In this document: in pieces, positions 1 to 64,000 of the stretch | Numbering within the stretch: the stretch's first letter is position 1 | Layout of the letters: each line of letters begins with the position of its first letter | Virus record (IMG/VR): IMGVR_UViG_3300045996_002337 | Coordinates: 186,001 to 250,000 of that record | Reading direction: 5' to 3' (one strand) | Length of the DNA: 64,000 nucleotides | The notes under the pieces: model-generated | What the model saw: the letters and a program-made list of their open reading frames with translations, nothing else | What the model was told of the DNA's origin: nothing | Databases searched by the model: none | Position numbers and translations under genes: made by a program

Positions 1-95
1 TTTGAACCATGCCTTGATTCTTGCAAAGAACTTACGAATTGCTTCCATCATCTTCTCCTTTATGCCAGGACAACTGGCTTGCACTATTTATGCCT

Positions 96-782
96 TCACT
101 TTGGAAGGCGTCGATTTTCAGGTAGTACGTCACGGAAATAAATTTCAGTGCTGATGTTCAAAGTTTCACCTTTGATCGAATCTAACTCCTGCGGGGTTGG
201 AACACGGTTCAAGGAAACGGTAATGTACCCCGAGAACTGTCCGTAGTACGGTGGCAGACTTGTTCTACAGACATACGGAAACCTGTTTCCTAGCCCAGGA
301 AACAACGATGCATTACCACCCTCGTTATACGCCGAGCAGGCAAACTCGCCATTGATGACCCCGACAATGCTCTCGTTGTTCTTCTCGTCAGACGTAAAGA
401 GAGGAATGCCACCGTAGCGTCCATTGAACAGCGTCTCTAGCTGGCGCTGCACTGATGCATCATCAGAGTACCATTGAATCGGCAAGCGCCGGTTGTTTCG
501 AATGTCCGCGTTCAGAACCGTGATTGCAATCACCGCATCATCGACATCAACCAAATGTTTGATTCGCGCCTTAGATGTATCTGACATGGTGAATGTCGTT
601 ACTTGAGGCGTGTCACCTTCTGGCCCATTGACAATGTAATTGACAATCACCGTGCGGTTTTCAAAGATGGTGTAGCCGATCAGTGCCACTAGAGCGGCAA
701 AGGTCCAAATCGCCACGTTCTTCAACGAGATGACGCGAATTACCTTTGCCGCAAGTGAGAACAGCCGGTCTTGAATGGCCAT
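96..782 (-). CDS. T4/T5 holin-T-like membrane protein with GAF-like periplasmic domain (paralog 1)
   Basis: One N-terminal TM segment, then about 170 aa with INGEFAC...VCRTSLPPYYGQFSGYITVSL, alignable by eye to T4 T (HLNGRHY...SCPYFNLDNIYAGTITM). TAAATA motif at 813-818. Confidence 0.6.
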   Translation of the reverse strand: MAIQDRLFSLAAKVIRVISLKNVAIWTFAALVALIGYTIFENRTVIVNYIVNGPEGDTPQVTTFTMSDTSKARIKHLVDVDDAVIAITVLNADIRNNRRLPIQWYSDDASVQRQLETLFNGRYGGIPLFTSDEKNNESIVGVINGEFACSAYNEGGNASLFPGLGNRFPYVCRTSLPPYYGQFSGYITVSLNRVPTPQELDSIKGETLNISTEIYFRDVLPENRRLPK

Positions 783-812
783 TGCGTTTTCCCTAGATTT
801 TTTCTGTCAACC

Positions 813-818
813 TATTTA
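813..818 (-). promoter_or_regulatory. T4-late-like promoter motif TAAATA (representative; about 20 intergenic copies)
   Basis: Also at 2443, 5124, 5620, 6937, 7994, 8453, 9744, 15045, 15075(+), 20038(+), 26679, 37923, 39539(+), 44250, 45831, 51472, 53594, 54928, 59292, oriented with the downstream gene. Confidence 0.6.
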
Positions 819-854
819 GGACAATGACCTCCAACCGTGACACTTACATTGGTG

Positions 855-1643
855 TCATTGGGGCTTTTTTGTGACGTCGTTTAGATAAATTTCTACCGCC
901 AAACGTGAGACTTCTAGTCGAATCGTGTCCAATTCTTGCTTTGTTAGCTGCTGACTCATCCCCACCGAAACGAAGCCGACAAACTGCCCCACGAATGGAG
1001 GGATCGCTAAGCGACAAATCGTGGGCAGTTTGCCGGCCAAGTCAGGTGCAAAACGAAAATAGATGGTGTCCTTGTAGTTGTCACACTTGAATTCATTTCC
1101 CAGGATAGCAACCATTTGAGCCGTGTTTTTTGCGTCATAATCAAACACCGCACGAGGCAAAGAAAGGGCAGATGTTATCTCTGGCGTGATAGCGACTGAG
1201 GCGTCATCGATGTAGTAGTAACGTACGACCCTGCGATTTTTCTTAAGGTCAACCTCAGAGACGCTTACGAAGGAAACGTTTGTTGATTTTGCTAAATTTT
1301 GGAGTGCTGTTTTGCTCGCCTCAGATAATTCCCAGGATGTGACGACTGGCTCGGCGGCGATGGGTGGTTGCACGAGCTTCTCGACGATGGTGAGCCGATT
1401 CTCATATAGCGAGAATAAAATCAACCCAATAATGGTGAGAAGACCGATGAGCGCAACCCGCTTGAACGTAAGCGTATCAATCAGGTCCTCAATGAAGGTT
1501 AAAACCTTTTCCTTGTCTACTTTTGGCGCGGCTGGGGCAGGAGTGGCCTCTGGTTCTGGCGAAGGTTTTGGGGCGGGAAGTTGATCTCCTTCCATTTCGG
1601 GTGCCCGAACTTCTTGATCGCTGAGAGATTTTTTGCTAGGCAT
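855..1643 (-). CDS. holin-T-like membrane protein (paralog 2); true start possibly Met at ~1595
   Basis: TM segment, LGNEFKC...ICRLAIPPFVGQFVGFVSVGM. Clear paralog of 96..782. 5' end overlaps the TAXI gene. Confidence 0.6.
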   Translation of the reverse strand: MPSKKSLSDQEVRAPEMEGDQLPAPKPSPEPEATPAPAAPKVDKEKVLTFIEDLIDTLTFKRVALIGLLTIIGLILFSLYENRLTIVEKLVQPPIAAEPVVTSWELSEASKTALQNLAKSTNVSFVSVSEVDLKKNRRVVRYYYIDDASVAITPEITSALSLPRAVFDYDAKNTAQMVAILGNEFKCDNYKDTIYFRFAPDLAGKLPTICRLAIPPFVGQFVGFVSVGMSQQLTKQELDTIRLEVSRLAVEIYLNDVTKKPQ

Positions 1644-2410
1644 GAATTGAACTCCTTGATAGCATTATCAGGTACATCGGCAGCTGCGATGAGAATAGAT
1701 TGGGTTGCCTTTGTTTCTACGGGATAATCCTGCCAAAGATACGTAAGAGCGGGGATGCGTGCTGGTTGATATACTTTTTCAAATTCTGTCTCCGTTATGG
1801 GAATCATTAGGATGCGTTCGGCCATGCTTTGCCCTAGTTCTTGAAATAGCCGTACAGGGGAACCGCCGACAATTAACATCGCGTCAACTTCACCCGTTAG
1901 AACCAGAAGAATGCTTTCTTCTGGAAGGCGGTCAACTTGAAGCCACTTGATGTTTAGCGCATTTCTGATGGTGTTGGCGGTAAACCACATTCCAGACCCA
2001 GGCAGCCCGCTTGCGACGCGCTTGCCATTGAGGTCCTTTAACGTCTTGATGCCGGATTTTTTATTGGCGATGATGGTAATTTCTTCACTGTAGAACGGCA
2101 TGACCATTTTGTAAACGGTCTTCGCCTTTGGTTCTGATCCGAGGATTGCATCGAGCGCGTCCTTTTGAACGAGCGCCAACCGATGGCCATTTTTAATTAC
2201 GGGAGGAGCAATCAGTGCGTTAATGTTAGCCAGCGAGCCTTGCGTTGGCTCTACGTTGATCTGAAACTGTGGACAGGCCTTTTGAATGTCTTCTGCAATG
2301 AGCGCATACGTGCCCTTTTGAAACCCGGTGTAGACGGTGTACAGCGGTTTACCTTGCCCGAACGTGAATGCGGGCAAGAGCAGCGTGACAACAAGCAAAA
2401 GACGTCTCAT
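1517..2410 (-). CDS. TAXI-family TRAP transporter periplasmic solute-binding protein
   Basis: Signal peptide; TGFQKGTY, TQGSLANI, LKDLNGKRVASGLPGSG, GEVDAMLIVGG, GHPKWKEI motifs. Confidence 0.8.
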   Translation of the reverse strand: MRRLLLVVTLLLPAFTFGQGKPLYTVYTGFQKGTYALIAEDIQKACPQFQINVEPTQGSLANINALIAPPVIKNGHRLALVQKDALDAILGSEPKAKTVYKMVMPFYSEEITIIANKKSGIKTLKDLNGKRVASGLPGSGMWFTANTIRNALNIKWLQVDRLPEESILLVLTGEVDAMLIVGGSPVRLFQELGQSMAERILMIPITETEFEKVYQPARIPALTYLWQDYPVETKATQSILIAAADVPDNAIKEFNSCLAKNLSAIKKFGHPKWKEINFPPQNLRQNQRPLLPQPRQK

Positions 2411-2454
2411 ATGTTTATTCCTCCATGACCCTAGGTCAGACTTATTTATGGAGC

Positions 2455-2485
2455 AAACCCCACAAAGGGCCCGAAGGCCCTAGTG
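2455..2485. terminator. intrinsic terminator-like hairpin
   Basis: gggcc-cgaa-ggccc hairpin at the 3' end of 2501..2749. Confidence 0.5.
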
Positions 2486-2500
2486 CTGGGTGTCGATGAC

Positions 2501-2749
2501 TTAGAAGAGCCAACCCATCGGGAAGCCGGGGTGCTGGCTGCGTGCAGCGTACGTTTCGTTCAGACTTTTGGCAATGTCTTGCATCGCGGTGATGCCTTCA
2601 GCTTCCGTGCCAGAGTGAATTGCGCCGCCCGGGAGGGCCGCCTTGTAGTCATGGTACATCGAGACCAGCCCATCCTGGGTGGCTGCACGAATCTTGATCT
2701 TTTCGACTTCCGTGAGGCGGTTCAGGAGGGCTTGTGCTGCTGCGTTCAT
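2501..2749 (-). CDS. hypothetical protein
   Basis: 82-aa ORF with SD-like AAGGA upstream. Confidence 0.55.
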   Translation of the reverse strand: MNAAAQALLNRLTEVEKIKIRAATQDGLVSMYHDYKAALPGGAIHSGTEAEGITAMQDIAKSLNETYAARSQHPGFPMGWLF

Positions 2750-2812
2750 GAGAGTCCTTTTGTTGATGATGTGTTATTGTACACCATCAAGGCTCTCATG
2801 TACACCGCTAAA

Positions 2813-3934
2813 TCACCTTCTTACGACGGCGCTAATGGCATAGTGCACCTTTTCAGCTGCAGCATCCCATGTAGAGCGCTTCACGATTTCATTTGACAGC
2901 GCTAGTCGGTGCGCCTGCTCAACCTCAGACTCCTTCAGCAGGTGCTCAATGTGCTTGATGAATTCTTCATGGCTGTAGCCAATTTCAACAACACTGCCAT
3001 AAAGTTCAACAACGTCATGCACCGCGGTTGACACGATGGGCTTCTCTGCGGCCATGTACTCAAGGGTCTTCGTTGGTGAAATGAACTTCGTGCTGTCATT
3101 AAGGGCGAAAGGCAGCATGCAGACGTCCCACCCTTGAACGATCATTGGTAGAATGGCGTAATCTTTTTGGCCCAGCCAATGAATGTTTTCACGTTGCGGC
3201 AGAATTGCAGGATCGATCTTAACAACCGGACCAACCATTACAACATGCCAACGTGGATTGGCATCGGCAATTTTTGCCACAAGCTCAACATCAAGTCGTT
3301 CGTCGATAACGCCGAAGAAGCCAATCCGTGGGTGTGGAATTTTTGTTTCTTCTTCAAACAGTGTCTCAGCTTCAATTTCACGAGCTCGAGATGGTGAATA
3401 GTGCTTAGAATCAACGCATGATGGAAGACAAATGGTGTCTGGACGAATTTTTGATTTTGCTGCCCACAATGATGGACCGCCGGCGATGACCACATCCGCG
3501 GTTTGAAGTAGATCGGCCTCACGTTCCTTTAGCTCCTTGGGCGCGTTGTGGAACATCGTCAGTTCGTCCATTACGTCGAACACGACAAAATCTGGCGAGA
3601 ATAGATTATGAAGCGGGTAGGCCTGTGGGGTGTAGAACCAAATACCATAGGAGTCATCACCGCAGCCATTTGAAAAGAACCATTCGCGCAGCAATGGGCC
3701 AAATGAAATCATGTGCTGATTGGTGAAACCCCACCCTTCCTCATTTGTGTGTGGCACTACAACGGTGATGTTAGCTGCCACCTTTGCAGTGTAGAGGTGA
3801 GGTGCGCCAGTCGTAAACATCGGCTCCTCAACGAAGACGATGTTATAGTGCTCAGCCAGCCTCGATAGAAGGTGCTGTGGACGTTGAAAAACGAAGTTCC
3901 AGCGTAGGTGGGAGAATACTAGGAGGGTTTTCAT
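2813..3934 (-). CDS. GT-B glycosyltransferase (family 4-like)
   Basis: FSHLRWNFVFQRPQHLLSRLA N-terminus, IGFFGVIDERLD, PTKTLEYMAAEKPIVST. Confidence 0.9.
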   Translation of the reverse strand: MKTLLVFSHLRWNFVFQRPQHLLSRLAEHYNIVFVEEPMFTTGAPHLYTAKVAANITVVVPHTNEEGWGFTNQHMISFGPLLREWFFSNGCGDDSYGIWFYTPQAYPLHNLFSPDFVVFDVMDELTMFHNAPKELKEREADLLQTADVVIAGGPSLWAAKSKIRPDTICLPSCVDSKHYSPSRAREIEAETLFEEETKIPHPRIGFFGVIDERLDVELVAKIADANPRWHVVMVGPVVKIDPAILPQRENIHWLGQKDYAILPMIVQGWDVCMLPFALNDSTKFISPTKTLEYMAAEKPIVSTAVHDVVELYGSVVEIGYSHEEFIKHIEHLLKESEVEQAHRLALSNEIVKRSTWDAAAEKVHYAISAVVRR

Positions 3935-5096
3935 TACGAGTCTTTCTTTTGAAATGATGTTGCCAACGACGTAGGGTTTTTAGAGACCCAAAATGATGGG
4001 TGCGGGTGTCGTTAATAATCCCGCACCGAATAATAAAACTTGGATCATGCCAACATGGCCTATCCAAGATGGGATAAATGCAAAGACCCTGCAAATTTAC
4101 ACCGTGCTTAAGGGCAACGTTTACTTCGCGCAAAACATATTCTAGCCACTGAGCGCGGTCGTCACCAAAGTGCCCCGTTTCAGATACAATGATTGGCCGT
4201 TGATATCTATCTGATACTTCTGACAGCAACGCCGAGAATGGGAGGCGGCGGGCGTCTGGTGGGTTCCAACTCAAGTGCTTGTCGGTCTGCACCTCCATTT
4301 GTCCGTTGTAATAGTAGTTGACGCCGATGAGATCTAGGGCATCTGGGTGACCGCCTAGATGGGGTTCCATAGAGCCCTTCAACAGTTCCCAAGTCTGCCA
4401 TTGGTAGCCACGTACCTCCTGTGCTAGTTCAGCTAGATCTGGGCGATCCTCTGGCGCGACAACATGTAGAAGCGGCTCGACGTGCAGGAATCGAGCGTCA
4501 GGACTAACGTCCCTCACCGCGTCCATGGCCTTCAACACTGCACGTACGAGCCGACATTTTGTTCTGTAGCCTTCATGCGCGGCTTCACTTTTGGCTCCCT
4601 CAGGGCGCCCTCGATATGGCCACATGAAATCTGTTTGTGAAGTAGCCCAGGCCAAGAAGCTTATCTCATTGATGAGATTGAAGACGGGTGGCCGTGTGTG
4701 ATATGGCTTTAGTGCTTTGGCGGCTTCAACCGCGTACTTCACAAAATGATCAATGAAAGAATCATCGAGCAGGCTCACGCCCGCAGGAGTGCCATAGTGC
4801 ATGAACGTCCAAATAATTTGGATGCCTTGCTCTTTTGCTTCCTTGGCGAATGAAATGGCGCGGCTGAAATCAATTGGCGCGTCAATGCTCGGCTGCGAAA
4901 TGCGCCAACCGATGCTTTCACGAATTGTGTAGATACCGAGTTTGTTGAGCTTTTGATAATCTTGGCGATAGTGGTCCAGGTGGCCGCTACCTTGAACCAT
5001 GTCAAGCTTATTTTCTTGTGCATTGACGTGATCTGCACCTTCAAAGCCACCCATCCAGAATGACTTGTACAGACCCGCTGTGGGTGTTTCGTTCAT
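3852..5096 (-). CDS. glycoside hydrolase, GH1-like (beta-glucosidase-like)
   Basis: SFWMGGFEGADH, INEIS (acid/base Glu), IGVNYY, IVSETG (nucleophile Glu). Confidence 0.8.
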   Translation of the reverse strand: MNETPTAGLYKSFWMGGFEGADHVNAQENKLDMVQGSGHLDHYRQDYQKLNKLGIYTIRESIGWRISQPSIDAPIDFSRAISFAKEAKEQGIQIIWTFMHYGTPAGVSLLDDSFIDHFVKYAVEAAKALKPYHTRPPVFNLINEISFLAWATSQTDFMWPYRGRPEGAKSEAAHEGYRTKCRLVRAVLKAMDAVRDVSPDARFLHVEPLLHVVAPEDRPDLAELAQEVRGYQWQTWELLKGSMEPHLGGHPDALDLIGVNYYYNGQMEVQTDKHLSWNPPDARRLPFSALLSEVSDRYQRPIIVSETGHFGDDRAQWLEYVLREVNVALKHGVNLQGLCIYPILDRPCWHDPSFIIRCGIINDTRTHHFGSLKTLRRWQHHFKRKTRNENPPSILPPTLELRFSTSTAPSIEAG

Positions 5097-5141
5097 CGTT
5101 TGTCATCAGTAGTTCATCGGATATATTTACACCCTGAAAGC

Positions 5142-5170
5142 AAACAAGGGTGCCCTGGGCACCCTTGTAT
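5142..5170. terminator. intrinsic terminator-like hairpin
   Basis: caagggtgcc-ctg-ggcacccttg inverted repeat. Confidence 0.6.
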
Positions 5171-5188
5171 TGAGTAGATTTTACCTAC

Positions 5189-5596
5189 TTACTTACGTTC
5201 ACCGGGCAGGTCGCTCTTGAAGCGCGCAATGAAAAGCATCTTGCTACGTGAGTCATACTGCATGAACCCTGTGCGGATTCTAATTGGGCTACCATCCATT
5301 GGAACACCCAGAATATCAAGCATGAAGGCAACGATCGGGTCTTCATTGCGAATACCGAACACCTTGTCCTTTAGATTAAATGACTTGTCAGAAGGCGATA
5401 GCATCACAGTGTGAATGCGGGACATGCTCAGCTGCTTCGTCGGATCCTTGATTGACTTTCCGTCTTTTGAACCAAAGAGAGAAAATTTCTCATAGAGGTC
5501 TTCAATAGACTCAAGAAGTGATTCGTACTGTTCGTTCGTGACTTCTTCTGTAATTGGTGCTGGAACGTAAGTTGACAGTTCTTTAAGGATGGACAT
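5189..5596 (-). CDS. hypothetical protein
   Basis: 135-aa ORF; TATAAATA at 5620-5627 upstream. Confidence 0.6.
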   Translation of the reverse strand: MSILKELSTYVPAPITEEVTNEQYESLLESIEDLYEKFSLFGSKDGKSIKDPTKQLSMSRIHTVMLSPSDKSFNLKDKVFGIRNEDPIVAFMLDILGVPMDGSPIRIRTGFMQYDSRSKMLFIARFKSDLPGERK

Positions 5597-5674
5597 GGTG
5601 ACCTTTCAAATGTATCGCGTATTTATAAGTTCCGGATACAAAAATGCCCAGCTTAGCTGGGCATTAAGTTCAAC

Positions 5675-5932
5675 TTACTTTGTCTCGACTGTTGTCGAGG
5701 ACTCGGTCGTTGAAGAAGCTGGTGCGTCTGGCGATGAAGCTGCAGATGCTGGATCAGCTGGGACTGTTGGTTCAACGGGTGTTGGAGTCGTGATCACTGG
5801 AGCTGGGACCGTTGTAGGGTTCTCAGTAGTGGTCGTCGATTCCGTTTCCGTTGTCGTCGTAGTCTTCTTCTCGCAGGCTGCGAGACCGAGAGTGGCAGCC
5901 GTAATGGCTACAATAGCGATTGCTGTTTTCAT
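5675..5932 (-). CDS. small Thr/Pro-rich lipoprotein
   Basis: Signal peptide with LAAC lipobox. Confidence 0.75.
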   Translation of the reverse strand: MKTAIAIVAITAATLGLAACEKKTTTTTETESTTTTENPTTVPAPVITTPTPVEPTVPADPASAASSPDAPASSTTESSTTVETK

Positions 5933-6020
5933 GGGGGTTTCCTCCTATCAGCGTGTAAAGGGGGTGGAGGGCGCGGTTAAAACTGCGTCACGCCCACCTC
6001 TAGCATCGAACGAAGGGGTT

Positions 6021-6425
6021 TTACTCGCGAACCCACTTACCTTGCTTCTTGACAACGGTCGTTGTTTCAACCTTGTCACCAGCAGTTACGGTAACTTCCT
6101 TCTTGTCTGCGCCAACTTCCTTGACTTCAGACGTCATTTGAACGCCCTTAGCCGAGGTCCACGACTGAGTCGTGTTGGTTTCGACAGATTTGACAACCAT
6201 CGAGTGATCGTGCTTGTCCATGTGCTTACCAACTGCACCGCCGACAAGAGCACCACCGAGGGTACCAATTACGCCACCAGCGATTGCGCCAGTACCGGAA
6301 CCAATTGCGGCTCCAGCTACGCCGCCGACCATCGCGCCGACGAGCATACCAGTTTGCTGGTGCGTTGCGCAACCAGTTGCGAGTGCGGCTGCTGCGAGAA
6401 CAGCTCCAAGTTTCATTGTCATCAT
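6021..6425 (-). CDS. glycine-zipper outer-membrane lipoprotein (17 kDa surface-antigen-like)
   Basis: ATGC lipobox; GAMVGGVAGAAIG...GALVGGAVG glycine zipper. Confidence 0.8.
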   Translation of the reverse strand: MMTMKLGAVLAAAALATGCATHQQTGMLVGAMVGGVAGAAIGSGTGAIAGGVIGTLGGALVGGAVGKHMDKHDHSMVVKSVETNTTQSWTSAKGVQMTSEVKEVGADKKEVTVTAGDKVETTTVVKKQGKWVRE

Positions 6426-6572
6426 AATAATTCTCCTTCAAGAATATGTGTACACTTCCCCAAAGGGGACGAACAGCCTATTTAATAGGTCTTGATATCG
6501 CTATGAGGTGTTTCAGGCAAAGGCTTTGTAAAACTTACACTCCCGTGTAAGGGACGTACCAGCCTATGAGGA

Positions 6573-6905
6573 TCATTTTGAAATCCAGATTCCGTTTTCT
6601 TGCCGACAAGCGGTGCCTGTTAACGTTCTTCCACCATAGATGGCGCGGAAGTCACGACAATCAAGTTCGCCCTTTTTGAAAGTGCGAGTAGGTGAAACGG
6701 TAAATCGCTTACCGCTTCGTGGATTAACCCAAGACACGGGTTGATTTTCAGAGCCACCTTCAAGGACCTCATTGGCACGAGCATGGTCTGAAGCGTCCAT
6801 CAACGAACCAAAAGAGCCGGAGAGATAACTTGCGGGAATTGTCTGTGGTTGGGTGGCACAGCCCACAAGTGTAATTGCAAGTGCGAGTGCGAGAACCTTC
6901 ATCAA
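6573..6905 (-). CDS. RT0821/Lpp0805-like surface lipoprotein
   Basis: LVGC lipobox; W-x-NP-x-SG...CRDF...GTACRQ-x-x-G-x-W. Confidence 0.7.
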   Translation of the reverse strand: MMKVLALALAITLVGCATQPQTIPASYLSGSFGSLMDASDHARANEVLEGGSENQPVSWVNPRSGKRFTVSPTRTFKKGELDCRDFRAIYGGRTLTGTACRQENGIWISK

Positions 6906-6988
6906 AGACTTCCTCCTTCTAGGTGTCTGAAGTGTTTATTTATAGGAAAAATCTAGAAGCATGGGCGCTAACCCATGCTCTTTGAAGG

Positions 6989-7144
6989 TTACAATCGGAT
7001 TGCACCACTACCGAAAATGAGCCAGAGAACAAGAATCAGCACGATCACACCAACTGGGCCATAACCCCAGTTAGAAGAGTAGCCCCAAGTAGGGAGAGCG
7101 CCAACAAGAAGAAGTACCAGAAGTACGAGTAGAATTGTAGACAT
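6989..7144 (-). CDS. DUF3309-like small membrane protein (51 aa, not in ORF track)
   Basis: MSTILLVLLVLLLVGALPTWGYSSNWGYGPVGVIVLILVLWLIFGSGAIRL; SD AAGGA upstream. Confidence 0.8.
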   Translation of the reverse strand: MSTILLVLLVLLLVGALPTWGYSSNWGYGPVGVIVLILVLWLIFGSGAIRL

Positions 7145-7156
7145 TTCAATTTCCTT

Positions 7157-7969
7157 TCAACGTAATGCGTTAACCTGCTGGAGCAGGCTTTCGTGTTTCG
7201 ACCCTGGTGGTAGCACTCCAAGCAGGTGCATCAAGGTCTGTGCATTATGAGGGGCGTGAGCCCTTCCATCATTATTGAAGAAAATGTAGACTTCTTTGCC
7301 GGCTTCTGCAAGTCGACGAATCATGGCTGCATCGTTCTTCAAGTCTTGGTCTGTGTAGTTACCCCAGTATTTACCGGAGGTTTTTGGCCCGTGTCTGCGA
7401 ATGTAGACAAAATCCGCGGTGTCAGTTGGATCTGTTTCAGTGAAACGGTCTGATGCCACAAGCACTGCGTTGTGACGCTTGAGCTCGTCATACGTCTCCC
7501 GAACAAGCCAAGAGGTGTTGCGCACTTCCAGCGCAAGCTTCAAGCCGCTGGAGTTCAGAAATTCAGCAAGCGGGCCAACTCGATCAAGGAGCTTGCTGCT
7601 CGAGCGCTCTGCGAGCTGCACTAGAACTGGACCTCGTTTGTTGACATCAATCTTGTGAATGCCTTCGACGAAGTACTTCATCAGCTCAATGCCGTCTCTT
7701 GTGTCCCCGTCTGAATGCAGCTTGAGCTGACGCGAATGTGTGAATGACTTTGGCGACTTCAGGACAAGCTTGCTATTTGCATGCATCTTAGCACCCCAAC
7801 GCTCAACTGAATCGGGCTTTGGGATGTTGTAGAAGGACGCGTTAATTTCCAACGTGTTGAAGTGGTCAGCGTAGTACTGGAGCAGATCACCTGTTTTCGG
7901 TGGATAAAATGCTCCATTCTGCCAATGGTGGTACGAGTACCCACTACAACCAATATAAACGTTCTTCAT
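7157..7969 (-). CDS. DUF72 domain protein
   Basis: IGCSGYSYHHW, EINASFY, K-x-PK-x-x-TH, ALEVR-x-x-SW, YIRRHG, YIFFNND...AP-x-NA. Confidence 0.9.
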   Translation of the reverse strand: MKNVYIGCSGYSYHHWQNGAFYPPKTGDLLQYYADHFNTLEINASFYNIPKPDSVERWGAKMHANSKLVLKSPKSFTHSRQLKLHSDGDTRDGIELMKYFVEGIHKIDVNKRGPVLVQLAERSSSKLLDRVGPLAEFLNSSGLKLALEVRNTSWLVRETYDELKRHNAVLVASDRFTETDPTDTADFVYIRRHGPKTSGKYWGNYTDQDLKNDAAMIRRLAEAGKEVYIFFNNDGRAHAPHNAQTLMHLLGVLPPGSKHESLLQQVNALR

Positions 7970-8001
7970 CTGTGCTTCCGAGTCATCGTGGAGTATTTAG
8001 G

Positions 8002-8421
8002 TCACTCTTTATTAGTGAGCGCCTTTTCAACAGCCCTATCTTTTGGAATGACGGCGACACGCGGAAGACGGAGAATGAACGGCCAAATTGCAATTGCAGT
8101 TGCCACGGAGGCAATCGCGGTTGCGGCCTTCACCCAGCCCTGTAGCCAGTAAAGTGGGTACCAGATAACAGCGATATCGACGAGGTGAGTCGTGCCGCAC
8201 AAGAAAATGAAGGCGCAGAAGAGCATGAACACCCAACTTGCAATGATGTCCTTGCGCTTGTCGAGGAGAACAAGCAACGCAACGGGGATGGAATAGTAAG
8301 CAAGGGCGATCAACAGGTCCGAGAGGACCATCAGCAGAACTAGATCGCCGTTCCATTGGAAACAATAGCCATGCGGAAGAAGGCCGTTTCTAGCGACCCA
8401 GTTGACTAGGTTATCACCCAT
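8002..8421 (-). CDS. stand-alone ethylene-receptor-like (ETR1-type) 3-TM sensor domain
   Basis: PHGYC...SDLLIALAYYSIP...FCAFIFLCGTTHL...VKAATAIASVATA; retains the D, Y and C-x3-H residues of ETR1-type domains; no kinase domain. Confidence 0.75.
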   Translation of the reverse strand: MGDNLVNWVARNGLLPHGYCFQWNGDLVLLMVLSDLLIALAYYSIPVALLVLLDKRKDIIASWVFMLFCAFIFLCGTTHLVDIAVIWYPLYWLQGWVKAATAIASVATAIAIWPFILRLPRVAVIPKDRAVEKALTNKE

Positions 8422-8451
8422 GTTATTCTCTCATCGTGTGTGTTGAAAGGT

Positions 8452-9126
8452 TTATTTATGGGGCCAGAGAAGATCAAAGTTTCCCGCCATCACCCTATCA
8501 CAGGCCGCGGATCGCCCAGTTCGATGATCCTTTACAAGATTATCTTGAAAGCGGTACGTTCGAATTTTATCGCCACGTTCGCCACTTCCAACCTGTGCCT
8601 TGCGATCAGCTGCCAGCTCCAGGAGCTGACCATTTCGGGCAACGGAATTCAGGCGCACCATTATTTCTGTTTTGGCTTCGTTCAGAGAATTTTCACGTGA
8701 GCGGCACTGCGCTGTCACAATTTCACTTGATGGAATGTGCGTGATGCGACACGAATTTTGGTGCTTGTTTCTATGCTGGCCTCCAGCACCCGTGCCAGAG
8801 TACCATTCTATCTTGAAGTCACGCTCATTGAAGGTGACTCGTTTGATCTCTCCTGGATGGATGATTGCCACCGTGACGGTCGAGGAGTGTACCCGTCCCC
8901 GTCTCTCGGTTGGCGGTATGCGCTGAATCCGGTGTCCGCCTGGCTCGTTGTTGAGCTCTGACAGATCCTCGCCGGTTACCTCAATGCTGAGTTCGCGAGA
9001 ATCAATCAGGCGGGTAGTTCAGCCGACGCGTTGCGCGTGGGCGATGTAGGCTTTAGCCAGGTCCTTCACGAACAGCTTGCTGTCCTCTCCGCCTTCGGCG
9101 GCTCGAATCTCAATAATGCGTTTCAT
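8452..9126 (-). CDS. RF1-like class-I peptide chain release factor (224 aa) containing an in-frame TGA at codon 36 (9019-9021)
   Basis: SD GGAG and ATG at 9126: MKRIIEIRAAEGGEDSKLFVKDLAKAYIAHAQRVG-TGA-TTRL...GGHRIQRIPPTERRGRVHSSTVTV...GAGGQHRNK...RSRENS...IRTYRF. PxT and GGQ motifs are intact and in one frame. Confidence 0.85.
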
Positions 9127-9138
9127 AACTTCTCCAAA

Positions 9139-9213
9139 TGGCGCCCCTGGCAGGAATCGAACCCACATTCACGCTTTAGAAGAGCGGTGTATTTTCCATT
9201 ATACGACAGGGGC
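9139..9213 (-). tRNA. tRNA-Arg(TCT)
   Basis: Cloverleaf, loop CT-TCT-AA, encoded CCA. Confidence 0.9.
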
Positions 9214-9219
9214 AGAGGT

Positions 9220-9738
9220 TTATTTTAACTCGTTTTTCTTCTCTATCTCAACTATTTGTTCAAGAACTGCGGTTGGGTTTGTTTCATCTGAAAGTCCCTG
9301 TGCTTCCGTGCGGTGTTCTTGTCTAACATCTAACCGCTCAGCTATCTTGTCAAGCAGCCGGAGGATAGCTGTGCTCTCGCGTTCAGCCAGCAGGTTAATT
9401 TGCAGGTCGAGTTTGTGTCGCTTGTCTGCTTCTTCAGCTAGACGATTCTGACTCAACAAAAGGAAACCAGAAAGGAGAATGGCCTCGAGCGAGACGAGTG
9501 TCGTGAGCAGGGTAAATGGGAACGGATCAAACTGCCATACAGTCAAATTAAGGGTTGTCCAGCCAATGAAGATGGCTAGATGAACGGCGATGAAGCTGAC
9601 GGTGCCAGCCCATTGTGCCACAGTATGTGCCACTTTTTCCGGGATGGATTGTTTCTTGAGCTGATCTTGCTCGTGCACAAAGATCGCCTCGATGTTCTCG
9701 TGGGTGATCTGCACTGGGTCATTAGGTGCTTCATTCAT
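9220..9738 (-). CDS. DUF1003 family membrane protein
   Basis: FDPFPFTLLTTLVSLEAILLSGFLLLSQNR...DLQINLLAE-x-E motif. Confidence 0.9.
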   Translation of the reverse strand: MNEAPNDPVQITHENIEAIFVHEQDQLKKQSIPEKVAHTVAQWAGTVSFIAVHLAIFIGWTTLNLTVWQFDPFPFTLLTTLVSLEAILLSGFLLLSQNRLAEEADKRHKLDLQINLLAERESTAILRLLDKIAERLDVRQEHRTEAQGLSDETNPTAVLEQIVEIEKKNELK

Positions 9739-9752
9739 GCACCTATTTATGT

Positions 9753-9879
9753 TGGTGGTGGCGGAAGGAATCGAACCTCCCCTGGCCGTTTATGAGTCGG
9801 ATAACCAATTACGGACGGTTGAGCTAACAACGAAAGGTGCAATCGATGTTTACCGTGCTGTCCACTACACTACGCCACC
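9753..9879 (-). ncRNA. tRNA/Y-RNA hybrid: tRNA acceptor, D and T arms with CCA, and a ~50-nt Ro60-helix-like domain in place of the anticodon arm
   Basis: GGTGGCG/CGCCACC-A-CCA, D arm, T loop TTCGATT; insert contains TCG-TTG[TTAGCT]CAA-C-CG and GGTTATCC/GATTGC, shared with the Y-like family. Confidence 0.6.
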
Positions 9880-9884
9880 ATGTT

Positions 9885-9956
9885 TGGAACCGCGGATGGG
9901 ATTCGAACCCACACATCAATCCTTCGGAGGGATCGTGCCGTTCCACCGGCCGCGGT
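9885..9956 (-). tRNA. tRNA-Arg(CCG)
   Basis: Cloverleaf with weak D arm, CT-CCG-AA, CCA. Confidence 0.8.
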
Positions 9957-9957
9957 A

Positions 9958-10033
9958 TGGTGCTCTCGTCCAGGCTCGAACTGGATCCTCCGGATTACGA
10001 AACCGGCATACCACCATGTAATACTTCGAGAGC
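9958..10033 (-). tRNA. tRNA-Thr(CGT)
   Basis: TT-CGT-AA loop, CCA. Confidence 0.8.
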
Positions 10034-10099
10034 ATAGCCTAGATTCGATGTGAGCAGTTTCTACTCAAGTCATCAGTCTCTAGGCGGGACTTTAATTGA

Positions 10100-10181
10100 T
10101 CTGAACAAAGCCTTGCGGCGGCGCGGTCGAGGGCGAGTTCAAGTAAAAGTTGATAACCCTGCGGGTGCGATCCGGTTCAGA
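10100..10181 (-). ncRNA. Y-RNA-like small RNA (no tRNA module)
   Basis: TCTGAA-C-CG...GGTTATC...pyrimidine-rich loop...GCC-GCAA-GGC-TTTG-TTCAGA; homologous to 13170..13248. Confidence 0.6.
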
Positions 10182-10193
10182 AATTTTGTGTGT

Positions 10194-10418
10194 TCAAACA
10201 GCTTCGAGACCCTTTGCGTTGACCTCGAGCTGTTTTCGGATGTACCGCATGAAGAGCATGGCCTTGTCTTCCGCAAGGAAGACACCATCACCACAGTCTT
10301 CGACAGGCACGACGAAGTCAAAGCCGTCGTCAGTCCGGTAGTGAAGCTCGTTCTTGCGATACATCATGAAGCGGACCCGTTTTCCAGGTCCGACAAGTTC
10401 TTTCAGAGTGCTCATCAC
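10194..10418 (-). CDS. hypothetical protein
   Basis: 74-aa ORF coupled to 10415..10771. Confidence 0.65.
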   Translation of the reverse strand: MMSTLKELVGPGKRVRFMMYRKNELHYRTDDGFDFVVPVEDCGDGVFLAEDKAMLFMRYIRKQLEVNAKGLEAV

Positions 10419-10771
10419 ACCGTGTCTCCAATAAGATGGGGCGCGAGGTCTGGTCGATCAGGGTACTTCGCATCGATGGCATCGATCGCAAGGTGGGGCG
10501 ACGTGCCTCGATCCAGTTCGTGGATCTTGGAGAAGCCATTTTCCTTCGTGATTAGTGACTCGTGAGGCGAGATGCCGCCACGATACTTGCCATCACCCTT
10601 CTTGTGCATGAGGTTGCCAGTTGCTGGGTCGATCGAGCCCCACTTTGGCGTGTGCTCGGTCTCGATCGGCTCGACGTAGTACGTCTTGCCGGTGCGATAG
10701 GAGTAGACGATGAACCTGCCCGTGTCGTCGGTGCGACGCAGAAACGCGGAATGTACTTCACGGCTGATCAT
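10415..10771 (-). CDS. hypothetical protein
   Basis: 118-aa ORF with good SD. Confidence 0.7.
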   Translation of the reverse strand: MISREVHSAFLRRTDDTGRFIVYSYRTGKTYYVEPIETEHTPKWGSIDPATGNLMHKKGDGKYRGGISPHESLITKENGFSKIHELDRGTSPHLAIDAIDAKYPDRPDLAPHLIGDTV

Positions 10772-10810
10772 CTTCTTTCTCCTTAAGGGTTATGAGCACT
10801 ATTGCTCGGG

Positions 10811-11146
10811 TTAATTTTTCTCGAATTTGGCTTTGAGCCGCTGATACTGAGCAAGTTCGGCTTCTTTCTTTTCCTTGCGTTGTTGCTTCTTGCGCTCCTT
10901 TGCAAGGAGCTCGATGCGTTCCATCAGTTCAGTATGAGCAGCCTCGGACGCAATGCGATCAGCTTCTTGCGCATCGGTTTCAAGCCGTTGATAGACCAAA
11001 TAGATTTCGTTATCGTAGTAGCCGTGCCCCCTCTGGATGACAGCCGACTCAATTTCTTCTGGAGACAAGTTCGCGAGCAAGTCGCTCAAGCGATGCTGAT
11101 TAGTGATTTCAAAGAGTTGAAAGGTTTCGGTAATCTTTTGCTTCAT
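10811..11146 (-). CDS. hypothetical protein (coiled-coil C-terminus)
   Basis: 111-aa ORF, SD GAGG. Confidence 0.65.
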   Translation of the reverse strand: MKQKITETFQLFEITNQHRLSDLLANLSPEEIESAVIQRGHGYYDNEIYLVYQRLETDAQEADRIASEAAHTELMERIELLAKERKKQQRKEKKEAELAQYQRLKAKFEKN

Positions 11147-11164
11147 AAAAACCTCTGTTTATTG

Positions 11165-11238
11165 TGGTGCTCAATGAAGGAATTGAACCTTCTCTTCATC
11201 CTTACCAAAGATGCGTACTGCCATTATACGAAGAGAGC
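11165..11238 (-). tRNA. tRNA-Thr(GGT)
   Basis: TT-GGT-AA; two acceptor mismatches; CCA. Confidence 0.8.
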
Positions 11239-11244
11239 ATGGAT

Positions 11245-11319
11245 TGGTGGTGATGGTGGGAATCGGACCCACGACACAGAGCTTATGAGACTCCTGCTTA
11301 ACCATTCAGCTTCATCACC
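11245..11319 (-). tRNA. tRNA-Met/Ile2(CAT)
   Basis: CT-CAT-AA; CCA. Confidence 0.8.
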
Positions 11320-11324
11320 ATGTT

Positions 11325-11397
11325 TGGCAAGCCTCCATGGATTTTAACCACGACCTCCGTTCGCGACACGGCGCACTGACAATTGTGCTAAAGACTT
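11325..11397 (-). tRNA. degenerate tRNA, anticodon CGC (Ala?)
   Basis: Cloverleaf with GT-CGC-GA loop, atypical T loop TTAAAAT, lacks the usual Ala acceptor sequence; CCA. Confidence 0.5.
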
Positions 11398-11403
11398 ATT
11401 GTT

Positions 11404-11479
11404 TGGCAACCCCGGTCAGACTCGAACTGACGCCCTTCGCGCTCAGAACGCGACGCTCTACCAACTAAGCTACGAGGCA
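11404..11479 (-). tRNA. tRNA-Gln(CTG)
   Basis: TT-CTG-AG, weak 1:72 pair, G73, CCA. Confidence 0.85.
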
Positions 11480-11488
11480 ACTGATTTT

Positions 11489-11562
11489 TGGCGATCCGTA
11501 GGGGAATCGAACCCCTTTCTTACGCTAGACAGGCGTAGATAATACCAATATATGAACGGACC
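11489..11562 (-). tRNA. tRNA-Asp(GTC)
   Basis: CT-GTC-TA, G73, CCA. Confidence 0.85.
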
Positions 11563-11567
11563 ATGTT

Positions 11568-11642
11568 TGGTGCCTGAGAAAGGAATCGAACCTTAGGTCT
11601 ACCGCTTATCAAGCGGGTGCTCTACCATTGAGCTACTCAGGC
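11568..11642 (-). tRNA. tRNA-Ile(GAT)
   Basis: TT-GAT-AA, CCA. Confidence 0.9.
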
Positions 11643-12012
11643 GTTTTTTGTTTCCTTTGCCACCTTTGGATGAGGCGGCACGGTGCATTTCCTTCCATCG
11701 CTCTTCACCGTATTTCGCGACGTTTTTCGCATATTGCGACGACCATGTTCCCGCTGCTTTTTGATCAAACAGATTGTCACTGGGCGTTCCCCAATACAGA
11801 TGTTTAGGGTTTGAACACGCGTGAACATTACACGCGTGGCACAGAAGGATCTTCATGCCTGCAGGAATTGTCGTTTTAAGCGTGTGAGCTAAAAGACCTC
11901 GATAATGACGGCTGTCCGCTCCTCCAATGAGAATACAGGGCTCAGTCAAATCTAAATGCGCAATACGTTCTGCCCGAGAGCGCTGTATATAGGCTTCAAT
12001 GTCTTCAAACAT
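11599..12012 (-). mobile_element. free-standing HNH (His-Me finger) homing-endonuclease-like gene inside the tRNA array
   Basis: LLCHACNVHACSNPKHLYWGTPSDN motif; own TATAAT promoter near 12019; stop codon lies inside tRNA-Ile. Confidence 0.7.
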
Positions 12013-12032
12013 GATGCATTATAACACAAATT

Positions 12033-12107
12033 TGGTACTCCTGACGGGTTTCGATCCCGCTTCTCAACCTTGAAAGGGTCGTGTCCTAGCCACTAGACGA
12101 CAGGAGT
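12033..12107 (-). tRNA. tRNA-Glu(TTC)
   Basis: CT-TTC-AA, CCA. Confidence 0.85.
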
Positions 12108-12109
12108 AT

Positions 12110-12183
12110 TGGTACCTGCAGAAGGAATCGAACCTTCTTCTCAACGATGTCAACGTCGCGCTCTACCATTGAGCTATGCGGGT
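12110..12183 (-). tRNA. tRNA-Val(GAC)
   Basis: TT-GAC-AT, CCA. Confidence 0.9.
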
Positions 12184-12189
12184 GATGTT

Positions 12190-12264
12190 TGGCGCCGACG
12201 ACGGGACTCGAACCCGCCTAAACCTCATAGACAGTGAGGTGTTCTCCCTGAGAACTACGTCGGC
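12190..12264 (-). tRNA. tRNA-Asp(GTC)
   Basis: CT-GTC-TA, G73, CCA. Confidence 0.85.
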
Positions 12265-12270
12265 AATGTT

Positions 12271-12346
12271 TGGCAAGGGAGGTGGGACTCGAACCCACAA
12301 CAGGCGCATTCAAAGTGCGGTGCTCTACCAATTGAGCTACTCCCCA
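12271..12346 (-). tRNA. tRNA-Gln(TTG)
   Basis: CT-TTG-AA, CCA. Confidence 0.9.
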
Positions 12347-12366
12347 ACAGAAATTTATGTCTTAAG

Positions 12367-12448
12367 CTCCACGATCTGGGCTCGAACCAGACTTGATCTT
12401 TCGATCGCGGATTAACAGTCCGCTGCCACACCCGGCGGCTCTCGTGGA
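12367..12448 (-). tRNA. tRNA-Asn(GTT)-like with long variable arm, no encoded CCA, flanks extend the acceptor stem
   Basis: GCGGA-CTGTTAA-TCCGC; GATC-GAAA-GATC variable arm; CTTAAGCTCCACGA/TCGTGGAGCTTAAG 14-bp stem. Confidence 0.65.
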
Positions 12449-12476
12449 GCTTAAGACACTTACATAATGTTCTTTG

Positions 12477-12548
12477 CTCCAGAGGCAGGGATCGAACCTA
12501 CGACGGACGCATTAACAGTGCGCTGCTCTACCGCTGAGCTACACTGGA
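12477..12548 (-). tRNA. tRNA-Asn(GTT), no encoded CCA
   Basis: Canonical cloverleaf; leader TGTTCTTTGC pairs with trailer GCAAAGAACA. Confidence 0.85.
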
Positions 12549-12577
12549 GCAAAGAACACGTTTCAAAAATACTTAGG

Positions 12578-12651
12578 AGTGACCAGAGGGACTTGAACCC
12601 TCATTATCTGCATTCACAGTGCAGCGCGTCTACCAATTCCGCCATGGCCAC
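12578..12651 (-). tRNA. tRNA-His(GTG), no encoded CCA
   Basis: CT-GTG-AA; leader ACTTAGG pairs with trailer CCTAAGT; C at -1 and T73 are atypical. Confidence 0.75.
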
Positions 12652-12668
12652 GCCTAAGTATTCTTACT

Positions 12669-12744
12669 TGGTACGTCTGAGAGGATTCGAACCTCCAACC
12701 TGAGCCTTCGTAGGACCCTGCTCTTCCAGTTGAGCTACAGACGT
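12669..12744 (-). tRNA. tRNA-Arg(ACG)
   Basis: CT-ACG-AA, CCA. Confidence 0.9.
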
Positions 12745-12750
12745 ATTGTT

Positions 12751-12826
12751 TGGTAGGGGCACAGGGATTCGAACCCTGACTTGACGGATTAAAAGTCCGC
12801 TGTGATAACCATTTCACCATACCCCC
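12751..12826 (-). tRNA. tRNA-Lys(TTT)
   Basis: CT-TTT-AA, CCA. Confidence 0.85.
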
Positions 12827-12841
12827 GTTAGGAGGTACGTT

Positions 12842-12887
12842 TGGCAGACGCGCTAGGCGTCGAAGACATTTGTCGCATTGCGCGTCC
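12842..12887 (-). ncRNA. 46-nt mini-tRNA-like element
   Basis: GGACGCG...CGCGTCT-G-CCA acceptor stem enclosing a small GACA-AA-TGTC hairpin. Confidence 0.4.
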
Positions 12888-12900
12888 TTTCTTTGTTGAT

Positions 12901-12972
12901 TGGCATCCCGTCAGAGAGTCGAACTCTGTCCATGCGTTTTGGAGACGACAGGCCCTAGCCGTAGGCCGAGAT
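12901..12972 (-). tRNA. degenerate tRNA-Trp(CCA)
   Basis: CT-CCA-AA loop, intact T arm and CCA, irregular D arm and anticodon stem. Confidence 0.6.
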
Positions 12973-12984
12973 ATTAACTTGATT

Positions 12985-13078
12985 TGGCTCCCTCGGACGG
13001 ACTCGAACCGCCATATTACGCCTTACGGCCTTTACGTCTGATTAACAGTCAGGTCTCTTACCATTAGAGTACAAGGGA
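12985..13078 (-). tRNA. tRNA-Asn(GTT) with 24-nt variable region
   Basis: CT-GTT-AA; variable arm GCC-GTAA-GGC; G73; CCA. Confidence 0.8.
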
Positions 13079-13086
13079 ATAGAACT

Positions 13087-13161
13087 TGGTGCGCCTCCCC
13101 AGAATCGAACTGGGCTCTCTCCGGTTAAGAGCCGGGACTTCGCCAGCAAAGTTTGAGACGC
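13087..13161 (-). tRNA. tRNA-Lys(CTT)
   Basis: CT-CTT-AA, CCA. Confidence 0.8.
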
Positions 13162-13169
13162 GAAGAAAG

Positions 13170-13248
13170 TCTGAACAAAAGCCTTGCGGCGTGCGGTCTC
13201 AAGGAGGTTCAATAAAAGTGATAACCTTGAAGTTGCGAGCGGTTCAGA
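13170..13248 (-). ncRNA. Y-RNA-like small RNA (no tRNA module)
   Basis: TCTGAA-C-CG...GGTTATC-ACTTTTA...GCC-GCAA-GGC-TTTTG-TTCAGA; homolog of 10100..10181. Confidence 0.6.
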
Positions 13249-13253
13249 TTGTT

Positions 13254-13328
13254 TGGCGCTCCGTAGGGGTTACGATCCCCTCTAGCCAGGTTGAAAGCCT
13301 GGTGACCTCACCAGATGTCTAACGGAGC
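13254..13328 (-). tRNA. tRNA-Glu(TTC)
   Basis: CT-TTC-AA, CCA. Confidence 0.85.
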
Positions 13329-13334
13329 ATTGTT

Positions 13335-13410
13335 TGGTGGGCCCTCACGGAATCGAACCGTGTCCTTCGGAGCTTCAATCCGACGTACGCACCAGCTATA
13401 CCAAAGACCC
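13335..13410 (-). tRNA. tRNA-Phe(GAA)
   Basis: TT-GAA-GC, CCA. Confidence 0.85.
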
Positions 13411-13418
13411 ATAAATTT

Positions 13419-13494
13419 TGGCTGGCCACCGCGGTCTCGAACCGCGAACCCCTGGTTTTGGAGACCAGTGCTCTGCCAATTGAGCTAGTGACCA
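13419..13494 (-). tRNA. tRNA-Trp(CCA)
   Basis: CT-CCA-AA, G73, CCA. Confidence 0.9.
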
Positions 13495-13498
13495 ATAT

Positions 13499-13735
13499 CT
13501 ATTTCTTCAACGCTCTAGAAGTCGAGGTCGCCTTGAGAGCTTAGTCCAACCGCCGTACGAACGTTGAAGAAATAGTCCATTGCCACCGAGGTGGTACGAG
13601 AATCCTCTTCCGAGAATCCTCCAATGGACTAAAACATATCCATCCCTTTTCGCGCTCGGCAGTCTGAAGAGTACTCGACTGATTCATGGCGGTCCATCTT
13701 GTTTATATCCCGCGAGATGTAGCAACGCGGTAAAA
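13499..13735 (-). ncRNA. structured non-coding leader (several long hairpins)
   Basis: 13-bp IR tatttcttcaacg/cgttgaagaaata, 10-bp IR tagtccattg/caatggacta, direct repeat cgagaatcct x2. Confidence 0.4.
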
Positions 13736-13744
13736 ATTGTCTCT

Positions 13745-13790
13745 AAAAAACAACCCAGGGTCCAATCTTTCGAGAGGACCCTGGTTCTTG
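13745..13790 (-). terminator. intrinsic terminator (attenuator) upstream of tRNA array 1
   Basis: AACCAGGGTCC-loop-GGACCCTGGGTTG followed by TTTTTT on the minus strand. Confidence 0.85.
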
Positions 13791-13808
13791 TGAGTGTGGA
13801 AGAAGCGC

Positions 13809-13946
13809 TTAGCTTACTTTCCTCCCTAGAACCAGGGACGTATCGGTGATAATCTCATCATTTCGCTTATTCTCGAAACGCACAGAGACGTCTTGGCTTT
13901 GTTGCCAATGCATTTCTGTTTGTTTAAAGAAGGTTACGAAGTTCAC
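13809..13946 (-). CDS. putative 45-aa leader peptide (attenuator)
   Basis: SD AGGA then GTG; MNFVTFFKQTEMHWQQSQDVSVRFENKRNDEIITDTSLVLGRKVS*; its 3' part GTCCCTGGTTCT is complementary to the terminator 5' arm. Confidence 0.55.
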   Translation of the reverse strand: MNFVTFFKQTEMHWQQSQDVSVRFENKRNDEIITDTSLVLGRKVS

Positions 13947-14061
13947 GATAAGTTCCTAGTAAGGTTGTTCTGTTGCGACGCTTGCACGTCTTGTTAAATC
14001 TATATATGCGATTTCTCAGAAGTTCAGCGATTGCCTTCATCCTGTGAAGATCAGTTTGTTT

Positions 14062-14198
14062 AACCGATGAAGCAATTATAACATGTCTTCACCGTTTGTA
14101 CACTATCTTTTTCAACCTGTTGTTTGAAGCAGCTTCGTTATGTTGCTGCTTGTTCTCAACCGATGAAGCAATTTTAACACACATGGAGCCGATGTACA
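14062..14198 (-). promoter_or_regulatory. two tandem sigma70-like promoters with a duplicated downstream sequence
   Basis: TGTACA-N16-TATAAT (14102-14075) and TGTACA-N16-TAAAAT (14198-14171), each followed by TGCTTCATCGGTT. Confidence 0.7.
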
Positions 14199-14217
14199 CA
14201 CAAAGAGTGTAACTCTT

Positions 14218-15039
14218 TCAGGTCGGTTTTGGCAACTTGATCTTCTTCAGCCCAAGAATGAAATCGTTGGCGATGAGGTCATTGTCGTCTACGATCGGGT
14301 CAAGAATCACTATTTGACCGTCGCGCAGTGCAAGGTTGCGGTCTGCCACATCATAGCGGTCGTATTTACCCATCACCTTAGCCAGTTTCACAGAGATTGC
14401 CATCAATTCAAGCACATCGGGATTCAGCTTCTCAATGTACTTTGACAAATCTGCACCTTCAATGTCTGAGTCCTCAGCATGGTAGTGAAGCATTTCGATA
14501 AGCGCGGCGCGCGGGTTGTTACCCATGCCTCCCCATTCAAACACCGTTTCGATCGACGTGTAGTTCTCAATGTCGTTGAACTCCATGCCAATCTCTTCAA
14601 GCACCTTCCGGTCCTTGAAGAGCCACAGTACGCTGTCGCCTTTGAATGGTTGAAGAAGCTCCATCTTCACGTACTTCAGACCGCGGAGGATTTCGGCATC
14701 AGCTTCAAGATTATCCGGATCTTCTTTCGCGGACTTCAAATTTAGAAGACGCGGGAGATGCTTGATTTTTGATTTGAACTTTGGCAGCCATCGCGATGGG
14801 TTCTCCATGCAGAACTCAACGAACTTTTCGTAGGCACTGTCACGATGCCAGAACTTGTACACCTTTTCGCCATCAGTTAGGGCGAGGGCATTCGCACCCC
14901 TTCCCAATGGGCGCAGCTTGGTAACCCCAGCATCGATAGCTTGCTGAAGGCGCTGTAAGACAGCAGCAACATGGCTCTCTTCGTCATTTTGCGAAGGCGC
15001 CGTGATGGATTTAATGCCGGTGAGTTCAAGTAGATTCAT
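14218..15039 (-). CDS. Ser/Thr protein kinase-like protein (T7 gp0.7-like fold)
   Basis: LGRGANA G-loop, VYKF lysine, YDVADRN catalytic loop, ILDP. ORF track start 15093; likely start 15039. Confidence 0.7.
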   Translation of the reverse strand: MNLLELTGIKSITAPSQNDEESHVAAVLQRLQQAIDAGVTKLRPLGRGANALALTDGEKVYKFWHRDSAYEKFVEFCMENPSRWLPKFKSKIKHLPRLLNLKSAKEDPDNLEADAEILRGLKYVKMELLQPFKGDSVLWLFKDRKVLEEIGMEFNDIENYTSIETVFEWGGMGNNPRAALIEMLHYHAEDSDIEGADLSKYIEKLNPDVLELMAISVKLAKVMGKYDRYDVADRNLALRDGQIVILDPIVDDNDLIANDFILGLKKIKLPKPT

Positions 15040-15099
15040 GCAGCTATTTACGTGGGGTGGGGTTGCAAACTCACTAAATAGACAAGTTGCCAAGGAGCA

Positions 15100-15804
15100 G
15101 TGACGATGAGAGACTTTCTTGAACAGAACAACACGCTAGTTGTCGGTTTAGCCGTTGGCGGAACCGTGCTTGCGATCATCCTCGGCATTCTTCTGTATGG
15201 AGCTAGGGAACTTCAAGTCGAAACGCTGAAGAGAATTGATCAACCGGCTGTTGGCGCTGTGGAGCTACCAGGGCCTAAGAATCAAATCAGCGACCGTTCG
15301 AAGAAACAGGTGGATACATTGCTAGATGAAACACCCCACATCGTCGGCGGCTGGGTCACGAAGCTCCAGTATGGAAAGACGGAAAACCCCATCATTCACT
15401 TCTGGACAGAGAGTGACACCGTCAAGGACCTGATCATTGAGTTCGGAGAAATTCAGGAGAGTGGACGCGGATCGAGCTCCGCCGAGCTAAACGCGGCGAG
15501 CGAGCAGTCGCTAAGGAATTCTGAAGAAGCCAAAAGCGGTCTCATTAAGTGTGGGCCGTTGAGCGCCACAAACCTTCTTCAAATTGCACCGTCAATCGTC
15601 AACGTTGCAAAGGGAGTCTGCCGAGCAACTATCCCACCATTTGATGAAAACGTTAACCTAGGCGTGGTGGTGCTGATTGACGTTGATCCAAATGACAACA
15701 ATGCGGACATCCAAGCGATTCGCCGCACGCTGCTTCAACTTCAGATTGACGTGTTCAACCGCGATTACCAAGGTCGTGAGACCTGGGCGCGTGCGATAGA
15801 GTGA
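15100..15804 (+). CDS. holin-T-like membrane protein (paralog 3, divergent)
   Basis: TM segment, KSGLIKC...VCRATIPPFDENVNLGVVVLI...LQIDVF; TAAATA at 15075-15080. Confidence 0.55.
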   Translation: MTMRDFLEQNNTLVVGLAVGGTVLAIILGILLYGARELQVETLKRIDQPAVGAVELPGPKNQISDRSKKQVDTLLDETPHIVGGWVTKLQYGKTENPIIHFWTESDTVKDLIIEFGEIQESGRGSSSAELNAASEQSLRNSEEAKSGLIKCGPLSATNLLQIAPSIVNVAKGVCRATIPPFDENVNLGVVVLIDVDPNDNNADIQAIRRTLLQLQIDVFNRDYQGRETWARAIE

Positions 15805-16188
15805 TTACATTCCAGCGCTGATGGCTTCGCGCTGGGCGTTCTTCAGCTCATGATCTATTGCACGTTCTTCACATTCGCTTTTTAGTTTAACGATGTCACG
15901 ATTTGTGATCGGGCGGCGGAGTGAAGTCTTCCAGCCAGTCAGCGTGTTTTTGACGCACGTGTCTGCTTTCATTTCTGCCACGATCGTTTCTGCTGTTGCA
16001 ACTGTATCAAGATACCTTTGCCAAACAACTGCGCCAATAAGGGGACCTAGAAGGACCGTAGTCAGTGTGATACCGAAAATTGATTCTTTGAACCATGTAT
16101 AGAACTTTACAGGCGCTGCCAGGATAGGCGCGATCAACCATCCAGCACGTGCGGCGCGCCGCGCCCAAAGACGACGAGTTGCGGTCAT
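15805..16188 (-). CDS. hypothetical membrane protein (paralog of 16185..16586)
   Basis: ATRRLWARRA, TM segment, D-x-CVK...ITN-x-D...C. Confidence 0.65.
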   Translation of the reverse strand: MTATRRLWARRAARAGWLIAPILAAPVKFYTWFKESIFGITLTTVLLGPLIGAVVWQRYLDTVATAETIVAEMKADTCVKNTLTGWKTSLRRPITNRDIVKLKSECEERAIDHELKNAQREAISAGM

Positions 16189-16586
16189 TTCAAAATCTCC
16201 ATTTGTTTCTCACGCTCACGTAGACCATCACAAGCTTTGATGGCCCAGTCGACATCCCAGTTAGTAATGGCTTTAAGGGTGGCGCCTTGAACCAACAGCT
16301 TTTTCACACACGGGTCTTTTGCGGCTTTCGCAATACTTTCGTTGGTTGCGGCTCGGGTCTCATGGAAAATGACGAAGTAGAGAAGCGCTGTAATAAGCGG
16401 TGGAAGCCAGATTCCCATCCATGCAATCATGAATTTGCGGATGGCTTCGACAAGAGAGCCAAGACCCCATACGAGTCGATGCGCTCGTCGGGCCCACAGG
16501 CGACGGGTTGCTGTACTTTTCACCGTGAGAATCCTTCTTCTAGAGCCATGACCAGCTTTGGAATGTCGGCGGCATAGAAGCCGCAC
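16185..16586 (-). CDS. hypothetical membrane protein (paralog of 15805..16188)
   Basis: Same ATRRLWARRA and Cys motifs. Confidence 0.6.
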   Translation of the reverse strand: MRLLCRRHSKAGHGSRRRILTVKSTATRRLWARRAHRLVWGLGSLVEAIRKFMIAWMGIWLPPLITALLYFVIFHETRAATNESIAKAAKDPCVKKLLVQGATLKAITNWDVDWAIKACDGLREREKQMEILK

Positions 16587-17317
16587 GAGTTCAACGTATT
16601 GATTTCTACAACCTTCATTCCATCTGGCGTGTCACAGACGTCGATCACAAATGCGGCGTGAGGCTGCCATTCAGCAATTCTATCACGCGCGTAGTCGAAG
16701 AAACACTGGTCAACCTCCGAAGAGTAGATGACCTGGTCGCCGCGCTTGTAGAGCGAAGCCGTGATGATGTCACCGTGTACGACCCAGAAACGGTATTCGG
16801 AGTAGATCACCTTCGGTTTGGTGACTTGAACGAGGGTGTTCTTCGTCAAGGAGTTGCCGTAGTCCTCTTCAAGGACGCAGACCTTTCGCTTCCAGGTGTA
16901 GAATTCTTCCTTCTCGAAAACCTTACCGGCGAATACCTTGCTGTCCTCAATTGGTCGAATGAAGGCGAGATGCTCCTCACCACGTTCAAAGAACGGAAAC
17001 ACCGCGTCCTCGAAACGGCTGACCTTCGAGTCGAAGTTAAGCATATGCTCGCCCCACTTCTCGCGCTGCATTTCAAAGTTGCACGGCTCGAGGTCGAACA
17101 CGCCAGGTGTCCAAATCTTGCGCTTCGCATAGTGCCGGAGGGAGTACGACCCCATGCAGATCACGTTCTTGTGGTCAAGCTCGGGCTCTGGCATGAGGTC
17201 ACCAACGAATGGAACGACCTTGTGAATGGAGTAGGGCAAGCCAAGCCGCTCGAGGGTGTCGAGTAGGGTCTGGTAGGCGGCCTCATTGAAGAGGTTGTTC
17301 TGTAGAATCCAATGCAT
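16520..17317 (-). CDS. ATP-grasp protein, R2K/DUF4343-like
   Basis: FIRP...SKVFAG, SEYRFWVVHG, AFVIDV...VVEINTLNSCGFY. Confidence 0.8.
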   Translation of the reverse strand: MHWILQNNLFNEAAYQTLLDTLERLGLPYSIHKVVPFVGDLMPEPELDHKNVICMGSYSLRHYAKRKIWTPGVFDLEPCNFEMQREKWGEHMLNFDSKVSRFEDAVFPFFERGEEHLAFIRPIEDSKVFAGKVFEKEEFYTWKRKVCVLEEDYGNSLTKNTLVQVTKPKVIYSEYRFWVVHGDIITASLYKRGDQVIYSSEVDQCFFDYARDRIAEWQPHAAFVIDVCDTPDGMKVVEINTLNSCGFYAADIPKLVMALEEGFSR

Positions 17318-17318
17318 G

Positions 17319-17666
17319 TCAGTGCAGCGGCGGGCTGTCGTCGAGGTAGATGTTGTCGTCATCTTCAGCTGTCACTTCTATCAGGTGCAAGATGATCGTC
17401 TGAAGAACTTCAGCATCCAGTTCGTGGATGATTGGGGCCTCTTCTCCGTCACCACCTATTTCGTAGCGCATGAGGTCGCGTGACCCACCCTCAATCGGAT
17501 CCGCGATCACGATGTGCGAAAAGTTCATCAGCTGATAGGAGCTGTCAGGACCAACGGTGAACATGGGCGCGAGGTCCCCAAATTCACCGTCATCGTCGAC
17601 GGTAACTTGTGCGAAGCACTTTTCGCCTTCAACGTCAGGCACACGAAAAATGGCAAGCTTTGACAT
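17319..17666 (-). CDS. hypothetical acidic protein
   Basis: ORF; start MSKLAIF at 17666. Confidence 0.55.
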   Translation of the reverse strand: MSKLAIFRVPDVEGEKCFAQVTVDDDGEFGDLAPMFTVGPDSSYQLMNFSHIVIADPIEGGSRDLMRYEIGGDGEEAPIIHELDAEVLQTIILHLIEVTAEDDDNIYLDDSPPLH

Positions 17667-17950
17667 CACATCACCTCGAAAGCAAAGTTGAGCAGTTCTT
17701 GGGCACCCCATAGATCGAAGGGCACAGGGTCAGGGGTTTCACCGCAGCAGAACTCTTCGAGCTCGGCAGGTGAGAGCTTCGAGAGGGCAATGTCCACCGC
17801 CTTGATGTCAGCTTCAGCATAACGCTCCTCGACGAGATGCATCACGTGGTTAACAACCGATTCCTCGGTCACCCCACGGTAAATGACGCCACTGTCGTAG
17901 GCAATCTCAATGACGGCCTTGATGAGCGATGGGTACTTGTGTGGGATCAT
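17666..17950 (-). CDS. hypothetical protein
   Basis: 94-aa ORF coupled to both neighbours. Confidence 0.6.
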   Translation of the reverse strand: MIPHKYPSLIKAVIEIAYDSGVIYRGVTEESVVNHVMHLVEERYAEADIKAVDIALSKLSPAELEEFCCGETPDPVPFDLWGAQELLNFAFEVM

Positions 17951-19014
17951 TTTGCAAGCTCGTTTGGAATGAAGGCGCGGCCGGCCCGCCAGTGTTTTTG
18001 CGTTTGAACATGATTGGCGCGAACGAACTTTGCCACGCTCTTGCGAAAATCGCCGTAGCTAAACTCACCAGCAATCCGAACCACGTAACCTTCGTCCTTT
18101 TCAAAGTCTAGACTCTTCTCAATGTCACGAACAGTTTTCTCATCCCACATGCCATCATAAAGAACTGGGACAGGTGTTAGGCCGAGCAGCTCACACCAGA
18201 CGATGGTGTCATCCCACCTCAAGCAGCGGTTCTTTGCATCCCAAATGCTAAAGCACATGAAGTATGAAGGCAGGGCGGTGTAGTGAATCGAGTGCTCGGC
18301 CCAGAGGTTCTCGCCGCAAACACGCCAGCCTTCAGGAAGATTGAAGCAGACGTTCTCGATCAGGAACTTCTTGACCCAGGCCCGGTCTTCGCCACCACGG
18401 CTGTCAATCGAACGTGCGTGAATGTGACCATCGCTGTACGCGGTGGTGTTCTCACCGTCCATCTTCTTGGTGATGACTACACGGCGACCTTCAAACTGCG
18501 AGCAGTCCTTCAGGGCTTTGTCGTCGTCTTGTTTTCCAGGAGACCAGGGGAGGTGGAACGTCCGCTCGTACTTGACGTACGAGGTAAACAGATCCAACGC
18601 TCCACCCGCGGCCAGAACTTTCTGTACGGACTCGTCAAAGAAGAGCTCGCCCTTGGCGCGGCGACCGTCAGCAAGTACTGGGTTTCCCCATTTGTCGTAC
18701 TGATGGTCAGGGTAGAAGTGCGGAGGAACCACGATCTTCGTGATGCCTGCTGCTTGACGCACGTCCTCGACCGAGTAGAACGTTTTCTCGCAGAGAAGAT
18801 GATGCAGCTCGCACACGGTCGCGCCGTTCTCGAGATAGTAGCCACCATCTGGCCACAGCCGCCGCTCGAGAATGTGATGCGCGTCGAGCTTGCCCTCAGG
18901 GGTTTGCGCTGCAGTGATTCCGCAGAAAACGCACTTGTGACCATCTCGAAGGAACACACCTTCGCGGAAGTTGTCTCGAGTAAGTAGTTTGGGCTCTGCC
19001 ATGTTATTCTCCAT
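17947..19014 (-). CDS. HNH-domain / RNA ligase fusion protein
   Basis: N-terminal CVFC...DAHHI...NGATVC-x-x-HH; C-terminal ligase motifs KMDGEN, CGEN, EGYVVR, K-F-V-R. Confidence 0.85.
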   Translation of the reverse strand: MENNMAEPKLLTRDNFREGVFLRDGHKCVFCGITAAQTPEGKLDAHHILERRLWPDGGYYLENGATVCELHHLLCEKTFYSVEDVRQAAGITKIVVPPHFYPDHQYDKWGNPVLADGRRAKGELFFDESVQKVLAAGGALDLFTSYVKYERTFHLPWSPGKQDDDKALKDCSQFEGRRVVITKKMDGENTTAYSDGHIHARSIDSRGGEDRAWVKKFLIENVCFNLPEGWRVCGENLWAEHSIHYTALPSYFMCFSIWDAKNRCLRWDDTIVWCELLGLTPVPVLYDGMWDEKTVRDIEKSLDFEKDEGYVVRIAGEFSYGDFRKSVAKFVRANHVQTQKHWRAGRAFIPNELAK

Positions 19015-19032
19015 TTACAGAGGATTATAACG

Positions 19033-19260
19033 TCAATAGAGGCTCTTGTACATAGTTGCCAGCATCTGTTTGGCAACTTTGCGACCTTCTTCCGTAATGA
19101 ACGCATGGTTAAAGTGATGATTGGAACAATGGCGGGCGGCCAGTCCGTTTCGCTCAAGCTCAATGATGTGGCCAGCGTGGGCGTCGACAGACATCGGCGT
19201 TTGCCCTTCATCCAAGGCAAGCAGGACAATAGCTGCCCCATGACATGAGAGTGAAGACAT
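19033..19260 (-). CDS. hypothetical protein
   Basis: 75-aa ORF. Confidence 0.5.
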   Translation of the reverse strand: MSSLSCHGAAIVLLALDEGQTPMSVDAHAGHIIELERNGLAARHCSNHHFNHAFITEEGRKVAKQMLATMYKSLY

Positions 19261-19568
19261 CAGAGTGGCACCCCGATGAGATGACAGCTTTCAACGCCAA
19301 ACTTGACAGCCTTGTCAAGGCCGTCCTTATCATCAGCGGCTTTCATCCTCGTCATCATGTCAAGGTAGTGATGCGCGAGATCGACCGCGTTGTGGACGTT
19401 TTTCGCTTTCAGCAGCGCGCGTTCAACGGCTGGGGCATTTGCCGAGATTGCATGAATGGCGGAGCAGGCAGCGGACCGCAGATCAAGTGGATCTGGCTTG
19501 ATGGCCGGAGGCAATGAAGCAGCGGCGGCCGTGTTGGTCGCCACAATCAACGCAAAGAGCAAACTCAT
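19260..19568 (-). CDS. hypothetical exported protein
   Basis: Signal peptide; early promoter TATAAT near 19594. Confidence 0.6.
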   Translation of the reverse strand: MSLLFALIVATNTAAAASLPPAIKPDPLDLRSAACSAIHAISANAPAVERALLKAKNVHNAVDLAHHYLDMMTRMKAADDKDGLDKAVKFGVESCHLIGVPL

Positions 19569-19609
19569 GGAATCACCTCTGTTAAGATGATTCCATTATA
19601 ACACAGGAT

Positions 19610-19966
19610 TTAGTCTTCCATGCGCTCAAGCAGTGCATCTTCTTCGCCTTGTCCTGATTCAATGTAGGCGTTCGAACCGTATGCCGGTCGGGCCCATTCC
19701 CAGTTTGCGAAACCGACGGGGAGCTTGCCCTTCTTGAAACGTTCGGTGAGGCGGGCCGCGAACTCTTCGGCGAAGGGCAGAACTTCGTGCTCATAGCCAA
19801 TTGCGAGTCGAAGGCGCAGGCGATTGCCGTTCTCGTCTTCGGCGCAGACGTAAGCTGCAGATCGAATGATTTCACCGCGAGGATTGTCGTAGTCAGCCAT
19901 TTCGGAATTGTGACCTACGACAACCAGGTCCGTGCTACCGAAGAACGTGAGGTTGGATGTTTGCAT
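19610..19966 (-). CDS. hypothetical protein
   Basis: 118-aa ORF directly behind a TATAAT promoter. Confidence 0.65.
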   Translation of the reverse strand: MQTSNLTFFGSTDLVVVGHNSEMADYDNPRGEIIRSAAYVCAEDENGNRLRLRLAIGYEHEVLPFAEEFAARLTERFKKGKLPVGFANWEWARPAYGSNAYIESGQGEEDALLERMED

Positions 19967-20072
19967 GAATGCATTATAACATCCAACCTGATTTATGTAG
20001 AACTGTTACACAAAATGTTCAACCTTGGCCGTATCCATAAATAGAGGTTTGAGGATGATGAGGAGAACGAAC

Positions 20073-20831
20073 ATGGCAAAACTTTTCGCCGTGCTTTTGC
20101 TCACGCTGCTGACTGGTTGTTTTAATCACGTTGATGAGTCAAAGATTCCACTGACTGAGGATGAGCTGGCATACATTGCTGGGCACCCTACGGTCACCTT
20201 CGCGGCCGAGGATAATCGACCTCCATACATTTTTGTGGAGGGCGATCAAGTGAAGGGGCTTTCGACCGAGTACATTGAGCTGATCGCAAAGAAGACGGGT
20301 CTTAAATTCCAGCCTGTTAAAACGGGCAGCTACATCGAAAGCATGGACGCATTAGAAATGGAAAAGGTAGATGTGATGACCTCCATCAGGCCAACTCCGG
20401 AAAATACTCGGTTTATGGGCTTCACCCCGCCAATTGCATATCAGGGCGGTGTTTACGTTTTTCGGGTAAACACTCTTCCTCGTTCTCCGCTTACAACTGG
20501 ACTTCACAAAGGGTGTCCAGCCCGAGGCTACCTCGTGTCTAGATTTCCGGACATGCAGCTCGTTGACACAGTTGATGATGAAGAAGCGATTTCCCTTCTT
20601 CATAAAGGGCTGCTAGACGGAGTGGTCACTGATGCTGGAACAGCACGATACCTAACAAACAAAAGTGACGTTCAAGTGCGGTGGGCTTCCATTAACTTCG
20701 ACTTCCCGTTTTCATTTGCATACAACAGCAATGCTGTCACGCTTGGCAGCATTCTAACAAAAGCTATCTCCTCAATCACCCCCGAGGATAAGCACACCAT
20801 CAATTCACGTTGGTTAGTAGGAACAAAATAA
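20073..20831 (+). CDS. family-3 (amino-acid/PAAT-type) periplasmic substrate-binding lipoprotein
   Basis: LLTGC lipobox; LTEDELAYI...AEDNRPPYIF...G-x-x-x-EYIELIAKKTGLKF; stop overlaps the next ATG (TAATG); TAAATA at 20038-20043. Confidence 0.85.
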   Translation: MAKLFAVLLLTLLTGCFNHVDESKIPLTEDELAYIAGHPTVTFAAEDNRPPYIFVEGDQVKGLSTEYIELIAKKTGLKFQPVKTGSYIESMDALEMEKVDVMTSIRPTPENTRFMGFTPPIAYQGGVYVFRVNTLPRSPLTTGLHKGCPARGYLVSRFPDMQLVDTVDDEEAISLLHKGLLDGVVTDAGTARYLTNKSDVQVRWASINFDFPFSFAYNSNAVTLGSILTKAISSITPEDKHTINSRWLVGTK

Positions 20832-21493
20832 TGGTCATGAAGGTAACTCCCACCACTACCGCCCGTGAAGAGCGCACGTGGAAAACTCTAGCAATTGCCG
20901 CGTGTGGCGTTGCAGCCCTAACTGCGGGGCTCGTCGTGTACAAGGGGTGGGACGTGAAGGAACGAGTTGACAATCTGCCACCTGTTATCTCAAACACAAA
21001 ATTTCAAATTTCTGATCGTTCAAAAGACGCGCTGGTTGAATACATGCGTGAAGAGCCGCTCATTGTCGGCGTTGCAGCTGTTGAAGTTGATCTTGCAAAG
21101 AACACGCGCCGCACTGTTTTCTTTCAGGCAAGCTTGTCAGCTCTTCAGCGGGTGTGGGATGATTATCTAACACGCAGAGCCCCACCACCTGCAGTCTTTT
21201 CAGCTTCTTCACCTGCCCAGCAAAATGAGCGCATGGCGCACGTGATCAATGGCAACTTTGACTGTCGCCCATTTAGAGACACTGTCGGCTTCAAATACTA
21301 TCCAGAGGCAGAGAACTTTGCACCCTGGATCTGCTCAATTTCCGTTCCGCCTGGATTTACCGGCGGGGATTTTAGCGGCTTCATTACGTTTTACTTAACG
21401 CGAGAACCAGAAGACGCTGAAATGAAGAAGATGACAAAGAACGCAATTGAGCTGTCAGCTTTGATTCACCGTCGCGATATCCAGAAGAAATAA
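20831..21493 (+). CDS. holin-T-like membrane protein (paralog 4)
   Basis: TM segment, VINGNFDC...ICSISVPPGFTGGDFSGFITFYL. Confidence 0.6.
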   Translation: MVMKVTPTTTAREERTWKTLAIAACGVAALTAGLVVYKGWDVKERVDNLPPVISNTKFQISDRSKDALVEYMREEPLIVGVAAVEVDLAKNTRRTVFFQASLSALQRVWDDYLTRRAPPPAVFSASSPAQQNERMAHVINGNFDCRPFRDTVGFKYYPEAENFAPWICSISVPPGFTGGDFSGFITFYLTREPEDAEMKKMTKNAIELSALIHRRDIQKK

Positions 21494-21507
21494 GGATTGT
21501 TCACATA

Positions 21508-22149
21508 ATGCAAAACAGACCAGACCGCCTACAGTTTTGGAAACTGATCACCATCGTCTTTACGCTCATTAGCATTGTGGCCTTGGGCATCTTTGGATTT
21601 CAGCAACGTCAACCGATCGCTCTTCAAATTGTCGGGAAGCGAGTCAATTTAGATAGTGGACGAATGCCGGCACCAAGTGACGCGTCTATCAGCGAGCTGC
21701 AGGATTTTACCGAAGCCGGGGGAAACATCATGGGCATCAACGTCATTCGAGTGGATTTTAGAATGAACACCCGCAATACGACGTTCCGTCATTTTAAGGA
21801 ACCTGCAGTAACTGCTGCTTGGGAAAAATTTCTTGAGACGCAGCAGGTGGCACCGCTGTTTGGCTCTAACGAACAGACAAACCAACGTCTGATTAACCTG
21901 ATCAATGGTCAATTTCTGTGCGTTAATACCACGAACACCGTGGCGGCGCAATTGATTCCTGAAGTTGCATCACACAGTCAAACTACGTGTATGGCACCGA
22001 TCCCGCCTGGCTACGGCGACTTCGTCGGCTTCATCAATGTGTTCCTTCGCAAGGCACCCTCAGTGCAGGAGATCACTGAGCTTGAAGAATCAACTAGAAA
22101 ATTGGCGATTGACATCTACGAACGAGACGTCGTAAAAACTAAAAAATGA
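21508..22149 (+). CDS. holin-T-like membrane protein (paralog 5)
   Basis: TM segment, LINGQFLC...TCMAPIPPGYGDFVGFINVFL. Confidence 0.6.
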   Translation: MQNRPDRLQFWKLITIVFTLISIVALGIFGFQQRQPIALQIVGKRVNLDSGRMPAPSDASISELQDFTEAGGNIMGINVIRVDFRMNTRNTTFRHFKEPAVTAAWEKFLETQQVAPLFGSNEQTNQRLINLINGQFLCVNTTNTVAAQLIPEVASHSQTTCMAPIPPGYGDFVGFINVFLRKAPSVQEITELEESTRKLAIDIYERDVVKTKK

Positions 22150-22180
22150 AGAAAGGGTCCGTAAGGACCCTTTCTTTTTT
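22150..22180. terminator. bidirectional intrinsic terminator
   Basis: aagaaagggtcc-gtaa-ggaccctttctttttt between convergent genes. Confidence 0.85.
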
Positions 22181-23082
22181 CAGCGGTACTTGAACAGCTC
22201 GCGTCGGGATCGGGCTGCCGAGTCTTCCTTGAACTCTGCAGTACCAACGAGGCCAAAGCGCTTGAGCAGCTTGCGGCCAGCGATGCGCTTTTTGAAGTAG
22301 TAACGCCCGCTTGGGCATGGGCTTTGTCGGTAGCCGTAGCCAGGAACAGCAGGAGCCGGAACAGCAGCGTCTTGGTAGACGTATTCCTTGTCACCTTGCT
22401 TCTTCTTCTCGTCGGTGGTCAGAGCGTCCCAGGTGGCGCTGTTGATTCGCCGCCAGGGGCGAACGTAACGTACGGTTGGAGGGGTGCGATCTACGATCGC
22501 AAAAACCCACCAGACGCCATCTTGGAAGTAGAGGTGGTGATCCTTATCGACGACACGGAACACAGCATCCTGGCGCGTCTTAAGCTCCTCAGCCTCCTTC
22601 ACCTTGTAGGAAGGGTCGTTGTCCTTCTCAGTCGTGCAGAGAATTTTGGTGGTGGGGTGCACGTAGAAGTTGCGACGCCAGCTCTTTGCAACTGGGGTCC
22701 AGCCATCGTAGGCGTTGAAGGTGCACACGACACCATCGATCAGCTTGGTCTTGGTTTCGACGAAATCGAGCAGCAGGTGCTGGTGAACGTGGTCCTTGAT
22801 CTGACTGCGACGGTCGAAGAGCTCGGAAACTTCGCTGTAGACGACGTCCCAGTTCTTGCCGACTTGCTTTCGGACCCAGCGTTCGAGCGGGTTCAGCAGG
22901 TCGCCAAAGCGCTTGCGGTCCTGCTTCTTTTGGTTGCGGCGCTGAGCCATGATGGACTCTTTGCCGCCGCTGAACTCCTCGTCGAAGATCGAGTTGAGCT
23001 TGCAGCGACGAATTTGTCCGAACTTGTTGCGGCTGCCCCGACGCGGATCCTCGGTGAGGACGCGGTTGAAGTCTTTACGCAT
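22180..23082 (-). CDS. hypothetical basic protein
   Basis: 300-aa ORF with good SD. Confidence 0.75.
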   Translation of the reverse strand: MRKDFNRVLTEDPRRGSRNKFGQIRRCKLNSIFDEEFSGGKESIMAQRRNQKKQDRKRFGDLLNPLERWVRKQVGKNWDVVYSEVSELFDRRSQIKDHVHQHLLLDFVETKTKLIDGVVCTFNAYDGWTPVAKSWRRNFYVHPTTKILCTTEKDNDPSYKVKEAEELKTRQDAVFRVVDKDHHLYFQDGVWWVFAIVDRTPPTVRYVRPWRRINSATWDALTTDEKKKQGDKEYVYQDAAVPAPAVPGYGYRQSPCPSGRYYFKKRIAGRKLLKRFGLVGTAEFKEDSAARSRRELFKYR

Positions 23083-23186
23083 TTTTCTCCTTTCAGGTTA
23101 AAGTACACTAGTGCATACTAAAAACCTGAAAGGAAATGAGGTGGAAGAATTGGTGCATGTGAAGATTATACAATGTCGGAGGTCAA

Positions 23187-23576
23187 TTATTTACGGTATT
23201 TTGCGACCTCGGTTTCGCGGTAGCCGGGCGGATAAGTGGGGTACATGACGTCGACCTGTTGCCACTTGGGCACATCATTGAAGATGGACCAGTCGTTCGT
23301 AGCATTGAATCGGTCAAGGCGCTCTTGAATTTGCTGTCGTGAGAGGCTGGTCGAGAAGTCGTAGGTTTTCATGGTCACGTTTTTGCAGGCATGCTCAATT
23401 GCTGCGGTGACACGAAGATTTGCAGCATTCAGACCATCGCAGGTGGCTTGAGCTACCTCTTCCTCGGTGAGGTCGAACTGGAGGCCACCGACATGTTGGC
23501 CGTCGGGGCCCACGATGAAGATGCTCCATTCATTGCAGTATTTGCCGCAGTCAAAATCGCGTCGGAGAGTGTACAT
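23187..23576 (-). CDS. hypothetical protein
   Basis: 129-aa ORF. Confidence 0.6.
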   Translation of the reverse strand: MYTLRRDFDCGKYCNEWSIFIVGPDGQHVGGLQFDLTEEEVAQATCDGLNAANLRVTAAIEHACKNVTMKTYDFSTSLSRQQIQERLDRFNATNDWSIFNDVPKWQQVDVMYPTYPPGYRETEVAKYRK

Positions 23577-24151
23577 CAGTTGTGTCCAATCAATTCATCA
23601 AGAAAGCCAAGATCTTCACCAAAGAACTGAATCATTTTATCACGTTCTGCGAAGGATGTAAACCTCAACGCGTAATGCCAGTCATCGTTGCCGAGGAAGA
23701 AGGCGATCGCAGGTTTTTGCCAGTTCAGTTCTGCAACTGCTTTAACAGCTTCGTCTTGGTTGTCAACGTGAATGCCCGGGAGTTCGCTGTCAAAGAGCGC
23801 TTGCGTCATTTCATCGTTGAAGAACACCGGCAACACAAAAGCAGGGTGACCATCAACGTGCGCTTCATGCGCAATTGCGGTGAAGCAATTGTAGACAGGC
23901 TTGTCCCACGTTTGATAGATTGGTGGTGCTGTGTACGGCGTGACAACGATAAACCCTGCCAGTCGGAACTCCTTCCGCCAGCTCTTGTAATAGTCAGACG
24001 TTTGAACTCGAGCTGGGTTGATCAGCAGATTTTTCACGGCGAAGCCATCCAATTGAAAGAAGGTACATGGACTCGTTCGAGAAGATGAAGTCGACTGGAT
24101 CCATACGGTGTTTGTAGAGGTCGGGGCGAAAGAGAATGCCACGACCGCCAA
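23576..24151 (-). CDS. hypothetical protein (true start probably ~24037)
   Basis: ORF coupled to the downstream gene. Confidence 0.5.
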   Translation of the reverse strand: MAVVAFSFAPTSTNTVWIQSTSSSRTSPCTFFQLDGFAVKNLLINPARVQTSDYYKSWRKEFRLAGFIVVTPYTAPPIYQTWDKPVYNCFTAIAHEAHVDGHPAFVLPVFFNDEMTQALFDSELPGIHVDNQDEAVKAVAELNWQKPAIAFFLGNDDWHYALRFTSFAERDKMIQFFGEDLGFLDELIGHN

Positions 24152-24392
24152 GGAAGATCTTCGCTGGGCCCTTCACGTGCATCTTGCCTGTGCCGATGCA
24201 GGGGCTCTTCAGCGCGATGTTCAGACGGTGGTGCTCGTAACCTGGCGCGGCGGGGTCGGTGTGCTCAGGGATTCCACAACCAACGGGAATCTTGATGAGG
24301 TAGACGTCGAACTTCAGGAGCTTCGAAGCTGCGAGCAGCATCTTGCTGTAGCCGCTTAGCTGACGACCAGTGTCCCAACGAAGCCATTTCAT
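23994..24392 (-). CDS. cupin / 2OG-Fe(II) oxygenase-like protein
   Basis: H-x-D (HTDP)...HRLN...LFRPDLYKH-x-M double-stranded beta-helix pattern. Confidence 0.55.
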   Translation of the reverse strand: MKWLRWDTGRQLSGYSKMLLAASKLLKFDVYLIKIPVGCGIPEHTDPAAPGYEHHRLNIALKSPCIGTGKMHVKGPAKIFLGGRGILFRPDLYKHRMDPVDFIFSNESMYLLSIGWLRREKSADQPSSSSNV

Positions 24393-24504
24393 TACCATTT
24401 CCCGCAGCACTTGCACGCCGAAGTGTAATAGGGAGTGCCGAATTGATTTAACCGTCTAAATGGAACGTATTCATTGCGGCCAAGCAACTTACAAATGAAA
24501 TGTT

Positions 24505-24831
24505 TCATGCGGTGTTCAGGGTTGCACCCTGCTCCTTAGTGATTTCGCGTTCACGAGTGTGGGCTTCTGCCTTTCCGCGAACTGTCTCGACTACTTCTAC
24601 CTTGAAGGAGGTGGGACCGTGGCTGCGAATTGCTTCGCACAGCTTCCAGTCCTTTCCTTGAGTTAGGGCCCGGGTTACGTGGCGTTGCCACCGGCCTTCG
24701 ACAGCCTTCTTTGGCGTCATGCCGGAGCATACAGTCATTCCAACGTAGAACTCTCCGGTCTTCGTGTTGAGGATCCGATAGATGGCGTGCATCCGATCAG
24801 ATCGCTTTTTACGTTTCGGCTTGATGTCCAT
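24505..24831 (-). CDS. small GIY-YIG nuclease-domain protein
   Basis: AIYRI...FYVGMT...RWQRH...E-x-E. Confidence 0.75.
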   Translation of the reverse strand: MDIKPKRKKRSDRMHAIYRILNTKTGEFYVGMTVCSGMTPKKAVEGRWQRHVTRALTQGKDWKLCEAIRSHGPTSFKVEVVETVRGKAEAHTREREITKEQGATLNTA

Positions 24832-24893
24832 GAGTCATTATAACACGACTCATGGAGGTTGAACATACTTGATTTCGCTGTTTTACTTCACGC

Positions 24894-25400
24894 TTATCGT
24901 AATCTTCCAGGTTTAACTAATGTCCCAGTGACATGCACTATGAACATACCATCTTCCTTCGTGTGTGGACCGTTTTTGAGACCGCTCATTGCCATGCCAC
25001 TCTTCGGCCCGCTAACCGTAATCTCTAGGTCCGACAGTGCAAATCCCATTGCCCCACCTTTTGCTTTTATTTTAGCAATAGCCTTTTCAAGCGCTGATTT
25101 GGAATCTGGGTGACGGAGGCCGAGCGCTATAGTCAGATCAACCTTTGGGATATTTTTTTCCCAATTGTTTGCAAGGCGACCCGCATCTTTTGGGAACCAT
25201 TGATCTTCACGAATTTTTTCTGGTAAGGACTGCACAATTGAATTATTGAGAGCAAGCCATACTTCCTTAAAGTTTCGTTCCGAAATCTTGACGGGTCTTG
25301 TTGTTCTGCCGGGCGACGAATCAGTTTTATCTCTACTTCCAAGCAAATGATTACGATCATTTGCGTTTCGTTTATTCTCAAACAGGTCACTGACTTTCAT
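24894..25400 (-). CDS. hypothetical protein (possible virion-internal)
   Basis: N-terminus MKVSDLFEN. Confidence 0.6.
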   Translation of the reverse strand: MKVSDLFENKRNANDRNHLLGSRDKTDSSPGRTTRPVKISERNFKEVWLALNNSIVQSLPEKIREDQWFPKDAGRLANNWEKNIPKVDLTIALGLRHPDSKSALEKAIAKIKAKGGAMGFALSDLEITVSGPKSGMAMSGLKNGPHTKEDGMFIVHVTGTLVKPGRLR

Positions 25401-25402
25401 AT

Positions 25403-26305
25403 CTATTCCTTCGTCTGTTTTGCACTAATGTCAGCTGCATCTTGTGCGGCAGTTTTTGCAATTGCGGCGTCCCTAGCAGTTTTTCTGGCGGCTGCAGTTT
25501 CGTCATCCATTGCGCGGCCTGCAGCCGCGATTGTTTTTGCCTTACCGGCAAATTCATCTGATGCATATGCAAAGAGCATGTTAAGCGCTTGAGCCGCATC
25601 AGGGACTCGAGCTGGATCTGTCTGCTTAATCTTTAGTGACAGCATTGACTTGAAATCAAGATCGTCAATCTTGAAATCGTCATTGACCTTCATAAGTCGC
25701 TTGAAGAAAACCGATTCAGCGCGAACGAATTTTGTCAACGCAGAAGGTACCTCCCCCGTTCTACGAATCTTGTTCGCGGCACTTTCGTACTTGCCAATCT
25801 GTTCTTTTGTAACCTTGCCTGCAGCAACCAGTGACTTGTTAAACCCCTCACGAAGTTTTTCAAGACGTGTTGAAATATCACGGTACGCCTTGAAGGCGGC
25901 GAGCGCGGCTTCGCGCGTCTTGTACTTATCGAGCATGTCCTCTGCACCACCTCCACCACCTTGGTAAGGGAAGCGCTCAAAGAAATTGGCCACGAAGGTT
26001 TCAATGTCATCATGCAGTTCAGCGATAGCTTCAGCCGACTTTACCTTGTGGTCGGCAGCGGCAGCTTTGGCCGCTTTTTCAGCCTCGGTCTCAGCCTTCT
26101 TCTTAATGTCGTCCTCAGCCTTAACTGCAGCTTTAGCCTTACGTTCGGCCTCGTCTTGTGCTTGCTTTGCCTTCTGTTCGGCCTCTTTTCGCTTCGATTT
26201 TGCGTCTTTATAACCATCCGCGGCGTCTTTTGCGAGCTTGCGGACGCCAGACGTAATGCCTTCCTCGGCCTCGAGGATTAGCAGTTCAGCCAGGGTCTTG
26301 AACAT
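25403..26305 (-). CDS. hypothetical Ala/Lys-rich coiled-coil protein (possible virion-internal)
   Basis: N-terminus MFKTLAELLILEAEE. Confidence 0.65.
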   Translation of the reverse strand: MFKTLAELLILEAEEGITSGVRKLAKDAADGYKDAKSKRKEAEQKAKQAQDEAERKAKAAVKAEDDIKKKAETEAEKAAKAAAADHKVKSAEAIAELHDDIETFVANFFERFPYQGGGGGAEDMLDKYKTREAALAAFKAYRDISTRLEKLREGFNKSLVAAGKVTKEQIGKYESAANKIRRTGEVPSALTKFVRAESVFFKRLMKVNDDFKIDDLDFKSMLSLKIKQTDPARVPDAAQALNMLFAYASDEFAGKAKTIAAAGRAMDDETAAARKTARDAAIAKTAAQDAADISAKQTKE

Positions 26306-26655
26306 TATTCGTCGTCTTTCTCAATAGGCTGGCGTCGGTCAACCTGTGTTTCACCCATGTTCAACCTGTCAAACTCGCGGTCGATGTCCTTCAGGTTGTC
26401 CTCAAGATCAGTGATCGCCTTGATTGCGTCGCGAGCAGAACCTTCTGTCATGGTGTCCGAGTTACGATCTGTTGCGCGCATGTACTCAATCCACTTTGGG
26501 TGCTTCATGACCTTCTTCATTTTTGTAACCTGAGCGAAGAGGTCGTAGAACTCATCAGTGAATTCACCCGAATCGCTGTACTGCTTTGCCTCAGAGAAGA
26601 AGCCATTGCCTGCTTCATTTAGCGTTGTGAGATTTTTAAGGTGTTTGAGGTCCAT
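26305..26655 (-). CDS. hypothetical protein (possible virion-internal)
   Basis: MDLKHLKNLTTLNEA; TAAATA at 26679-26684. Confidence 0.65.
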   Translation of the reverse strand: MDLKHLKNLTTLNEAGNGFFSEAKQYSDSGEFTDEFYDLFAQVTKMKKVMKHPKWIEYMRATDRNSDTMTEGSARDAIKAITDLEDNLKDIDREFDRLNMGETQVDRRQPIEKDDE

Positions 26656-26787
26656 TTTGGCTCCAGTTCATGTGCCTGTATTTATTGTCCCGGGCAACAA
26701 AAAGGACTCTACAAGAGAGTCCTTATGCTATCTAGCACTAATAAAAGCGCGCGCTATTTGTCAACTAATGCTATAATTGTTGCGCGC

Positions 26788-27618
26788 TCAGTAGACAGGG
26801 TCTGGTGTTCTTACTTCCTCAAATCGGGCGAGAACTTCTTTGTAGGCCTCTTCGTTAGGAATGGGCCAGCGGAAGTTGTAGATCTGTGACAAAGATGGTC
26901 GCTCGAGTGGGATGTTCCAGTTAAGTCCACGGCTCGGCATGAAGTGGTATGCCTCCATCAGCAGTGCGTACGCATCGGCCCACCCAACTACAGCAAGTCC
27001 GAATTCCCAGTTTAGTGGGTGCTGAATGTCCCCAAGGCTCATGATGCCACGTGGTCCATACCCGAGATTGAACGCCTTGTAGATCAGGGCGTCCATCATG
27101 AGCTCGTATTTTTTGTAGATGTCGTAGATGCCCGGAAGCCGCTTGACCGGCGTTGGTAGGTCAACGAGGTAGGCTTCAGCAAAGTCGTGCATCAGCCCGT
27201 GGAATGCGTACATGCGTACATGGCCCATTCTAGATGCATCACGTTGCCTATCTTGAATGCTCGCCCACTTCCCGAATTCAGTCTCATCGGACAAATTGGC
27301 GGTTTTGTCCATCTTACCTTGAATGTACTTCTCGAACACCTCGTACAGATGGGTTCCTGGAGTGAGTGCCTCTTCGACATACTTCGAGACCAAAACGGTG
27401 TGCTGGGCAACTGTATATGGAATCTTGCACATTGTGTGGCCCGCGTACCGCGACTGGCGGCTGAGAGCCCACGCGATATCATGAATTTGAATGTCTTCAA
27501 CCTTTGGATCAAGCAGGTCAATAAAAATGCCGCTAACCGTTTCGGTCATGGTTGGTGTTGTGAGTCCTGTCATTTGAGCGCTCCGTTGTAGCGCTTGCGA
27601 CAGTTCGGTGAAGCGCAA
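26788..27618 (-). CDS. HD-domain phosphohydrolase (YfbR/YfdR-like deoxynucleotidase)
   Basis: HDIAWALS-x-x-x-RYAGH, YTVAQH, LMHDFAEAYLVDLPTPVK. Confidence 0.85.
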   Translation of the reverse strand: MRFTELSQALQRSAQMTGLTTPTMTETVSGIFIDLLDPKVEDIQIHDIAWALSRQSRYAGHTMCKIPYTVAQHTVLVSKYVEEALTPGTHLYEVFEKYIQGKMDKTANLSDETEFGKWASIQDRQRDASRMGHVRMYAFHGLMHDFAEAYLVDLPTPVKRLPGIYDIYKKYELMMDALIYKAFNLGYGPRGIMSLGDIQHPLNWEFGLAVVGWADAYALLMEAYHFMPSRGLNWNIPLERPSLSQIYNFRWPIPNEEAYKEVLARFEEVRTPDPVY

Positions 27619-28157
27619 TAGAAGTCAGTGATCGGGTAGCGAGTCACGGCCTTTGGAATGATTGGATCGGCGGGATCGTATTCAATCTCAACAACGTTGG
27701 CATCCTTGTAGCGACCATCAAGCACGTTCTTCGTGACTCTGTGGCCGATCAGCCTCGTGATGTGGCTACGAAGATCGCCGGCCCGGTTCCAAACCTTGCC
27801 AAATTTTGGGCGCGGTTGCCCGAAGGACACCAAAGTTTTGTCAGCTAGCTCGATCTTGTAGACCGCGTTTGGCTTGGATTTCGGTGAAGCGGGCTCGAAA
27901 TCTAGGAACTGGTAGTAGAACAGCACCTCAGCTTTGGAATCCTTTAGCCCTTTTTCAAGCTCGCGAATGATGATTACTTTCGTAAGATCACTGTGGGCCT
28001 TTGCAGAGTAGCCTGTGCCATAATTGGCGCGTTTCATGTGGCGCTTAACGTCTTTCGCGTTGCGGAAAAACTTAGGCATCATGTTCAGCGAGCCCTTAAG
28101 TCCAAGGTACCGCACACCACCGGGCAAATCAACTTGAACAACGTAGGCAGTGGTCAT
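27570..28157 (-). CDS. hypothetical protein
   Basis: ORF; start MTTAY. Confidence 0.6.
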   Translation of the reverse strand: MTTAYVVQVDLPGGVRYLGLKGSLNMMPKFFRNAKDVKRHMKRANYGTGYSAKAHSDLTKVIIIRELEKGLKDSKAEVLFYYQFLDFEPASPKSKPNAVYKIELADKTLVSFGQPRPKFGKVWNRAGDLRSHITRLIGHRVTKNVLDGRYKDANVVEIEYDPADPIIPKAVTRYPITDFYCASPNCRKRYNGALK

Positions 28158-28158
28158 C

Positions 28159-28710
28159 TTAATCCTCTTTCTTGATTGCAATAAGGCGAACGTCGCGGGT
28201 CAACCGCGGCTGCCATTCCTTTTCATAGATCTGTAGGGGGCTCCAGAGCTCTTTAGCATCCTCATCATAAATGACAGGACCGTAGCTGTTCAAGTCCTTG
28301 AAGTCATGGGCCCAAATGGTGAACTCATCAGAGACGACCATTCTCTTCCACAACTCACGGCCAGTCCTTGACTGTTGATAGCCAGATGCGAGGGTGATAT
28401 TTTCTTGATTGATGATCGTTCGATACAGTAGCTTGCCCCACCCCAGCCCACGAAACGCTTCAAACAAGAATGACTGTGCAACCTCGAGGGCCTCCCACCC
28501 CTTGCGCTGGCCGAGCAGCATCCAGCCCATTATCTCGTACACGCCATTCACTTCGTGAGCGAGCACGTACAGCAGCTTTGTGTTCCACGTCATCTTGTAG
28601 ATCGGAACACCTTCCAACTTCTCAAATCGTTGCTTCTTGAAACACCTAATCGAGTGTTTTAGAAAAGGCTCCCAGTACGGCTTTGAAAGCGGTGTATCTA
28701 CCATATACAT
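28159..28710 (-). CDS. GNAT-like acetyltransferase
   Basis: FRGLGWGKLLY acetyl-CoA-binding motif A. Confidence 0.55.
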   Translation of the reverse strand: MYMVDTPLSKPYWEPFLKHSIRCFKKQRFEKLEGVPIYKMTWNTKLLYVLAHEVNGVYEIMGWMLLGQRKGWEALEVAQSFLFEAFRGLGWGKLLYRTIINQENITLASGYQQSRTGRELWKRMVVSDEFTIWAHDFKDLNSYGPVIYDEDAKELWSPLQIYEKEWQPRLTRDVRLIAIKKED

Positions 28711-28716
28711 GTGATG

Positions 28717-28923
28717 TCACCACTTCCCTGCCGGGCACGAGGCCTGCAGTATCTTTGCCTTGAGGTCCATGAAGCACCCGCACAGGTCACATTGGCGAGC
28801 CAGCTTCTTGAATGACGGGCACTCCTCACAGACCTTGAGCCGTTCATTCTTCAGCTCATCCTCTGAAAGAAGGAGCTTACCTGCAAGTAGGTCCCTCGCA
28901 ATGTCCTTTAACGTGTATGTCAT
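28717..28923 (-). CDS. small Cys-rich (Zn/Fe-S binding) protein
   Basis: RLKVCEEC...CDLCGCFM...SCPAGKW. Confidence 0.7.
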   Translation of the reverse strand: MTYTLKDIARDLLAGKLLLSEDELKNERLKVCEECPSFKKLARQCDLCGCFMDLKAKILQASCPAGKW

Positions 28924-29177
28924 TTTCTAAGTAAGGTTGAGGACAACGAACCGGGTTGCGCGTAGGGGCAGTACGCCTCCCACAGCGCGGATGCCAGCTC
29001 AGGTCGTTGACTGTACAGCGCTCCGACAAGGGTGTGGGCCTGCTTCAGGGCGGCAGTTCCCTTCTCCAGGCGGACGTCATCTGTTGCGTCAATGTCAAAG
29101 TTCCAGTCCATCTTCTTCAGCGCTTCTTCAACACGAACCTCAAGGGACGGCTCGTGAATCAAGTCTTTCAGTTTCAT
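28920..29177 (-). CDS. hypothetical protein
   Basis: MKLKDLIHE N-terminus. Confidence 0.6.
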   Translation of the reverse strand: MKLKDLIHEPSLEVRVEEALKKMDWNFDIDATDDVRLEKGTAALKQAHTLVGALYSQRPELASALWEAYCPYAQPGSLSSTLLRK

Positions 29178-29189
29178 GTCATCCTTTGG

Positions 29190-29630
29190 TTACACACGTC
29201 GCTTGTTACCGCGCAATTGATTTGCGAGTTCTTCCTCTGTCACGAAAACGTCGCCGCCTTTGTTATAGGCCGGCGCGGTGTTGAACTTTCGCTCCCTTGC
29301 AATGCGTTCCCGCTCTGCCAACTCGGGGTCCTCCTTGTACAGAATTTCTGGGCGGATGACCTTCTTTCCTGCCACGCCACCAAATGAATTCAGGCTTTCA
29401 CCTAACTTCGTTTCAAGGCGTTGCTTCGTTGGCAGGGTCCCTTCCACCACTGGCGTAACCTTTTTACCAGGAACGACCTTGGCCCCCTGATATTTCTTTC
29501 CAGGAGAACTGAAGAGCTTCATGCTGTTGATGCTCTTCAGCCACTCTGCTTCTTGCGCTGCAGCATCGCGCCAACCCGGCTTCTTTTTCGGGTTCTTGCA
29601 CTTGCTTCCAGCGTAAATCATCTTTCCCAT
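29190..29630 (-). CDS. hypothetical basic protein
   Basis: ORF with C-terminal APAYNKGG; early promoter near 29663. Confidence 0.65.
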   Translation of the reverse strand: MGKMIYAGSKCKNPKKKPGWRDAAAQEAEWLKSINSMKLFSSPGKKYQGAKVVPGKKVTPVVEGTLPTKQRLETKLGESLNSFGGVAGKKVIRPEILYKEDPELAERERIARERKFNTAPAYNKGGDVFVTEEELANQLRGNKRRV

Positions 29631-29792
29631 ACTACAACGGCTCCAACTAACGTATGCTATCATTATAACACACGTCAATGGAGCCGTACAATTGAAGGGC
29701 TTACTGATCTTTGTTTCGAATGACCCAATCAATCAAAAGCAGGAGAACGAAAGCGACTAAAATTGCGATGATCCAGTCGGTAATGAAGTCAG

Positions 29793-30050
29793 TCATTTCA
29801 TGATCCTCTTGATTTCACTGGTGGCGATGTAGTCGGTGGCAATTTCGCGAACTTCATCGAGCGCCTCAATCAGGGAGGCCCTTGCATGTGCAAGCCGTTT
29901 AGGAATGACAGCCATCATGCCTCCCTCGGTTTTTGCGGCCTCAGCCTCAAGACTACGTTGATACGCAATTGCCTTTTCACGTTGGCCAGGCTCCAGGCTC
30001 CCGATGTAGTCCCACAGGGCCTTCGTCGCTTCCTCGACTGTCTGCGTCAT
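29793..30050 (-). CDS. hypothetical protein
   Basis: Start MTQTVEE with SD GGAG. Confidence 0.55.
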   Translation of the reverse strand: MTQTVEEATKALWDYIGSLEPGQREKAIAYQRSLEAEAAKTEGGMMAVIPKRLAHARASLIEALDEVREIATDYIATSEIKRIMK

Positions 30051-30246
30051 GATTACTCCTTCTGTTCCAAAGTTCAGCCGCCCGCTTCTTACCTTTCGCG
30101 AACGAGCCACCCACAGGTCCGCTAGCTCCACACCGGCAGCCAACGTACCACTTCTCAAAAGAAGGACCGATCTGGGGTTCAGACTGAGTCTCACGAAAGC
30201 CAGGACGGCCCCCGCAAAATGGACAGTCCACGAGATGTGCGCTCAT
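29977..30246 (-). CDS. Lar-like Zn-ribbon (restriction-alleviation family) protein
   Basis: CPFCGG...VGCRCGASGP...AAELWNRR. Confidence 0.65.
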   Translation of the reverse strand: MSAHLVDCPFCGGRPGFRETQSEPQIGPSFEKWYVGCRCGASGPVGGSFAKGKKRAAELWNRRSNHDADSRGSDEGPVGLHREPGAWPT

Positions 30247-30620
30247 CGCGTCGCTCCCACATCTCGCGTTTGAAGAAATCGTTCCACCTTAAGTTCTCTA
30301 AGAGTTATTCTTAACCTATTATACCCTCTTTCGTGGCAAACGGTCAAAAATAATTCCTCAATCTCTTTTGGCTTTTGATCGCGCCTCTCATAGACCTCCT
30401 GTAGGATGCCTTCAACTGGGAAGGTAATGTGCCTATCAGCAGCTCGCTGTTGTAGGGTCTCTGGAGGCACCCCAATGTCACGTACAGCAGCAATGGTGCC
30501 TGCATACGATGCAACTTTTTGACAGTCAGAAAGTGGAGGGGAAGGTGGGAGGCTAGAACAGCCTCCCAGGGCGAGGAGAAGAGTGGTTACTTGATAACCA
30601 GCGTAGCGGTTGAGCAGCAA
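30243..30620 (-). CDS. putative lipoprotein
   Basis: LGGC lipobox. Confidence 0.5.
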   Translation of the reverse strand: MLLNRYAGYQVTTLLLALGGCSSLPPSPPLSDCQKVASYAGTIAAVRDIGVPPETLQQRAADRHITFPVEGILQEVYERRDQKPKEIEELFLTVCHERGYNRLRITLRELKVERFLQTRDVGATR

Positions 30621-30940
30621 TCTACCAACTCCTGGTAAACCTTCGGGTCTACGTTGACGCAGCCCTTAGTAATTCGCCGTTGCTTTGGATCTTTAGCCTT
30701 GAGGCGTTGATCGCGCTTTTCCCATGGGCGTAGAAGCCAAACACGGTGAATGGCGTAAACTTCCTTCGAATCCTCTTTGAATTGAAGGATGTCTCCGCCA
30801 TAACCTGGGCTTTCAACAAGCCGTTGCTGAAGCTGAAACTCCCCTTTCGGGGTGTCTCCACCAATCAGCACTGGATGGCACTGCTCAACACCGTTGCTAA
30901 AGAAACAAATCGTAGCGAGGGCAATTGAGATAGTAACCAT
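30587..30940 (-). CDS. small L,D-transpeptidase-like (YkuD-fold) protein
   Basis: AIH...TKGCVNV catalytic His/Cys pattern; signal peptide. Confidence 0.65.
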   Translation of the reverse strand: MVTISIALATICFFSNGVEQCHPVLIGGDTPKGEFQLQQRLVESPGYGGDILQFKEDSKEVYAIHRVWLLRPWEKRDQRLKAKDPKQRRITKGCVNVDPKVYQELVDCCSTATLVIK

Positions 30941-31368
30941 TATTCGCGCGGCTTCTTGATCGGAACTTCCTTGAGGATGATCCGTTCAGGTCCTGGAACT
31001 GGCACTTCAACGATCGTTGGTGCCTGAGGCTCGATGATCTTCGGCGTGAAGAAGAGGTATTCGCCTCGACCCATCTTCGGGGTCCAGTGATAGCCTTCAC
31101 ACTTCACAACGCTACCATGACGATGGCATGGAACTTCAACGACACGCGGCCAAATGGTAGCTGCAGTTGGGTGGTGCGCCATGTACTGTGGTGCATGGAA
31201 GATGTCGTTCTCAAGAACAGGCAAAGCATGTTCAAAGCCTGACTTTCCAGGGGTACCAGAGCCAAGGGTTTCACGTTCGATGCCAACAACTGGCCCATTC
31301 ATTACTTGGGCTTGGGCAGTTGCCGCCGTAGCGGCAAGGGCCATGATTGCAATGAGTTGCTTGATCAT
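30940..31368 (-). CDS. hypothetical exported protein
   Basis: Signal peptide ending AQA. Confidence 0.7.
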   Translation of the reverse strand: MIKQLIAIMALAATAATAQAQVMNGPVVGIERETLGSGTPGKSGFEHALPVLENDIFHAPQYMAHHPTAATIWPRVVEVPCHRHGSVVKCEGYHWTPKMGRGEYLFFTPKIIEPQAPTIVEVPVPGPERIILKEVPIKKPRE

Positions 31369-31380
31369 GGTCGTGTCCCC

Positions 31381-32055
31381 TTATTCAGCGATCGATGGCA
31401 GACCCATGCGCTTACGAACGATCGGATCTGTTGGCTCTTGGCGAGCAACAGCTGCTGCCGAACCAGTGGTCGAAGCTGCACGTTCACGGCGAGCCGTGGT
31501 TTGCGGGCATTCGAAGCCGGTGATCTCGAGAGCTTCGCGGTTGCGGGAGTCAGTGCACATCAGGGCCATTGCGGCCGCCTTCATGCCCATGTTCCACAGT
31601 TCGCGCGAATTCTTCAGCATGACGCAGTTGTCGTCCGTGTAGGTCTTGCCGAGACCGATGCCGAAGCCAGGGCCGTTGACAGAACCGGAAGCAGAACCCA
31701 TGCAGGTGTCGTTCGAAGACACGAGCGGAGCACCGTTCACTGAAGGGGTGTTCTTGATCTTTTGCGAACCGAACGACTGATGAACAGTGCTGTTCGTACC
31801 GCCGCTGATGACTTGACGGTTGGTCGTGTCAGTCGGGACTTCCGAGGCTTCGATCGTGAAGTTGTTTGAGCCAGTAACGCCAGCGTTTGCATTCGAAGAT
31901 GCTTGCTGTTGTTGCTGGGACGAGCCGTTACCATTGCTACCAAGAGCCGGCATGGCGGCTCCGGTGTTATTGACGGTGGTATCACCAATGGTAGTTTGAG
32001 CGTTTGCTCCAACGGCCAAAATGGCGATAACGGCCATAATTGCGAATTTCTTCAT
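31381..32055 (-). CDS. hypothetical exported protein (Ser/Asn/Gln-rich, 4 Cys)
   Basis: Signal peptide; DTCMGSASG...DDNCVML...ALMC...FEC. Confidence 0.75.
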   Translation of the reverse strand: MKKFAIMAVIAILAVGANAQTTIGDTTVNNTGAAMPALGSNGNGSSQQQQQASSNANAGVTGSNNFTIEASEVPTDTTNRQVISGGTNSTVHQSFGSQKIKNTPSVNGAPLVSSNDTCMGSASGSVNGPGFGIGLGKTYTDDNCVMLKNSRELWNMGMKAAAMALMCTDSRNREALEITGFECPQTTARRERAASTTGSAAAVARQEPTDPIVRKRMGLPSIAE

Positions 32056-32119
32056 CTTTGTCCTTTGTGGTGGAAGGAGGAAGGGCCGAAGCCCTTCCGC
32101 TCATCTTTTCAGCAGTTGC

Positions 32120-32905
32120 TTAGTTGTGCGAAGTCGAGACGAACCCCGAGACGCTCGAGACAGCGTTACCGTTCGCAGAGCTATTCTGCAGAACGCCTCC
32201 AACGGCGGAACCGGTAGACGTCGAGGTGTTGAAGGTTGTGCCAGCTTGGACGTTCACGCTTGTTGCTGCGTTCTTGACGTCACCTTGCGAAACTTTCGTG
32301 CCGATGCCAAGGCCAGACAAGGCGCCCTTGATGGCAGTTGTAGTCGTCAGGTCAGCCGAAGCTTGGCTGTTGAAAGCGGACAGTTGGCCACCGATTTGCG
32401 TCGATGTACCATTACCGACCGAAACTGCGCCAGTGACAGTCAGGGCGTTCGAAGAACCGGCAACCGAACCTTGTGGGCCAGTACCAGTCGTGTGGAATTG
32501 GCCAGAGCCTTGCGCTTGGGCAAAGGCCTTACCACCAGCAGCGCCGAAAGCGGAAGCGCCACCAGTAGACGTCGTAGCAACATCAGTGCGGTTGTAAGTT
32601 TCGGTAACACCTGTCACGCCGACATTGCCAGAGCGCGTGTCAGTGAACGTGGTAACCTTGCTGCCACCAGAACCGGTGGAGCTGGAACCGAATTGGCTAC
32701 CAGCGGCACCGGTAGTGCCAACTTCGGTGCGAGCATATCCGACGTTGCCAACCGACGCGGTCGCAGAGCCGGCGCCGTTAGACGACACCGAAGCGGTAGA
32801 GCCTGAAACGACAATGTTCGACCCAGAGGCCGAAGCAGAAGAACCGTGGGCTTGTGCACCAGCGGAGAAAGCCATAATGGCCAGAGCGAGGAGGGAGAAC
32901 TTCAT
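32120..32905 (-). CDS. exported Gly/Ser/Thr/Ala-rich beta-repeat-like protein
   Basis: Signal peptide; low-complexity polar sequence. Confidence 0.7.
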   Translation of the reverse strand: MKFSLLALAIMAFSAGAQAHGSSASASGSNIVVSGSTASVSSNGAGSATASVGNVGYARTEVGTTGAAGSQFGSSSTGSGGSKVTTFTDTRSGNVGVTGVTETYNRTDVATTSTGGASAFGAAGGKAFAQAQGSGQFHTTGTGPQGSVAGSSNALTVTGAVSVGNGTSTQIGGQLSAFNSQASADLTTTTAIKGALSGLGIGTKVSQGDVKNAATSVNVQAGTTFNTSTSTGSAVGGVLQNSSANGNAVSSVSGFVSTSHN

Positions 32906-33103
32906 GAGGGATTTCCTTTGAGATTGCATGTCAAAGGTAACCACATCGGTTAGCTACGCCCAGGACGGGTTTGGCCTATCAACGTTGTTACCGCTTAGAT
33001 TCATCTTAACAATTTGTTTCAGATGAGAGGTTGATTATAACCACTTTTAATGATTACGGTCAAATCCTTTTATAGGTCAAATCATCTTTCTGACCCACGT
33101 TAT

Positions 33104-33319
33104 TTATTCGGAAGCGCCTGTTGCGAGCTGCCAGCCGAACCACATTGCAGAGATGGCTTCGTCGGCGTAATCGCCGTCTTCGCCCTTCGCAAGCAGCTCA
33201 GCTTTCGTCTTCATGTCGGGTGAAGGGCGAAGACCCATTGGGCCCTCTTCCACCACGATTGACTTAATGAAGTAAGCTTTGTAGACCTCTTCTTCAAAGG
33301 TCTCTTGGCTCAACGTCAC
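33104..33319 (-). CDS. hypothetical protein
   Basis: 71-aa ORF. Confidence 0.55.
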   Translation of the reverse strand: MTLSQETFEEEVYKAYFIKSIVVEEGPMGLRPSPDMKTKAELLAKGEDGDYADEAISAMWFGWQLATGASE

Positions 33320-33552
33320 TTCGAAGCTCCACCGGCTTCAGCGAGGATCTTCTTGGCCGCAGTCTTTTCAGACGACCCCGTGGCCTTCAGCTGTTCAGCA
33401 ATCCGCTTCTGAACTTCCGGGTTGTTCCGATACGTCCAACGCTTCCCGTGCTGGGGATTCGTCTTGCTAGGACCCTTCTCGCCGTTCTTGTGCATGGCGG
33501 AGATTTGGCGGGCCTTGGCCAGATTGCGGGCGTTCTTGCTTTGACGGGACAT
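33316..33552 (-). CDS. hypothetical basic protein
   Basis: 78-aa ORF with SD. Confidence 0.6.
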   Translation of the reverse strand: MSRQSKNARNLAKARQISAMHKNGEKGPSKTNPQHGKRWTYRNNPEVQKRIAEQLKATGSSEKTAAKKILAEAGGASK

Positions 33553-33617
33553 TTGTTTCCTTTTGTTAAACGATGAGTGATTATAGACTGAGTGTTACGT
33601 AATGAACACCAAATTAT

Positions 33618-34712
33618 TCAGGTCAGAGCACCAGCAATTGCTTCGCGGCGAGCCTGCTCAATTGCCTGACCGAGCTCCTTACCTGGAGGAATATCAGGAA
33701 AATCTGCAGCTTTAACTGGCTTTGTAACTGAGGCTGCCCTCCACAGATCAAAAGAGTTCACCTTAGGTGACTCACCAATCGATGGCATCAGTTCAACTGC
33801 TTGCACCAAATCATCGAAGGTAGAGCCTTCGCTCCATGCCTTCGCTGCTTTCAGTAAGTTGAAGACGTCATCAACGGTGCGTTCCATGGTTCGAACCCGA
33901 TTCACATTCTCAAACAGCGTTCGCGTGCGAGTGTCAGCGCTGACACGAACAGTGGTCGAAGACGGAACAGCTGCGAGCGCAGTGTGAAACATGACGCGTT
34001 CTGCTTCATCAACAAACACCGAGACTACTGACGCAGCGGCGATGACAGATTTCAGTCGAGCTGCATCAATGTGACCATACAGGCCTTCGAAGAACAAAAC
34101 GTTTTCATCGCAGTGCATGGCCTTCATGAGCCAGAAAAAGCGCCACGGTGTTTCTTCTTGGAAGACCTTGTGGAGCTCTGCCCAGAAGCGTTCAGCGGGC
34201 AGTTGATTCAGATCGCCGTTCTCGACCATGCGCTTCGCCAAATCCATCGTTTCGGTTGCAACACTGAAGTTGTCGTAGCGTGCAAAGAAGCGGGCTAGCC
34301 GCACCACCCGCAGTGGATCTTCACCGAAGGCAGCAGAGACGTGGCGCAGAACGCGCGCTTCCAGATCTTGCTGTCCACCCCAAGGATCGATGATTTTGCC
34401 GTCCTCATCCTCAGCCATCGCATTGATGGTCAGGTCTCGTCTCGACAGGTCGTCGGCCAGGGTCACACCGTCGGTTTCAACTGCGAAGCCGAGGTAGCCC
34501 TTGCCCGTCTTGCGCTCGGTTCTAGCAAGGGCGAACTCCTCACCACGTTCGTTCAGAAACACGGGGAAATCCGCACCCACCTGCTGAAAGCCCATGGCAA
34601 TCATTTGCTCGGGCGTGGAGCCGACAACGACGTAGTCAAAATCCTTCGGATCTCGCCCCATCAGCTTGTCACGAACTGCACCACCGACCGTGTAGACCTG
34701 ATATGTTTTCAT
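33618..34712 (-). CDS. cca: tRNA nucleotidyltransferase (class II CCA-adding enzyme)
   Basis: VGGAVRD...[45 protein letters not shown]. Confidence 0.92.
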
Positions 34713-34748
34713 AGATGCATTATACACTGCCCACTCTAGGTTGTAAAC

Positions 34749-35408
34749 TCATTTCTTCCAAATCATCTGAGTGGGGTAAGAGATTGAGGACTCCTCATCG
34801 CCTTCATCGTTCTTGACAATGGTTGTGAACGAGTGCCCCTTCGAATCGGCAACGACCTTAAATTCCTTGATTGCGCCGTGGCACAGCAAAAAGCCAGACC
34901 CGTATCGTGCGTTGATGTAGAGCACTTGGTCGCCGACAGACAACAACTTACCGTCGATGTCCCTCTGGTCTGGATCCTTGAGCAGTTCGTTTTTGGCCGC
35001 TTTCCTGTCGAACATTTCGTAGACTGTAGGCCCTGTGTAGTTCGGGAGAAAAATGACTGATGCATCCGGTAACGAAAGTTGGCAGCTGTTCTTACGTTTG
35101 TCCCATTTCGCGATGCCACCAAAAATGTACGGGTTTGTGATCATGTACTGCGTCTCGCCTTGCCAGCTGCGTGACTGCATTACGGCACGTCCGTACACAA
35201 CTTCTGGGTCCATTTGCACTTTTGCAATCGACCCCTTCCGATCACCAGCAATGAACTTCACATACAGCTTGCCGCCCAGAATCTTATCGAGGAGAGCATT
35301 TCTGGCCGCGCAGTACGATACTGCCAAAGGATCATCTTCAGTTTCGAAATACTGAGGTACTTGTGGGAGCTGAAACTCATCTGGAAATTCAAAATCGCTC
35401 ATAGTCAT
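34749..35408 (-). CDS. hypothetical protein
   Basis: 219-aa ORF. Confidence 0.65.
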   Translation of the reverse strand: MTMSDFEFPDEFQLPQVPQYFETEDDPLAVSYCAARNALLDKILGGKLYVKFIAGDRKGSIAKVQMDPEVVYGRAVMQSRSWQGETQYMITNPYIFGGIAKWDKRKNSCQLSLPDASVIFLPNYTGPTVYEMFDRKAAKNELLKDPDQRDIDGKLLSVGDQVLYINARYGSGFLLCHGAIKEFKVVADSKGHSFTTIVKNDEGDEESSISYPTQMIWKK

Positions 35409-35568
35409 ACATGCCCCTCAAAGGTTCGATGGCGACCGCACTTCGAGCATTCCATCTTCACAGACGTGTGTTCGTACCCACCGCGAAAGTTGTAATCGCG
35501 AAGAACGGCTGGATTGACCCAACGATGCTCGCAAAAGAAAAGCGCCTTGATTCTCTTGAAGATTGATT

Positions 35569-35835
35569 TCACGTTGTCTCTCCATTCATGATTCGCGCAA
35601 GAGAAACGAGCTCACGCGAGGTTACCAATTTTGCACCGGCCGCAAGCGCTAGCGTTTGTTGATCACTCGTGATGTCGAAGTGCGAAAGGGCTTCTTGCGA
35701 ATGCCAAAAATGCTTCTTCACACCGATTCGCTCTGCAAATTCGCGTACCTCTTCAATTGAATCTGCTACCATGTGGGCGTAGGACTTTCTCCCACCGGCA
35801 GATTTCTTGAAAACTGGCGAATCAACGTAGATCAT
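35569..35835 (-). CDS. DUF4031 family protein
   Basis: MIYVD...HMVADS-x-EE...FAERIG...HFDIT. Confidence 0.8.
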   Translation of the reverse strand: MIYVDSPVFKKSAGGRKSYAHMVADSIEEVREFAERIGVKKHFWHSQEALSHFDITSDQQTLALAAGAKLVTSRELVSLARIMNGETT

Positions 35836-36242
35836 TAAGACCACGCAAGTAGGCGGGGGATGTCGATATCCATCGTAACGCTGTGTGGGCCCTGCGCACT
35901 GATGGGCATGGGCCACACTAGGGTGTTCGGTTCGATGTGATGCGCGCTGAGATGTTTCTGAAGGCTGATTTCAAAGTTCTTGTCAGTTGCGATGTGGCCG
36001 AACGTATCAGCGTGGTACCCGTCCAGGGTAATTGCAACTGCAGCGAAAATGAGAATGGGGTCATCATTGTCATCACAAACAACGTCGACTTTTACCCGTG
36101 AAATTGTGAACCACTGGGCGATGTCATTTCGACCGTATTGGCCATTCCCATCCTCGCCAAAGGCGCAGACAGTCTTTCCAATCAGGGCGCGCTCAAGAAG
36201 GGTAGTGCAGTCCTCTTCCAGAAGTTGACGCATGTTTTTCAT
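35835..36242 (-). CDS. hypothetical protein
   Basis: 135-aa coupled ORF. Confidence 0.6.
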   Translation of the reverse strand: MKNMRQLLEEDCTTLLERALIGKTVCAFGEDGNGQYGRNDIAQWFTISRVKVDVVCDDNDDPILIFAAVAITLDGYHADTFGHIATDKNFEISLQKHLSAHHIEPNTLVWPMPISAQGPHSVTMDIDIPRLLAWS

Positions 36243-36442
36243 TCCAAATTTCCGTTATGCCAGACGGGGCGCTTGTTGTCCCCAGTCATGGCGTTCCATT
36301 GTTGATACCAGACATCGACCCACATCATTAAAATGCGGTCGTTTTCCAGCTGCGCTTTAGATTGGCATTCCTGGAGCATGGTCCAGAATGATGTGATTAC
36401 ATCACCTTGAATTTCGATTTCGATGCGATCTAGCTGCATCAT
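36239..36442 (-). CDS. hypothetical protein
   Basis: 67-aa coupled ORF. Confidence 0.55.
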   Translation of the reverse strand: MMQLDRIEIEIQGDVITSFWTMLQECQSKAQLENDRILMMWVDVWYQQWNAMTGDNKRPVWHNGNLE

Positions 36443-36636
36443 TCCCGAAAAATGACGATGTCAGATTTGCTCGCACCAAGGATTACAGAGCGCCGCTGAG
36501 TTCTGCCGACGCATTTCAGATCGACATACGGGTGGCGAACTGCAATGACCGCAAAGACCTTGTGCCCGATCTCGGAATAGACCGGATCACGCTTGATTGC
36601 CTCGGGATGAAGTTTGACGAGCGAGCCGGCGCGCAT
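36439..36636 (-). CDS. hypothetical protein
   Basis: 65-aa coupled ORF. Confidence 0.55.
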   Translation of the reverse strand: MRAGSLVKLHPEAIKRDPVYSEIGHKVFAVIAVRHPYVDLKCVGRTQRRSVILGASKSDIVIFRE

Positions 36637-36637
36637 C

Positions 36638-36820
36638 TTAATCCTCGAAAGAAAGACGACGAAGTTCCTGCTTTTCCTTTTGCCGAGAATGGTCCTTAGG
36701 ACTCTTCATGCGGCCACCAGGTCGACTCAGCAACACGTCGTTGAGATGCTTGTTACGAGGTTTGAGCGGTTCGATGATGATCGCGTCATCATCCTTGGTG
36801 TGTTGTTTGGTCTTGTACAT
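36638..36820 (-). CDS. hypothetical basic protein
   Basis: 60-aa ORF behind a TATAAT promoter. Confidence 0.55.
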   Translation of the reverse strand: MYKTKQHTKDDDAIIIEPLKPRNKHLNDVLLSRPGGRMKSPKDHSRQKEKQELRRLSFED

Positions 36821-36886
36821 TTTCCGTCATCAAGTAAGGTTGCCAAGAATCATTATACCATCAGCGAGCCCTTAAGTAAACCGTCG

Positions 36887-37489
36887 TTACTTCTTACGCT
36901 TTCTATCAACAATGCCAATGAACTTAGGGTGCGACATGATGAACTTAACGTTCTCATCGTCTTCCCCGAAGATCTCAATGGTGGCCTTTTCGATGTAGAC
37001 GCCCTTAAGAAAGCTGTTCAAGTTCTTCACCTCACCACCTGGGGCTTCGAAGCGCTTCATGTCTATCACTGGCCTGTCGAGCTTGTCACCATCTGAATCG
37101 TGCGTCTTCATGTACGTATCAGGTGTGGCCTGGACGACGAGAAATTCTTCACGTTCCCGCTTGTGATTGTTACCGCGCGGAAGACTGTAACCCCAGTTGA
37201 ATGGGATGAACTTGTACTTTTGGCGCAGCTTGTCTTGGTCGATCACGAAAACCACCCCACCCCAGCTGATTGCATATTCACGATCGCGGGTGAAGGAAAG
37301 CCCCTTCATCCAGTACGATCCTTGATACTCTGGATCGTCGTCCTTCCGCCGCTTGCCATCAGGCCACCAGCGCTGTGTTGTGGTCGCCAACATCTTGTTG
37401 TCACGCAGCGCCTGAGCTGCATATTCGAGCTTCATGCCATGGAATAGCGGGGCTCGTGCCTGCTCCTGAAGAAGGTCAATGATTTTCAT
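36887..37489 (-). CDS. hypothetical protein, possible ADP-ribosyltransferase fold
   Basis: LFHG...GLSFTRD...EREE order resembles the ART beta1/beta2/E-x-E pattern; MKIIDLLQEQ N-terminus. Confidence 0.45.
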   Translation of the reverse strand: MKIIDLLQEQARAPLFHGMKLEYAAQALRDNKMLATTTQRWWPDGKRRKDDDPEYQGSYWMKGLSFTRDREYAISWGGVVFVIDQDKLRQKYKFIPFNWGYSLPRGNNHKREREEFLVVQATPDTYMKTHDSDGDKLDRPVIDMKRFEAPGGEVKNLNSFLKGVYIEKATIEIFGEDDENVKFIMSHPKFIGIVDRKRKK

Positions 37490-37689
37490 GTTGCTAATGT
37501 CAGCAGCCACTGCGCTGATTCAATGACAAGTTCGGCCTTGACGATTTTGCATGTAGGGTGCTTTTTGCGGGCATGATTTAACATCCACGCCCTTTCATCT
37601 GGAAGCATCCCAAGCTCCTTGCCGCCAAACAAGTGATCCGCTATAACGTCCTCTTGTTCTGGAGAAACTGGAATGCTGAGCTGAATCAC
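37486..37689 (-). CDS. hypothetical protein
   Basis: 67-aa coupled ORF. Confidence 0.5.
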   Translation of the reverse strand: MIQLSIPVSPEQEDVIADHLFGGKELGMLPDERAWMLNHARKKHPTCKIVKAELVIESAQWLLTLAT

Positions 37690-37895
37690 TTCAGGCCCTT
37701 TGCTTTCCGCTTTTCTGTCATGCTATCAGCCATGCGCTTCAGGTCCTCTGCCGAATACTCGAGCGCGCGAATTTGGCTGTTGACAGGAAGGTCAATTTGC
37801 TGAACGAGCTTCTCAAGGCGCTCGACCGCGTCTTGGATCTTCATCATTTGCGCGTTGAACATGTCGTCGGCGTTTGCTTCTTGGATCAGTTTCAT
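37686..37895 (-). CDS. hypothetical coiled-coil protein
   Basis: 69-aa ORF; TAAATA at 37923-37928. Confidence 0.55.
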   Translation of the reverse strand: MKLIQEANADDMFNAQMMKIQDAVERLEKLVQQIDLPVNSQIRALEYSAEDLKRMADSMTEKRKAKGLK

Positions 37896-37905
37896 GGTGT
37901 GTCCG

Positions 37906-38841
37906 TTAGATAAGGTCAGCCTTATTTATTGTCAGCGGTTCCACAGTTCGGAATTCTTTTTCAGTCGCCTGATAGAAAGTCCAGCTGCCCAGTTCAATGC
38001 AGGTAAGGGCACACCAGCCCCGGACCTTTATGTTGCCGCTGTAGCTCTGCTCACCGAATGAACCGTACGCACATGTATCGATGTTCGTCTGTCCGACAAT
38101 CGTGACTGGCCGCTGCATGATGGTGTGACCACTGATGATGTGCGACAACTTGTCGTTGAAGACAGCAGTGCCGTTTCGCAGCTTCAATGTGCGAATGATC
38201 TTTTCGCGGTTGCTTAGGTCGGCACGATAAAAATCGTAGAACAGATGGCGGCCCCACAGAAAAGAATCACCATCCCCGTTCTGCTTGGTCGCCAAGGCGT
38301 GAACCTTCTGCCCATCCGACAGAATTTCATCGGTTATGACGTTGCCTGGCGGCAGTTCGGCGTGGATCACATGGAACTTCTTCCCATCCGGTCGATTGAT
38401 CGTGATCATGAAAGGAAGGTTCTCAACGAAGGTCAGCAGGTCAATCAGCTCCATGTCCTCGTCACTGATCAGTGGCATGTGCTCAACACGCCCAGCTTCC
38501 TTCGCTTCAAGAGCGCGAGAAACGTTCCACGCCTCAGCTCCCCACATGCCACCGTTCTGGAACCAAAATTGCCCCATGTAGCCACCGCGAAACGCTTCAA
38601 GCATCATCTGCTCGTGGTTAGAGAGGACTGCATGGAACCAGGGCTTGCGTAGCAGGGCAAGGCAGCCAAGTGAATCTGGTCCGCGATCGACGAGGTCACC
38701 AACTGAGAACATTCGGTCCTTTGTGGAATCAAATGCAAGGTTCTCAAGCAGGTTCTCGAAGCATGCAAGTGATCCATGCAGGTCACCGATTACGAAGTCC
38801 CTACCATCGTTGTTTGGTTCAAATGTTTTGAGAATTGGCAT
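37906..38841 (-). CDS. metallophosphoesterase (lambda-PP/PphA-like Ser/Thr phosphatase)
   Basis: GDLHG, VGDLVDRGPDS, LSNHE, IHAE, SGHT. Confidence 0.9.
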   Translation of the reverse strand: MPILKTFEPNNDGRDFVIGDLHGSLACFENLLENLAFDSTKDRMFSVGDLVDRGPDSLGCLALLRKPWFHAVLSNHEQMMLEAFRGGYMGQFWFQNGGMWGAEAWNVSRALEAKEAGRVEHMPLISDEDMELIDLLTFVENLPFMITINRPDGKKFHVIHAELPPGNVITDEILSDGQKVHALATKQNGDGDSFLWGRHLFYDFYRADLSNREKIIRTLKLRNGTAVFNDKLSHIISGHTIMQRPVTIVGQTNIDTCAYGSFGEQSYSGNIKVRGWCALTCIELGSWTFYQATEKEFRTVEPLTINKADLI

Positions 38842-38843
38842 GA

Positions 38844-39470
38844 TCAGATCTTAAAAACACCATGGAACGCGCGGCGCACAACACGGCTAGACATTTTTGT
38901 AATGGCATTCGCGATGCCGGTGAAAACATTGAGGAGCAGGTCGCCGATGATCAGACTGACGGCGTAAAATGGCCAGAAAAACGTCCAGCAAAACAGGTGG
39001 TCGCCCAGCGCATCACGGTTGACCTTAGGCACGATGTTGCCATGTTCTACCTCAACGTTGATGATTCGATCGACTCGGAAACCTCCTTCAAGTCTCATAA
39101 ACGCGACCGCCACTTCAGCTGGATGTTCACGCGTGCCCTGCCGGTTCTTATGGGTTTCCCATTTCACGGCCCAATGCTTCGCGGCCTTCCTGACCGCGAG
39201 ACCGAACTCAAGCAGCGAGTACACCAAGCCAATTGTGAGGTACGTGCCCGCCGCCGCCCAAAAGCTCTCTGATAGGAATAGAGACCATGAGAGACGGCCA
39301 CCATCTAAAACGTAAGAAATGCACAGCACCATCACGCCGATTACCAACGCCCACCACTTTGGTTCTGGTCGTCCACTGCGGTCAATCGCACATCCAACAA
39401 CCAGTGCGATAAAAAAGAGCCCAATGACGATTGCGAGCCACACATTCAGCACAAAGCCAAAAACTTCCAT
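38844..39470 (-). CDS. hypothetical multi-pass membrane protein
   Basis: 3-4 hydrophobic segments. Confidence 0.65.
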   Translation of the reverse strand: MEVFGFVLNVWLAIVIGLFFIALVVGCAIDRSGRPEPKWWALVIGVMVLCISYVLDGGRLSWSLFLSESFWAAAGTYLTIGLVYSLLEFGLAVRKAAKHWAVKWETHKNRQGTREHPAEVAVAFMRLEGGFRVDRIINVEVEHGNIVPKVNRDALGDHLFCWTFFWPFYAVSLIIGDLLLNVFTGIANAITKMSSRVVRRAFHGVFKI

Positions 39471-39555
39471 GCAATTCTCCTAAGATGAGTTAAGTCATTA
39501 TACCACGAAAAATGCACTGGGTTCCAGTTGTTTCAGAATAAATAGGCAGACCACC

Positions 39556-40626
39556 TTGGAGACCTACACGATGACTACCCGCTCACTCTTTATCCTAAAG
39601 CGCCGTGCCGATTATGGCACTGACCCATCCTATGAAAGCTCGTACCAAATTGCCACTGGCATGTACAACTCCGCAAAGTTCGTTGTTGACGAGCTTGAAG
39701 CGGCAGGCCGCGAAGCAAAGTTGGTGATCGTAATCGACGGCAATGACATCGACCGTGAGGTAACGGAGTACAAACCTACCCACGTGTTCATCGAAGGTTT
39801 GTGGGTAACACCGCTGAAGTTTCGACAGTTGAAGTCAATTGCTCGACACAAGGACGTTAAGTGGCACGTCCGCATTCACTCTGAAATTCCGTTTGTGGCA
39901 ACTGAAGGAACAGCGTTTGATTGGATTCCGCAGTACCTTGATGAGCGCGTCTATGTTGCCCCAAATGCTCCAAGGGCCCATGAGCAGGTCAAGTGGCTCG
40001 CCACAAACATGATTGGCGATGCTAACGCCACGACGTACGTGCCCTTGCTGCCAAACTGCTATCCTGTGGATGACTTCCAACCAATTGGGAACTTGAGCAC
40101 TCGTGACAAGGACACCCTTGACATCGCCTGCTTTGGCGCCCACCGTCCAATGAAGAACCACCTGCAGTCGGCATTTATCGCGCTACGCTACGCCGAATCG
40201 CAAGGAAAGAAGCTTCGATTCCACGTCAACAACCGTACTGACCAAGGTGGCGATAGCCCCGCGAAAAACGTGCGAAACCTTTTGTCTGTTGTCAACAACG
40301 CTGAGCTTGTTGAGCACAGCTGGGAAGATCGTGAGACGTTCCTTCAAAGCCTGTCTGAAATCGATCTGTTGCTGCAGGTATCAATGTCCGAGACGTTTAA
40401 CATCGTGGCTGCTGATGCAACTCTAGTGGGTCGCCCAATGTTGGTCTCTAAGGAAATCTCTTGGGCTTATCCTACCTACGGCGATCCTCAATCGGTCGAT
40501 GATTGCCTGAAGAAGCTTGAGCTGATCATGTCGAACAAGAAGTTCTTCATCAACAGCAATAGAGCCGGCCTCAACATTTACGCTGCGTCAGCGCGTCGTC
40601 GCTGGTTGAACTACTTGGGGGTATGA
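39556..40626 (+). CDS. GT-B glycosyltransferase-like protein
   Basis: FGAHRPMKN and SMSETFNIVAADATLVGRPMLVS resemble GT4 donor-binding motifs; TAAATA at 39539-39544. Confidence 0.65.
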   Translation: METYTMTTRSLFILKRRADYGTDPSYESSYQIATGMYNSAKFVVDELEAAGREAKLVIVIDGNDIDREVTEYKPTHVFIEGLWVTPLKFRQLKSIARHKDVKWHVRIHSEIPFVATEGTAFDWIPQYLDERVYVAPNAPRAHEQVKWLATNMIGDANATTYVPLLPNCYPVDDFQPIGNLSTRDKDTLDIACFGAHRPMKNHLQSAFIALRYAESQGKKLRFHVNNRTDQGGDSPAKNVRNLLSVVNNAELVEHSWEDRETFLQSLSEIDLLLQVSMSETFNIVAADATLVGRPMLVSKEISWAYPTYGDPQSVDDCLKKLELIMSNKKFFINSNRAGLNIYAASARRRWLNYLGV

Positions 40627-41222
40627 TGGGACTTATTGCTGATCGTGACGGAGTGGACGTTGTTATCACTCCAGCTGGAAATGAACACCCATTCAAGGAG
40701 ACATTGGATTTCAACTATGGGCGCCTTCAGCTTGCAAAGCTTGAGGACCGCTCGAAGGAATGGAAGATCAATGTCTATGATGGACGCACCCGCCTAGGTA
40801 AAGCCGAGTTCAAGGCCTACCAATTCATCGCTGATGGTGTCACAAGACGAACCATCAGTCTTTCATTTCTAGAACTTGATGAACGTCAACGTGGCATGAA
40901 GCGAAGCTATGAGCTCGTCAACTTCATTATCGACATGGTCACGAAGTCATGCGACCGTGATTGGGGTGAAGCCCACGGAAAGCCAGTTGTCTTCATCGAA
41001 CAAAAGTTCTTTGACAACGTGAAGAAAGAAGATCGCGGTCTCTTTTTCGGCATCTTCAAGAAGGTCATTGGCGCCATTGTTGGTGGCAAGGATGACAAGC
41101 CAAAAGTAACGCCAGACCACGATCTGGTGCTTTCACCAATAGGTGATGACGTGTCAATGCAGCTGATTGAAGGGCACGTCCTCAGGTCTGATGGGCTTAT
41201 TTCCCCGATTGGTCATCGCTGA
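40623..41222 (+). CDS. hypothetical protein
   Basis: 199-aa ORF coupled to the glycosyltransferase. Confidence 0.6.
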   Translation: MMGLIADRDGVDVVITPAGNEHPFKETLDFNYGRLQLAKLEDRSKEWKINVYDGRTRLGKAEFKAYQFIADGVTRRTISLSFLELDERQRGMKRSYELVNFIIDMVTKSCDRDWGEAHGKPVVFIEQKFFDNVKKEDRGLFFGIFKKVIGAIVGGKDDKPKVTPDHDLVLSPIGDDVSMQLIEGHVLRSDGLISPIGHR

Positions 41223-41385
41223 GATAGACAATAACTGACATCATGTAACCGGCTTTTGCGAGCTCGGTTACAATGTCACCGACTTCATCCTGACTGAAGT
41301 TGAAGGTTACACGATCAGCGCCATCAGCCCCCGCTTTTTCCAGAGCAGCATCCACAAGGTCCATTGTTGACTTGGTGTTTTTCAT
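41197..41385 (-). CDS. hypothetical protein
   Basis: 62-aa ORF. Confidence 0.5.
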   Translation of the reverse strand: MKNTKSTMDLVDAALEKAGADGADRVTFNFSQDEVGDIVTELAKAGYMMSVIVYLSDDQSGK

Positions 41386-41391
41386 GTTGAC

Positions 41392-41928
41392 TCACTTTCT
41401 ATGTTTCAGGATGACTTCATCGCTCAGCTTGTAGCAGAGCACCGCGAGCTGGTCGTAGTATTCCAACGTCATGTCGATGACCTGTTCGATCTGTTCGCGT
41501 GTTGCCATGATGCGAACAGGAATCATTCGCTCAATGAAGAGCTCACCACATGGTGACTTCCACTGCCCCTTTGCCGGCGACATGATCGTCAGCCCGCCAG
41601 AGATAGCACGAACCTTTTCGTCCCAGACTTTGTGATAGCGTGTGGAGTATGAGTTCCTCTTTTCCCAACGATGAATCTCGCCGGCGTAAGCTTCTTCGTC
41701 ATCCCACTCTTTGCGACGGGGCGTTTTCACACGCTTCTCAGTCGGAATCAAAATTTCCCACATGCACGCCTTCACTTCTTCCTCCATCGTTTCAAGCACC
41801 AGTGGTTGCCCATCATTATCTCGTTGAAGGTGCCGAAAAATGTAATCGCGGTGGCCAGTATCCATGAACTCACGGTTCACTGGAATCCGGCTAACCTCGC
41901 CCCATCTTTCAAAGAGATAGTACTTCAT
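41392..41928 (-). CDS. hypothetical protein
   Basis: 178-aa ORF. Confidence 0.65.
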   Translation of the reverse strand: MKYYLFERWGEVSRIPVNREFMDTGHRDYIFRHLQRDNDGQPLVLETMEEEVKACMWEILIPTEKRVKTPRRKEWDDEEAYAGEIHRWEKRNSYSTRYHKVWDEKVRAISGGLTIMSPAKGQWKSPCGELFIERMIPVRIMATREQIEQVIDMTLEYYDQLAVLCYKLSDEVILKHRK

Positions 41929-42389
41929 TTCTCATAATCGAAGTTGATCTTCACGCAGGTCTTTTCCTTAAACGACTGGTAAGCCATTTGGAAAAAGGTC
42001 GGTTCGCGATACTCAAACCTTCTGTTAAACTTACGTTCATTCCTTGCGTCTTCCCAGCGATAAAAAGCTTTTAGCAGCGTGTAAACAACAAACGTTATGA
42101 TCGCGGCGAGAGCAATTCCAAAAATCATGCCGAGCGCCATTCGAGCTTCTTCTTCGGGGGCCACAAACCCGTGCACTGAGATCGCGCCAATCCAACCGAT
42201 AAGATCAGCGACACCAACCATGACGAGCACGACTGAAACAGCCGCCACGCCGAAAATGATTTTCAGCAGCCCATACATGACGTACTTAAGATAGGAACAG
42301 AGATCCATGCAGCACCGCGCTCTAATAGATCCATAGCCCGTAGCAAGTCGGTAATGGAGGCTTCGCGTCTTGAGGGTGAATTCTTTCAT
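41925..42389 (-). CDS. hypothetical membrane protein
   Basis: Two TM segments. Confidence 0.6.
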   Translation of the reverse strand: MKEFTLKTRSLHYRLATGYGSIRARCCMDLCSYLKYVMYGLLKIIFGVAAVSVVLVMVGVADLIGWIGAISVHGFVAPEEEARMALGMIFGIALAAIITFVVYTLLKAFYRWEDARNERKFNRRFEYREPTFFQMAYQSFKEKTCVKINFDYEK

Positions 42390-42401
42390 GATTTTCCTAG
42401 G

Positions 42402-42617
42402 TTACGAAAGTGCGTAGTGAAGCATGTGGGCCGCCGTAAGAAGGCAGATCACGAGGCCGGTGACGAATGCGAACACGATAGAAAGTCCATTTCGAACTTT
42501 TTCGCTGAATCGGCGGAAGAGGTAGGTGTAAAGCAACCAGTCGATCGCGACCATGATTACGCCACCCGCAAGAACGCTTAGACCTAGAAGTGCAATCAGC
42601 CAATGTACGAATGTCAT
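42402..42617 (-). CDS. small membrane protein
   Basis: Likely start MTFVHW downstream of the tRNA; two TM segments. Confidence 0.5.
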   Translation of the reverse strand: MTFVHWLIALLGLSVLAGGVIMVAIDWLLYTYLFRRFSEKVRNGLSIVFAFVTGLVICLLTAAHMLHYALS

Positions 42618-42631
42618 CTCATTCCTTTTTG

Positions 42632-42706
42632 TGGTACCGCCGGCGGGAATCGAACCCACGTCTCAGGCTTAGGAGGCCCGCGCACTTTCCACTGTACTAC
42701 GGCGGT
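42632..42706 (-). tRNA. tRNA-Arg(CCT), isolated
   Basis: CT-CCT-AA, CCA. Confidence 0.9.
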
Positions 42707-42718
42707 GCAATACTTACG

Positions 42719-42961
42719 TCAAAGCCCTTCAGACGCGTTTCGGACCTTCAGCGCTTCGATTTCAAATTCAAGCACGAGCCGCTTGCAGGCGTGTGTATCG
42801 AAGCTCATCAACATGTAGGCTTCCACGAAAGCAAGGGATTTCTCATGCATTGGGATGTCCGACCGCATCTTGGTCTTTAGAGCGGCGAGCTTTGGCGCCC
42901 GCTCCGCGATCAGCACCATCGCCTGAGCATTGGCGAACTCATCATGATAGATGTTACACAT
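42719..42961 (-). CDS. hypothetical protein
   Basis: 80-aa ORF. Confidence 0.55.
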   Translation of the reverse strand: MCNIYHDEFANAQAMVLIAERAPKLAALKTKMRSDIPMHEKSLAFVEAYMLMSFDTHACKRLVLEFEIEALKVRNASEGL

Positions 42962-43214
42962 CCTTCTTTTCCTTCTTTGGCTTTCCGCCCTTTACAAAGA
43001 AGGACGTGAGCAGATCGTCGGTCATGCTCTTCATGTGGGCGTGCAACCCGTCGTGGGGACGGGTGCCAGCCATGTAGAACTCCTTCTTCTGACCGGTGGT
43101 CAGGAACGTGAGCGCAAGCACGACTCCGACGCGAGGAACGGCGTGTGCACCCCATTCGTAGGCGTCATCTACATCGCGGACCGTGTAGCTGAAAAGATCA
43201 GGAGAGAAGTTCAT
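42954..43214 (-). CDS. hypothetical protein
   Basis: 86-aa ORF directly behind an early promoter. Confidence 0.6.
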   Translation of the reverse strand: MNFSPDLFSYTVRDVDDAYEWGAHAVPRVGVVLALTFLTTGQKKEFYMAGTRPHDGLHAHMKSMTDDLLTSFFVKGGKPKKEKKDV

Positions 43215-43219
43215 GATGC

Positions 43220-43249
43220 ATTATAACCAACATCATGAACCTTGTACAC
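43220..43249 (-). promoter_or_regulatory. sigma70-like early promoter (representative copy)
   Basis: TGTACA(43248-43243)-N17-TATAAT(43225-43220); same spacing at 48246-48274 and 49924-49952. Confidence 0.75.
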
Positions 43250-43426
43250 TCACTCGCTACGTTTATGCGCTTCTAACTGCTCATCCGAAATACCAGCCAA
43301 ATCAACAATAGCTTCATTGGTGTCCGACTTTTTCTTACCGAAGATCCGATCCCACCCATCGCGGTACGACTCGGTTGAGGTCTTCGTGGCGATTGAATCA
43401 CCCGTGATGTCGTTGCGAGCGGTCAT
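43250..43426 (-). CDS. hypothetical 58-aa protein (not in ORF track)
   Basis: MTARNDITGDSIATKTSTESYRDGWDRIFGKKK... Confidence 0.55.
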   Translation of the reverse strand: MTARNDITGDSIATKTSTESYRDGWDRIFGKKKSDTNEAIVDLAGISDEQLEAHKRSE

Positions 43427-43641
43427 GGAAGATTCCTAAACAGCTCATAGGCGTCATCGCTGTTCTTCTTGATTTCTTTCTCAGTCCGCACCTTACTGCC
43501 GGTGCCGACGTTTGCCATGACCCACTTATCAGCAAGTTCAAGGAGGGCATCCACCTTCTTCTCGTTCATGCTGACGGTGCGGTGAAAATTGAGGCGATAG
43601 AGGAACTGTTCTACGAGTTCGAATTTTTCTTTCTGTGTCAT
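43423..43641 (-). CDS. hypothetical protein
   Basis: 72-aa coupled ORF. Confidence 0.55.
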   Translation of the reverse strand: MTQKEKFELVEQFLYRLNFHRTVSMNEKKVDALLELADKWVMANVGTGSKVRTEKEIKKNSDDAYELFRNLP

Positions 43642-43877
43642 GATAGGCTAGATTTGGTTACAGAAGTTGAACGAAGATGTGCTGCGTCATCGGGTACCTG
43701 CGGACGTGTCGTTGCAGGGCGCAAACATTCCTGTGCAAAGGTAGCCCGCTCGAACAGTCCAGTCACCTCATTGAAATAAACCACATGAACACCTGGGATA
43801 CCATCACTAACCACTGTTAGTATCGGGCTTGACGAGCGAAGCTGCACCAGTTCGCCCGGTTGAAATTGAACTTTCAT
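43638..43877 (-). CDS. YodC/DUF2158-like protein
   Basis: FQPGELVQLRSSSPILTV. Confidence 0.65.
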   Translation of the reverse strand: MKVQFQPGELVQLRSSSPILTVVSDGIPGVHVVYFNEVTGLFERATFAQECLRPATTRPQVPDDAAHLRSTSVTKSSLS

Positions 43878-44140
43878 AGGTCCTTAAGGATTGAGTTAAG
43901 CCATTCATGAGGAAAATTTGGGTCCTCATAGAGTTCATGTTTGAAAAGGATGCCGGCCCGGATATCCTCTTTCCACATGGTGACATGAACATTGAGGTAC
44001 TGCTTGCCCACCGCAAAGCCATTCTTCGGCGTCAGAGACGTGCCGTAGCTTTCATGGTTGTACAGGGAAAGCAGGGCCTCGTCAGAGAAGTCAAGCACGT
44101 GAACCCAGTCATTCGCAAAGACGCGATAGAGCTGGGACAT
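43874..44140 (-). CDS. hypothetical protein
   Basis: 88-aa coupled ORF. Confidence 0.55.
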   Translation of the reverse strand: MSQLYRVFANDWVHVLDFSDEALLSLYNHESYGTSLTPKNGFAVGKQYLNVHVTMWKEDIRAGILFKHELYEDPNFPHEWLNSILKDL

Positions 44141-44276
44141 TTTCTTGAACTTCTTAGAAACTCCGTTTACAGAGTGACGTGGAATACCATTCGTTTTGCG
44201 TTTAGCTGGGACATGCGAACCTCCTCATAAGTTGAATCATTCTAACTTCTATTTACGAAGTGGGCGGCAACATTTT

Positions 44277-44897
44277 TCAGGACGATGCGAGCCTTATCAC
44301 GCGCTCGTTAGTCGATGTTCTGAGTGTCTCAGGTAAGGCCTCAAGGTACTTTAGCGACTCATGAATGTTTCGAAGGCGGTGGGTCCTAAGCACTGAGTCG
44401 TCAAATTCCCACCAATTGAGCTTCTTTAGGCGCTCAATTGTTAAAGCATCAAATCTGAACCTTAGAAATCTTGCCGGCACGCCAGCGACTACAGCGTAAT
44501 CTGGAACGTCCTTCGTTACAATTGCACCAGCCCCAATCACCGCCCCATTGCCCACTGTAACACCAGTAAGAATGATAGCTTTATCACCGATCCACACGTC
44601 GTTCTTAATTCGAACGAGGACGCCTGGCTCAGCGGGTCGGTATGATGGAGGTGCATCAAGCTCAAACCAAGAACTCGTTGACAGCTGGGACATGTCATGA
44701 TGTCCCGTGCCCAAAGTTACGTCATAGCCAATTGAGCAGTAACGACCAATGTAAACCCCGCTGTGAATGCGCCCACCATTCATGTAGGTGTGGGAAAGAA
44801 TTCTTACTCCTGGGTCCACGTGCACGTCTCCCAGCCGAACCGGCGGTTCGTAGAAAAATGGTGCTCTTGGAAGCTTAAGTGCGGTTAGGCCTTGCAT
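44277..44897 (-). CDS. CatB/Vat-like hexapeptide-repeat O-acetyltransferase
   Basis: [10 protein letters not shown]-x-x-x-x-LST, IKNDVWIG...[32 protein letters not shown]. Confidence 0.85.
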
Positions 44898-45813
44898 TTG
44901 TCTTTAGCAGCTGCGCAATTTGAACAATGCGCTCTTGAAGCGCGGTGATTTTCAAGATGGCTTGGGTCAACTTCATCTGGGTGGCGATGATGTCGCCTTG
45001 AATTTTATGGGCAAAGTAGAGAAGGTCCGCCTGCTCAGTCGAAATGCTCATGCTACGTTCGTATGGATCGGGAATTTTTGGAAGTTGTGGGCGAGGTGGC
45101 TTCTGAACTTCATCGTAAATGATGTAGCCATTTTCATCATATGAAATGGTATACGCGCTGTCACCGTACCCCCACTTCGCGTCGTACTCCATCTGCGCTT
45201 CCCAAATCTTTTGCTCGAGCTGTTGGTCTGACGCAGCGAGCTGGGCTTCATCAATGGCTTTCTCTTCGCCGTATTGGTACCAGCGCCGAAGCATTTTTTG
45301 ACGCGAGGCAGAAACGTCAGTAAGATGGCGACGAAGAACTTGAAGACGTGCGAGCTGTGTCTCGGTCGCCGGCCCGTCCAGAATTTCTCCCGCTCTTGCG
45401 TGTTCAAACATTACCTCTAGTCTGAATGTTGACTCATACGCGTCAAACGCGGGGGTCACATCATGCCGGTCAAGGTTTGAGGCAGGACCCAATTTCGCAA
45501 AAAGGTGTGGATGCAAACGATGGCGGGTGTCAACTTCAACAAGGGCGTTGAAGAGCCTGCCATAAAGCTGATCCTGCAGACGGACGTAGTGGCTTAAACC
45601 CGTCTCAAACTTTTGAATTTGCAGCTCAAGCTGTTCGAGCTGAGTCGACAAGGCGGCCCGTTCATCAGCGCGCAGCTCAATGAATTTTGGTTGTGGCGCA
45701 TCTGGCTTTGGGCGCAGATTCTGATAGAAAAGAACGCCAACAAACACGCACGCCACCAATGAAATTGATGTGACGAGGGTATGAACATCGTTGTTAACTG
45801 TCAGCTTTGGCAT
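44875..45813 (-). CDS. hypothetical membrane-anchored coiled-coil protein
   Basis: N-terminal TM segment; TAAATA at 45831-45836. Confidence 0.65.
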
Positions 45814-45895
45814 AGAACCGTCCTCTCAAGTATTTAGGGCCGGTGCATGTCAAAAAGGGACCTAATCATAGGTCCCTTTCCAAGGATGGTAAGAT

Positions 45896-47413
45896 TTACT
45901 TCTTCATGATTTCAATCAGCACCAGCTCGTGCATTGCACGGGTAGAAGCGACGTAGCAGAGGTTGTTTTCCTGCACAACTTCCCATTCCTGCTTCGCAAA
46001 ACCAGACGGGCCGGTCTGAAGCCAGACCACCTTCTTCCACTCACGGCCCTTGCTCTTGTGAATCGAGGAGAGCAGAACCACCGGCTTGAGGTTGTCCTTG
46101 TCGTTGGTGCCGAAGATCGCATCGATCTCGGCGATCACCGCGGTCTGTGGGGGCTGGGTGATGGTGCCCTTTGCGATCACCCGATCGATGATGACTCGCA
46201 GACATTCAACCTTGTCGGCCACATCTTGAGCGCGCTTCGGTTGCTCCTTCTCGGTGAACTTCTTCACTTCACGCTCGAGGAAATCGTCGAGCTTGGTGAT
46301 CAGTGCGTCGATGGACTTGACCTTCCAGCGATTTGCAAGCTGCTTGAGACCGGCCCCGATTTCGCGGCCTTCAACACGGGCCGGAATACCTGCGGCGATC
46401 AGTTGGTAGACGTACTTGATGAGCGGTGCGTTGAAGCGGCAGAGGATGGCATCGCCGACCTTGACCTCGTTCTGCAGCTCGGCGATTTCAACCGTGCGAA
46501 CCACGCCTTCAGGTGCGGTCTCAGCTGCTTGAATGTGGTTTACCCATTGTTGTGAGTAGAGAACAACCGCCTTCGGGCAACGGAAGGTCGTGGTCAGCGG
46601 CATGCGGGTTGCATTGACTGCATCACCGATCTTGTCGAGAGCATCTGCATCAGCGCCAGTGAAACCGTAGATCGCTTGATGACGATCACCAACAGCAACG
46701 AGGCGAGAGGTGTCTTTCATCATCCGCAGGGCCATTTCGCGGCGGCTAGCATTCGTGTCTTGAGCCTCGTCGATCAGCACCCAATCGTACTTGTCGAAGG
46801 TGACATTGAAGAACAACGGGGCAAAAATCATGTCATCAAAGTCGATGACCTTGCGGCATGCATTGGCGGATTCCATGAAGAGGTCCTTCGCCAGCATGAT
46901 GATAGTGTCGGTGTTGTCAATGCCGCGGTATTCGTCGAAGCACTCCACGTTGAAGTGGGTGATCAGCTGCATCCAGACGCTGCGGTCGTTTTGGTCAGAG
47001 ATGACGCCGACAGCGGCTTGCTTGGCGTAGGATACCAGCTGAATAACCGGGCTTTCGAGAACACCGTAGTCCATCTGTCGGAACGTCATGTCGCGAAAAA
47101 TGGAGCGGCACTTGTCACCATCGACCTTACAGAACTTGTCTGCAACCCGACGCCATGCTCGCATCCCTGCGGCATGCATCGTGGAAACTTCCAGCCCGTT
47201 GCGCATTCCAGCGCGACCTGCAATTTCTTCCGCGATCTTCTTGTTGTATGCACCGAAGAAGATCTTCCCCGTCATGAGCTTGAGCGCCTCAATCAGGGTG
47301 GTGGTCTTGCCCGCACCAGCGACCGCCTCCAGAATGCAGGAACCCTTCCCGTTAATCACCCAGTCATAAAAACCGGCTTGTTGGAGGGATGGCTTGAGTT
47401 TCGGAGTCTTCAT
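45896..47413 (-). CDS. SF1 (UvrD/Rep-like) helicase
   Basis: AVAGAGKTT, LIDEAQD, VGD-x-x-QAIYGF, TFRCP, SIHKSKGREW, YVASTRA. Confidence 0.92.
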   Translation of the reverse strand: MKTPKLKPSLQQAGFYDWVINGKGSCILEAVAGAGKTTTLIEALKLMTGKIFFGAYNKKIAEEIAGRAGMRNGLEVSTMHAAGMRAWRRVADKFCKVDGDKCRSIFRDMTFRQMDYGVLESPVIQLVSYAKQAAVGVISDQNDRSVWMQLITHFNVECFDEYRGIDNTDTIIMLAKDLFMESANACRKVIDFDDMIFAPLFFNVTFDKYDWVLIDEAQDTNASRREMALRMMKDTSRLVAVGDRHQAIYGFTGADADALDKIGDAVNATRMPLTTTFRCPKAVVLYSQQWVNHIQAAETAPEGVVRTVEIAELQNEVKVGDAILCRFNAPLIKYVYQLIAAGIPARVEGREIGAGLKQLANRWKVKSIDALITKLDDFLEREVKKFTEKEQPKRAQDVADKVECLRVIIDRVIAKGTITQPPQTAVIAEIDAIFGTNDKDNLKPVVLLSSIHKSKGREWKKVVWLQTGPSGFAKQEWEVVQENNLCYVASTRAMHELVLIEIMKK

Positions 47414-47476
47414 TTGGTACCTGCGGCGGTTGGTCTAAGGTCATTATAACCAACCTGCCCGCAAAGTACACAACTT

Positions 47477-47839
47477 TTACTCAGTAAAGTACTGCGTCAC
47501 CATTACTTGACGCGGCACGACGATGTCGAAGGTTCGGTCCCACTCCGTCCCATCATAGGAGGTGTAGTGACCCGTCACTCGGAAGTACACGTCCGCTGTG
47601 GGCCCGTGATGATCGCTAATCAAGAACACCCGCACAACGCGTTCGCCTTCACCCTCGTCGCCACCCACACTATGGACAAGAGCGAGTGAGAAGCCATCCG
47701 CGTCCAGCTCGAGTCGTCTGTACGACGCGTTCTCGTAGTGATCACCGACCGCCCAAGGGGCAGTGCCGATGGACTCGAGAAATGCTTCAACGAAGGCCCG
47801 CGGATCTTCACTTCGCAGTTGGATTAGTTCGTCGCGCAT
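47477..47839 (-). CDS. hypothetical acidic protein (paralog of 47843..48220)
   Basis: GGDEGEGE...YFRVTGHYTSYDGTEWD...VPRQVMVTQY. Confidence 0.7.
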   Translation of the reverse strand: MRDELIQLRSEDPRAFVEAFLESIGTAPWAVGDHYENASYRRLELDADGFSLALVHSVGGDEGEGERVVRVFLISDHHGPTADVYFRVTGHYTSYDGTEWDRTFDIVVPRQVMVTQYFTE

Positions 47840-47842
47840 GGC

Positions 47843-48220
47843 TTACTTCGCGAAGTATTGAACAACCGTGACGTCGCGGGGCTCAACGACATAGAAGCCG
47901 TTGTCCCATTCGGTGCCGTAGTCAGACGAGTAGTAGCCGGTCGTTTCGACGTAGGCGAGGGCACCTTCAACACGACCGTCCTTGGCAACACGACCCTTTG
48001 CGGCAATCGCGAAGGTAACTTCTGCGTGCTCACCACCGCCCTCGCAGCCACCTTCAGAAGACACCTCGATGAGCTGAAGACCATCGAGCTCGAGGCCATC
48101 CATTTCGCCAACGTCACTCTGTTCCAAATCGTGGGCCGCGAGGACCGCGTCGAGCCACTTGAGCGGCTGCTCGACGGCGAGGGTTGCGAGTTCGGCGGTG
48201 GTAAAATCGGTTTGCGACAT
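47843..48220 (-). CDS. hypothetical acidic protein (paralog of 47477..47839)
   Basis: GGCEGGGE...YVETTGYYSSDYGTEWD...EPRDVTVVQY. Confidence 0.7.
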   Translation of the reverse strand: MSQTDFTTAELATLAVEQPLKWLDAVLAAHDLEQSDVGEMDGLELDGLQLIEVSSEGGCEGGGEHAEVTFAIAAKGRVAKDGRVEGALAYVETTGYYSSDYGTEWDNGFYVVEPRDVTVVQYFAK

Positions 48221-48285
48221 TTTGTTTCCTTCGTTGAAAAATTCAATTATACAACCTATGGTTAGGGCTGTACACAGTGTAAAAA

Positions 48286-48684
48286 TTACCAGTCGATCAC
48301 GATCTGGTATTCACCGGCCGGCAAGAGCCCCTTGTTGTGCAGATCATCGGCGACCATGTTGAGGCTCGGATAGAAATTGCGCTCCCAAAACCGTTCTAGA
48401 TCATAGTCATCACGCGGCCCATTTGGCGCGTTGCTCGGCTGCTTTGGATCACGAGCCAACCATGCCGCGAAGGAGACACCCATCTCTTCACCATTGACTT
48501 CCTCTGTGATTGTTTCATCTTCGTAATCGTCGACATAGGGATATGGAACGATGAGGTATTCGAGCCCACGGTCCTTGCAGCCGTCTTGCTGTTGGAGCGA
48601 ATATGGGCGACCGTACGTCTCAACAACCAAGTTATCCCAGTCTTGGAGGTCAATGCTTTGAATAGTTTGAATCTTCAGTTTCAT
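48286..48684 (-). CDS. hypothetical protein
   Basis: Start MKLKIQ. Confidence 0.65.
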   Translation of the reverse strand: MKLKIQTIQSIDLQDWDNLVVETYGRPYSLQQQDGCKDRGLEYLIVPYPYVDDYEDETITEEVNGEEMGVSFAAWLARDPKQPSNAPNGPRDDYDLERFWERNFYPSLNMVADDLHNKGLLPAGEYQIVIDW

Positions 48685-49463
48685 TTTGCTTCCAGTGCTT
48701 GAAGGGCGGCATCCATCTTTGTCATCCATTTGTCTTTTCGTTCGTGTAGCAGCTCGTTGCGGTTCAAGATGAGAAATTCGGCGAACCAGCCTTTAGTCAT
48801 CGACGTGCAAAGCTGAAAGTGGGCCCTGCTCATTGCAATTCGCTTCTCGCTCACCTTGTTGGCTTCCTTTAGGCGACTACGTTCGATCGCAACCGCCATC
48901 ATCTCCTCGAGAGCCGTCTCAAACTGCTGCTCAACCGGCAACTGTTCAAAGAGCTCTCGGCTGCACCATGCGGTGTTGTGATCAGCACGAAGCTCCTCAT
49001 GCATGGGGCGATCGTTGAAGGCGACGAGCAGGTGAAGGTACTCATGGTCGTATTCTCGCTTGACCGCGTCCTTGAAGAAGGTGTCCATGGTTTTCGCCAT
49101 GTTTACGCGCTTCTTCCCATGCACCTCCTCCCAAACTTCCTTCAGGATTCGGAGCAGGCGGTAGTTGATCTTGCAGCCCTTCCGCTTCAGGAAGGAGATG
49201 TCTGCCATCGTCTTTTCCCACTTCACGTTCCATTCGGCGTGCGAAAGCTTCAGTGTGAAGAGAAGATCGGGATCCAAAAACACGGGATCCTTGTTCGCAT
49301 CGATCAGTTCCTGTGCAGCACGGTGCCAGCTCACGTCAACCACGCAGACCTTGGAATCGTTTCCACTGATCTGCGCTGGTGTCAGGAGGTCGATATCACT
49401 CGGAACCCGGGCGTCCGGGAACCAGTGATACATCGCGACAGAACCGATGATGCGGTAGTTCAC
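48681..49463 (-). CDS. nucleotidyltransferase-fold protein
   Basis: IIGS...SDIDL (GS, DxD) motif. Confidence 0.6.
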   Translation of the reverse strand: MNYRIIGSVAMYHWFPDARVPSDIDLLTPAQISGNDSKVCVVDVSWHRAAQELIDANKDPVFLDPDLLFTLKLSHAEWNVKWEKTMADISFLKRKGCKINYRLLRILKEVWEEVHGKKRVNMAKTMDTFFKDAVKREYDHEYLHLLVAFNDRPMHEELRADHNTAWCSRELFEQLPVEQQFETALEEMMAVAIERSRLKEANKVSEKRIAMSRAHFQLCTSMTKGWFAEFLILNRNELLHERKDKWMTKMDAALQALEAK

Positions 49464-49681
49464 TTAGCGTTCCTCAATTTCAGCTCTTCATCTAGGATGG
49501 CTGCGATCTCGGCTTCGACGTCAATAATTCCGCTACATTCGAGATCATCAACGCAAGTCGCAGCAAGATGAAAGGTTGTTCCTTTGTAGGAGATCGGAAT
49601 CTGAACCGGCTTAAAAAAGTTAGGGTTTCTAAGCTCCGCTTCTCGTCCGCGCCGCCGCAGATCCTCCACATCAATCATCAT
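49460..49681 (-). CDS. hypothetical protein
   Basis: 73-aa coupled ORF. Confidence 0.5.
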   Translation of the reverse strand: MMIDVEDLRRRGREAELRNPNFFKPVQIPISYKGTTFHLAATCVDDLECSGIIDVEAEIAAILDEELKLRNAK

Positions 49682-49899
49682 GTTGCCTGACGTTCGCGAA
49701 TTTGCTTTTGCAGATCGGCCAGATCGAGGTACTCGGTTTCGTAACCGCTGTCGATGAAGTAACGCGTGTCGTAACCAGCTTCCTTCGCTTCCTCATTCAG
49801 CTGTCGAACGTACTTCTCTGCGAGATCACGGTTCGAAAGATTGGTGATGAAGATGGTCTTCATCTCGTCTTGAATCTGCTGAATGATGGCAACTGACAT
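49678..49899 (-). CDS. hypothetical protein
   Basis: 73-aa ORF behind an early promoter. Confidence 0.6.
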   Translation of the reverse strand: MSVAIIQQIQDEMKTIFITNLSNRDLAEKYVRQLNEEAKEAGYDTRYFIDSGYETEYLDLADLQKQIRERQAT

Positions 49900-49955
49900 G
49901 CTGGCTCCAATGTTGATAGGTTCATTATATCAAGCGGCTACCAACCTGTACAACG

Positions 49956-50363
49956 TTACTTGAGCACGATTACGCGGTTCGTGTAGATCAGCGCGCGAGG
50001 TGAGTTGTCGAGATACACATTCATGCCCTCGACCCGCGTCACCTCGCAGATCGAAAGGTAGGGCGAGCTACCAAAGGTCATCGCGCGAGCTACCTTCTGA
50101 CCAACCTGTAGCTCGGTACCTTGAAAGTCCTTGGGCACGGGAGCTGCCTTCTTTGGGACGGGTGGCATGGGAAGGACGGGTGGCTTAAGCCCCTTGGCCG
50201 CTTGCGCGGCGGAAAATTCTGCAGCTCGACGAGCTTGCTCTGCTTTGTTGAATCCATTCATTCGTTTCTCCTGTTGTTTGTACTCATAGATCGTCAAGCT
50301 AACACCATCACCGGTTGCTAGTTGACGATCTGCGACTTCTGTTGGGTCGTACGTGCGCCGCAT
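49956..50363 (-). CDS. hypothetical protein
   Basis: 135-aa ORF; start uncertain. Confidence 0.55.
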   Translation of the reverse strand: MRRTYDPTEVADRQLATGDGVSLTIYEYKQQEKRMNGFNKAEQARRAAEFSAAQAAKGLKPPVLPMPPVPKKAAPVPKDFQGTELQVGQKVARAMTFGSSPYLSICEVTRVEGMNVYLDNSPRALIYTNRVIVLK

Positions 50364-50366
50364 GAA

Positions 50367-51407
50367 TTAGCGCGCTGACGGACCTTCAAGAAACGCCTTG
50401 CCCACGTCCTTCCAGTACATGAGCTGAGTGCCCTTGTCAAGCTTGCGGTTGACTGAGGTAGATTGAATGAACACTTCAAAATTGCCCAATTCATCGGGGG
50501 CCAGTCGCACCGTGCCGATAGTTGGCAGCGCAAGCATCTGACGTGCAGCGTCACCTGCGTAGACTGCTCCGGTCTTCTTGTCACGGATCGCGATGCGTTT
50601 GTTGGCCTGCACCTTCGGTTCGGTCTTGACGAGCTGGTAGAAAGCACCACCACGGACCATCGCTTCACCGAGCTTGGACTCAACGAATGGACGGATAAGA
50701 GCTTGATCGTCGGCCGGCGTGACAGGGATGAATTGCACTGCAGCCGAGATGTCGGTGAGGGTCTTCTGCACGTCAGCAATCGAAACATCAGCGAGGTTCG
50801 CATAGAACTTCGTGGTCGACTTCATACCAGCAGAGCGATTCGTCATGAAGTCGGAGAATGCCTGCGTGTTGGCCTGAGCGGCAACTTGCATGCCTCGTTC
50901 GGTTTGATCCCACTCAAGAATGTTGCCAGGCTGAATGCCGTAACGGGTGAGCTCGCTCGAGTAGCCGCGCGGCACCCGGAAGACAAAGGTCCAACGATCA
51001 GTGCCTTGAAGTTCTCGAATGGCTTGAGTGAGACGAGGCGCCAAACCTGGATCGGTTGCTTGACCGTCAGTAGTTGCCATGACGAGGAATGAAACATCCG
51101 GGTCGTTGTAATCCGGAACGGCCTTGAGGATGCTGATCAGGTCGAGAATGGATTCGAACAGAGGGGTGCCGCCGCCGGTGCGGTAACCGTTTTCCGGGAT
51201 CGGTTGGAGAACAGAGATGTTGGAGTTGACGACTTCTCGTGTGACTGAACCGCCACAGCGGACGACAGAAACGATGGTGTCTTGGTTGTTTGCAACCGCA
51301 GCTTCTTTAACTGCTTGAATCGTGGAGTTGTAATCGCGAGCTGCTGCTCGAGCGATTGTTGACATGGAACCTGAGTGGTCGCGGGACATGCCGATGTAGT
51401 TTTTCAT
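50367..51407 (-). CDS. vWA-domain protein
   Basis: DHSGSM (DxSxS MIDAS), GGTPL, TDG. Confidence 0.8.
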   Translation of the reverse strand: MKNYIGMSRDHSGSMSTIARAAARDYNSTIQAVKEAAVANNQDTIVSVVRCGGSVTREVVNSNISVLQPIPENGYRTGGGTPLFESILDLISILKAVPDYNDPDVSFLVMATTDGQATDPGLAPRLTQAIRELQGTDRWTFVFRVPRGYSSELTRYGIQPGNILEWDQTERGMQVAAQANTQAFSDFMTNRSAGMKSTTKFYANLADVSIADVQKTLTDISAAVQFIPVTPADDQALIRPFVESKLGEAMVRGGAFYQLVKTEPKVQANKRIAIRDKKTGAVYAGDAARQMLALPTIGTVRLAPDELGNFEVFIQSTSVNRKLDKGTQLMYWKDVGKAFLEGPSAR

Positions 51408-51514
51408 TTCTTAAACCTTTCAAAGATGTAAACGCACAAAATTAAACTTCACTGCTCATTTGCAGTGAAGTTATTTATAGGACGAAAGGCCTCAGGTTGA
51501 TTTTAGCCTGTGCT

Positions 51515-51697
51515 TCATGCGCCATTGAGAAAGTTCTCGGGATGGTGGTACGTGTGAAGGTGGTTGCCATCTGCGTACAGCACAAGATAGCCACTGTCTT
51601 CGCCGATGCAATCACGCCAGTAGGCGATCGTACCGTCCTCAAGGGTAACAGCATTCCAGCAGCTGTCAAGAACAAACTGATCAAGGGCGTAGGCCAT
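51515..51697 (-). CDS. hypothetical protein
   Basis: 60-aa ORF behind an early promoter. Confidence 0.55.
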   Translation of the reverse strand: MAYALDQFVLDSCWNAVTLEDGTIAYWRDCIGEDSGYLVLYADGNHLHTYHHPENFLNGA

Positions 51698-51784
51698 GTG
51701 TTTCTCCGTTGTGATGTTGCATTATAGAACAACCTACAAAAGAAGTACACAGCAAAAAGGGCCCGAAGGCCCTTTTCTTAAACG

Positions 51785-51961
51785 TTACAACCGTGGTCCT
51801 CTTCGATTGATACCGCCCATAATGAGCGACACAATGAAGAGCACGATAAAGATCCAGAAGAGAATCTTTGCAATGCCTGCCGCCGCAGAGGCAACAAGGC
51901 CAAAGCCAAAGAGACCTGCGATCAGCGCAATGACAAAAAATACGGCGGCGTAGTAAAGCAT
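51785..51961 (-). CDS. DUF1328 (UPF0391/YtjA-like) small membrane protein (58 aa, not in ORF track)
   Basis: [47 protein letters not shown]; SD GGAG. Confidence 0.9.
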
Positions 51962-51974
51962 TTTGGCTCCTTAA

Positions 51975-52550
51975 TTACTGGTTGTCTTCAAGAACTTCAC
52001 GGAAGCTTTGGAAGAGAAGGCGTTCCCAACCGTCTGTGCGACCATCACCGTTCAGATCAAGGCTGTTCGAACGTGGTTGGCGGCGAACTACTTCGCGCTC
52101 GACTTGTTGATCCCAATCGAAGCAAAGAGCTTCAGTGCGTGATGGGTTCCAACGGGCATCAGAGCATGTGTAAGTTGTCGTTACGATCACACGGCGACCG
52201 TATTGATCACGCTCGACTGAACGATAGACGACTGGGTCAATTGATGGTCGGTTGGGACCACCGGCAACTGGGCCGGATTCAATGTAGCGACGGACAGTTA
52301 CGTCTTCGTCAAGGCAGCGAAGGTGGTTGTTGCGTGGGTTAACGCGTGTTTGACCGCACGAAGTTGTCGTTTCAACGCGAATGGTTCGACCATAACGATC
52401 ACGCTCGTACGTTGTCTCGGTTTTAGATTCAAAGCCGCGAGAGAACGTTACCGTGCCATCATCATTGTGATAGTGAATTCGGTTTGATTGGTGCGCTGAA
52501 GCGCCAAGTGCAGTAACTGCAAGAGCTGCAGCAAGTAGAAATTTCTTCAT
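51975..52550 (-). CDS. hypothetical exported protein with internal duplication
   Basis: Signal peptide; ERD-x-YGR-x-I-x-V-x-TT-x-x-C...C unit repeated twice. Confidence 0.7.
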   Translation of the reverse strand: MKKFLLAAALAVTALGASAHQSNRIHYHNDDGTVTFSRGFESKTETTYERDRYGRTIRVETTTSCGQTRVNPRNNHLRCLDEDVTVRRYIESGPVAGGPNRPSIDPVVYRSVERDQYGRRVIVTTTYTCSDARWNPSRTEALCFDWDQQVEREVVRRQPRSNSLDLNGDGRTDGWERLLFQSFREVLEDNQ

Positions 52551-52585
52551 CGAGTAATACCTTTCATCGTGAATCAACAGGAATG

Positions 52586-52843
52586 TTAGTCTTCTTTTCG
52601 AGCGCGGAGAAGTTCCTTTGCCTTTTCAACTTTTTCTTTTTGATCGGAGGGTAGGTTATCACCGCCACGATTTACGTAAAAGTTTAAAGAGGCCATCGCC
52701 TTTCGAAGATTACCACCATGTGATGACCATGCCCAATCAGCTATCTTTTTGGCAGAGCCATCGGCAAAGAGCCCCTCTGGAGGGTGCTTCTTCGTCTTGA
52801 CATCGCTCAATTGCTTCTCGCAAAGAAGTTCATTGACGAGCAT
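52586..52843 (-). CDS. DUF3175 family protein
   Basis: PPEGLF...SAKKIA...AMASLNFYVNRGG-x-NL. Confidence 0.8.
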   Translation of the reverse strand: MLVNELLCEKQLSDVKTKKHPPEGLFADGSAKKIADWAWSSHGGNLRKAMASLNFYVNRGGDNLPSDQKEKVEKAKELLRARKED

Positions 52844-52901
52844 TTCATCTCCTTATTCATTTGCCCCAGAGGGCAGGGAGGACCGAAGCCCTCCCTTGGT
52901 C

Positions 52902-53510
52902 TTACTTCGTACCCTTGAAAGCAGGCGACTGCTCTTCAAGTTTCTCTGCGCCGATGTCCTTGATCTTTTGTGCGTCTTCAACGGCGCCTGGCAGAACAGT
53001 GTTCATGTCCATTGCGCGTTGCTTAGCAACTGGATCGCGGGTTGGATCACCTGCAGCGAGGAGAGCTTCGCGCTCACGTTCGATACGGGCGGCACGGCGG
53101 AAGCTGTCTTCACCTTCGCGCTCTTCAAAAGCTTCTCCGAAAACACGCTGCTGTTCGAAGTAGTCCTTACCTTCGACTTCGGCAGTGATGCTCTTCAGAG
53201 TTTCTTGCTCTTGGTTAACTTCAGCCTTGCGATCAACTTGCTTGTCGCCTTCTTGGGCCTTCTTATCACCTTCAACCGACTTAGCGGCTTCACGTGAATC
53301 AGCTGGCTGCGTTTGCGCGGTACGAGCAGTTGGTGCTGGTGCTGGTGCTGGTGCTGCAGTTGGTGTAACTGGAACTGCAGTAGCATTTGCGGTTGTTTGG
53401 TTGCCGGTAGGCAGCTGAGCTGGTTGCTGAGCCGTTACCTTTGCGTTCGGTGCTGAAGTTTCGGCAGTTGCCTTTTGATCAGCTGGAACGTTTGGGTTGG
53501 TTGTTGCCAT
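52902..53510 (-). CDS. hypothetical low-complexity hydrophilic protein
   Basis: 202 aa, Ala/Thr/Glu-rich; SD AGGAG. Confidence 0.7.
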   Translation of the reverse strand: MATTNPNVPADQKATAETSAPNAKVTAQQPAQLPTGNQTTANATAVPVTPTAAPAPAPAPTARTAQTQPADSREAAKSVEGDKKAQEGDKQVDRKAEVNQEQETLKSITAEVEGKDYFEQQRVFGEAFEEREGEDSFRRAARIEREREALLAAGDPTRDPVAKQRAMDMNTVLPGAVEDAQKIKDIGAEKLEEQSPAFKGTK

Positions 53511-53648
53511 TTGTCATCTCCTAAAAAGGTTGGAATGTTCCTGGCTCGTTTGAGGGAACCAGCATTCAGGAAGAATCAACTTCATCCTGACTTTATTTAC
53601 AGCGCTGGTCCCAAATAGAGCCGGGATCGGTGTCACATTTTGAAAAAT

Positions 53649-54080
53649 TTACATTAGCTGCTGTTTGCGGGCCAGCATCTGTTGCCCAAGTTTTGCCGTT
53701 TCGAGCCCACGTTCTTGAAGCTGAGGAAACATTTCTGTTTCTTCTTCCTTGACGTGATGCTCAATTGCCAACTTTAATGCCTTGATTTCCATGTCAAGGC
53801 GCATGCCAGTCTTGAGCTTCTCAATGTCAGCGATAAGCTTCTTCGCCATTGAGTGCTCCTTGACAGCTTCCTCAATGAGGTCGTCATCGCCAAGAACATC
53901 ACGAGCAGCCGGGTAGAAGAGTTCTTCTTCAATGGTTGTGTGTGCCTTTAGCGACTTGCAGATGTTGAACGCGATCGCTGCTTTTTCGGCGGCGTCGTTG
54001 TCGTTGTCAAGCTTTTCGAACTGCGCGAAGAGGGCTTCTACTTCACGGTGATCTTTTTCAAGAAGTTGAATTGCGTCCAT
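53649..54080 (-). CDS. hemerythrin/HHE cation-binding domain protein
   Basis: DH...H-x-x-IEEELFYPA...EH...HHVKEEETEMFP. Confidence 0.9.
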   Translation of the reverse strand: MDAIQLLEKDHREVEALFAQFEKLDNDNDAAEKAAIAFNICKSLKAHTTIEEELFYPAARDVLGDDDLIEEAVKEHSMAKKLIADIEKLKTGMRLDMEIKALKLAIEHHVKEEETEMFPQLQERGLETAKLGQQMLARKQQLM

Positions 54081-54090
54081 AATTGCCTCC

Positions 54091-54444
54091 TTAGATGTCA
54101 GTTTTCTTGGCCCCGCTTTGGGCGCGGGTGCGTTGAGCAGTCTGCCGTTCAGCTTCAAGTGGATCATAGATCGTCGATTGATCAATCTTCTTATCCTCTT
54201 TGATGCCGACAGCAACAGCTGGAAGAGATTGTCCCTGATTTACGGACTGGAGCGTCGTATCACCAACACCTTTTTGACCATCGTCTGGAGTTGGCTGTGG
54301 CGGTAGACGATTGATATCACCTTCGCGCTCGAGGCGCTTTAGGCGTTCATCTTCTGTTTCAACTTCTAGCGGCTCAACTGCTTCAAGATCTGGATCTTTA
54401 GGGAGCGAGTCGAAGTCCTTGCCTTTTTGAATTGGCGTGTTCAT
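54091..54444 (-). CDS. hypothetical hydrophilic protein
   Basis: 117-aa ORF. Confidence 0.6.
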   Translation of the reverse strand: MNTPIQKGKDFDSLPKDPDLEAVEPLEVETEDERLKRLEREGDINRLPPQPTPDDGQKGVGDTTLQSVNQGQSLPAVAVGIKEDKKIDQSTIYDPLEAERQTAQRTRAQSGAKKTDI

Positions 54445-54502
54445 GTCATCATCCTTTCATTCTACATGAAAGGTGCGGTGCCTCGGCACCGCACTCTGCA
54501 TC

Positions 54503-54886
54503 TTATTCGCGAACTGGTTTTGGCTGTTCTTGTGGTGGCATTGGAGCCGGAACAGGTTTTGGAGTTTGATCAACCTTAGGCGGCACTACTGGCGCGGGAG
54601 CTGCAGTGACAGGTGGAACTACAACTTGAACTGGGCGTTCAATTTCGCAGTCGTAAAACTCCGTGATTTCGCCGCGGTCAATGCGCTTTGGATTTTGACC
54701 AAGCGTATGATTGCCAGCGTAAAACCAAGGAAGGATGCAACCGTTGTCAACGGTGCCCTTACCAGCGTGGTGGTTGCTATAGTATTCAAAGCCACCGTTT
54801 GGTGTGCGCTTTCCCACAGGCTCGTGAGCGAAAGCGGATCCAGCGGCCGCCGAAACGGCGATAGCCGTAAGAAGTACCTTCATCAT
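54503..54886 (-). CDS. hypothetical exported protein
   Basis: Signal peptide; Pro-rich tail ending KPVRE. Confidence 0.65.
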   Translation of the reverse strand: MMKVLLTAIAVSAAAGSAFAHEPVGKRTPNGGFEYYSNHHAGKGTVDNGCILPWFYAGNHTLGQNPKRIDRGEITEFYDCEIERPVQVVVPPVTAAPAPVVPPKVDQTPKPVPAPMPPQEQPKPVRE

Positions 54887-54940
54887 GTAATCCCCTTAGG
54901 AATCGCTACAACATCGTAGCGTAATCCTATTTATTGAGGA

Positions 54941-55129
54941 TCACCCGTTGACGATCTTTGTTACGACATCTTGATCATCAACAAAGACCTTTAGTCTGGA
55001 AGGTTTTACACTGGCGTCAGTGTAATAGCCAGGGCGGAGCACCACAACAGACCCATGAAAGTTGGCTCTGATCAGAGGCAGAACCACAATAAGGGGGCGG
55101 CCGATGTATTGAGTGAAGGCTGGAGTCAT
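54941..55129 (-). CDS. peptidase-inhibitor I78-like small protein
   Basis: LRPGYYT-D...RL-x-VFVD...VV-x-KI-x-x-G. Confidence 0.55.
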   Translation of the reverse strand: MTPAFTQYIGRPLIVVLPLIRANFHGSVVVLRPGYYTDASVKPSRLKVFVDDQDVVTKIVNG

Positions 55130-55166
55130 AAATCTCTCCTAAATTTGAAATGCCATTAAACATGTC

Positions 55167-55243
55167 TGGTGCCCAAGGTCGGACTCGAACCGACAGATTG
55201 CAGGTTTTGAATCTGCTGCCTATACCAATTCGGCTACTTGGGC
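55167..55243 (-). tRNA. tRNA-Leu(CAA) with short variable arm
   Basis: TT-CAA-AA, A73, CCA. Confidence 0.75.
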
Positions 55244-55390
55244 AGTATTTAATTGACACCTTTCGTTTCGTAGCCAAATTACGAGAACCTTCTCCAGTCA
55301 AGGGAGCGTTTGTCGTAAAATCAAACCACGGTCTCGAAGAAGCAAGGTGCGTTCCGAGGCGACTAACTCTCAGTAGCACGTGTCAAAACT

Positions 55391-55484
55391 TGGCGGTGAC
55401 GATGGGATTCGAACCCATGGAGCCCGATGAAGGACCCTCTTCCTTAGCAGGGAAGTGCAATAAACCTGGCTCTGCCACGTCACC
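55391..55484 (-). tRNA. tRNA-Ser(GCT)
   Basis: CT-GCT-AA, long variable arm, G73, CCA. Confidence 0.9.
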
Positions 55485-55696
55485 ATAAATTCTTGCGCGC
55501 TGGTATTCGTTGCAGAACGACTTGTAGCTTTCACCTACCAGCAAGATCCAGTTGCACACCGTCAGCCACTGGCAATCTCCACCTCCGCACTCTTAAGGGC
55601 CGCTGAGGTCTCCCTAGCCTTCTTAACGAATCAGACCAAAACGTTCCTTTAGAGTCAAGGACAACTACCACATAGACGCTGTGGCCTCGCGAATTC

Positions 55697-55783
55697 TGGA
55701 GGAGAATAACGGAATCGAACCGTCACCTGTAAACAAATGGGCTGGCTTTCGAAACCAGTTACGCGCCATGCGTCCTATTCTCC
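55697..55783 (-). tRNA. tRNA-Ser(CGA)
   Basis: TT-CGA-AA, long variable arm, CCA; 5' part overlaps the NADAR stop. Confidence 0.8.
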
Positions 55784-56211
55784 ATGACTAACTTCCAGAG
55801 ATCAGCTCGAATTTCCATCAGCATGATCCCCAGCCTGTTCTTTCCAACACCTCGGCAAACTCCCCAGTACGTGTCGTTCCAGTGGTTAGTTTCCTCGATG
55901 TAAGCATCTCCTGTTGCCAAGAGCTGCGTCATAAACGGTTCCTGTGAGAACTTCTGGATCAAGAGGTCTCTCATGACGTCCTCTTTGATCTGTTCCCAAT
56001 CTTCTCGAATCTGAATCACGCGACCAAACTTCTTTGCCTCTGCGCCAGAAGCCGCCCTTGCGATCTTCTTTCTAAGCTCAATGTCAAGCGTCTTTGCCGC
56101 CTGGTATGCGTGTTCAGTGGATGGAAACGCGACGCCTTCAAACTGGACCCATACGGACCAAAAGTTTGACAGGAACCTATGGTCTCCGCTAAATCCCTTG
56201 ATCTCGTCCAT
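55759..56211 (-). CDS. NADAR (YbiA/DUF1768) family protein
   Basis: FLSNF...STEHAYQAAK...KFSQ...LLATG...E-x-x-x-W-x-D-x-YWG...GKNRLG-x-x-LME-x-R. Confidence 0.92.
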   Translation of the reverse strand: MDEIKGFSGDHRFLSNFWSVWVQFEGVAFPSTEHAYQAAKTLDIELRKKIARAASGAEAKKFGRVIQIREDWEQIKEDVMRDLLIQKFSQEPFMTQLLATGDAYIEETNHWNDTYWGVCRGVGKNRLGIMLMEIRADLWKLVMENRTHGA

Positions 56212-56224
56212 CTTAGTTTCCTAT

Positions 56225-56332
56225 TGGCTCCCCAACCTGGGCTCGAACCAGGGACCTGCGGATTAACTAGAACACCCGATAAACCAGATGTTCGGTGTCA
56301 GTCCGACGCTCTACCAACTGAGCTATTGGGGA
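56225..56332 (-). tRNA. tRNA-Asn(GTT) interrupted by a 32-nt insertion in the anticodon loop
   Basis: Canonical Asn body; loop reads CTG[ACACCGAACATCTGGTTTATCGGGTGTTCTAG]TTAA; removing 32 nt restores CT-GTT-AA. Confidence 0.8.
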
Positions 56333-56338
56333 ATTGAT

Positions 56339-56665
56339 TTACCAGCTAACGGTAACGTTTGCGATAAAACCGTTGCGGCTGTTCACCGTTACTGTAAAGC
56401 CATCATTCTGCATGAGAACAACCGCGGCTTGCAGCTGATCGTCAATTTCTTGTTCGGTTAGGTGAAAGATCCCCAGCGCCCCGATTGAAACGTTGACGTT
56501 TAACGTCTTCGTAAACAGCCCAGCTTCAGCAGCATTTGAAACGGCGTTCTCGACGCTTCCATAGAAGCTGTTCATGACTTCAGCCTTCGTTGCGTCCTTA
56601 GCTTCAGGCGTGGTCAGAAGTGCAAGCTGTTCAACAGCGCGGGCATTAGCATCACTTGCTAGCAT
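56339..56665 (-). CDS. hypothetical protein
   Basis: 108-aa ORF, SD AAGGA. Confidence 0.65.
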   Translation of the reverse strand: MLASDANARAVEQLALLTTPEAKDATKAEVMNSFYGSVENAVSNAAEAGLFTKTLNVNVSIGALGIFHLTEQEIDDQLQAAVVLMQNDGFTVTVNSRNGFIANVTVSW

Positions 56666-56679
56666 AACATTTCCTTAAT

Positions 56680-56763
56680 TGGTGCGTACGGGGAGACTCG
56701 AACTCCCAATCCTTTCGGCGCTGGCTTCTAAGACCAGAGTGTATACCATTCCACCACGTACGC
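56680..56763 (-). tRNA. tRNA-Leu(TAG)
   Basis: CT-TAG-AA, variable arm, CCA. Confidence 0.9.
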
Positions 56764-56865
56764 ATTGTTTGGGTGACTAAAAGCCGGTGGGGTATCCGAG
56801 GTCAGGCTTCAACTCCATCCTCTTCCCATCCTCCGTTTACTTTCCTTACTTTCAGTCAGTTGTTT

Positions 56866-56939
56866 TGGTTCCTCTAGGTGGAATTGAACCACCGTCAGCC
56901 CCTTATAAGGAGGCCGCTCTACCATTGAGCTATAGAGGC
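56866..56939 (-). tRNA. tRNA-Ile(TAT)
   Basis: CT-TAT-AA; G1.A72 mismatch; CCA. Confidence 0.8.
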
Positions 56940-56940
56940 A

Positions 56941-57273
56941 TCAGATGGCAAAGCACTCAGCATGAGCTTTCACGTGAGTGAGAACATCACCACGGGCTGC
57001 AAAAACCTTTGTGCTATCATCAAACATCTTGGCATGAACGACCACTTTGCGGGTATTTCCAATGGTCACACCGCGAAACGTCTTGCCTGTAACCGTGATC
57101 TCGCACTCAATGCTGTCGTTGAAATTGTTCTTGATAACGCAGCGACCAGCCGACTTATTCCACAGACACCCTGGAGTAAGCTCAACGAGATCACGTTGTC
57201 GCTCTTGCCCATGTGAGGCAAGTGACATGAAAAGTGCAAATGCACCGATAAAATAAGCAGCAAGTTTCTTCAT
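56941..57273 (-). CDS. hypothetical exported protein
   Basis: Signal peptide, 4 Cys. Confidence 0.65.
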   Translation of the reverse strand: MKKLAAYFIGAFALFMSLASHGQERQRDLVELTPGCLWNKSAGRCVIKNNFNDSIECEITVTGKTFRGVTIGNTRKVVVHAKMFDDSTKVFAARGDVLTHVKAHAECFAI

Positions 57274-57481
57274 GTCAACATCTCCAACGTGGGGTTATTT
57301 GATTTCGTATTTGTCCGTTTTTCGGTATTAGGGTTCAGCGGTAACCCAGGGAATTCTTGATGGGCCAGGGTAAGCATCCATCATGTCCTACTTCGCCCGT
57401 TGCAGCTCCGGCTTTCGCGAGATACTGACGTGTCTAAGGACTTTGCGTCTGTCGGTGCACCGACAGGGTCGCCAAATTAAC

Positions 57482-57618
57482 AAAGCATAGAAACAACAAA
57501 AGGCGCTATCGGGAATTCCTGCCCCTGGACCACCTGCAGGATGCCACGAATCGAACGGGCTTGGGTTTATTTCCAATAATAGTAGATAACCGACAACAAA
57601 CGGTTGATTCTATGCTTT
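57482..57618 (-). ncRNA. Y-RNA-like RNA with degenerate T-loop module
   Basis: AAAGCATAGAA terminal stem; CAA-C-CG / TTG-TTG helix; GTTATC/GATAGC; TTCGATT hairpin. Confidence 0.55.
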
Positions 57619-57864
57619 GCCAACATTGGTGCGGGTGGAGGGACTTGAACCCTCAAAGCCGAAGCTGTCGGATTTTAAGTCCGATGTGGTTACCGATTTC
57701 ACCACACCCGCGCGTGTGATCCCCTCTGTTATCTCTAAAAGAGCGTCGAAACATTTTCCACAATTCATTGCACAGTTCGTTTTCATCATGATCTCTTCCG
57801 TCGTAAGAGGGAGAAGATCACGAATTGTCTGTTCAGAAACTCCAGCACAGATACAAACGATCAT
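57610..57864 (-). CDS. bfd: Bfd-like [2Fe-2S] ferredoxin whose frame runs through tRNA-Leu(TAA)
   Basis: MIVCIC...CGKC motif; own TATAAT promoter at ~57870. Confidence 0.75.
   Translation of the reverse strand: MIVCICAGVSEQTIRDLLPLTTEEIMMKTNCAMNCGKCFDALLEITEGITRAGVVKSVTTSDLKSDSFGFEGSSPSTRTNVGKA
57627..57711 (-). tRNA. tRNA-Leu(TAA)
   Basis: CT-TAA-AA, variable arm, CCA. Confidence 0.9.
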
Positions 57865-57903
57865 GAATCATTATAACACTAGTGGGAGCTAAGTGGAACC
57901 TAT

Positions 57904-58077
57904 TTACCGAAGAGCGATCATGCGCGAACGAAGACGTTCTTCATTGTCATACTCCGAGATCCAAAATTCAATCTCCTGTGGAGATTGCGGGTTCTTCGAA
58001 GCGACGAAACGTTCGAGCGCCGTCATTTGACGGGTGGAGAAAGCCTGCTTAAGCCAAGCGAAAATACGTGAGATCAT
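57904..58077 (-). CDS. small protein, DUF3563-like (57 aa, not in ORF track)
   Basis: MISRIFAWLKQAF...LERFVASKNPQSPQEIEFWISEYD. Confidence 0.5.
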   Translation of the reverse strand: MISRIFAWLKQAFSTRQMTALERFVASKNPQSPQEIEFWISEYDNEERLRSRMIALR

Positions 58078-58318
58078 GGTTCATGATCCTTTCTTTAAAA
58101 AGTTCCTTGTGGGAACGGTTTAGTGAAAGGCAGAACCGACATCCATCGACTACTCTGTTGAGTGATCCGCCATAGCCAACATTATTTACAGGTCTTGCTT
58201 CTTGTTAGGCTCTGTCCGCGCCTTTGCCACCGCGTAAGCGACAAAACGAACAGTAGCAACAAGCGCGATAAGACCCTTCAAAAACTTACTCATACGATCT
58301 TTCTTACAGTGGTGAAAA

Positions 58319-59266
58319 TTATCTCTCTACAATCACCAGCGTTCCCTTCTCAACGAGGTCAGCAACTTCAAGCGCGTCCCAGTTAGTGAGACGAATGCAG
58401 CCGTTAGAAGCGGTCTTTGAAATCTTTGAAGGTTCTGGTGTACCGTGAATTCCGTAATGCTTACGCGACAGCGCGATCCAGACTTCGCCAACTGGGTTGT
58501 TGGGGCCTGGACGAAGTGTTACCTTGGTGTTTGTCCCTGGGCTGACAAAGCGTTCAGGGTCGTAGTTGTAATACGGGTCCTTTGCGACTGCGACGACCTT
58601 CAGCTGACCAAACGGTGGAGGGCTCTTAGGAGAACCAAGCGTCGTTGGGTAGAAGCCGATAAGCTTCTCGCTGGCGTCATAAATGCGTACCGAACTTTCG
58701 GACTGGCTTACGACGATCTTCGCTACCTTCGTCGACAGGGTTTGCCCAACGCCCGGCACCTTGAGGACCGTGCCCTCAACAAGCTCAACGTCAGGATTCA
58801 ATTTCTTCAGCAGCTTCGGGCTGATCTGGAACTTCTCACCAAGCGCTTCTTCAAGCGACGTGTAGTGGAGATTGCCAGCCTTGCTCATACCCAGCATCGT
58901 ACGGGGGATTGAACGTTTGAGTGGCTGGTTCACATCTTCAGCCGTCAGTGTGTAGCTTACCATCAGGTCCGAACCGTTGTCACCCAGAGCGGTGAGGGTT
59001 GGCTGATCAATTTCTCCAGATGGCTCGAGACCTTTCTCTTGTTGGAAAGCTTTCAGCGAGCGCCGAACATTCGAACCCATCACGCCGTCAATTTCACCAA
59101 CTGAAAAGTGCCAACGATCGAGAAGGACTTGAACGCGTAGTGTCTGCGTGAACTCCTGTTCCTCGGTCATTTGTGGTGCTGAAGCAGGCTTAGCTGCTGG
59201 AGCAGGGGTCTGGGCCATCGCAGCAGAAACGCTGAGGGCCAAAAAGGTCATCAAGATCTTCTTCAT
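58319..59266 (-). CDS. L,D-transpeptidase (YkuD) with peptidoglycan-binding domain
   Basis: Signal peptide; QVLLD...GEIDG...ALKAFQ PG-binding domain; YGIHGT...ASNGCIRL. Confidence 0.92.
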   Translation of the reverse strand: MKKILMTFLALSVSAAMAQTPAPAAKPASAPQMTEEQEFTQTLRVQVLLDRWHFSVGEIDGVMGSNVRRSLKAFQQEKGLEPSGEIDQPTLTALGDNGSDLMVSYTLTAEDVNQPLKRSIPRTMLGMSKAGNLHYTSLEEALGEKFQISPKLLKKLNPDVELVEGTVLKVPGVGQTLSTKVAKIVVSQSESSVRIYDASEKLIGFYPTTLGSPKSPPPFGQLKVVAVAKDPYYNYDPERFVSPGTNTKVTLRPGPNNPVGEVWIALSRKHYGIHGTPEPSKISKTASNGCIRLTNWDALEVADLVEKGTLVIVER

Positions 59267-59311
59267 GTCATCTCCTTACGATCATCAGATCTATTTAGAA
59301 GATAACGAATT

Positions 59312-59433
59312 TGGAGCGCCGCCGAGGAATCGAACCTCTGATGCCAAGGTTGATCAGACCCAGCCTTATTTCCAACGTGAGTCACATCGATTGCTCGACA
59401 CTCACATGGTGCTACCATTACACCAAACAACGC
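59312..59433 (-). ncRNA. tRNA-like RNA without anticodon (GNRA-capped long arm)
   Basis: Acceptor plus T-CCA, D and T arms; GTGAGT-GTCGA-GCAA-TCGAT-GTG-ACTCAC replaces the anticodon arm; ~36-nt variable region. Confidence 0.6.
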
Positions 59434-59437
59434 ATAA

Positions 59438-59568
59438 AGCAACAAAGGAGCGATAACGAGTCTGCCTTTCGGCGAGGCGGCTGTCCTACCATTAGACTAC
59501 AGCTCATTGAGCCGGCGGGAATCGAACCCACGTTAACTGCTTGGGATAAACGTCATCTATCGGTTGCT
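59438..59568 (-). ncRNA. YrlA-like Y RNA (permuted tRNA module)
   Basis: GCAA-C-CGA...T arm (GTGGG TTCGATT CCCGC), acceptor closed by a loop (CGGCTC AAT GAGCTG), D arm (GTCT AATGGTA GGAC)...GCC-GAAA-GGC...TTG-TTGC. Confidence 0.75.
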
Positions 59569-59760
59569 AATCTTTTCACTCGGCCGGTGCGGTGGCTGAG
59601 GGCTTGGGCCACTTGTTAGGCTCCATTCCCCATGCTGCCCAGCGCTGCGCCCAAGTTGCCCAGTTCGTGGTGTTGTTGCCCGCGCACCGAATCGCACGTA
59701 GGGCCTCTTCCATCGAAGAAGGTTCTGTATTCAGGTCTTCGTTCATGCTGCGTTCCTTAT

Positions 59761-59847
59761 TGGTACGGGTGAGAGGATTCGAACCTCCATGGTCGCGATG
59801 ACCAACGCCTTCTGAAGACGCCGCGGCTCCCTTTTCGCCACACCCGC
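59761..59847 (-). tRNA. tRNA-Leu(CAG)
   Basis: TT-CAG-AA, variable arm, CCA. Confidence 0.8.
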
Positions 59848-60181
59848 AAATTTATGCGCCCACCTTCCGAGTACACGACTTCAAAGCATTCACCTTAGCA
59901 GCATAGTAGGATTGAGCTGACGTTCTCGAGTCCAACGAAATTAAGGCTTACTGTTCTCATGGGAAGTTGCCTCACGGACAGTTCATTCTACACGTTGACT
60001 AATTTGTAGTCAACTTGGAACACTGACAAACCAACCTGTTGACGGCGGGTGCCGGCTTTCAATTTATCGACACAGAAAAAGCGGGAACGGCTCTGTACTC
60101 CACAGCTCGAGGGAATTAGAGGGAACAGTGCGAAACTACTTCCCGAGGTCCTGCTTCCGCGGCCTCATATATCTAACTAAG

Positions 60182-60255
60182 TGGTTGCGGAGCCACGGAA
60201 TCGAACCGGCCCTTAGGGTTATGAGCCCCACGTGCTACCATCACACTCGCCCGCA
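60182..60255 (-). tRNA. initiator-like tRNA-fMet(CAT), irregular
   Basis: GGG/CCC anticodon stem, 1:72 mismatch, CT-CAT-AA, CCA. Confidence 0.7.
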
Positions 60256-60370
60256 ATTGATCGTGTCGTGGCAGGTTCTCGTAGGACACCTGCGTTTTGG
60301 TTGTCGACGTGTTTCCTCGACTTGGATTAGTCCAAGGAGTTCACTCACGTCTTTTGTCTACGACTTTGTT

Positions 60371-60460
60371 TGGAGGAGAAGGTGGGATTCGAACCCACGG
60401 GCCCCTTACGGAACCTCAACCTTTCCAAGGTTGTGCAATCGGCCGCTCTGCCACATCTCC
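60371..60460 (-). tRNA. tRNA-Ser(GGA)
   Basis: TT-GGA-AA, long variable arm, CCA. Confidence 0.9.
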
Positions 60461-60466
60461 ATTGTT

Positions 60467-60552
60467 TGGTGGGTCATCTAGGATTCGAACCTAGTGTGGC
60501 CGAAGCCGACGGGGTTACAGCCCGCTGCAGTCGCCAATGCTGCTCACAACCC
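60467..60552 (-). tRNA. tRNA-Tyr(GTA)
   Basis: CT-GTA-AC, variable arm, CCA. Confidence 0.9.
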
Positions 60553-60631
60553 AATGTTCTTGAACGACCTCAGACTTTTTATGTCGTTCGTTGCTGACAT
60601 TATCACCGCCACGTTCGCGGTAGTCAAATCT

Positions 60632-60749
60632 TGGTGGGGACTCGTGGGCTCGAACCACGGACCTACTAGATGTCTACTTTCTGCATGGACAATGGGCGCC
60701 GTTCCATGCAGTTTCGCTCTAATCGCTCTACCAACTGAGCTAAGTCCCC
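60632..60749 (-). ncRNA. tRNA-like RNA with a hairpin inserted in the anticodon loop
   Basis: Near-consensus acceptor, D and T arms plus CCA; loop holds a CTGCATGGA/TCCATGCAG hairpin; no clean 7-nt anticodon loop. Confidence 0.65.
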
Positions 60750-60842
60750 ATTTCACAGAACACACATCGAATCAACTTGTTCCCTTGGGCAGGAACACGC
60801 TGCAGGCGCTTGATTCTTTCCACTAATGTATGTGCTGTGAAA

Positions 60843-60919
60843 TGGAGCGGACAGTCGGATTCGAACCGACACTTCAAGTTTGGAAGACTCACGTGCTAAC
60901 CGTTGAACACTATGCCCGC
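60843..60919 (-). tRNA. tRNA-Gly(TCC)
   Basis: CT-TCC-AA, T73, CCA. Confidence 0.9.
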
Positions 60920-60954
60920 GCATAAACCAAGTGTTAAGGCACTTGGACACTATT

Positions 60955-61030
60955 TGGTGCCCCCACTACGATTCGAACGCAGGACCCCCGCATTACAAGT
61001 GCGGTGCTCTACCAACTGAGCTATAAGGGC
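60955..61030 (-). tRNA. tRNA-Thr(TGT)
   Basis: CT-TGT-AA, CCA. Confidence 0.92.
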
Positions 61031-61162
61031 AAAATTACAATGATTGAGTCCACCCTCAAACTCTCTTACTCTTGGATGGAAATGTCTTGTCTTCGCAAAG
61101 GCGACCCCGAAGAGTTATCCGAATCGCCACGGACTTCAGCCGCTAAGCCGCATCAATCAAAC

Positions 61163-61249
61163 TGGTGGGTACTGTAGGATTCGAACCTACTCACGCAATA
61201 GCGAACGGGGTTACAGCCCGCTTCAGCTCTCCAACTCTGACGAGTACCC
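61163..61249 (-). tRNA. tRNA-Tyr(GTA)
   Basis: CT-GTA-AC, variable arm, CCA. Confidence 0.88.
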
Positions 61250-61260
61250 ATAAAACTAAA

Positions 61261-61321
61261 GTCAACAAAAGATACGGCGAGGGGTTGCCTAATGAATGAT
61301 AACCCTCAACCTACGGTTGAC
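61261..61321 (-). ncRNA. minimal Y-RNA-like RNA (61 nt)
   Basis: GTCAA-C-CG...GAGGGTTATC...CCCCTC...TTTTG-TTGAC. Confidence 0.55.
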
Positions 61322-61326
61322 AAATT

Positions 61327-61401
61327 TGAGATTCGAAGAAGGAATCGAACCTTCGTTGCCCGACTTTAATGTGGGGTGCGTTACCACTACGCCATTCGAA
61401 T
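61327..61401 (-). pseudogene. pseudo-tRNA, anticodon unresolved (loop contains ATTAAA)
   Basis: Good acceptor, D and T arms; distorted anticodon arm; 3' end C-TCA. Confidence 0.5.
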
Positions 61402-61406
61402 GTTTG

Positions 61407-61479
61407 TGGAGGTAGGGAGGATCGAACTCCCGACATCTAGCTTGCAAAGCTAGCGCTCTCCCAGCTGAGCTATACCCCC
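61407..61479 (-). tRNA. tRNA-Ala(TGC), no encoded CCA
   Basis: G3.U70, TT-TGC-AA. Confidence 0.88.
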
Positions 61480-61613
61480 GAGATTTGGCGGGCAAGTAGC
61501 CTTCAATAGGGGCCCAATCCTATGAAGCGGTATCGGATCTACAAGACAGAAGACCTTCCATTCCGGTTTTTGATGTCTGACGCTTAGCGTAACCGGCGAA
61601 ACATTCAGCTGAT

Positions 61614-61688
61614 GTAAGACGGCAGGAGTCGAACCTGCAAAGTATCCCGTGGTCGGTGTGCCAATTCCCGTTTAACTACCACGTCTTA
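61614..61688 (-). ncRNA. tRNA-like RNA lacking an anticodon arm
   Basis: TAAGACG/CGTCTTA acceptor, GCAGG-TTCGACT-CCTGC T arm, GGAATTGGCA D-loop-like segment. Confidence 0.5.
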
Positions 61689-61694
61689 ACATTT

Positions 61695-61770
<76 letters not shown>

Positions 61771-61999
61771 ATAAATTCTTGGGAAGCTGTTAACTTACGC
61801 TAGACCGCTCCCCACGTCGTCGCAGCCGAATCAAAGCTTCGGAAGGCTTTAGGACCGGCATAGTTTCCACAGCCGGGCTCCACCACTCGGTGTCTAATGT
61901 CACCGAGACCATAGGGCAATTATCGGCCAGGGCCCCTCAACAGTGTTCCGACACCGTAAGATGTGGTACCGTCCATCGCTTTCACGACGCTGTTGTTCT

Positions 62000-62076
<77 letters not shown>

Positions 62077-62112
62077 AATGTTCTATTTAGCAATTATATT
62101 ACATGTGCTTTG

Positions 62113-62188
62113 TCTGGGCGACAGGATTCGAACCTGCGACCTCTCACTTCCAAGGCGAGCCGTCTGACCTGACTGACAATACGCCCAG
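62113..62188 (-). tRNA. tRNA-Pro(TGG), no encoded CCA
   Basis: CT-TGG-AA; leader TGTGTTTTGT pairs with trailer ACAAAGCACA. Confidence 0.8.
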
Positions 62189-62360
62189 ACAAAACACACA
62201 TAAACAAAAGATTGTTGAAGCTTCCTCTTGAGGCTCTGGGCCGGTTTTATCGGGATCCCAGCTGGGCCTTGTACCCAGTCAACAAAACTTTATTGAAATC
62301 GGCGGATCTAAACAGCCTCCTGGCGTCCTAAACCCCGGATAGGGGAACCGAAATATAACT

Positions 62361-62444
62361 TGGTGCGCTCGGGGAGACTCGAACTCCCACGCCTTTCGGC
62401 ATCAGTCCCTCAAACTGACGTGTCTACCGTTCCACCACGAGCGC
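62361..62444 (-). tRNA. tRNA-Leu(GAG)
   Basis: TT-GAG-GG, variable arm, CCA. Confidence 0.9.
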
Positions 62445-62520
62445 TTTTACCTCTGAATTTTCCTTTTGAGAAGGTGTGCGTTGACAGTTTGGACAGAGCA
62501 ACGCCCAGAAACACATGAGA

Positions 62521-62613
62521 TGTTGAACGACGGGATTCGAACCCGCACATTGCGCCGGTGATTAGCCGGTGCTAAGTATACCAATTCCTCACGTTATGCA
62601 AACACGTTCAACA
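62521..62613 (-). ncRNA. tRNA-like RNA, anticodon AAT, 9-bp acceptor, 12-nt insert before the D arm
   Basis: TGTTGAACG/CGTTCAACA; CT-AAT-CA loop; T arm intact; no CCA. Confidence 0.55.
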
Positions 62614-62663
62614 AAATCAACCATGCGCGGCTACCAATTACGCCACGAGTGCATTAAAACAAG

Positions 62664-62794
62664 AGCAACAAAGGGCGATAACGAAAAGCCTTTCGGCGAG
62701 CCGGCTGCCTTACCACTTGGCGACTATCAATTGCTCGATAGGTAGGATTCGAACCTACGTTTAGCTGGATAGATAATCATCATCAACGGTTGCT
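62664..62794 (-). ncRNA. YrlA-like Y RNA (permuted tRNA module)
   Basis: GCAA-C-CG...T arm (GTAGG TTCGAAT CCTAC), 7-bp acceptor capped by GCAA tetraloop, D arm (GCC AAGTGGTAA GGC)...GCC-GAAA-GGC...TTG-TTGC. Confidence 0.8.
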
Positions 62795-62801
62795 AATTCT
62801 G

Positions 62802-62875
62802 TGGTGCCCCGTGGGTGAATCGAACACCCGACACCGGGTTACAAAGCCAGTGTTATACCACTTAACTAACGGGGC
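62802..62875 (-). tRNA. tRNA-Thr(TGT)
   Basis: TT-TGT-AA, CCA. Confidence 0.88.
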
Positions 62876-62901
62876 AAAATTTGATATGCAAAAGTGTAAC
62901 C

Positions 62902-62978
62902 TGGAGTGCGAGGCCGGAATTGAACCGATGCGTCTCTTGTTTTGCAGACAAGCGGAAGGACCACTCTCCCACTCGCAC
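62902..62978 (-). tRNA. tRNA-Cys(GCA)
   Basis: CT-GCA-AA, T73, CCA. Confidence 0.88.
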
Positions 62979-63123
62979 ATAAAAATTGATGATCGTGAAG
63001 AGCTTTCCGAGGTGCGTCCCATGTCTATTAGGTCTAAGCATTCCCCTCGGCAATTCGTGGATTCCCCTTGCAACTTTTCGAGGGTTGCAAGCTCTTCTTG
63101 GCGCCGTCACTTACGATCAAACT

Positions 63124-63216
63124 TGGCGGAGACGGTGAGACTCGAACTCACACACCCATTTCTGAGCCTTCTGCTTTCAAGGCAGCTGCCGCTATGCCGA
63201 TTCGGCTAACGTCTCC
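63124..63216 (-). tRNA. tRNA-Ser(TGA)
   Basis: CT-TGA-AA, long variable arm, G73, CCA. Confidence 0.9.
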
Positions 63217-63221
63217 ATATT

Positions 63222-63297
63222 TGGTGGAGGCGACAGGGATCGAACCTGCGACCTGATGCTTGCAAAGCACCTGCTCTCCCAGCTGAGCTACACCCCC
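63222..63297 (-). tRNA. tRNA-Ala(TGC)
   Basis: G3.U70, TT-TGC-AA, CCA. Confidence 0.93.
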
Positions 63298-63307
63298 GTT
63301 ATTCATT

Positions 63308-63407
63308 GAACTCATTTGGATAGGACTCGAACCTACACGAGGACCTCGCGGTTTGCTCTGCTCCTACTACGGAGCCGCGTCTACCAATTCCGCCAGCTTC
63401 AGAGTTC
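63308..63407 (-). ncRNA. tRNA-like RNA with open acceptor and 6-nt anticodon loop
   Basis: Leu/Tyr-type D arm, GCTCC-GTAGTA-GGAGC, T arm; acceptor replaced by an internal loop closed by GAACTC/GAGTTC. Confidence 0.5.
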
Positions 63408-63460
63408 GCCGGGGTAATTAAGCCCGACAGCTGCTAGAAGGAGCGACCCTCTTCGCGACA

Positions 63461-63674
63461 TTTGTTTTGCTCTGAACTCCGGGTTTTCTCCGGCAAAGGT
63501 TCCAGCTTCGGCAGTAAAGATACTCTTTCCAACGTCAGGCCAGACAGCATTCAAGCTGAGGGGAATCGAACCCCCAATCGGATTTTTCTCACATAACGTG
63601 TCAGTTAGGTCCTAGTCCTGGACGACTGCTATTTCCCCTTCACGCTGATGTCTGCTAGTTCAGAGCAAAACAAA
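63461..63674 (-). ncRNA. ~210-nt structured RNA with a T-arm, closed by an 18-bp stem
   Basis: tttgttttgctctgaact/agttcagagcaaaacaaa perfect IR; GGGG-TTCGATT-CCCC T arm inside. Confidence 0.55.
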
Positions 63675-63781
63675 CATGTTGAACAGTTTCATCCGTAGGA
63701 TAACTGAAAACCTACCACCGCGGGTTGCATCCCGTTTCTCTTCGTGTATGGTGACACTAGCTGATGCTAATCAGCACGTAT

Positions 63782-63871
63782 TGGTGGATGCTGTCCGAAT
63801 CGAACGGACCTTAATGCTCAAAGCATTCATAAGCAAGTAACTTATGCCCACTCGTACCAACTACCACATCC
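63782..63871 (-). tRNA. degenerate Ser-like tRNA (anticodon ACT)
   Basis: CATAAG-TTACTTG-CTTATG arm, long variable hairpin, T arm, CCA; bulged acceptor. Confidence 0.45.
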
Positions 63872-63876
63872 AATAC

Positions 63877-63952
63877 TGGTGGACCTAGAGGGAATCGAAC
63901 CCTACCCACAGATCACTTGCAAGGCGATCCGGCAACCCCAATGCTTAAGCCC
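63877..63952 (-). tRNA. tRNA-Ala(TGC)
   Basis: G3.U70, CT-TGC-AA, 7-bp anticodon stem, CCA. Confidence 0.8.
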
Positions 63953-64000
63953 ATGTTGAATCAGGAATTCTTGTCAGCGTCCCGACTGAATAGGCAAGAA

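Follow-up and report, generated by a model that had tools for sequence, protein, structure and literature searches.

A domain-1-less release factor gene of the RF1 type with a conserved in-frame UGA: comparative evidence for programmed readthrough in phages

In a 64,000-nucleotide stretch of DNA (hereafter, the window) taken from a 349,660-bp IMG/VR phage record, two pieces of one reading frame separated by an in-frame UGA were found to constitute a single gene, which encodes a 224-residue release factor of the RF1 type lacking domain 1 (mini-RF1). We favor, with moderate confidence, the interpretation that this UGA undergoes programmed readthrough to Trp and that the output of mini-RF1 is coupled in this way to the competition between RF2 and tRNA-Trp. 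The comparative signatures of the recoding are unusually complete and support this part of the interpretation well, in the absence of protein, ribosome-profiling or reporter data and with the efficiency unmeasured. The dependence on RF2, the role as a sensor and the benefit to the phage are inferred only.

The features of the locus are collected in Table 1. The N-terminal piece reads MKRIIEIRAAEGGED...RVG and then meets the TGA. The ATG lies 13 nt past the tRNA-Arg(TCT) gene, and the GGAG box starts 4 nt past the end of the same tRNA. The mini-RF1 gene is thus situated within a phage tRNA array, most related loci are arranged alike, and co-transcription of the gene with the array is probable. 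An Rfam scan of positions 8300-9300 gave a tRNA as the sole match. An earlier note, based on the sequence only, had reported a Shine-Dalgarno box with the ATG at 9126, 35 codons, the TGA at 9019-9021 in a UGA-A context, and the PPT and GGQ motifs, all of which held in full at these positions. Its remark that the ORF track shows only a truncated C-terminal part also held, as the automatic ORF list of the window contains only a 139-aa, GTG-started tail of mini-RF1. Two elements were added by the present analysis, namely that domain 1 of the release factor is wholly missing and that the signal includes an RNA structure downstream of the stop.

Table 1. Positions of the mini-RF1 gene, its parts and two tRNA genes within the window.
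Feature	Position	Strand	Remark
mini-RF1 gene, both pieces	9126..8452	minus	single RF1-type gene without domain 1
Shine-Dalgarno GGAG	9132..9135	minus	5 nt 5' of the ATG; direct sequence reading
start ATG	9126..9124	minus	opens the mini-RF1 frame
N-terminal piece, 35 codons	9022..9126	minus	beta-strand IEIRA and AEGGED helix tip, RF domain 2
in-frame UGA, codon 36	9019..9021	minus	proposed recoding site, conserved Trp position; next base A
context GGC-UGA-ACU-ACC-CGC	9010..9024	minus	P-site codon is Gly GGY
stem-loop	8958..9009	minus	starts 9 nt past the UGA; candidate readthrough stimulator
C-terminal piece, 188 codons	8455..9018	minus	rest of domain 2, domain 3, domain 4
PPT motif, domain 2	8916..8908	minus	C-terminal piece
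GGQ motif, domain 3	8784..8776	minus	C-terminal piece
true terminator TAA	8454..8452	minus	same frame as the N-terminal piece, unbroken after the UGA
tRNA-Arg(TCT)	9139..9213	minus	directly upstream of the mini-RF1 gene, same strand
tRNA-Trp(CCA)	13419..13494	minus	phage-encoded

The identity of the protein was established by profile and structure comparisons. In the Pfam search, the 35-aa piece corresponded to positions 103-132 of the PCRF domain (E=1.5e-6) and the C-terminal piece to positions 151-194 of PCRF, followed by the RF-1 (GGQ) domain; since both map to the same PCRF domain at successive positions, the two pieces are parts of one domain. With the NCBIfam models, the long piece was ranked as prfA (153.6 bits) ahead of prfB (86 bits) and prfH (41 bits), and a homologue read with W at the stop gave 193, 115 and 48 bits, respectively. 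The 35-codon piece covers positions 115-144 of the prfA model. The prfA match begins at about position 115 of 361 and reaches 150-193 bits, which is below the equivalog cutoffs of 400-423; domain 1 (about 100 residues in RF1) is absent and the criterion of a full-length prfA match failed. Moreover, RF1 structures match the family at E=6e-40, and the family aligns with the solved structures of Thermotoga, Streptococcus, E. coli and Thermus RF1 from about residue 87-112 on. In the alignment with Thermotoga RF1 (2fvo), the UGA position is paired with the Trp of ...KGW....

The motifs HRIQRIPPTE and GGQ are invariant in the family, and the determinants are RF1-like (an upstream Gln, PxT and a following T/S, not SPF). 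As PPT is found also in bona fide full-length RF1 genes of bacteria of the CPR group, it is compatible with an ordinary RF1. For factors with Q...PxT, UAA and UAG are the known target codons (Ito et al. 2000; Laurberg et al. 2008). From these determinants, and without a release assay, we infer that mini-RF1 reads UAA and UAG and not UGA. The tip of the AEGGED helix is reported to contact the first base of the stop codon (RF1 structural work, Laurberg et al. 2008), and the 35-codon piece of mini-RF1 carries what we take to be this helix tip.

Selection was found to act on both sides of the stop. The pN/pS of the 35-codon piece is 0.28 (69 homologues); past the stop, the value is 0.51 over the first 25 codons and 0.22-0.36 over most of the remaining gene. 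In 65 of the 69 genes there is no in-frame ATG within 60 codons past the stop, and the "starts" assigned by gene callers to the downstream piece differ in place among homologues. Purifying selection, the presence of the helix tip, the varying starts and the lack of a conserved internal ATG therefore indicate that a functional factor needs the joined pieces.

From two scans of IMG/VR, which gave 227 and 427 relatives, we retrieved 160 loci. Most of the relatives reside on contigs of 100-520 kb. All 100 distinct viral homologues, the most diverged of which share 48% protein identity with the window copy, have TGA at the codon in question, and neither TGG nor TAA nor TAG was observed there among these 100 genes. 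Chance cannot account for such conservation. The TGA is thus not unique to a single assembly, nor do the homologues all carry TGG, and, given the purifying selection described above, a sequencing error, a recent nonsense mutation and a pseudogene can be excluded as its source. Entries of this family in protein databases fall into two length classes, one of 164-186 aa (called after the stop) and the other of 222-228 aa with W at position 36; in the two W-containing entries for which the DNA was checked, the codon is TGA, both being code-4 gene calls on short contigs. Within distant clusters (35-51% identity), L086 and L087 have a real TGG at the codon, L089 has TGA at the site, and L088 has TGG at the site and TGA four codons later. 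The alignment with Thermotoga RF1 and the TGG of L086 and L087 show that Trp is the natural residue at the UGA position, and the claim of the earlier note that the TGA falls on the conserved Trp of release factors consequently held. A megablast search of the locus against 50,697 phage records gave no match. A tblastn search of the same collection detected only RF1/RF2 genes with at most 39% identity and, therefore, no isolated phage of that collection carries the mini-RF1 family.

The sequence immediately around the stop is constrained as well. Among the 100 viral genes, the codon before the UGA is GGC (73) or GGT (22), and the base after it is A (79), G (16) or C (5), never T. The three codons past the UGA are strongly biased (ACT 31/32, ACC 36/38 and CGC 54/61) and have the lowest synonymous diversity of the gene, with a mean deviation of -1.4 bits against -0.5 bits in the next independent segment. 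In the diverged sequences, a pyrimidine occupies position +9 in 72/72 cases and C occupies position +10 in 69/72.

Further downstream, there is an indication of RNA structure. The 78 nt past the UGA have a mean folding z of -2.74, compared with -0.7 for control segments of the same genes, and in 70% of cases z is below -2. A long stem is recurrent, whose 5' arm begins about 8 nt past the UGA in most relatives (codons R-L-I-D) and whose 3' arm (codons D-L-S-G-L) follows some 50 nt later; the stem-loop of the window copy has -23.6 kcal/mol (z=-3.6). This stem was first seen by per-sequence folding and then tested as a named structure. In a 49-sequence alignment, 77% of the helix cells are paired and eight of ten pairs change on both sides (e.g., one pair is A-U in 19, G-C in 17, G-U in 11 and other in 2 sequences). 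The covariation of the stem exceeds that of all 500 shuffles and of all slid controls, the +1 slide being close (0.219 vs 0.272 observed), and the stem arms of the same gene pair better than arms swapped within the family (-17.2 vs -10.9 kcal/mol, p=3.5e-10). RNAalifold did not recover the long stem de novo and returned only a trivial 4-bp hairpin around the stop (codon alignment, later A3), probably due to bulges that shift between subclades. No excess structure past the site was seen in the two TGG relatives, L086 and L087. Taken together, a conserved 3' stem-loop is likely and is not proven.

The other end of the gene is also distinctive, as the terminator of mini-RF1 is TAA in 94 of the 100 genes, compared with 62% of the long ORFs of the same loci (binomial p=1.5e-13). 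Such a preference fits a gene that needs a proper ending while UGA is leaky.

The family is not restricted to phages. A scan of one genome per bacterial species revealed 124 relatives with the QR(V/I)PPTE motif, some of which are the full-length RF1 genes of CPR bacteria. Seven distinct bacterial copies, including those of Thalassospira xianhensis, Rhodovibrio sodomensis, a Pseudobdellovibrionaceae MAG, and Sphingomonas and Sphingobium MAGs, have the phage-type TGA at the same codon, and other bacterial copies (e.g., on a Cupriavidus plasmid) have an in-frame TGA 11-15 codons further on. A different arrangement was seen in 44 bacterial loci (Myxococcota, Thiobacillus, Novimethylophilus, Planctomycetota, Acidobacteriota and others), where the N-terminal piece is read in the -1 frame with respect to the remainder. 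At the junction all 44 have CTT, followed by TGA (28) or TAG (16) and in no case by TAA, and the next base is C in 37 of them; the upstream consensus is CGGAGG-GGT, with GGAGG three nt upstream. This arrangement, mostly placed one codon after the phage UGA site on a Leu replacing the Trp, is judged from sequence alone to be the frameshift cassette of prfB.

Particular bacterial copies deserve mention. On Variovorax megaplasmids, RefSeq has two entries, a hypothetical protein of 56 aa and a "peptide chain release factor-like protein" of 172 aa, which form one frame joined by GGC-TGA-CTC. The frameshifted copy of Thiobacillus denitrificans is located inside a 26-tRNA array, beside tRNA-Trp. A Pfam search of the neighbors of the Thalassospira and Minicystis copies gave no informative matches. 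Culturable strains that bear relatives of the gene include Variovorax sp. WDL1, Thiobacillus denitrificans DSM 12475, Minicystis rosea DSM 24000, Pyxidicoccus fallax DSM 14698 and Thalassospira xianhensis MCCC 1A02616. In a quick IQ-TREE phylogeny, the phage clade, with TGA at the site in 73 of 76 members, was separate from a bacterial clade in which frameshift, readthrough and no recoding are mixed and TGA and TAG switch between close relatives. We infer, again without experimental data, that recoding at this spot is a family trait realized by two mechanisms. This family-wide pattern gives strong independent support for regarding the phage UGA as a regulatory device.

It was also necessary to consider how UGA is used elsewhere in this DNA. 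A crude count of ORFs with "TGA as sense" is uninformative at 51% GC, and a gene model based on codon usage was applied instead. Of the 98 genes it gave for the window, 52 end with TGA, 43 with TAA and 3 with TAG, and thus the statement of the earlier note that TGA is a normal stop of other genes held; many ATGA stop/start overlaps are present among them. In the related loci, TGA terminates 30% of long ORFs. Among 1071 tRNAs identified with ARAGORN in 85 sources (window and 10-kb flanks), none had the UCA anticodon, three had CUA, and none was a tRNA-Sec; tRNA-Trp(CCA) occurred within 10 kb in 26 of the 85 sources. Inspection by eye of the tRNA-Trp of the window revealed an ordinary C11-G24 pair and no recognizable miscoding feature (Hirsh-type D-arm). 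No other gene of the window is convincingly interrupted by TGA. Several same-frame pairs split by TGA (34749/34727, 41394, 28719 and 7159) were considered and rejected as ordinary neighbors; the gene of the CCA-adding enzyme begins with its own N-terminal domain and is, therefore, an ordinary neighbor of the preceding ORF. The standard code outside the mini-RF1 UGA is thereby shown for the window and 10-kb flanks. A suppressor tRNA elsewhere in the genomes of about 350 kb is not excluded, as the scope was limited to the 64-kb window and its 10-kb flanks.

UGA can be decoded by a normal tRNA-Trp, most readily when the next base is A (Q-beta A1 protein; Engelberg-Kulka 1981). It is well established that RF2 alone terminates at UGA, and structures located 6-9 nt past a recoding site act at the mRNA entrance. 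Against this background, the following mechanism is proposed. The signal would consist of a P-site Gly codon GGY, UGA with a non-U next base (mostly A), the constrained 9-nt 3' context and the stem-loop about 8 nt downstream, which would stand at the mRNA entrance when the UGA occupies the A site. The near-cognate, phage-supplied tRNA-Trp(CCA) would insert Trp at codon 36; the tRNA-Trp(CCA) encoded in the window is the likely decoder, and the inserted residue, which has not been measured, is almost certainly Trp by inference. Since a Q...PxT factor should not read UGA, the outcome at codon 36 would be set by host RF2 versus tRNA-Trp. Efficient termination at the UGA would release a 35-residue peptide, and limiting RF2 or abundant tRNA-Trp would give full-length mini-RF1, which may then handle termination at UAA, and at the rare UAG, for the heavy translation load of the phage, sparing RF2. 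A rise in mini-RF1 when UGA termination becomes limiting would be a plausible event while the host translates a 350-kb phage, most genes of which end with TGA or TAA.

The earlier note had proposed an RF1-like gene with probable programmed readthrough, and this is supported by conservation, selection, context, the stem-loop and the bacterial frameshift. Its further suggestion, that the full-length protein is made only when host RF2 drops, so that the gene acts as a stress sensor, remains an inference, which fits the TAA terminator and the analogy to prfB; neither a fixed low-efficiency attenuator nor self-recognition of the UGA is excluded. It should be stressed that an RF1-type factor does not read UGA, and the proposed circuit would hence be cross-regulation and not a clean autoregulation of the prfB kind. 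The TGA/TAG flips in bacteria are no less consistent with "any slow stop" or with an omnipotent factor than with an RF2-specific sensor. A role of mini-RF1 in the rescue of damaged ribosomes is possible and is not excluded. The window encodes also an RNA ligase and the CCA-adding enzyme.

Among the rival explanations, the one that survives best, and that remains possible, is a fixed attenuator, in which the programmed UGA would set a constant low yield of mini-RF1, unresponsive to RF2 or tRNA-Trp. As an example of a rationale, mini-RF1 might be toxic in excess. The conservation evidence is equally compatible with this explanation, and TGA and TAG are interchangeable in the bacterial relatives, which suggests that it may be of no consequence which factor is sensed. 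On the other hand, a weak ribosome-binding site would give the same yield and evolve more easily; TGA to TGG is one transition, yet it is unseen in 100 phage genes; the prfB-type cassette of the relatives is a known sensor design; and TAA, which is also a stop, occurs at the bacterial recoding site in 0/44 loci.

True autoregulation, in which mini-RF1, despite its PPT, would recognize UGA and end its own synthesis at codon 36, is unlikely. It would be the simplest logic by analogy to prfB, and UGA/UAG switching among close relatives is easiest to understand if the factor reads both codons. Against it stand the RF1-like determinants (Q, PxT and the following T/S), the preference of the HMM search for prfA over prfB (153.6 vs 86 bits) and the PPT of bona fide full-length CPR RF1 genes.

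Two further alternatives appear very improbable. According to the first, the locus would be a code-switch module, i.e., the phage would reassign UGA to Trp late in infection and the RF1 gene would become readable afterwards. In its favor, TGA-recoded Jade phages carry RF1 beside a suppressor tRNA and TrpRS (Borges et al. preprint), and the mini-RF1 gene lies in a neighborhood of translation genes. However, none of the 1071 tRNAs of the 85 sources has the UCA anticodon, TGA is the commonest true stop of the window and participates in coupled ATGA overlaps, no other window gene is convincingly TGA-interrupted, and a global reassignment would make the local context and the hairpin needless. According to the second, there would be two products without readthrough, a 35-residue peptide and a separately initiated C-terminal protein, as the C-terminal models of 139-186 aa given by gene callers might suggest. 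This is contradicted by called starts that vary between homologues, by the lack of an in-frame ATG within 60 codons past the stop in 65/69 genes, by the N-terminal piece being part of the same fold and bearing the helix tip for the first stop-codon base, and by a frame that is continuous in every case. Finally, a pseudogene, a sequencing error or hairpin-directed selenocysteine insertion at the UGA is all but excluded: TGG to TGA is one transition and the hairpin past the UGA is superficially like a bacterial SECIS, but the TGA recurs in 100 independent assemblies under purifying selection, no tRNA-Sec was found among the 1071 tRNAs, both RF1 and the TGG relatives have Trp at this position, and the apex of the hairpin is variable.

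Beyond the readthrough interpretation favored above, a bolder reading may be offered, only tentatively and with more doubt than belief. It holds that there is a widespread, undescribed group of domain-1-less RF1 paralogues, carried by jumbo phages, megaplasmids, tRNA arrays and chromosomes, which nearly always have a termination-sensing switch in the first 30-46 codons. In phages, the switch would take the form of hairpin-assisted UGA-to-Trp readthrough, and Myxococcota, along with many other bacteria, would use a +1 frameshift of the prfB kind with UGA or UAG as the stop. If this were true, programmed recoding would be seen for the first time in an RF1-type factor, as would a structure-stimulated signal for Trp readthrough in a bacterial system, and mobile elements would bring a "termination-capacity homeostat" into the cell.

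Concerning novelty, regulatory recoding in release factor genes is already known, and the broader mini-RF1 family is apparently unannotated. In the literature searched, which is incomplete, no description was found of an in-frame UGA in a phage RF1 gene or of frameshifted RF1-like paralogues. A review of release factor evolution mentions neither phages nor frameshifting nor readthrough (PMC6514570), surveys of programmed frameshifting have prfB as the sole release factor (PMC3711429; PMC12421855), and a reviewer comment in the 2006 PrfH paper states that the RF1 family lacks regulated recoding. Annotation pipelines miss mini-RF1, either by truncated calls or by a wrong switch to code 4. The locus would offer a compact (about 100 nt) natural bacterial readthrough cassette with a 3' structure, which may be used to study how mRNA structure in the entrance channel biases RF2 versus tRNA and for tunable UGA suppression. 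It also suggests that, besides tRNA supply, jumbo phages may keep watch on termination capacity and correct it.

Phage-borne release factors as such have been recorded before. Surveys of huge phages list RF1 and RF2 genes (PMC7162821), surveys of tRNA arrays note RF-1 genes (PMC5966550), and in the TGA-recoded Jade phages the RF1 gene is written in the standard code (Borges et al. preprint). Mini-RF1 shares with them the position of a phage RF1 by tRNA genes and the proposed adjustment of termination in the host cell. Those genes have no internal stop, whereas here a genome with the standard code has a conserved in-frame UGA only in the release factor gene. PrfH (RFH), a paralogue paired with RtcB2, is similar in the absence of domain 1, in its horizontal spread and in its RNA-repair neighbors (in the window, the RNA ligase and the CCA-adding enzyme), although no RtcB was found among the annotated neighbors in the window. 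Mini-RF1 differs from PrfH in reaching only 41-48 bits with the prfH model (cutoff 166.65), in keeping the canonical PxT and in scoring best as RF1.

[quoted passage not shown] 2012, PMC3521657). Theirs is an omnipotent factor of the eRF1/aRF1 type in a eukaryotic virus, and ours is a bacterial RF1-type factor of a phage with a single UGA. UGA readthrough in alphaviruses and plant viruses is stimulated by a 3' stem-loop (Firth et al. 2011). The phage gene shares with those systems the UGA, a spacer of roughly 8 nt and an extended stem-loop, with the difference that they operate on eukaryotic ribosomes with eRF1; to our knowledge, SECIS apart, no bacterial or phage counterpart of such readthrough has been described.

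In the coat gene of Q-beta, the leaky UGA that yields the A1 protein is read by tRNA-Trp, with a UGA-A effect (Weiner and Weber; Engelberg-Kulka 1981). Mini-RF1 resembles it as a phage gene in which a normal tRNA-Trp reading UGA-A would extend the protein. In Q-beta, however, both the short and the long product are functional and their ratio is structural, whereas in mini-RF1 release-factor function is possible for the long product alone, the stop is at a conserved Trp inside a domain, and there is a probable conserved 3' stem-loop.

The closest parallel is prfB, the gene of RF2. In both cases a release factor gene is cut early by a stop whose termination efficiency would decide on its synthesis, and the bacterial mini-RF members bear GGAGG, CUU, UGA/UAG and C at the homologous site, just like prfB. 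The phage gene is different in having no change of frame, no CUU and no SD-like stimulator; its frame 0 continues after GGC-UGA-A, and a 3' hairpin is present instead. Moreover, the phage factor is of the RF1 type, so that the UGA is read by another factor (RF2), and its site is in domain 2 (codon 36, without domain 1), in contrast to the prfB site in domain 1. Regulated recoding of release factors has been known only for RF2, and the family described here would extend it to the RF1 type, in two mechanistic forms at the same site.

Among the relatives of the mini-RF (the RF1-type release factor lacking domain 1), the copy on plasmid 2 of Variovorax sp. WDL1 is represented in RefSeq by two separate entries, one of 56 aa labelled as a hypothetical protein and one of 172 aa labelled as a "peptide chain release factor-like protein". 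Both pieces belong to a single reading frame with the junction GGC-TGA-CTC, and, since the two proteins are one frame across TGA, recoding at this locus has remained unannotated. In several more distant relatives, the in-frame TGA does not occupy the Trp codon, and it is instead found 4 to 15 codons 3' of it (the gene of L172 carries two TGA codons). The in-frame TGA seems to occur at two hot spots; counted from the EIR motif, these lie at positions of about 30-31 and 41-46.

The 47 tRNA genes of the window all lie on its minus strand and between them cover nearly all amino acids. Among the window's 98 predicted genes, only 3 end in TAG, which is thus hardly used as a stop. The mini-RF gene of one phage subclade is followed directly on its 3' side by a tmRNA gene, and a tRNA with the amber-reading CUA anticodon is located about 3 kb beyond the latter. 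The phage arrays also include tRNA-like genes whose "anticodons", as reported by ARAGORN, have 2 or 4 bases (ga, gagt, tttc, ctcc, and gtaa); these genes may represent odd anticodon loops or intron-containing genes. Besides the tRNA arrays, the window carries genes of an RNA ligase and a CCA-adding enzyme/poly(A) polymerase family protein, a combination that suggests a region for tRNA repair and translation maintenance. The product of the gene directly 3' of the mini-RF is a membrane protein of 139 aa that matches ETR1_N, the N-terminal domain of ethylene receptors (E=2e-35), a domain unusual in a phage.

Coordinates of the mini-RF genes and associated features (local to each locus)
Feature	Locus	Position	Strand
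Mini-RF, Variovorax sp. WDL1 plasmid 2 (NZ_LR594690.1)	L242	2779-3483	
Mini-RF, displaced TGA	L088	551-1222	
Mini-RF, displaced TGA	L172, L190, L187, L191, L215, L178		
Frameshifted mini-RF, Minicystis rosea	L181		
Frameshifted mini-RF, Thiobacillus denitrificans	L189		
Frameshifted mini-RF, Pyxidicoccus fallax	L227		
Frameshifted mini-RF, Novimethylophilus	L235		
26-gene tRNA array	L189	615-6441	
CPR full-length RF1 with PPT	L201, L202, L206, L217, L220, L222, L226, L228, L231		
tRNA genes	window	9139-13494, 42632-42706, 55167-63952	minus
tmRNA	L029, L050, L063	about 10522-11512	
CUA-anticodon tRNA	L050	14001-14077	
CUA-anticodon tRNA	L063	13713-13788	
CUA-anticodon tRNA	L083	13902-13976	
tRNA-like gene, 2-/4-base "anticodon"	L012	2580-2652, 6647-6735	
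tRNA-like gene, 2-/4-base "anticodon"	L022	4095-4169	
tRNA-like gene, 2-/4-base "anticodon"	L025	2664-2763	
tRNA-like gene, 2-/4-base "anticodon"	L043	2955-3028	
CCA-adding enzyme/poly(A) polymerase family protein	window	33618-34727	minus
RNA ligase	window	17947-19014	minus
139-aa membrane protein (ETR1_N)	window	8002-8421	minus
DUF72 neighbour	window	7157-7969	
DUF1003 neighbour	window	9220-9738	

The bacterial mini-RF clade is adjoined in the quick IQ-TREE phylogeny by full-length RF1 genes from CPR bacteria (Saccharibacteria and Parcubacteria groups); in the products of these genes, too, the PxT motif reads PPT. In the isolate genome of Thiobacillus denitrificans DSM 12475, the frameshifted mini-RF gene sits within a tRNA array, immediately preceded on its 5' side by tRNA-Trp(CCA), and this array has the appearance of a mobile tRNA-array unit. 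The cassette stop is TGA in 28 and TAG in 16 of the 44 interrupted bacterial genes (loci within L179-L241), in none of which TAA was found at this position, and TGA and TAG are exchanged even among closely related genes. In its order, i.e., GGAGG, 3 nt, CTT, TGA or TAG, and C, the interruption is a +1 frameshift cassette like that of prfB, the RF2 gene.

What the first reader, a model, noticed from the sequence alone, without database searches (positions are those of the whole stretch)
9753..9879. tRNA/Y-RNA hybrid with inverse (non-permuted) YrlA topology and a real CCA end
Seen: ordinary tRNA acceptor, D arm, T arm and A-CCA, but the anticodon region carries the same two strands that form the termini of the Y-like RNAs in this window (ATTGCACCTTTCGTTG and CAACCG...GGTTATCC), here joined by a 6-nt loop, with a compensatory C-G where the others have G.U. 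A CTCATAA loop lies at its 3' side. It is the circular permutation of the YrlA-like RNAs at 59438 and 62664. Inference: a possibly aminoacylatable or CCA-bearing Ro60 tether, or an evolutionary intermediate between tRNA and YrlA. I am not aware of this topology being described.
Basis: partly seen in the sequence, partly recalled or inferred. Interest (0 to 1): 0.85.

Follow-up and report, generated by a model that had tools for sequence, protein, structure and literature searches.

The report
tRNA carrying a Ro60-type Y-RNA arm
A huge phage encodes a 127-nt RNA that is a complete tRNA frame (open acceptor stem, encoded CCA, CAU anticodon-type loop) with a closed Y-RNA-type arm grafted into its anticodon stem; the same design recurs beside Ro60 genes in many uncultured phages and appears to be an undescribed, non-permuted form of the bacterial Y RNA YrlA.

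Summary
Window 9879→9753 (minus strand) is a tRNA frame: a 7-bp acceptor stem, D and T arms, and encoded A-CCA. A 52-nt insert splits the 5′ strand of its anticodon stem. The insert is a hairpin-closed copy of the stem that forms the termini of four ordinary Y-like RNAs in the same window.

MFE folding does not predict the arm. Covariation does: across 32 homologues 93% of cells pair, against 66% in shuffles, and 25 of 27 pairs show double changes.

A covariance model separates these hybrids (63–119 bits) from plain tRNAs (≤44 bits). It finds 47 more in Ro60-encoding viral loci, all on the Ro60 strand, the strongest within about 1 kb of the gene and some in tandem. The source phage (349,660 bp) has an intact Ro60 gene 12.9 kb downstream on the same strand, preceded by Y RNAs with the same stem type.

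Tandem hybrids score as YrlA when read across their junction, which fits the "dimeric tRNA" origin model. The 2014 YrlA survey discarded candidates overlapping tandem tRNA genes.

Ro60 binding, processing and aminoacylation are untested. Acceptor stems do not track the anticodon-like triplet, which argues against cognate decoding. Verdict: a new variant of a known kind.

The parts
9753..9879 (-). Whole tRNA/Y-RNA hybrid (127 nt including the encoded CCA)
   Evidence: Sequence. R1 covariance model 100.4 bits, the only such hit in the window. Identical copy in IMG/VR contig 3300045996_002337.
9873..9879 (-). Acceptor stem, 5' strand GGTGGCG (RNA nt 1-7)
   Evidence: Pairs 7/7 with 9757-9763. All 7 acceptor pairs covary in the family, 94.6% paired. 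Orthologue L098 has GGTGATG/CATCACC, two compensatory pairs.
9855..9870 (-). D arm GTGT-AGTGGACA-GCAC (nt 10-25)
   Evidence: Direct reading. GG in the loop. The same D arm occurs in L098, L093, L192 and L028b.
9801..9852 (-). 52-nt insert (nt 28-79): A-rich linker TAAACA plus closed Y-type arm plus GGTTAT
   Evidence: Deleting it in silico makes ARAGORN call tRNA-Met(CAT). Intact, the RNA is not called.
9839..9846 (-). Upper helix, 3'-type strand TCGATTGC (nt 34-41)
   Evidence: 8/8 pairs with 9805-9812 in one register only; other registers give 2-4. All 8 pairs covary in 32 sequences.
9832..9838 (-). 3' side of internal loop, ACCTTTC (nt 42-48)
   Evidence: A conserved pyrimidine-rich 7-9 nt loop ending YTTT in both topologies.
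9818..9831 (-). Lower helix GTTG/CAAC closed by the loop TTAGCT (nt 49-62)
   Evidence: All 4 lower-helix pairs covary, 96% paired. Other members close it with GCAA, GAAA or TTCG tetraloops.
9813..9817 (-). 5' side of internal loop, CG-TCC (nt 63-67); together with the preceding C it forms the CCG motif at the position of the Ro60-contact motif GNCGAA(N)G
9800..9812 (-). Upper helix, 5'-type strand GTAATTGG, followed by TTATC (nt 68-80)
   Evidence: GGTTA(T/C)C is invariant in 18/18 aligned hybrids. It is also present in Bxz1 Ro60-adjacent Y RNAs.
9784..9800 (-). Anticodon-type hairpin: C80-C81-G82 / loop A-CUCAUAA-A / C92-G93-G94, then C95-C96 pairing back to G27-G26
   Evidence: Direct reading. 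ARAGORN gives loop CTCATAA, anticodon CAT, after arm deletion.
9764..9780 (-). T arm GGAGG-TTCGATT-CCTTC (nt 100-116)
   Evidence: T stem 98.8% paired in the family.
9753..9763 (-). Acceptor 3' strand CGCCACC, discriminator A, encoded CCA (nt 117-127)
   Evidence: About half of the 32 family members encode N-CCA.
57490..57610 (-). Standard-topology Y-like RNA (Y57); its stem is in exact register with the feature's arm
59436..59570 (-). Standard-topology YrlA-like RNA (Y59)
   Evidence: Rfam YrlA 39.1 bits (GA 69), E = 1.3e-7, full length. The bona fide Bxz1 YrlA scores 32.5 bits.
61259..61323 (-). Minimal Y-like RNA (stem plus loop, no tRNA-like domain)
62662..62796 (-). Standard-topology YrlA-like RNA (Y62)
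   Evidence: Rfam YrlA 21.3 bits. 8/8 upper helix.
11248..11319 (-). Ordinary tRNA(CAU) with acceptor GGTGATG/CATCACC-A-CCA; a possible parent or paralogue of the hybrid frame
   Evidence: Rfam tRNA 60.6 bits; sequence. The acceptor similarity is not specific.

Best explanation
The feature is a non-permuted Y RNA. A tRNA-Met-type scaffold carries a Ro60-type binding arm as a large bulge in the 5' strand of its anticodon stem.

Proposed mechanism:
1. It is transcribed with the neighbouring tRNAs. It starts 5 nt after tRNA-Arg(CCG).
2. It is released in the same way as those tRNAs: RNase P cuts at G1, and the 3' end is trimmed to the encoded CCA. The phage's own CCA-adding enzyme could maintain that end.
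3. The tRNA body folds into the usual L shape.
4. The closed arm presents the same module as the termini of ordinary Y RNAs: a lower helix, an asymmetric internal loop with CCG on one side and a YTTT-rich strand on the other, an 8-bp upper helix, and then UUAUC.
5. The arm binds the phage's Ro60 (gene 12.9 kb downstream, same strand).
6. The RNA then serves as a Ro60 partner whose effector end is a full tRNA mimic with a free CCA end and an anticodon-type loop. It would couple Ro60 to a tRNA-binding factor or nuclease, as YrlA is thought to do.

Shown here: the structure, its conservation and covariation, the family, and its genomic linkage to Ro60.
Inferred: processing, Ro60 binding and the effector.

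Evolutionary corollary: such units in tandem, read from arm loop to arm loop, are YrlAs. They may therefore represent the ancestral arrangement of YrlA.
For: Structure:
- One pairing register gives 7-8/8 pairs in all 15 closed and open copies, with A-U<->U-A and U-A<->C-G swaps.
- On 32 sequences 93.4% of cells are paired, against 66.0% in shuffles (0 of 500 reach it) and 36-50% with slid partners. 25 of 27 pairs show double changes.

Family:
- Homologues occur in at least 6 huge-phage or metagenome contigs, always inside tRNA arrays on the tRNA strand.
- Model R1 gives hybrids 63-119 bits and plain tRNAs at most 44.

Ro60 link:
- The module CCG-N9-15-GGTTAYC occurs at 1.81 per kb in the 1 kb upstream of Ro60, against 0.053 per kb elsewhere.
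- Bxz1 Ro60-adjacent Y RNAs share the layout.
- R1 finds 14 + 29 + 4 hits in Ro60 loci, all 47 on the Ro60 strand. Several are 60-330 nt from the gene, for example L246, L240 and L192.
- The source contig has an intact 542-aa Ro60 (vWA_Ro60 E = 2e-50, TROVE E = 1.6e-28). Two Y RNAs lie directly upstream, one of them with CTGACAAAC-CG-...-TTGG-TTATC / ...ATCTTTT-GTTTGTCAG.

Precedent:
- M. smegmatis YrlA is opened by RNase P and receives CCA in vivo while bound to Rsr (PMC4201824).
- Ro60 mainly contacts the 5' strand, so free ends are not obviously needed (same paper).

Origin:
- Rfam YrlA matches full-length across two tandem hybrids, L257 336-448 at 37.9 bits.
Against: - No experiment: expression, processing and Ro60 binding are all inferred.
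- In this lineage the canonical contact motif GNCGAA(N)G is reduced to (A)ACCG(N). Only the C-G is conserved.
- The arm is thermodynamically weak, -7.2 kcal/mol as an isolated hairpin, and is not in the MFE fold.
- In this lineage the hybrids are not adjacent to Ro60. An HMM search found no TROVE in 156 kb of window plus family loci, and Ro60 is 12.9 kb away.
- None was found in four cultured Ro60-encoding actinophage loci.
- The covariation alignment A5 was fitted to the model, which inflates pairing somewhat.
Confidence: 0.6

Rival explanations
1. It is a working, chargeable tRNA (Met or Ile2, anticodon CAU) with an expansion arm. The arm is tolerated on the ribosome much as a class II variable arm is. 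It serves an accessory purpose, such as recruiting Ro60 to the tRNA or shielding the anticodon stem from host anticodon nucleases.
For: - Complete acceptor stem, A73 and encoded CCA.
- The canonical Met/Ile2 loop CUCAUAA.
- ARAGORN calls tRNA-Met once the arm is deleted.
- Across type-1 members the 7-nt loop keeps U at position 33 in 14/14 and a purine at position 37 in 13/14, with varied anticodons. L096 with GGA also has a Ser-like long variable arm.
- Rfam's tRNA model passes several Ro60-adjacent hybrids at 43-49 bits.
- The genome carries tRNA-repair genes: RNA ligase, CCA-adding enzyme and Thg1.
Against: - Acceptor stems do not track the anticodon-like triplet. L003a against tRNA-Pro gives 4-5/15, L234a against tRNA-Asn 3/15 and L075 against tRNA-Lys 4/15. 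The window's 11/15 to tRNA(CAU) is beaten by two unrelated tRNAs.
- The window copy has an A31.A39 mismatch (or a 9-nt loop) and only a 3-nt variable region.
- Type-2 members (L034, L035, L003b, L258b, L093b) have no anticodon hairpin at all, yet keep everything else.
- An ordinary tRNA(CAU) already exists at 11248-11319.
- U33 and R37 partly reflect how ARAGORN chooses loops.
Confidence: 0.12
2. The arm is a binding site for some other, lineage-specific phage protein. Its resemblance to Ro60-binding stems reflects common descent without retained Ro60 binding.
For: - The lineage's motif departs from GNCGAA(N)G.
- The hybrids and four Y-like RNAs of this phage are scattered in tRNA arrays, 13 to about 67 kb from Ro60, rather than beside it.
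Against: - The Y RNA immediately upstream of this phage's own Ro60 has the same divergent stem type, AAACCG...GGTTATC / ATCTTTTGTTTG.
- UUAUC and the loop geometry are kept exactly.
Confidence: 0.1
3. It is a non-functional chimera: a tRNA gene disrupted by recombination with, or insertion of, a Y-RNA-derived segment.
For: - Standard tRNA finders reject it.
- The fold is not more stable than shuffles, z = -0.94.
- A truncated mini-version of the insert sits in another tRNA, 56332->56228.
Against: - At least 32 members in many contigs show compensatory changes in every helix.
- Orthologue L098 differs by two compensatory acceptor pairs.
- GGTTAYC is invariant.
- Linkage to the Ro60 strand is perfect, 47/47.
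Confidence: 0.07
4. The insert is an intron that is spliced out to give an ordinary tRNA-Met.
For: - Inserts occur at different positions (anticodon stem, anticodon loop, and the D loop in L075), reminiscent of archaeal non-canonical introns.
- The phage encodes an RNA ligase.
Against: - No bulge-helix-bulge geometry at the junctions. The two single-stranded junction segments face each other at a three-way junction.
- At 52 nt it is far too short for a group I intron, and there is no intron hit in Rfam.
- The bacterial-type context (a peptidoglycan-binding YkuD enzyme) makes an archaeal splicing endonuclease unlikely.
- The same module exists as free-ended Y RNAs.
- Excision in type-2 members would not restore a 7-nt anticodon loop.
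Confidence: 0.03

Closest known systems
YrlA (Rfam RF02553; Chen et al. 2014, PMC4201824; structure in Wang et al. 2018, doi 10.1101/312249)
   Same: A Ro60-type stem module (lower helix, internal loop with a C-G-containing motif, upper helix, UUAUC) joined to a tRNA-like body with authentic D and T arms. Phage-encoded and linked to Ro60 genes. Four true YrlA-like or Y-like RNAs with the same stem are in this window.
   Different: - YrlA's stem is made by its 5' and 3' ends; here it is closed by a loop.
- YrlA's acceptor-like stem is a closed hairpin; here it is open.
- YrlA's T arm precedes its D arm; here the order is D then T.
[quoted passage not shown] Here A-CCA is encoded and an anticodon-type hairpin is retained alongside the arm.
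- No Rfam YrlA hit on the feature.
RNase P-cleaved, CCA-tailed M. smegmatis YrlA (Chen et al. 2014)
   Same: After processing it also has an open 7-bp acceptor stem with a CCA end attached to a Ro60-binding stem, and it is recovered with Rsr.
   Different: That RNA is a two-piece molecule made by cleaving a permuted precursor, and its Ro60 stem still has free ends. Here a one-piece, genomically non-permuted RNA is encoded.
D. radiodurans Yrn1 (Chen et al. 2013 and 2014)
   Same: It shows that the orientation of the tRNA-like part relative to the Ro60 stem is not fixed among Y RNAs. Yrn1 keeps an anticodon-arm-like hairpin.
   Different: In Yrn1 the Ro60 stem (made by the termini) takes the place of the acceptor stem. 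Here the acceptor is a real open acceptor and the Ro60-type arm branches from the anticodon stem.
Ordinary tRNA-Met/Ile2(CAU), and class II tRNAs with a long extra arm
   Same: Acceptor, D arm, T arm, discriminator A, CCA and the loop CUCAUAA. An extra helical arm emerges near the 26/44 hinge, as the class II variable arm does from the other strand.
   Different: The extra arm leaves from the 5' strand (between positions 27 and 28), is 52 nt long, and is a protein-binding module. tRNA detectors do not call the RNA.
Dimeric-tRNA origin model of YrlA (Sim & Wolin 2018, as summarised in Wang et al. 2018) and circularly permuted tRNA genes of algae and archaea
   Same: Tandem hybrids next to Ro60 (L257, L234, L258, L209) read across their junction as T arm, acceptor hairpin, D arm. 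That is the arrangement the model derives YrlA from.
   Different: The model assumed ordinary tRNA dimers whose leftover arms happened to pair into a Ro60 site. Here each monomer already carries a complete Ro60-type arm. No circularisation or ligation step is implied.

Membership tests
YrlA (RF02553) | Ro60-binding stem formed by base-pairing of the RNA's own 5' and 3' ends | tested here: not met
   The two strands are joined by the 6-nt loop TTAGCT. The termini form the acceptor stem instead.
YrlA (RF02553) | tRNA-like domain with the T arm 5' of the D arm and a closed acceptor-like hairpin | tested here: not met
   The order is D arm then T arm, and the acceptor is open with A-CCA. There is no YrlA match at the feature even at E <= 10.
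YrlA (RF02553) | GNCGAA(N0-1)G motif on the 5' strand of the stem | tested here: inconclusive
   The feature has AACCGTCCG, so only the C-G is kept. Ro60-adjacent hybrids such as L240 (GGCCGAAGG) have the canonical motif.
YrlA (RF02553) | Encoded within about 4 kb of a Ro60 gene (the criterion of Chen et al. 2014) | tested here: not met
   Ro60 is 12,872 nt downstream on the same strand. The criterion is met by other hybrids: L246, L240, L192, L209, L258 and others.
YrlA (RF02553) | Bound by Ro60/Rsr in vivo | not testable with these tools
   Needs RIP or EMSA.
Y RNA in the broad sense (Ro60-binding module) | Helix, asymmetric internal loop with a conserved C-G-containing 5'-strand motif, helix, followed by UUAUC; conserved by covariation | tested here: met
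   Register test. Covariation: upper helix 8/8 pairs and lower helix 4/4 pairs with double changes. The layout is shared with Bxz1 Ro60-adjacent Y RNAs. The module is 34-fold enriched upstream of Ro60.
Y RNA in the broad sense (Ro60-binding module) | Co-occurrence with a Ro60 gene in the same genome | tested here: met
   Intact TROVE + vWA_Ro60 ORF at L386 13902-15530 on the source contig.
tRNA (RF00005) | 7-bp acceptor stem, discriminator, CCA; D loop with GG; T loop TTCGAnT | tested here: met
   Direct reading. The acceptor and T stems covary in the family.
tRNA (RF00005) | Continuous 5-bp anticodon stem with a 7-nt loop | tested here: not met
   The stem's 5' strand is interrupted by 52 nt between positions 27 and 28, and the 31:39 pair is A.A.
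tRNA (RF00005) | Recognised by tRNA detectors at their thresholds | tested here: not met
   No ARAGORN call. No Rfam tRNA match at the gathering score or at E <= 10. Called tRNA-Met(CAT) only after in-silico removal of the arm.
tRNA (RF00005) | Aminoacylation and decoding | not testable with these tools
   The proxy test was negative: acceptor identity does not follow the anticodon-like triplet.
Intron-containing tRNA gene (archaeal BHB type or bacterial group I) | Bulge-helix-bulge motif at the splice junctions, or a group I intron core | tested here: not met
   Junction geometry read from the sequence: TAAAC and TAT face each other at a three-way junction. The insert is 52 nt. No intron family appears in the Rfam scans.

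The most novel reading that the evidence does not exclude
These RNAs are genuinely chargeable tRNAs that carry Ro60 as cargo. They would link the Ro60 RNA-surveillance ring directly to aminoacyl-tRNA synthetases, EF-Tu or the ribosome during phage infection. Tandem copies of such 'armed tRNAs' would be the ancestral state from which all YrlA-type Y RNAs arose by a shift of processing sites.
Probability: 0.15. Interest if true: 0.92.

Novelty: new variant of a known kind. Interest (0 to 1): 0.72.

Why it matters
Y RNAs and Ro60 are conserved from bacteria to humans, and Ro60 is a major autoantigen. What the tRNA-like half of bacterial Y RNAs binds is still an open question, and so is how Y RNAs arose from tRNAs.

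A natural, recurrent, one-piece RNA that joins a Ro60-type arm to a complete tRNA (open acceptor, CCA, anticodon-type loop) bears on both questions:

1. **Effector.** It narrows the effector question to factors that need real tRNA ends and can be tested directly: RNase P, the CCA-adding enzyme, synthetases and EF-Tu.
2. **Origin.** It provides living examples of the tandem arrangement predicted by the dimeric-tRNA origin model.
3. **Annotation gap.** These genes are missed by tRNA finders, and they were deliberately filtered out of the original YrlA survey. Ro60-linked RNAs in phage tRNA arrays are therefore probably under-counted.
4. **Phage biology.** It adds a component to the RNA-repair and quality-control toolkit of huge phages, which here includes Ro60, an RNA ligase, a CCA-adding enzyme and Thg1 in one region.

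Tried and rejected
- **MFE folding** of the feature does not give the arm and is not better than shuffles. I rejected it as a test and used covariation instead.
- **ARAGORN and Rfam** (gathering and E <= 10) make no call at the feature.
- **Megablast** of the region against deposited phages found nothing. Neighbour-protein tblastn gave only distant hits.
- **The 16-mer with 3 mismatches** was not above chance, so I replaced it with structured patterns.
- **Genome contigs pattern scan:** 4 hits, none in a tRNA context, so they look like chance.
- **Looking for Ro60 in the source contig:**
  - tblastn and a profile HMM on everything held were negative.
  - Two related-loci runs returned only the best 80 of 197 and 395 loci, none of them a target contig.
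  - The lineage-specific helix was absent from Ro60 loci.
  - The question was finally solved by walking the contig with the look-up of encoding contigs.
- **Deposited phages with a closer Ro60:** none closer than 47% identity. No hybrid in four cultured actinophage Ro60 loci.
- **Acceptor-identity test** for cognate charging was negative.
- **Enrichment of YrlA-type D and T stems** in hybrids is only modest and is not phylogenetically independent.
- **Promoter and terminator scan:** nothing above chance.
- **Stop-codon recoding:** no evidence (the JGI gene calls look normal).
- **Reviews:** Sim & Wolin 2018 and Sim et al. 2020 are not held.
Full report
**1. What is at the coordinates**

The window is part of a huge-phage contig: JGI metagenome 3300045996, Ga0456371_00000085, 349,660 bp. 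The window covers record positions 186,001-250,000. It carries 47 ARAGORN tRNAs, all on the minus strand.

Read on the minus strand, 9879->9753 is a 127-nt tRNA frame:
- acceptor GGTGGCG/CGCCACC
- U8-A9
- D arm GTGT-AGTGGACA-GCAC
- T arm GGAGG-TTCGATT-CCTTC
- discriminator A and encoded CCA

Between the D arm and the T arm lie 73 nt instead of about 22. Neither ARAGORN nor Rfam's tRNA model reports it, even at E <= 10.

Nucleotides 28-79 are an A-rich linker followed by a hairpin. The hairpin's two strands are look-alikes of the 3' and 5' termini of four ordinary Y-like RNAs in the same window:
- 57606->57494
- 59566->59440
- 61319->61263
- 62792->62666

The best of these scores 39.1 bits on Rfam YrlA over the full model. 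That is more than the Bxz1 YrlA that lies beside a Ro60 gene, which scores 32.5 bits. Sub-threshold scores are therefore normal for phage YrlAs.

**2. Is the arm real?**

Energy does not show it. The MFE fold lacks the arm and the RNA folds no better than shuffles.

Comparison does. Using only the anchors CAACCG and TTATC, I paired the 8 nt before TTATC with 8 nt upstream of the 3'-type strand. This gives 7-8 of 8 pairs at exactly one internal-loop length in each of 11 closed and 4 open copies. All other registers give 1-7, mostly 1-5. The pair columns show A-U<->U-A and U-A<->C-G exchanges.

The architecture is the same in both topologies:
- lower helix (G)CAAC/GUUG(C)
- internal loop with CG plus 3-4 nt on one side and a 7-9-nt YUUU-rich strand on the other
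- 8-bp upper helix
- then UUAUC

**3. The family**

A signature for the closed stem found true homologues on other huge-phage and metagenome contigs:
- viral contigs: L003 (three copies), L028 and L035 (three copies on one 358-kb contig), L034, L020
- metagenome contigs: L093 (two copies), L096, L098

All lie inside tRNA arrays on the tRNA strand.

L098 is the closest orthologue. Its acceptor GGTGATG/CATCACC differs from the window's by two compensatory pairs.

A covariance model built from 18 units scores hybrids at 63-119 bits and plain tRNAs at 44 or less. It recovers units that were not in the training set. It finds exactly one hybrid in the window.

On 32 realigned units:
- 93.4% of cells pair, against 66.0% in shuffles (0 of 500 reach it) and 36-50% with slid partners
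- 25 of 27 pairs show changes on both sides
- by helix: acceptor 7/7, upper helix 8/8, lower helix 4/4

The alignment was fitted to the model. The hand register test is independent of it.

**4. Anatomy: more than a permutation**

*Type-1 members, including the window.* The arm does not replace the anticodon arm. It is a bulge in the 5' strand of an otherwise intact anticodon stem.
- Window: G27 | C-C-G-A pairs with A-C-G-G-C, where | marks the insert. The loop is CUCAUAA and the 31:39 pair is A.A.
- L192b has CU|CCG / CGG-AG with the same loop CUCAUAA.
- Other members have loops with GAU, GUU, UUU, GCA, UCG, GCU, GGA and UGG.
- L096, with GGA, also has a Ser-like long variable arm.
- With the arm deleted in silico, ARAGORN calls tRNA-Met (window, L098), Lys, Ser, Cys, Pro and so on.

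*Type-2 members* (L034, L035, L003b, L258b, L093b). A 5-bp stem GCGGU/ACCGC encloses the arm and there is no anticodon hairpin. These are the true circular permutations of YrlA.

*L075.* The arm sits in the D loop of an otherwise normal tRNA-Lys(CUU).

**5. Link to Ro60**

- *Motif layout.* The three Y RNAs upstream of mycobacteriophage Bxz1 Ro60 share the 5'-strand layout CCG(A)-N-helix-GGUUA(U/C)C.
- *Enrichment.* In 78 viral Ro60 loci that module occurs at 1.81 per kb in the 1 kb upstream on the Ro60 strand, against 0.053 per kb elsewhere.
- *Hybrids beside Ro60.* Closed-arm tRNA-frame units lie directly beside Ro60 genes: L246 (ends ACCA, about 60 nt before the start codon), L240, L192, L209, L258, L289 and others.
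- *Model hits.* R1 finds 14 + 29 + 4 hits at E <= 1e-8 or E <= 1e-9 in three sets of Ro60 loci. All 47 are on the Ro60 strand, and some are tandem pairs or triples.
- *The source contig.* It encodes an intact 542-aa Ro60 (vWA_Ro60 E = 2e-50, TROVE E = 1.6e-28). The gene is 3.1 kb outside the window and 12,872 nt downstream of the feature on the same strand. Two Y RNAs lie in the 605-nt gap upstream of it. One has the lineage's stem type, CUGACAAAC-CG-...UUGG-UUAUC / ...AUCUUUU-GUUUGUCAG.

Two caveats. In this lineage the canonical GNCGAA(N)G motif is reduced to AACCG(N). The hybrids are also not adjacent to Ro60: an HMM search found no TROVE in 156 kb of window and family loci.

**6. What it most likely does**

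The best-supported reading is a Ro60 partner RNA in a non-permuted format.
- It is processed from the tRNA-array transcript like a tRNA.
- It folds as an L-shaped tRNA body with a free CCA end.
- It presents a Ro60-type arm.

There is precedent. M. smegmatis YrlA is opened by RNase P and receives CCA in vivo while associated with Rsr, and Ro60 mainly contacts the 5' strand (PMC4201824). A Thermus phage Ro60 with its Y-like RNAs assembles with host PNPase (PMC12135203).

The same region of this genome also encodes an RNA ligase, a CCA-adding enzyme, a metallophosphoesterase, an RF-1-domain protein and Thg1. That suggests an RNA repair and surveillance hub. This last point is inference.

The chargeable-tRNA reading keeps some support: U33 and R37 are retained, the loop is CUCAUAA, and CCA is encoded. 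Three things weaken it:
- type-2 members lack an anticodon hairpin
- the window's anticodon arm is irregular
- acceptor stems do not follow the anticodon-like triplet

The intron, pseudogene and 'other protein' readings are each disfavoured for the reasons given in the rival explanations.

**7. Comparison with what is known, and novelty**

YrlA is defined as a circularly-permuted-tRNA-like RNA whose termini form the Ro60 stem. [quoted passage not shown] 2018). The feature fails those defining points, so it should not be filed as a YrlA. It does share the Ro60 module and the tRNA-like body, so it works like one.

Rfam's YrlA model matches full-length across the junction of two tandem hybrids (L257 336-448). 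That is the geometry from which the dimeric-tRNA origin model derives YrlA.

Chen et al. 2014 discarded all candidates overlapping annotated tandem tRNA genes as false positives. That would have removed this class.

I found no description of a closed Ro60-type arm inside an open tRNA in the searchable literature. Two reviews could not be read.

I rate it a new variant of a known kind.

**8. Limits**

- Everything functional is inferred from sequence.
- The collections were sampled through pattern scans with caps, not searched exhaustively with the model.
- The counts near Ro60 include related contigs and are not independent events.

Noticed in passing
window 56228-56332 (-): A 105-nt tRNA (Rfam 55 bits) has a hairpin of about 33 nt inserted in its anticodon loop. 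The loop of that hairpin reads CCGAACATCTGGTTTATC. This looks like a collapsed mini-version of the Y-arm insert: the AACATC linker plus GGTTTATC, without the stem. The anticodon is ambiguous; a CTA reading is possible.
   Followed up: partly
window 60635-60749 (-): A 115-nt tRNA-like gene (Rfam 48.5 bits with permissive filters; ends ACCA) has a different long hairpin (CTGCATGGA...TCCATGCAG) inside the anticodon loop. It is unrelated in sequence to the Y arm.
   Followed up: no
window 62520-62650 (-): An odd tRNA-like element lies directly after the YrlA-like RNA Y62. It has a D arm and a T arm but an irregular middle of about 60 nt containing TTGTTGAAC and AATTGGTATAC. Weak scores: Rfam tRNA 22 bits, R1 24 bits. 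It may be a degenerate hybrid.
   Followed up: no
window 57490-57610, 59436-59570, 61259-61323, 62662-62796 (all -): Four standard-topology Y-like RNAs are scattered in the second tRNA array, roughly 62-67 kb from the Ro60 gene. Two are YrlA-like with a GCCGAAAGGC hairpin, one has a degenerate T arm, and one is a minimal stem-loop.
   Followed up: partly
window 11248-11319 (-): An ordinary tRNA(CAU) (Rfam 60.6 bits) is missed by ARAGORN. It is the only conventional Met/Ile2-type tRNA I saw in the window.
   Followed up: partly
L386 13902-15530 (source contig record 181,253-182,881; 3.1 kb before the window start): An intact Ro60 (TROVE + vWA_Ro60) with two Y RNAs in the 605-nt gap upstream (about 13408-13536 and 13546-13866). 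It is followed by a NADAR-domain gene and, 2.5 kb further on, a Thg1-family (tRNA-His guanylyltransferase-like) gene.
   Followed up: partly
window 17947-19014 (-), 33618-34727 (-), 37906-38841 (-), 8452-8871 (-): An RNA-repair and translation-rescue style gene set: RNA ligase (PF09414), CCA-adding enzyme (PolyA_pol head), metallophosphoesterase, and a 139-aa RF-1-domain protein (ArfB-like).
   Followed up: partly
L075 358-485 (-): A variant in which the same Y-type arm is inserted in the D loop of an otherwise normal tRNA-Lys(CUU) ending G-CCA. The arm has therefore been placed at at least three different sites in tRNA frames.
   Followed up: partly
L252 2268-2600 (+); L257 270-531; L234 2349-2612; L258 4832-5220; L209 3532-3808: Tandem arrays next to Ro60. 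L252 holds standard YrlA units whose 3' strand abuts the next unit's 5' strand by 3-4 nt. The other loci hold tandem hybrids. The two arrangements are register shifts of each other.
   Followed up: partly
L020 9517-9639 (+), 368-kb contig: A closed-arm unit that also carries GCCGAAAGGC hairpins on both sides of the arm, as the window's YrlA-like RNAs do. It is cut by the end of the stored locus, so its 3' half could not be read.
   Followed up: no
window 63782-63871 (-) and 56866-56939 (-): ARAGORN calls a tRNA-Ser with anticodon ACT and a tRNA-Ile with anticodon TAT. These are unusual anticodons for bacterial systems.
   Followed up: no
window 59504-59585 (-): A weak Rfam tmRNA match (22 bits, GA 47) overlaps Y59. 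It is explained by Y59's tRNA-like domain and is not a tmRNA.
   Followed up: yes
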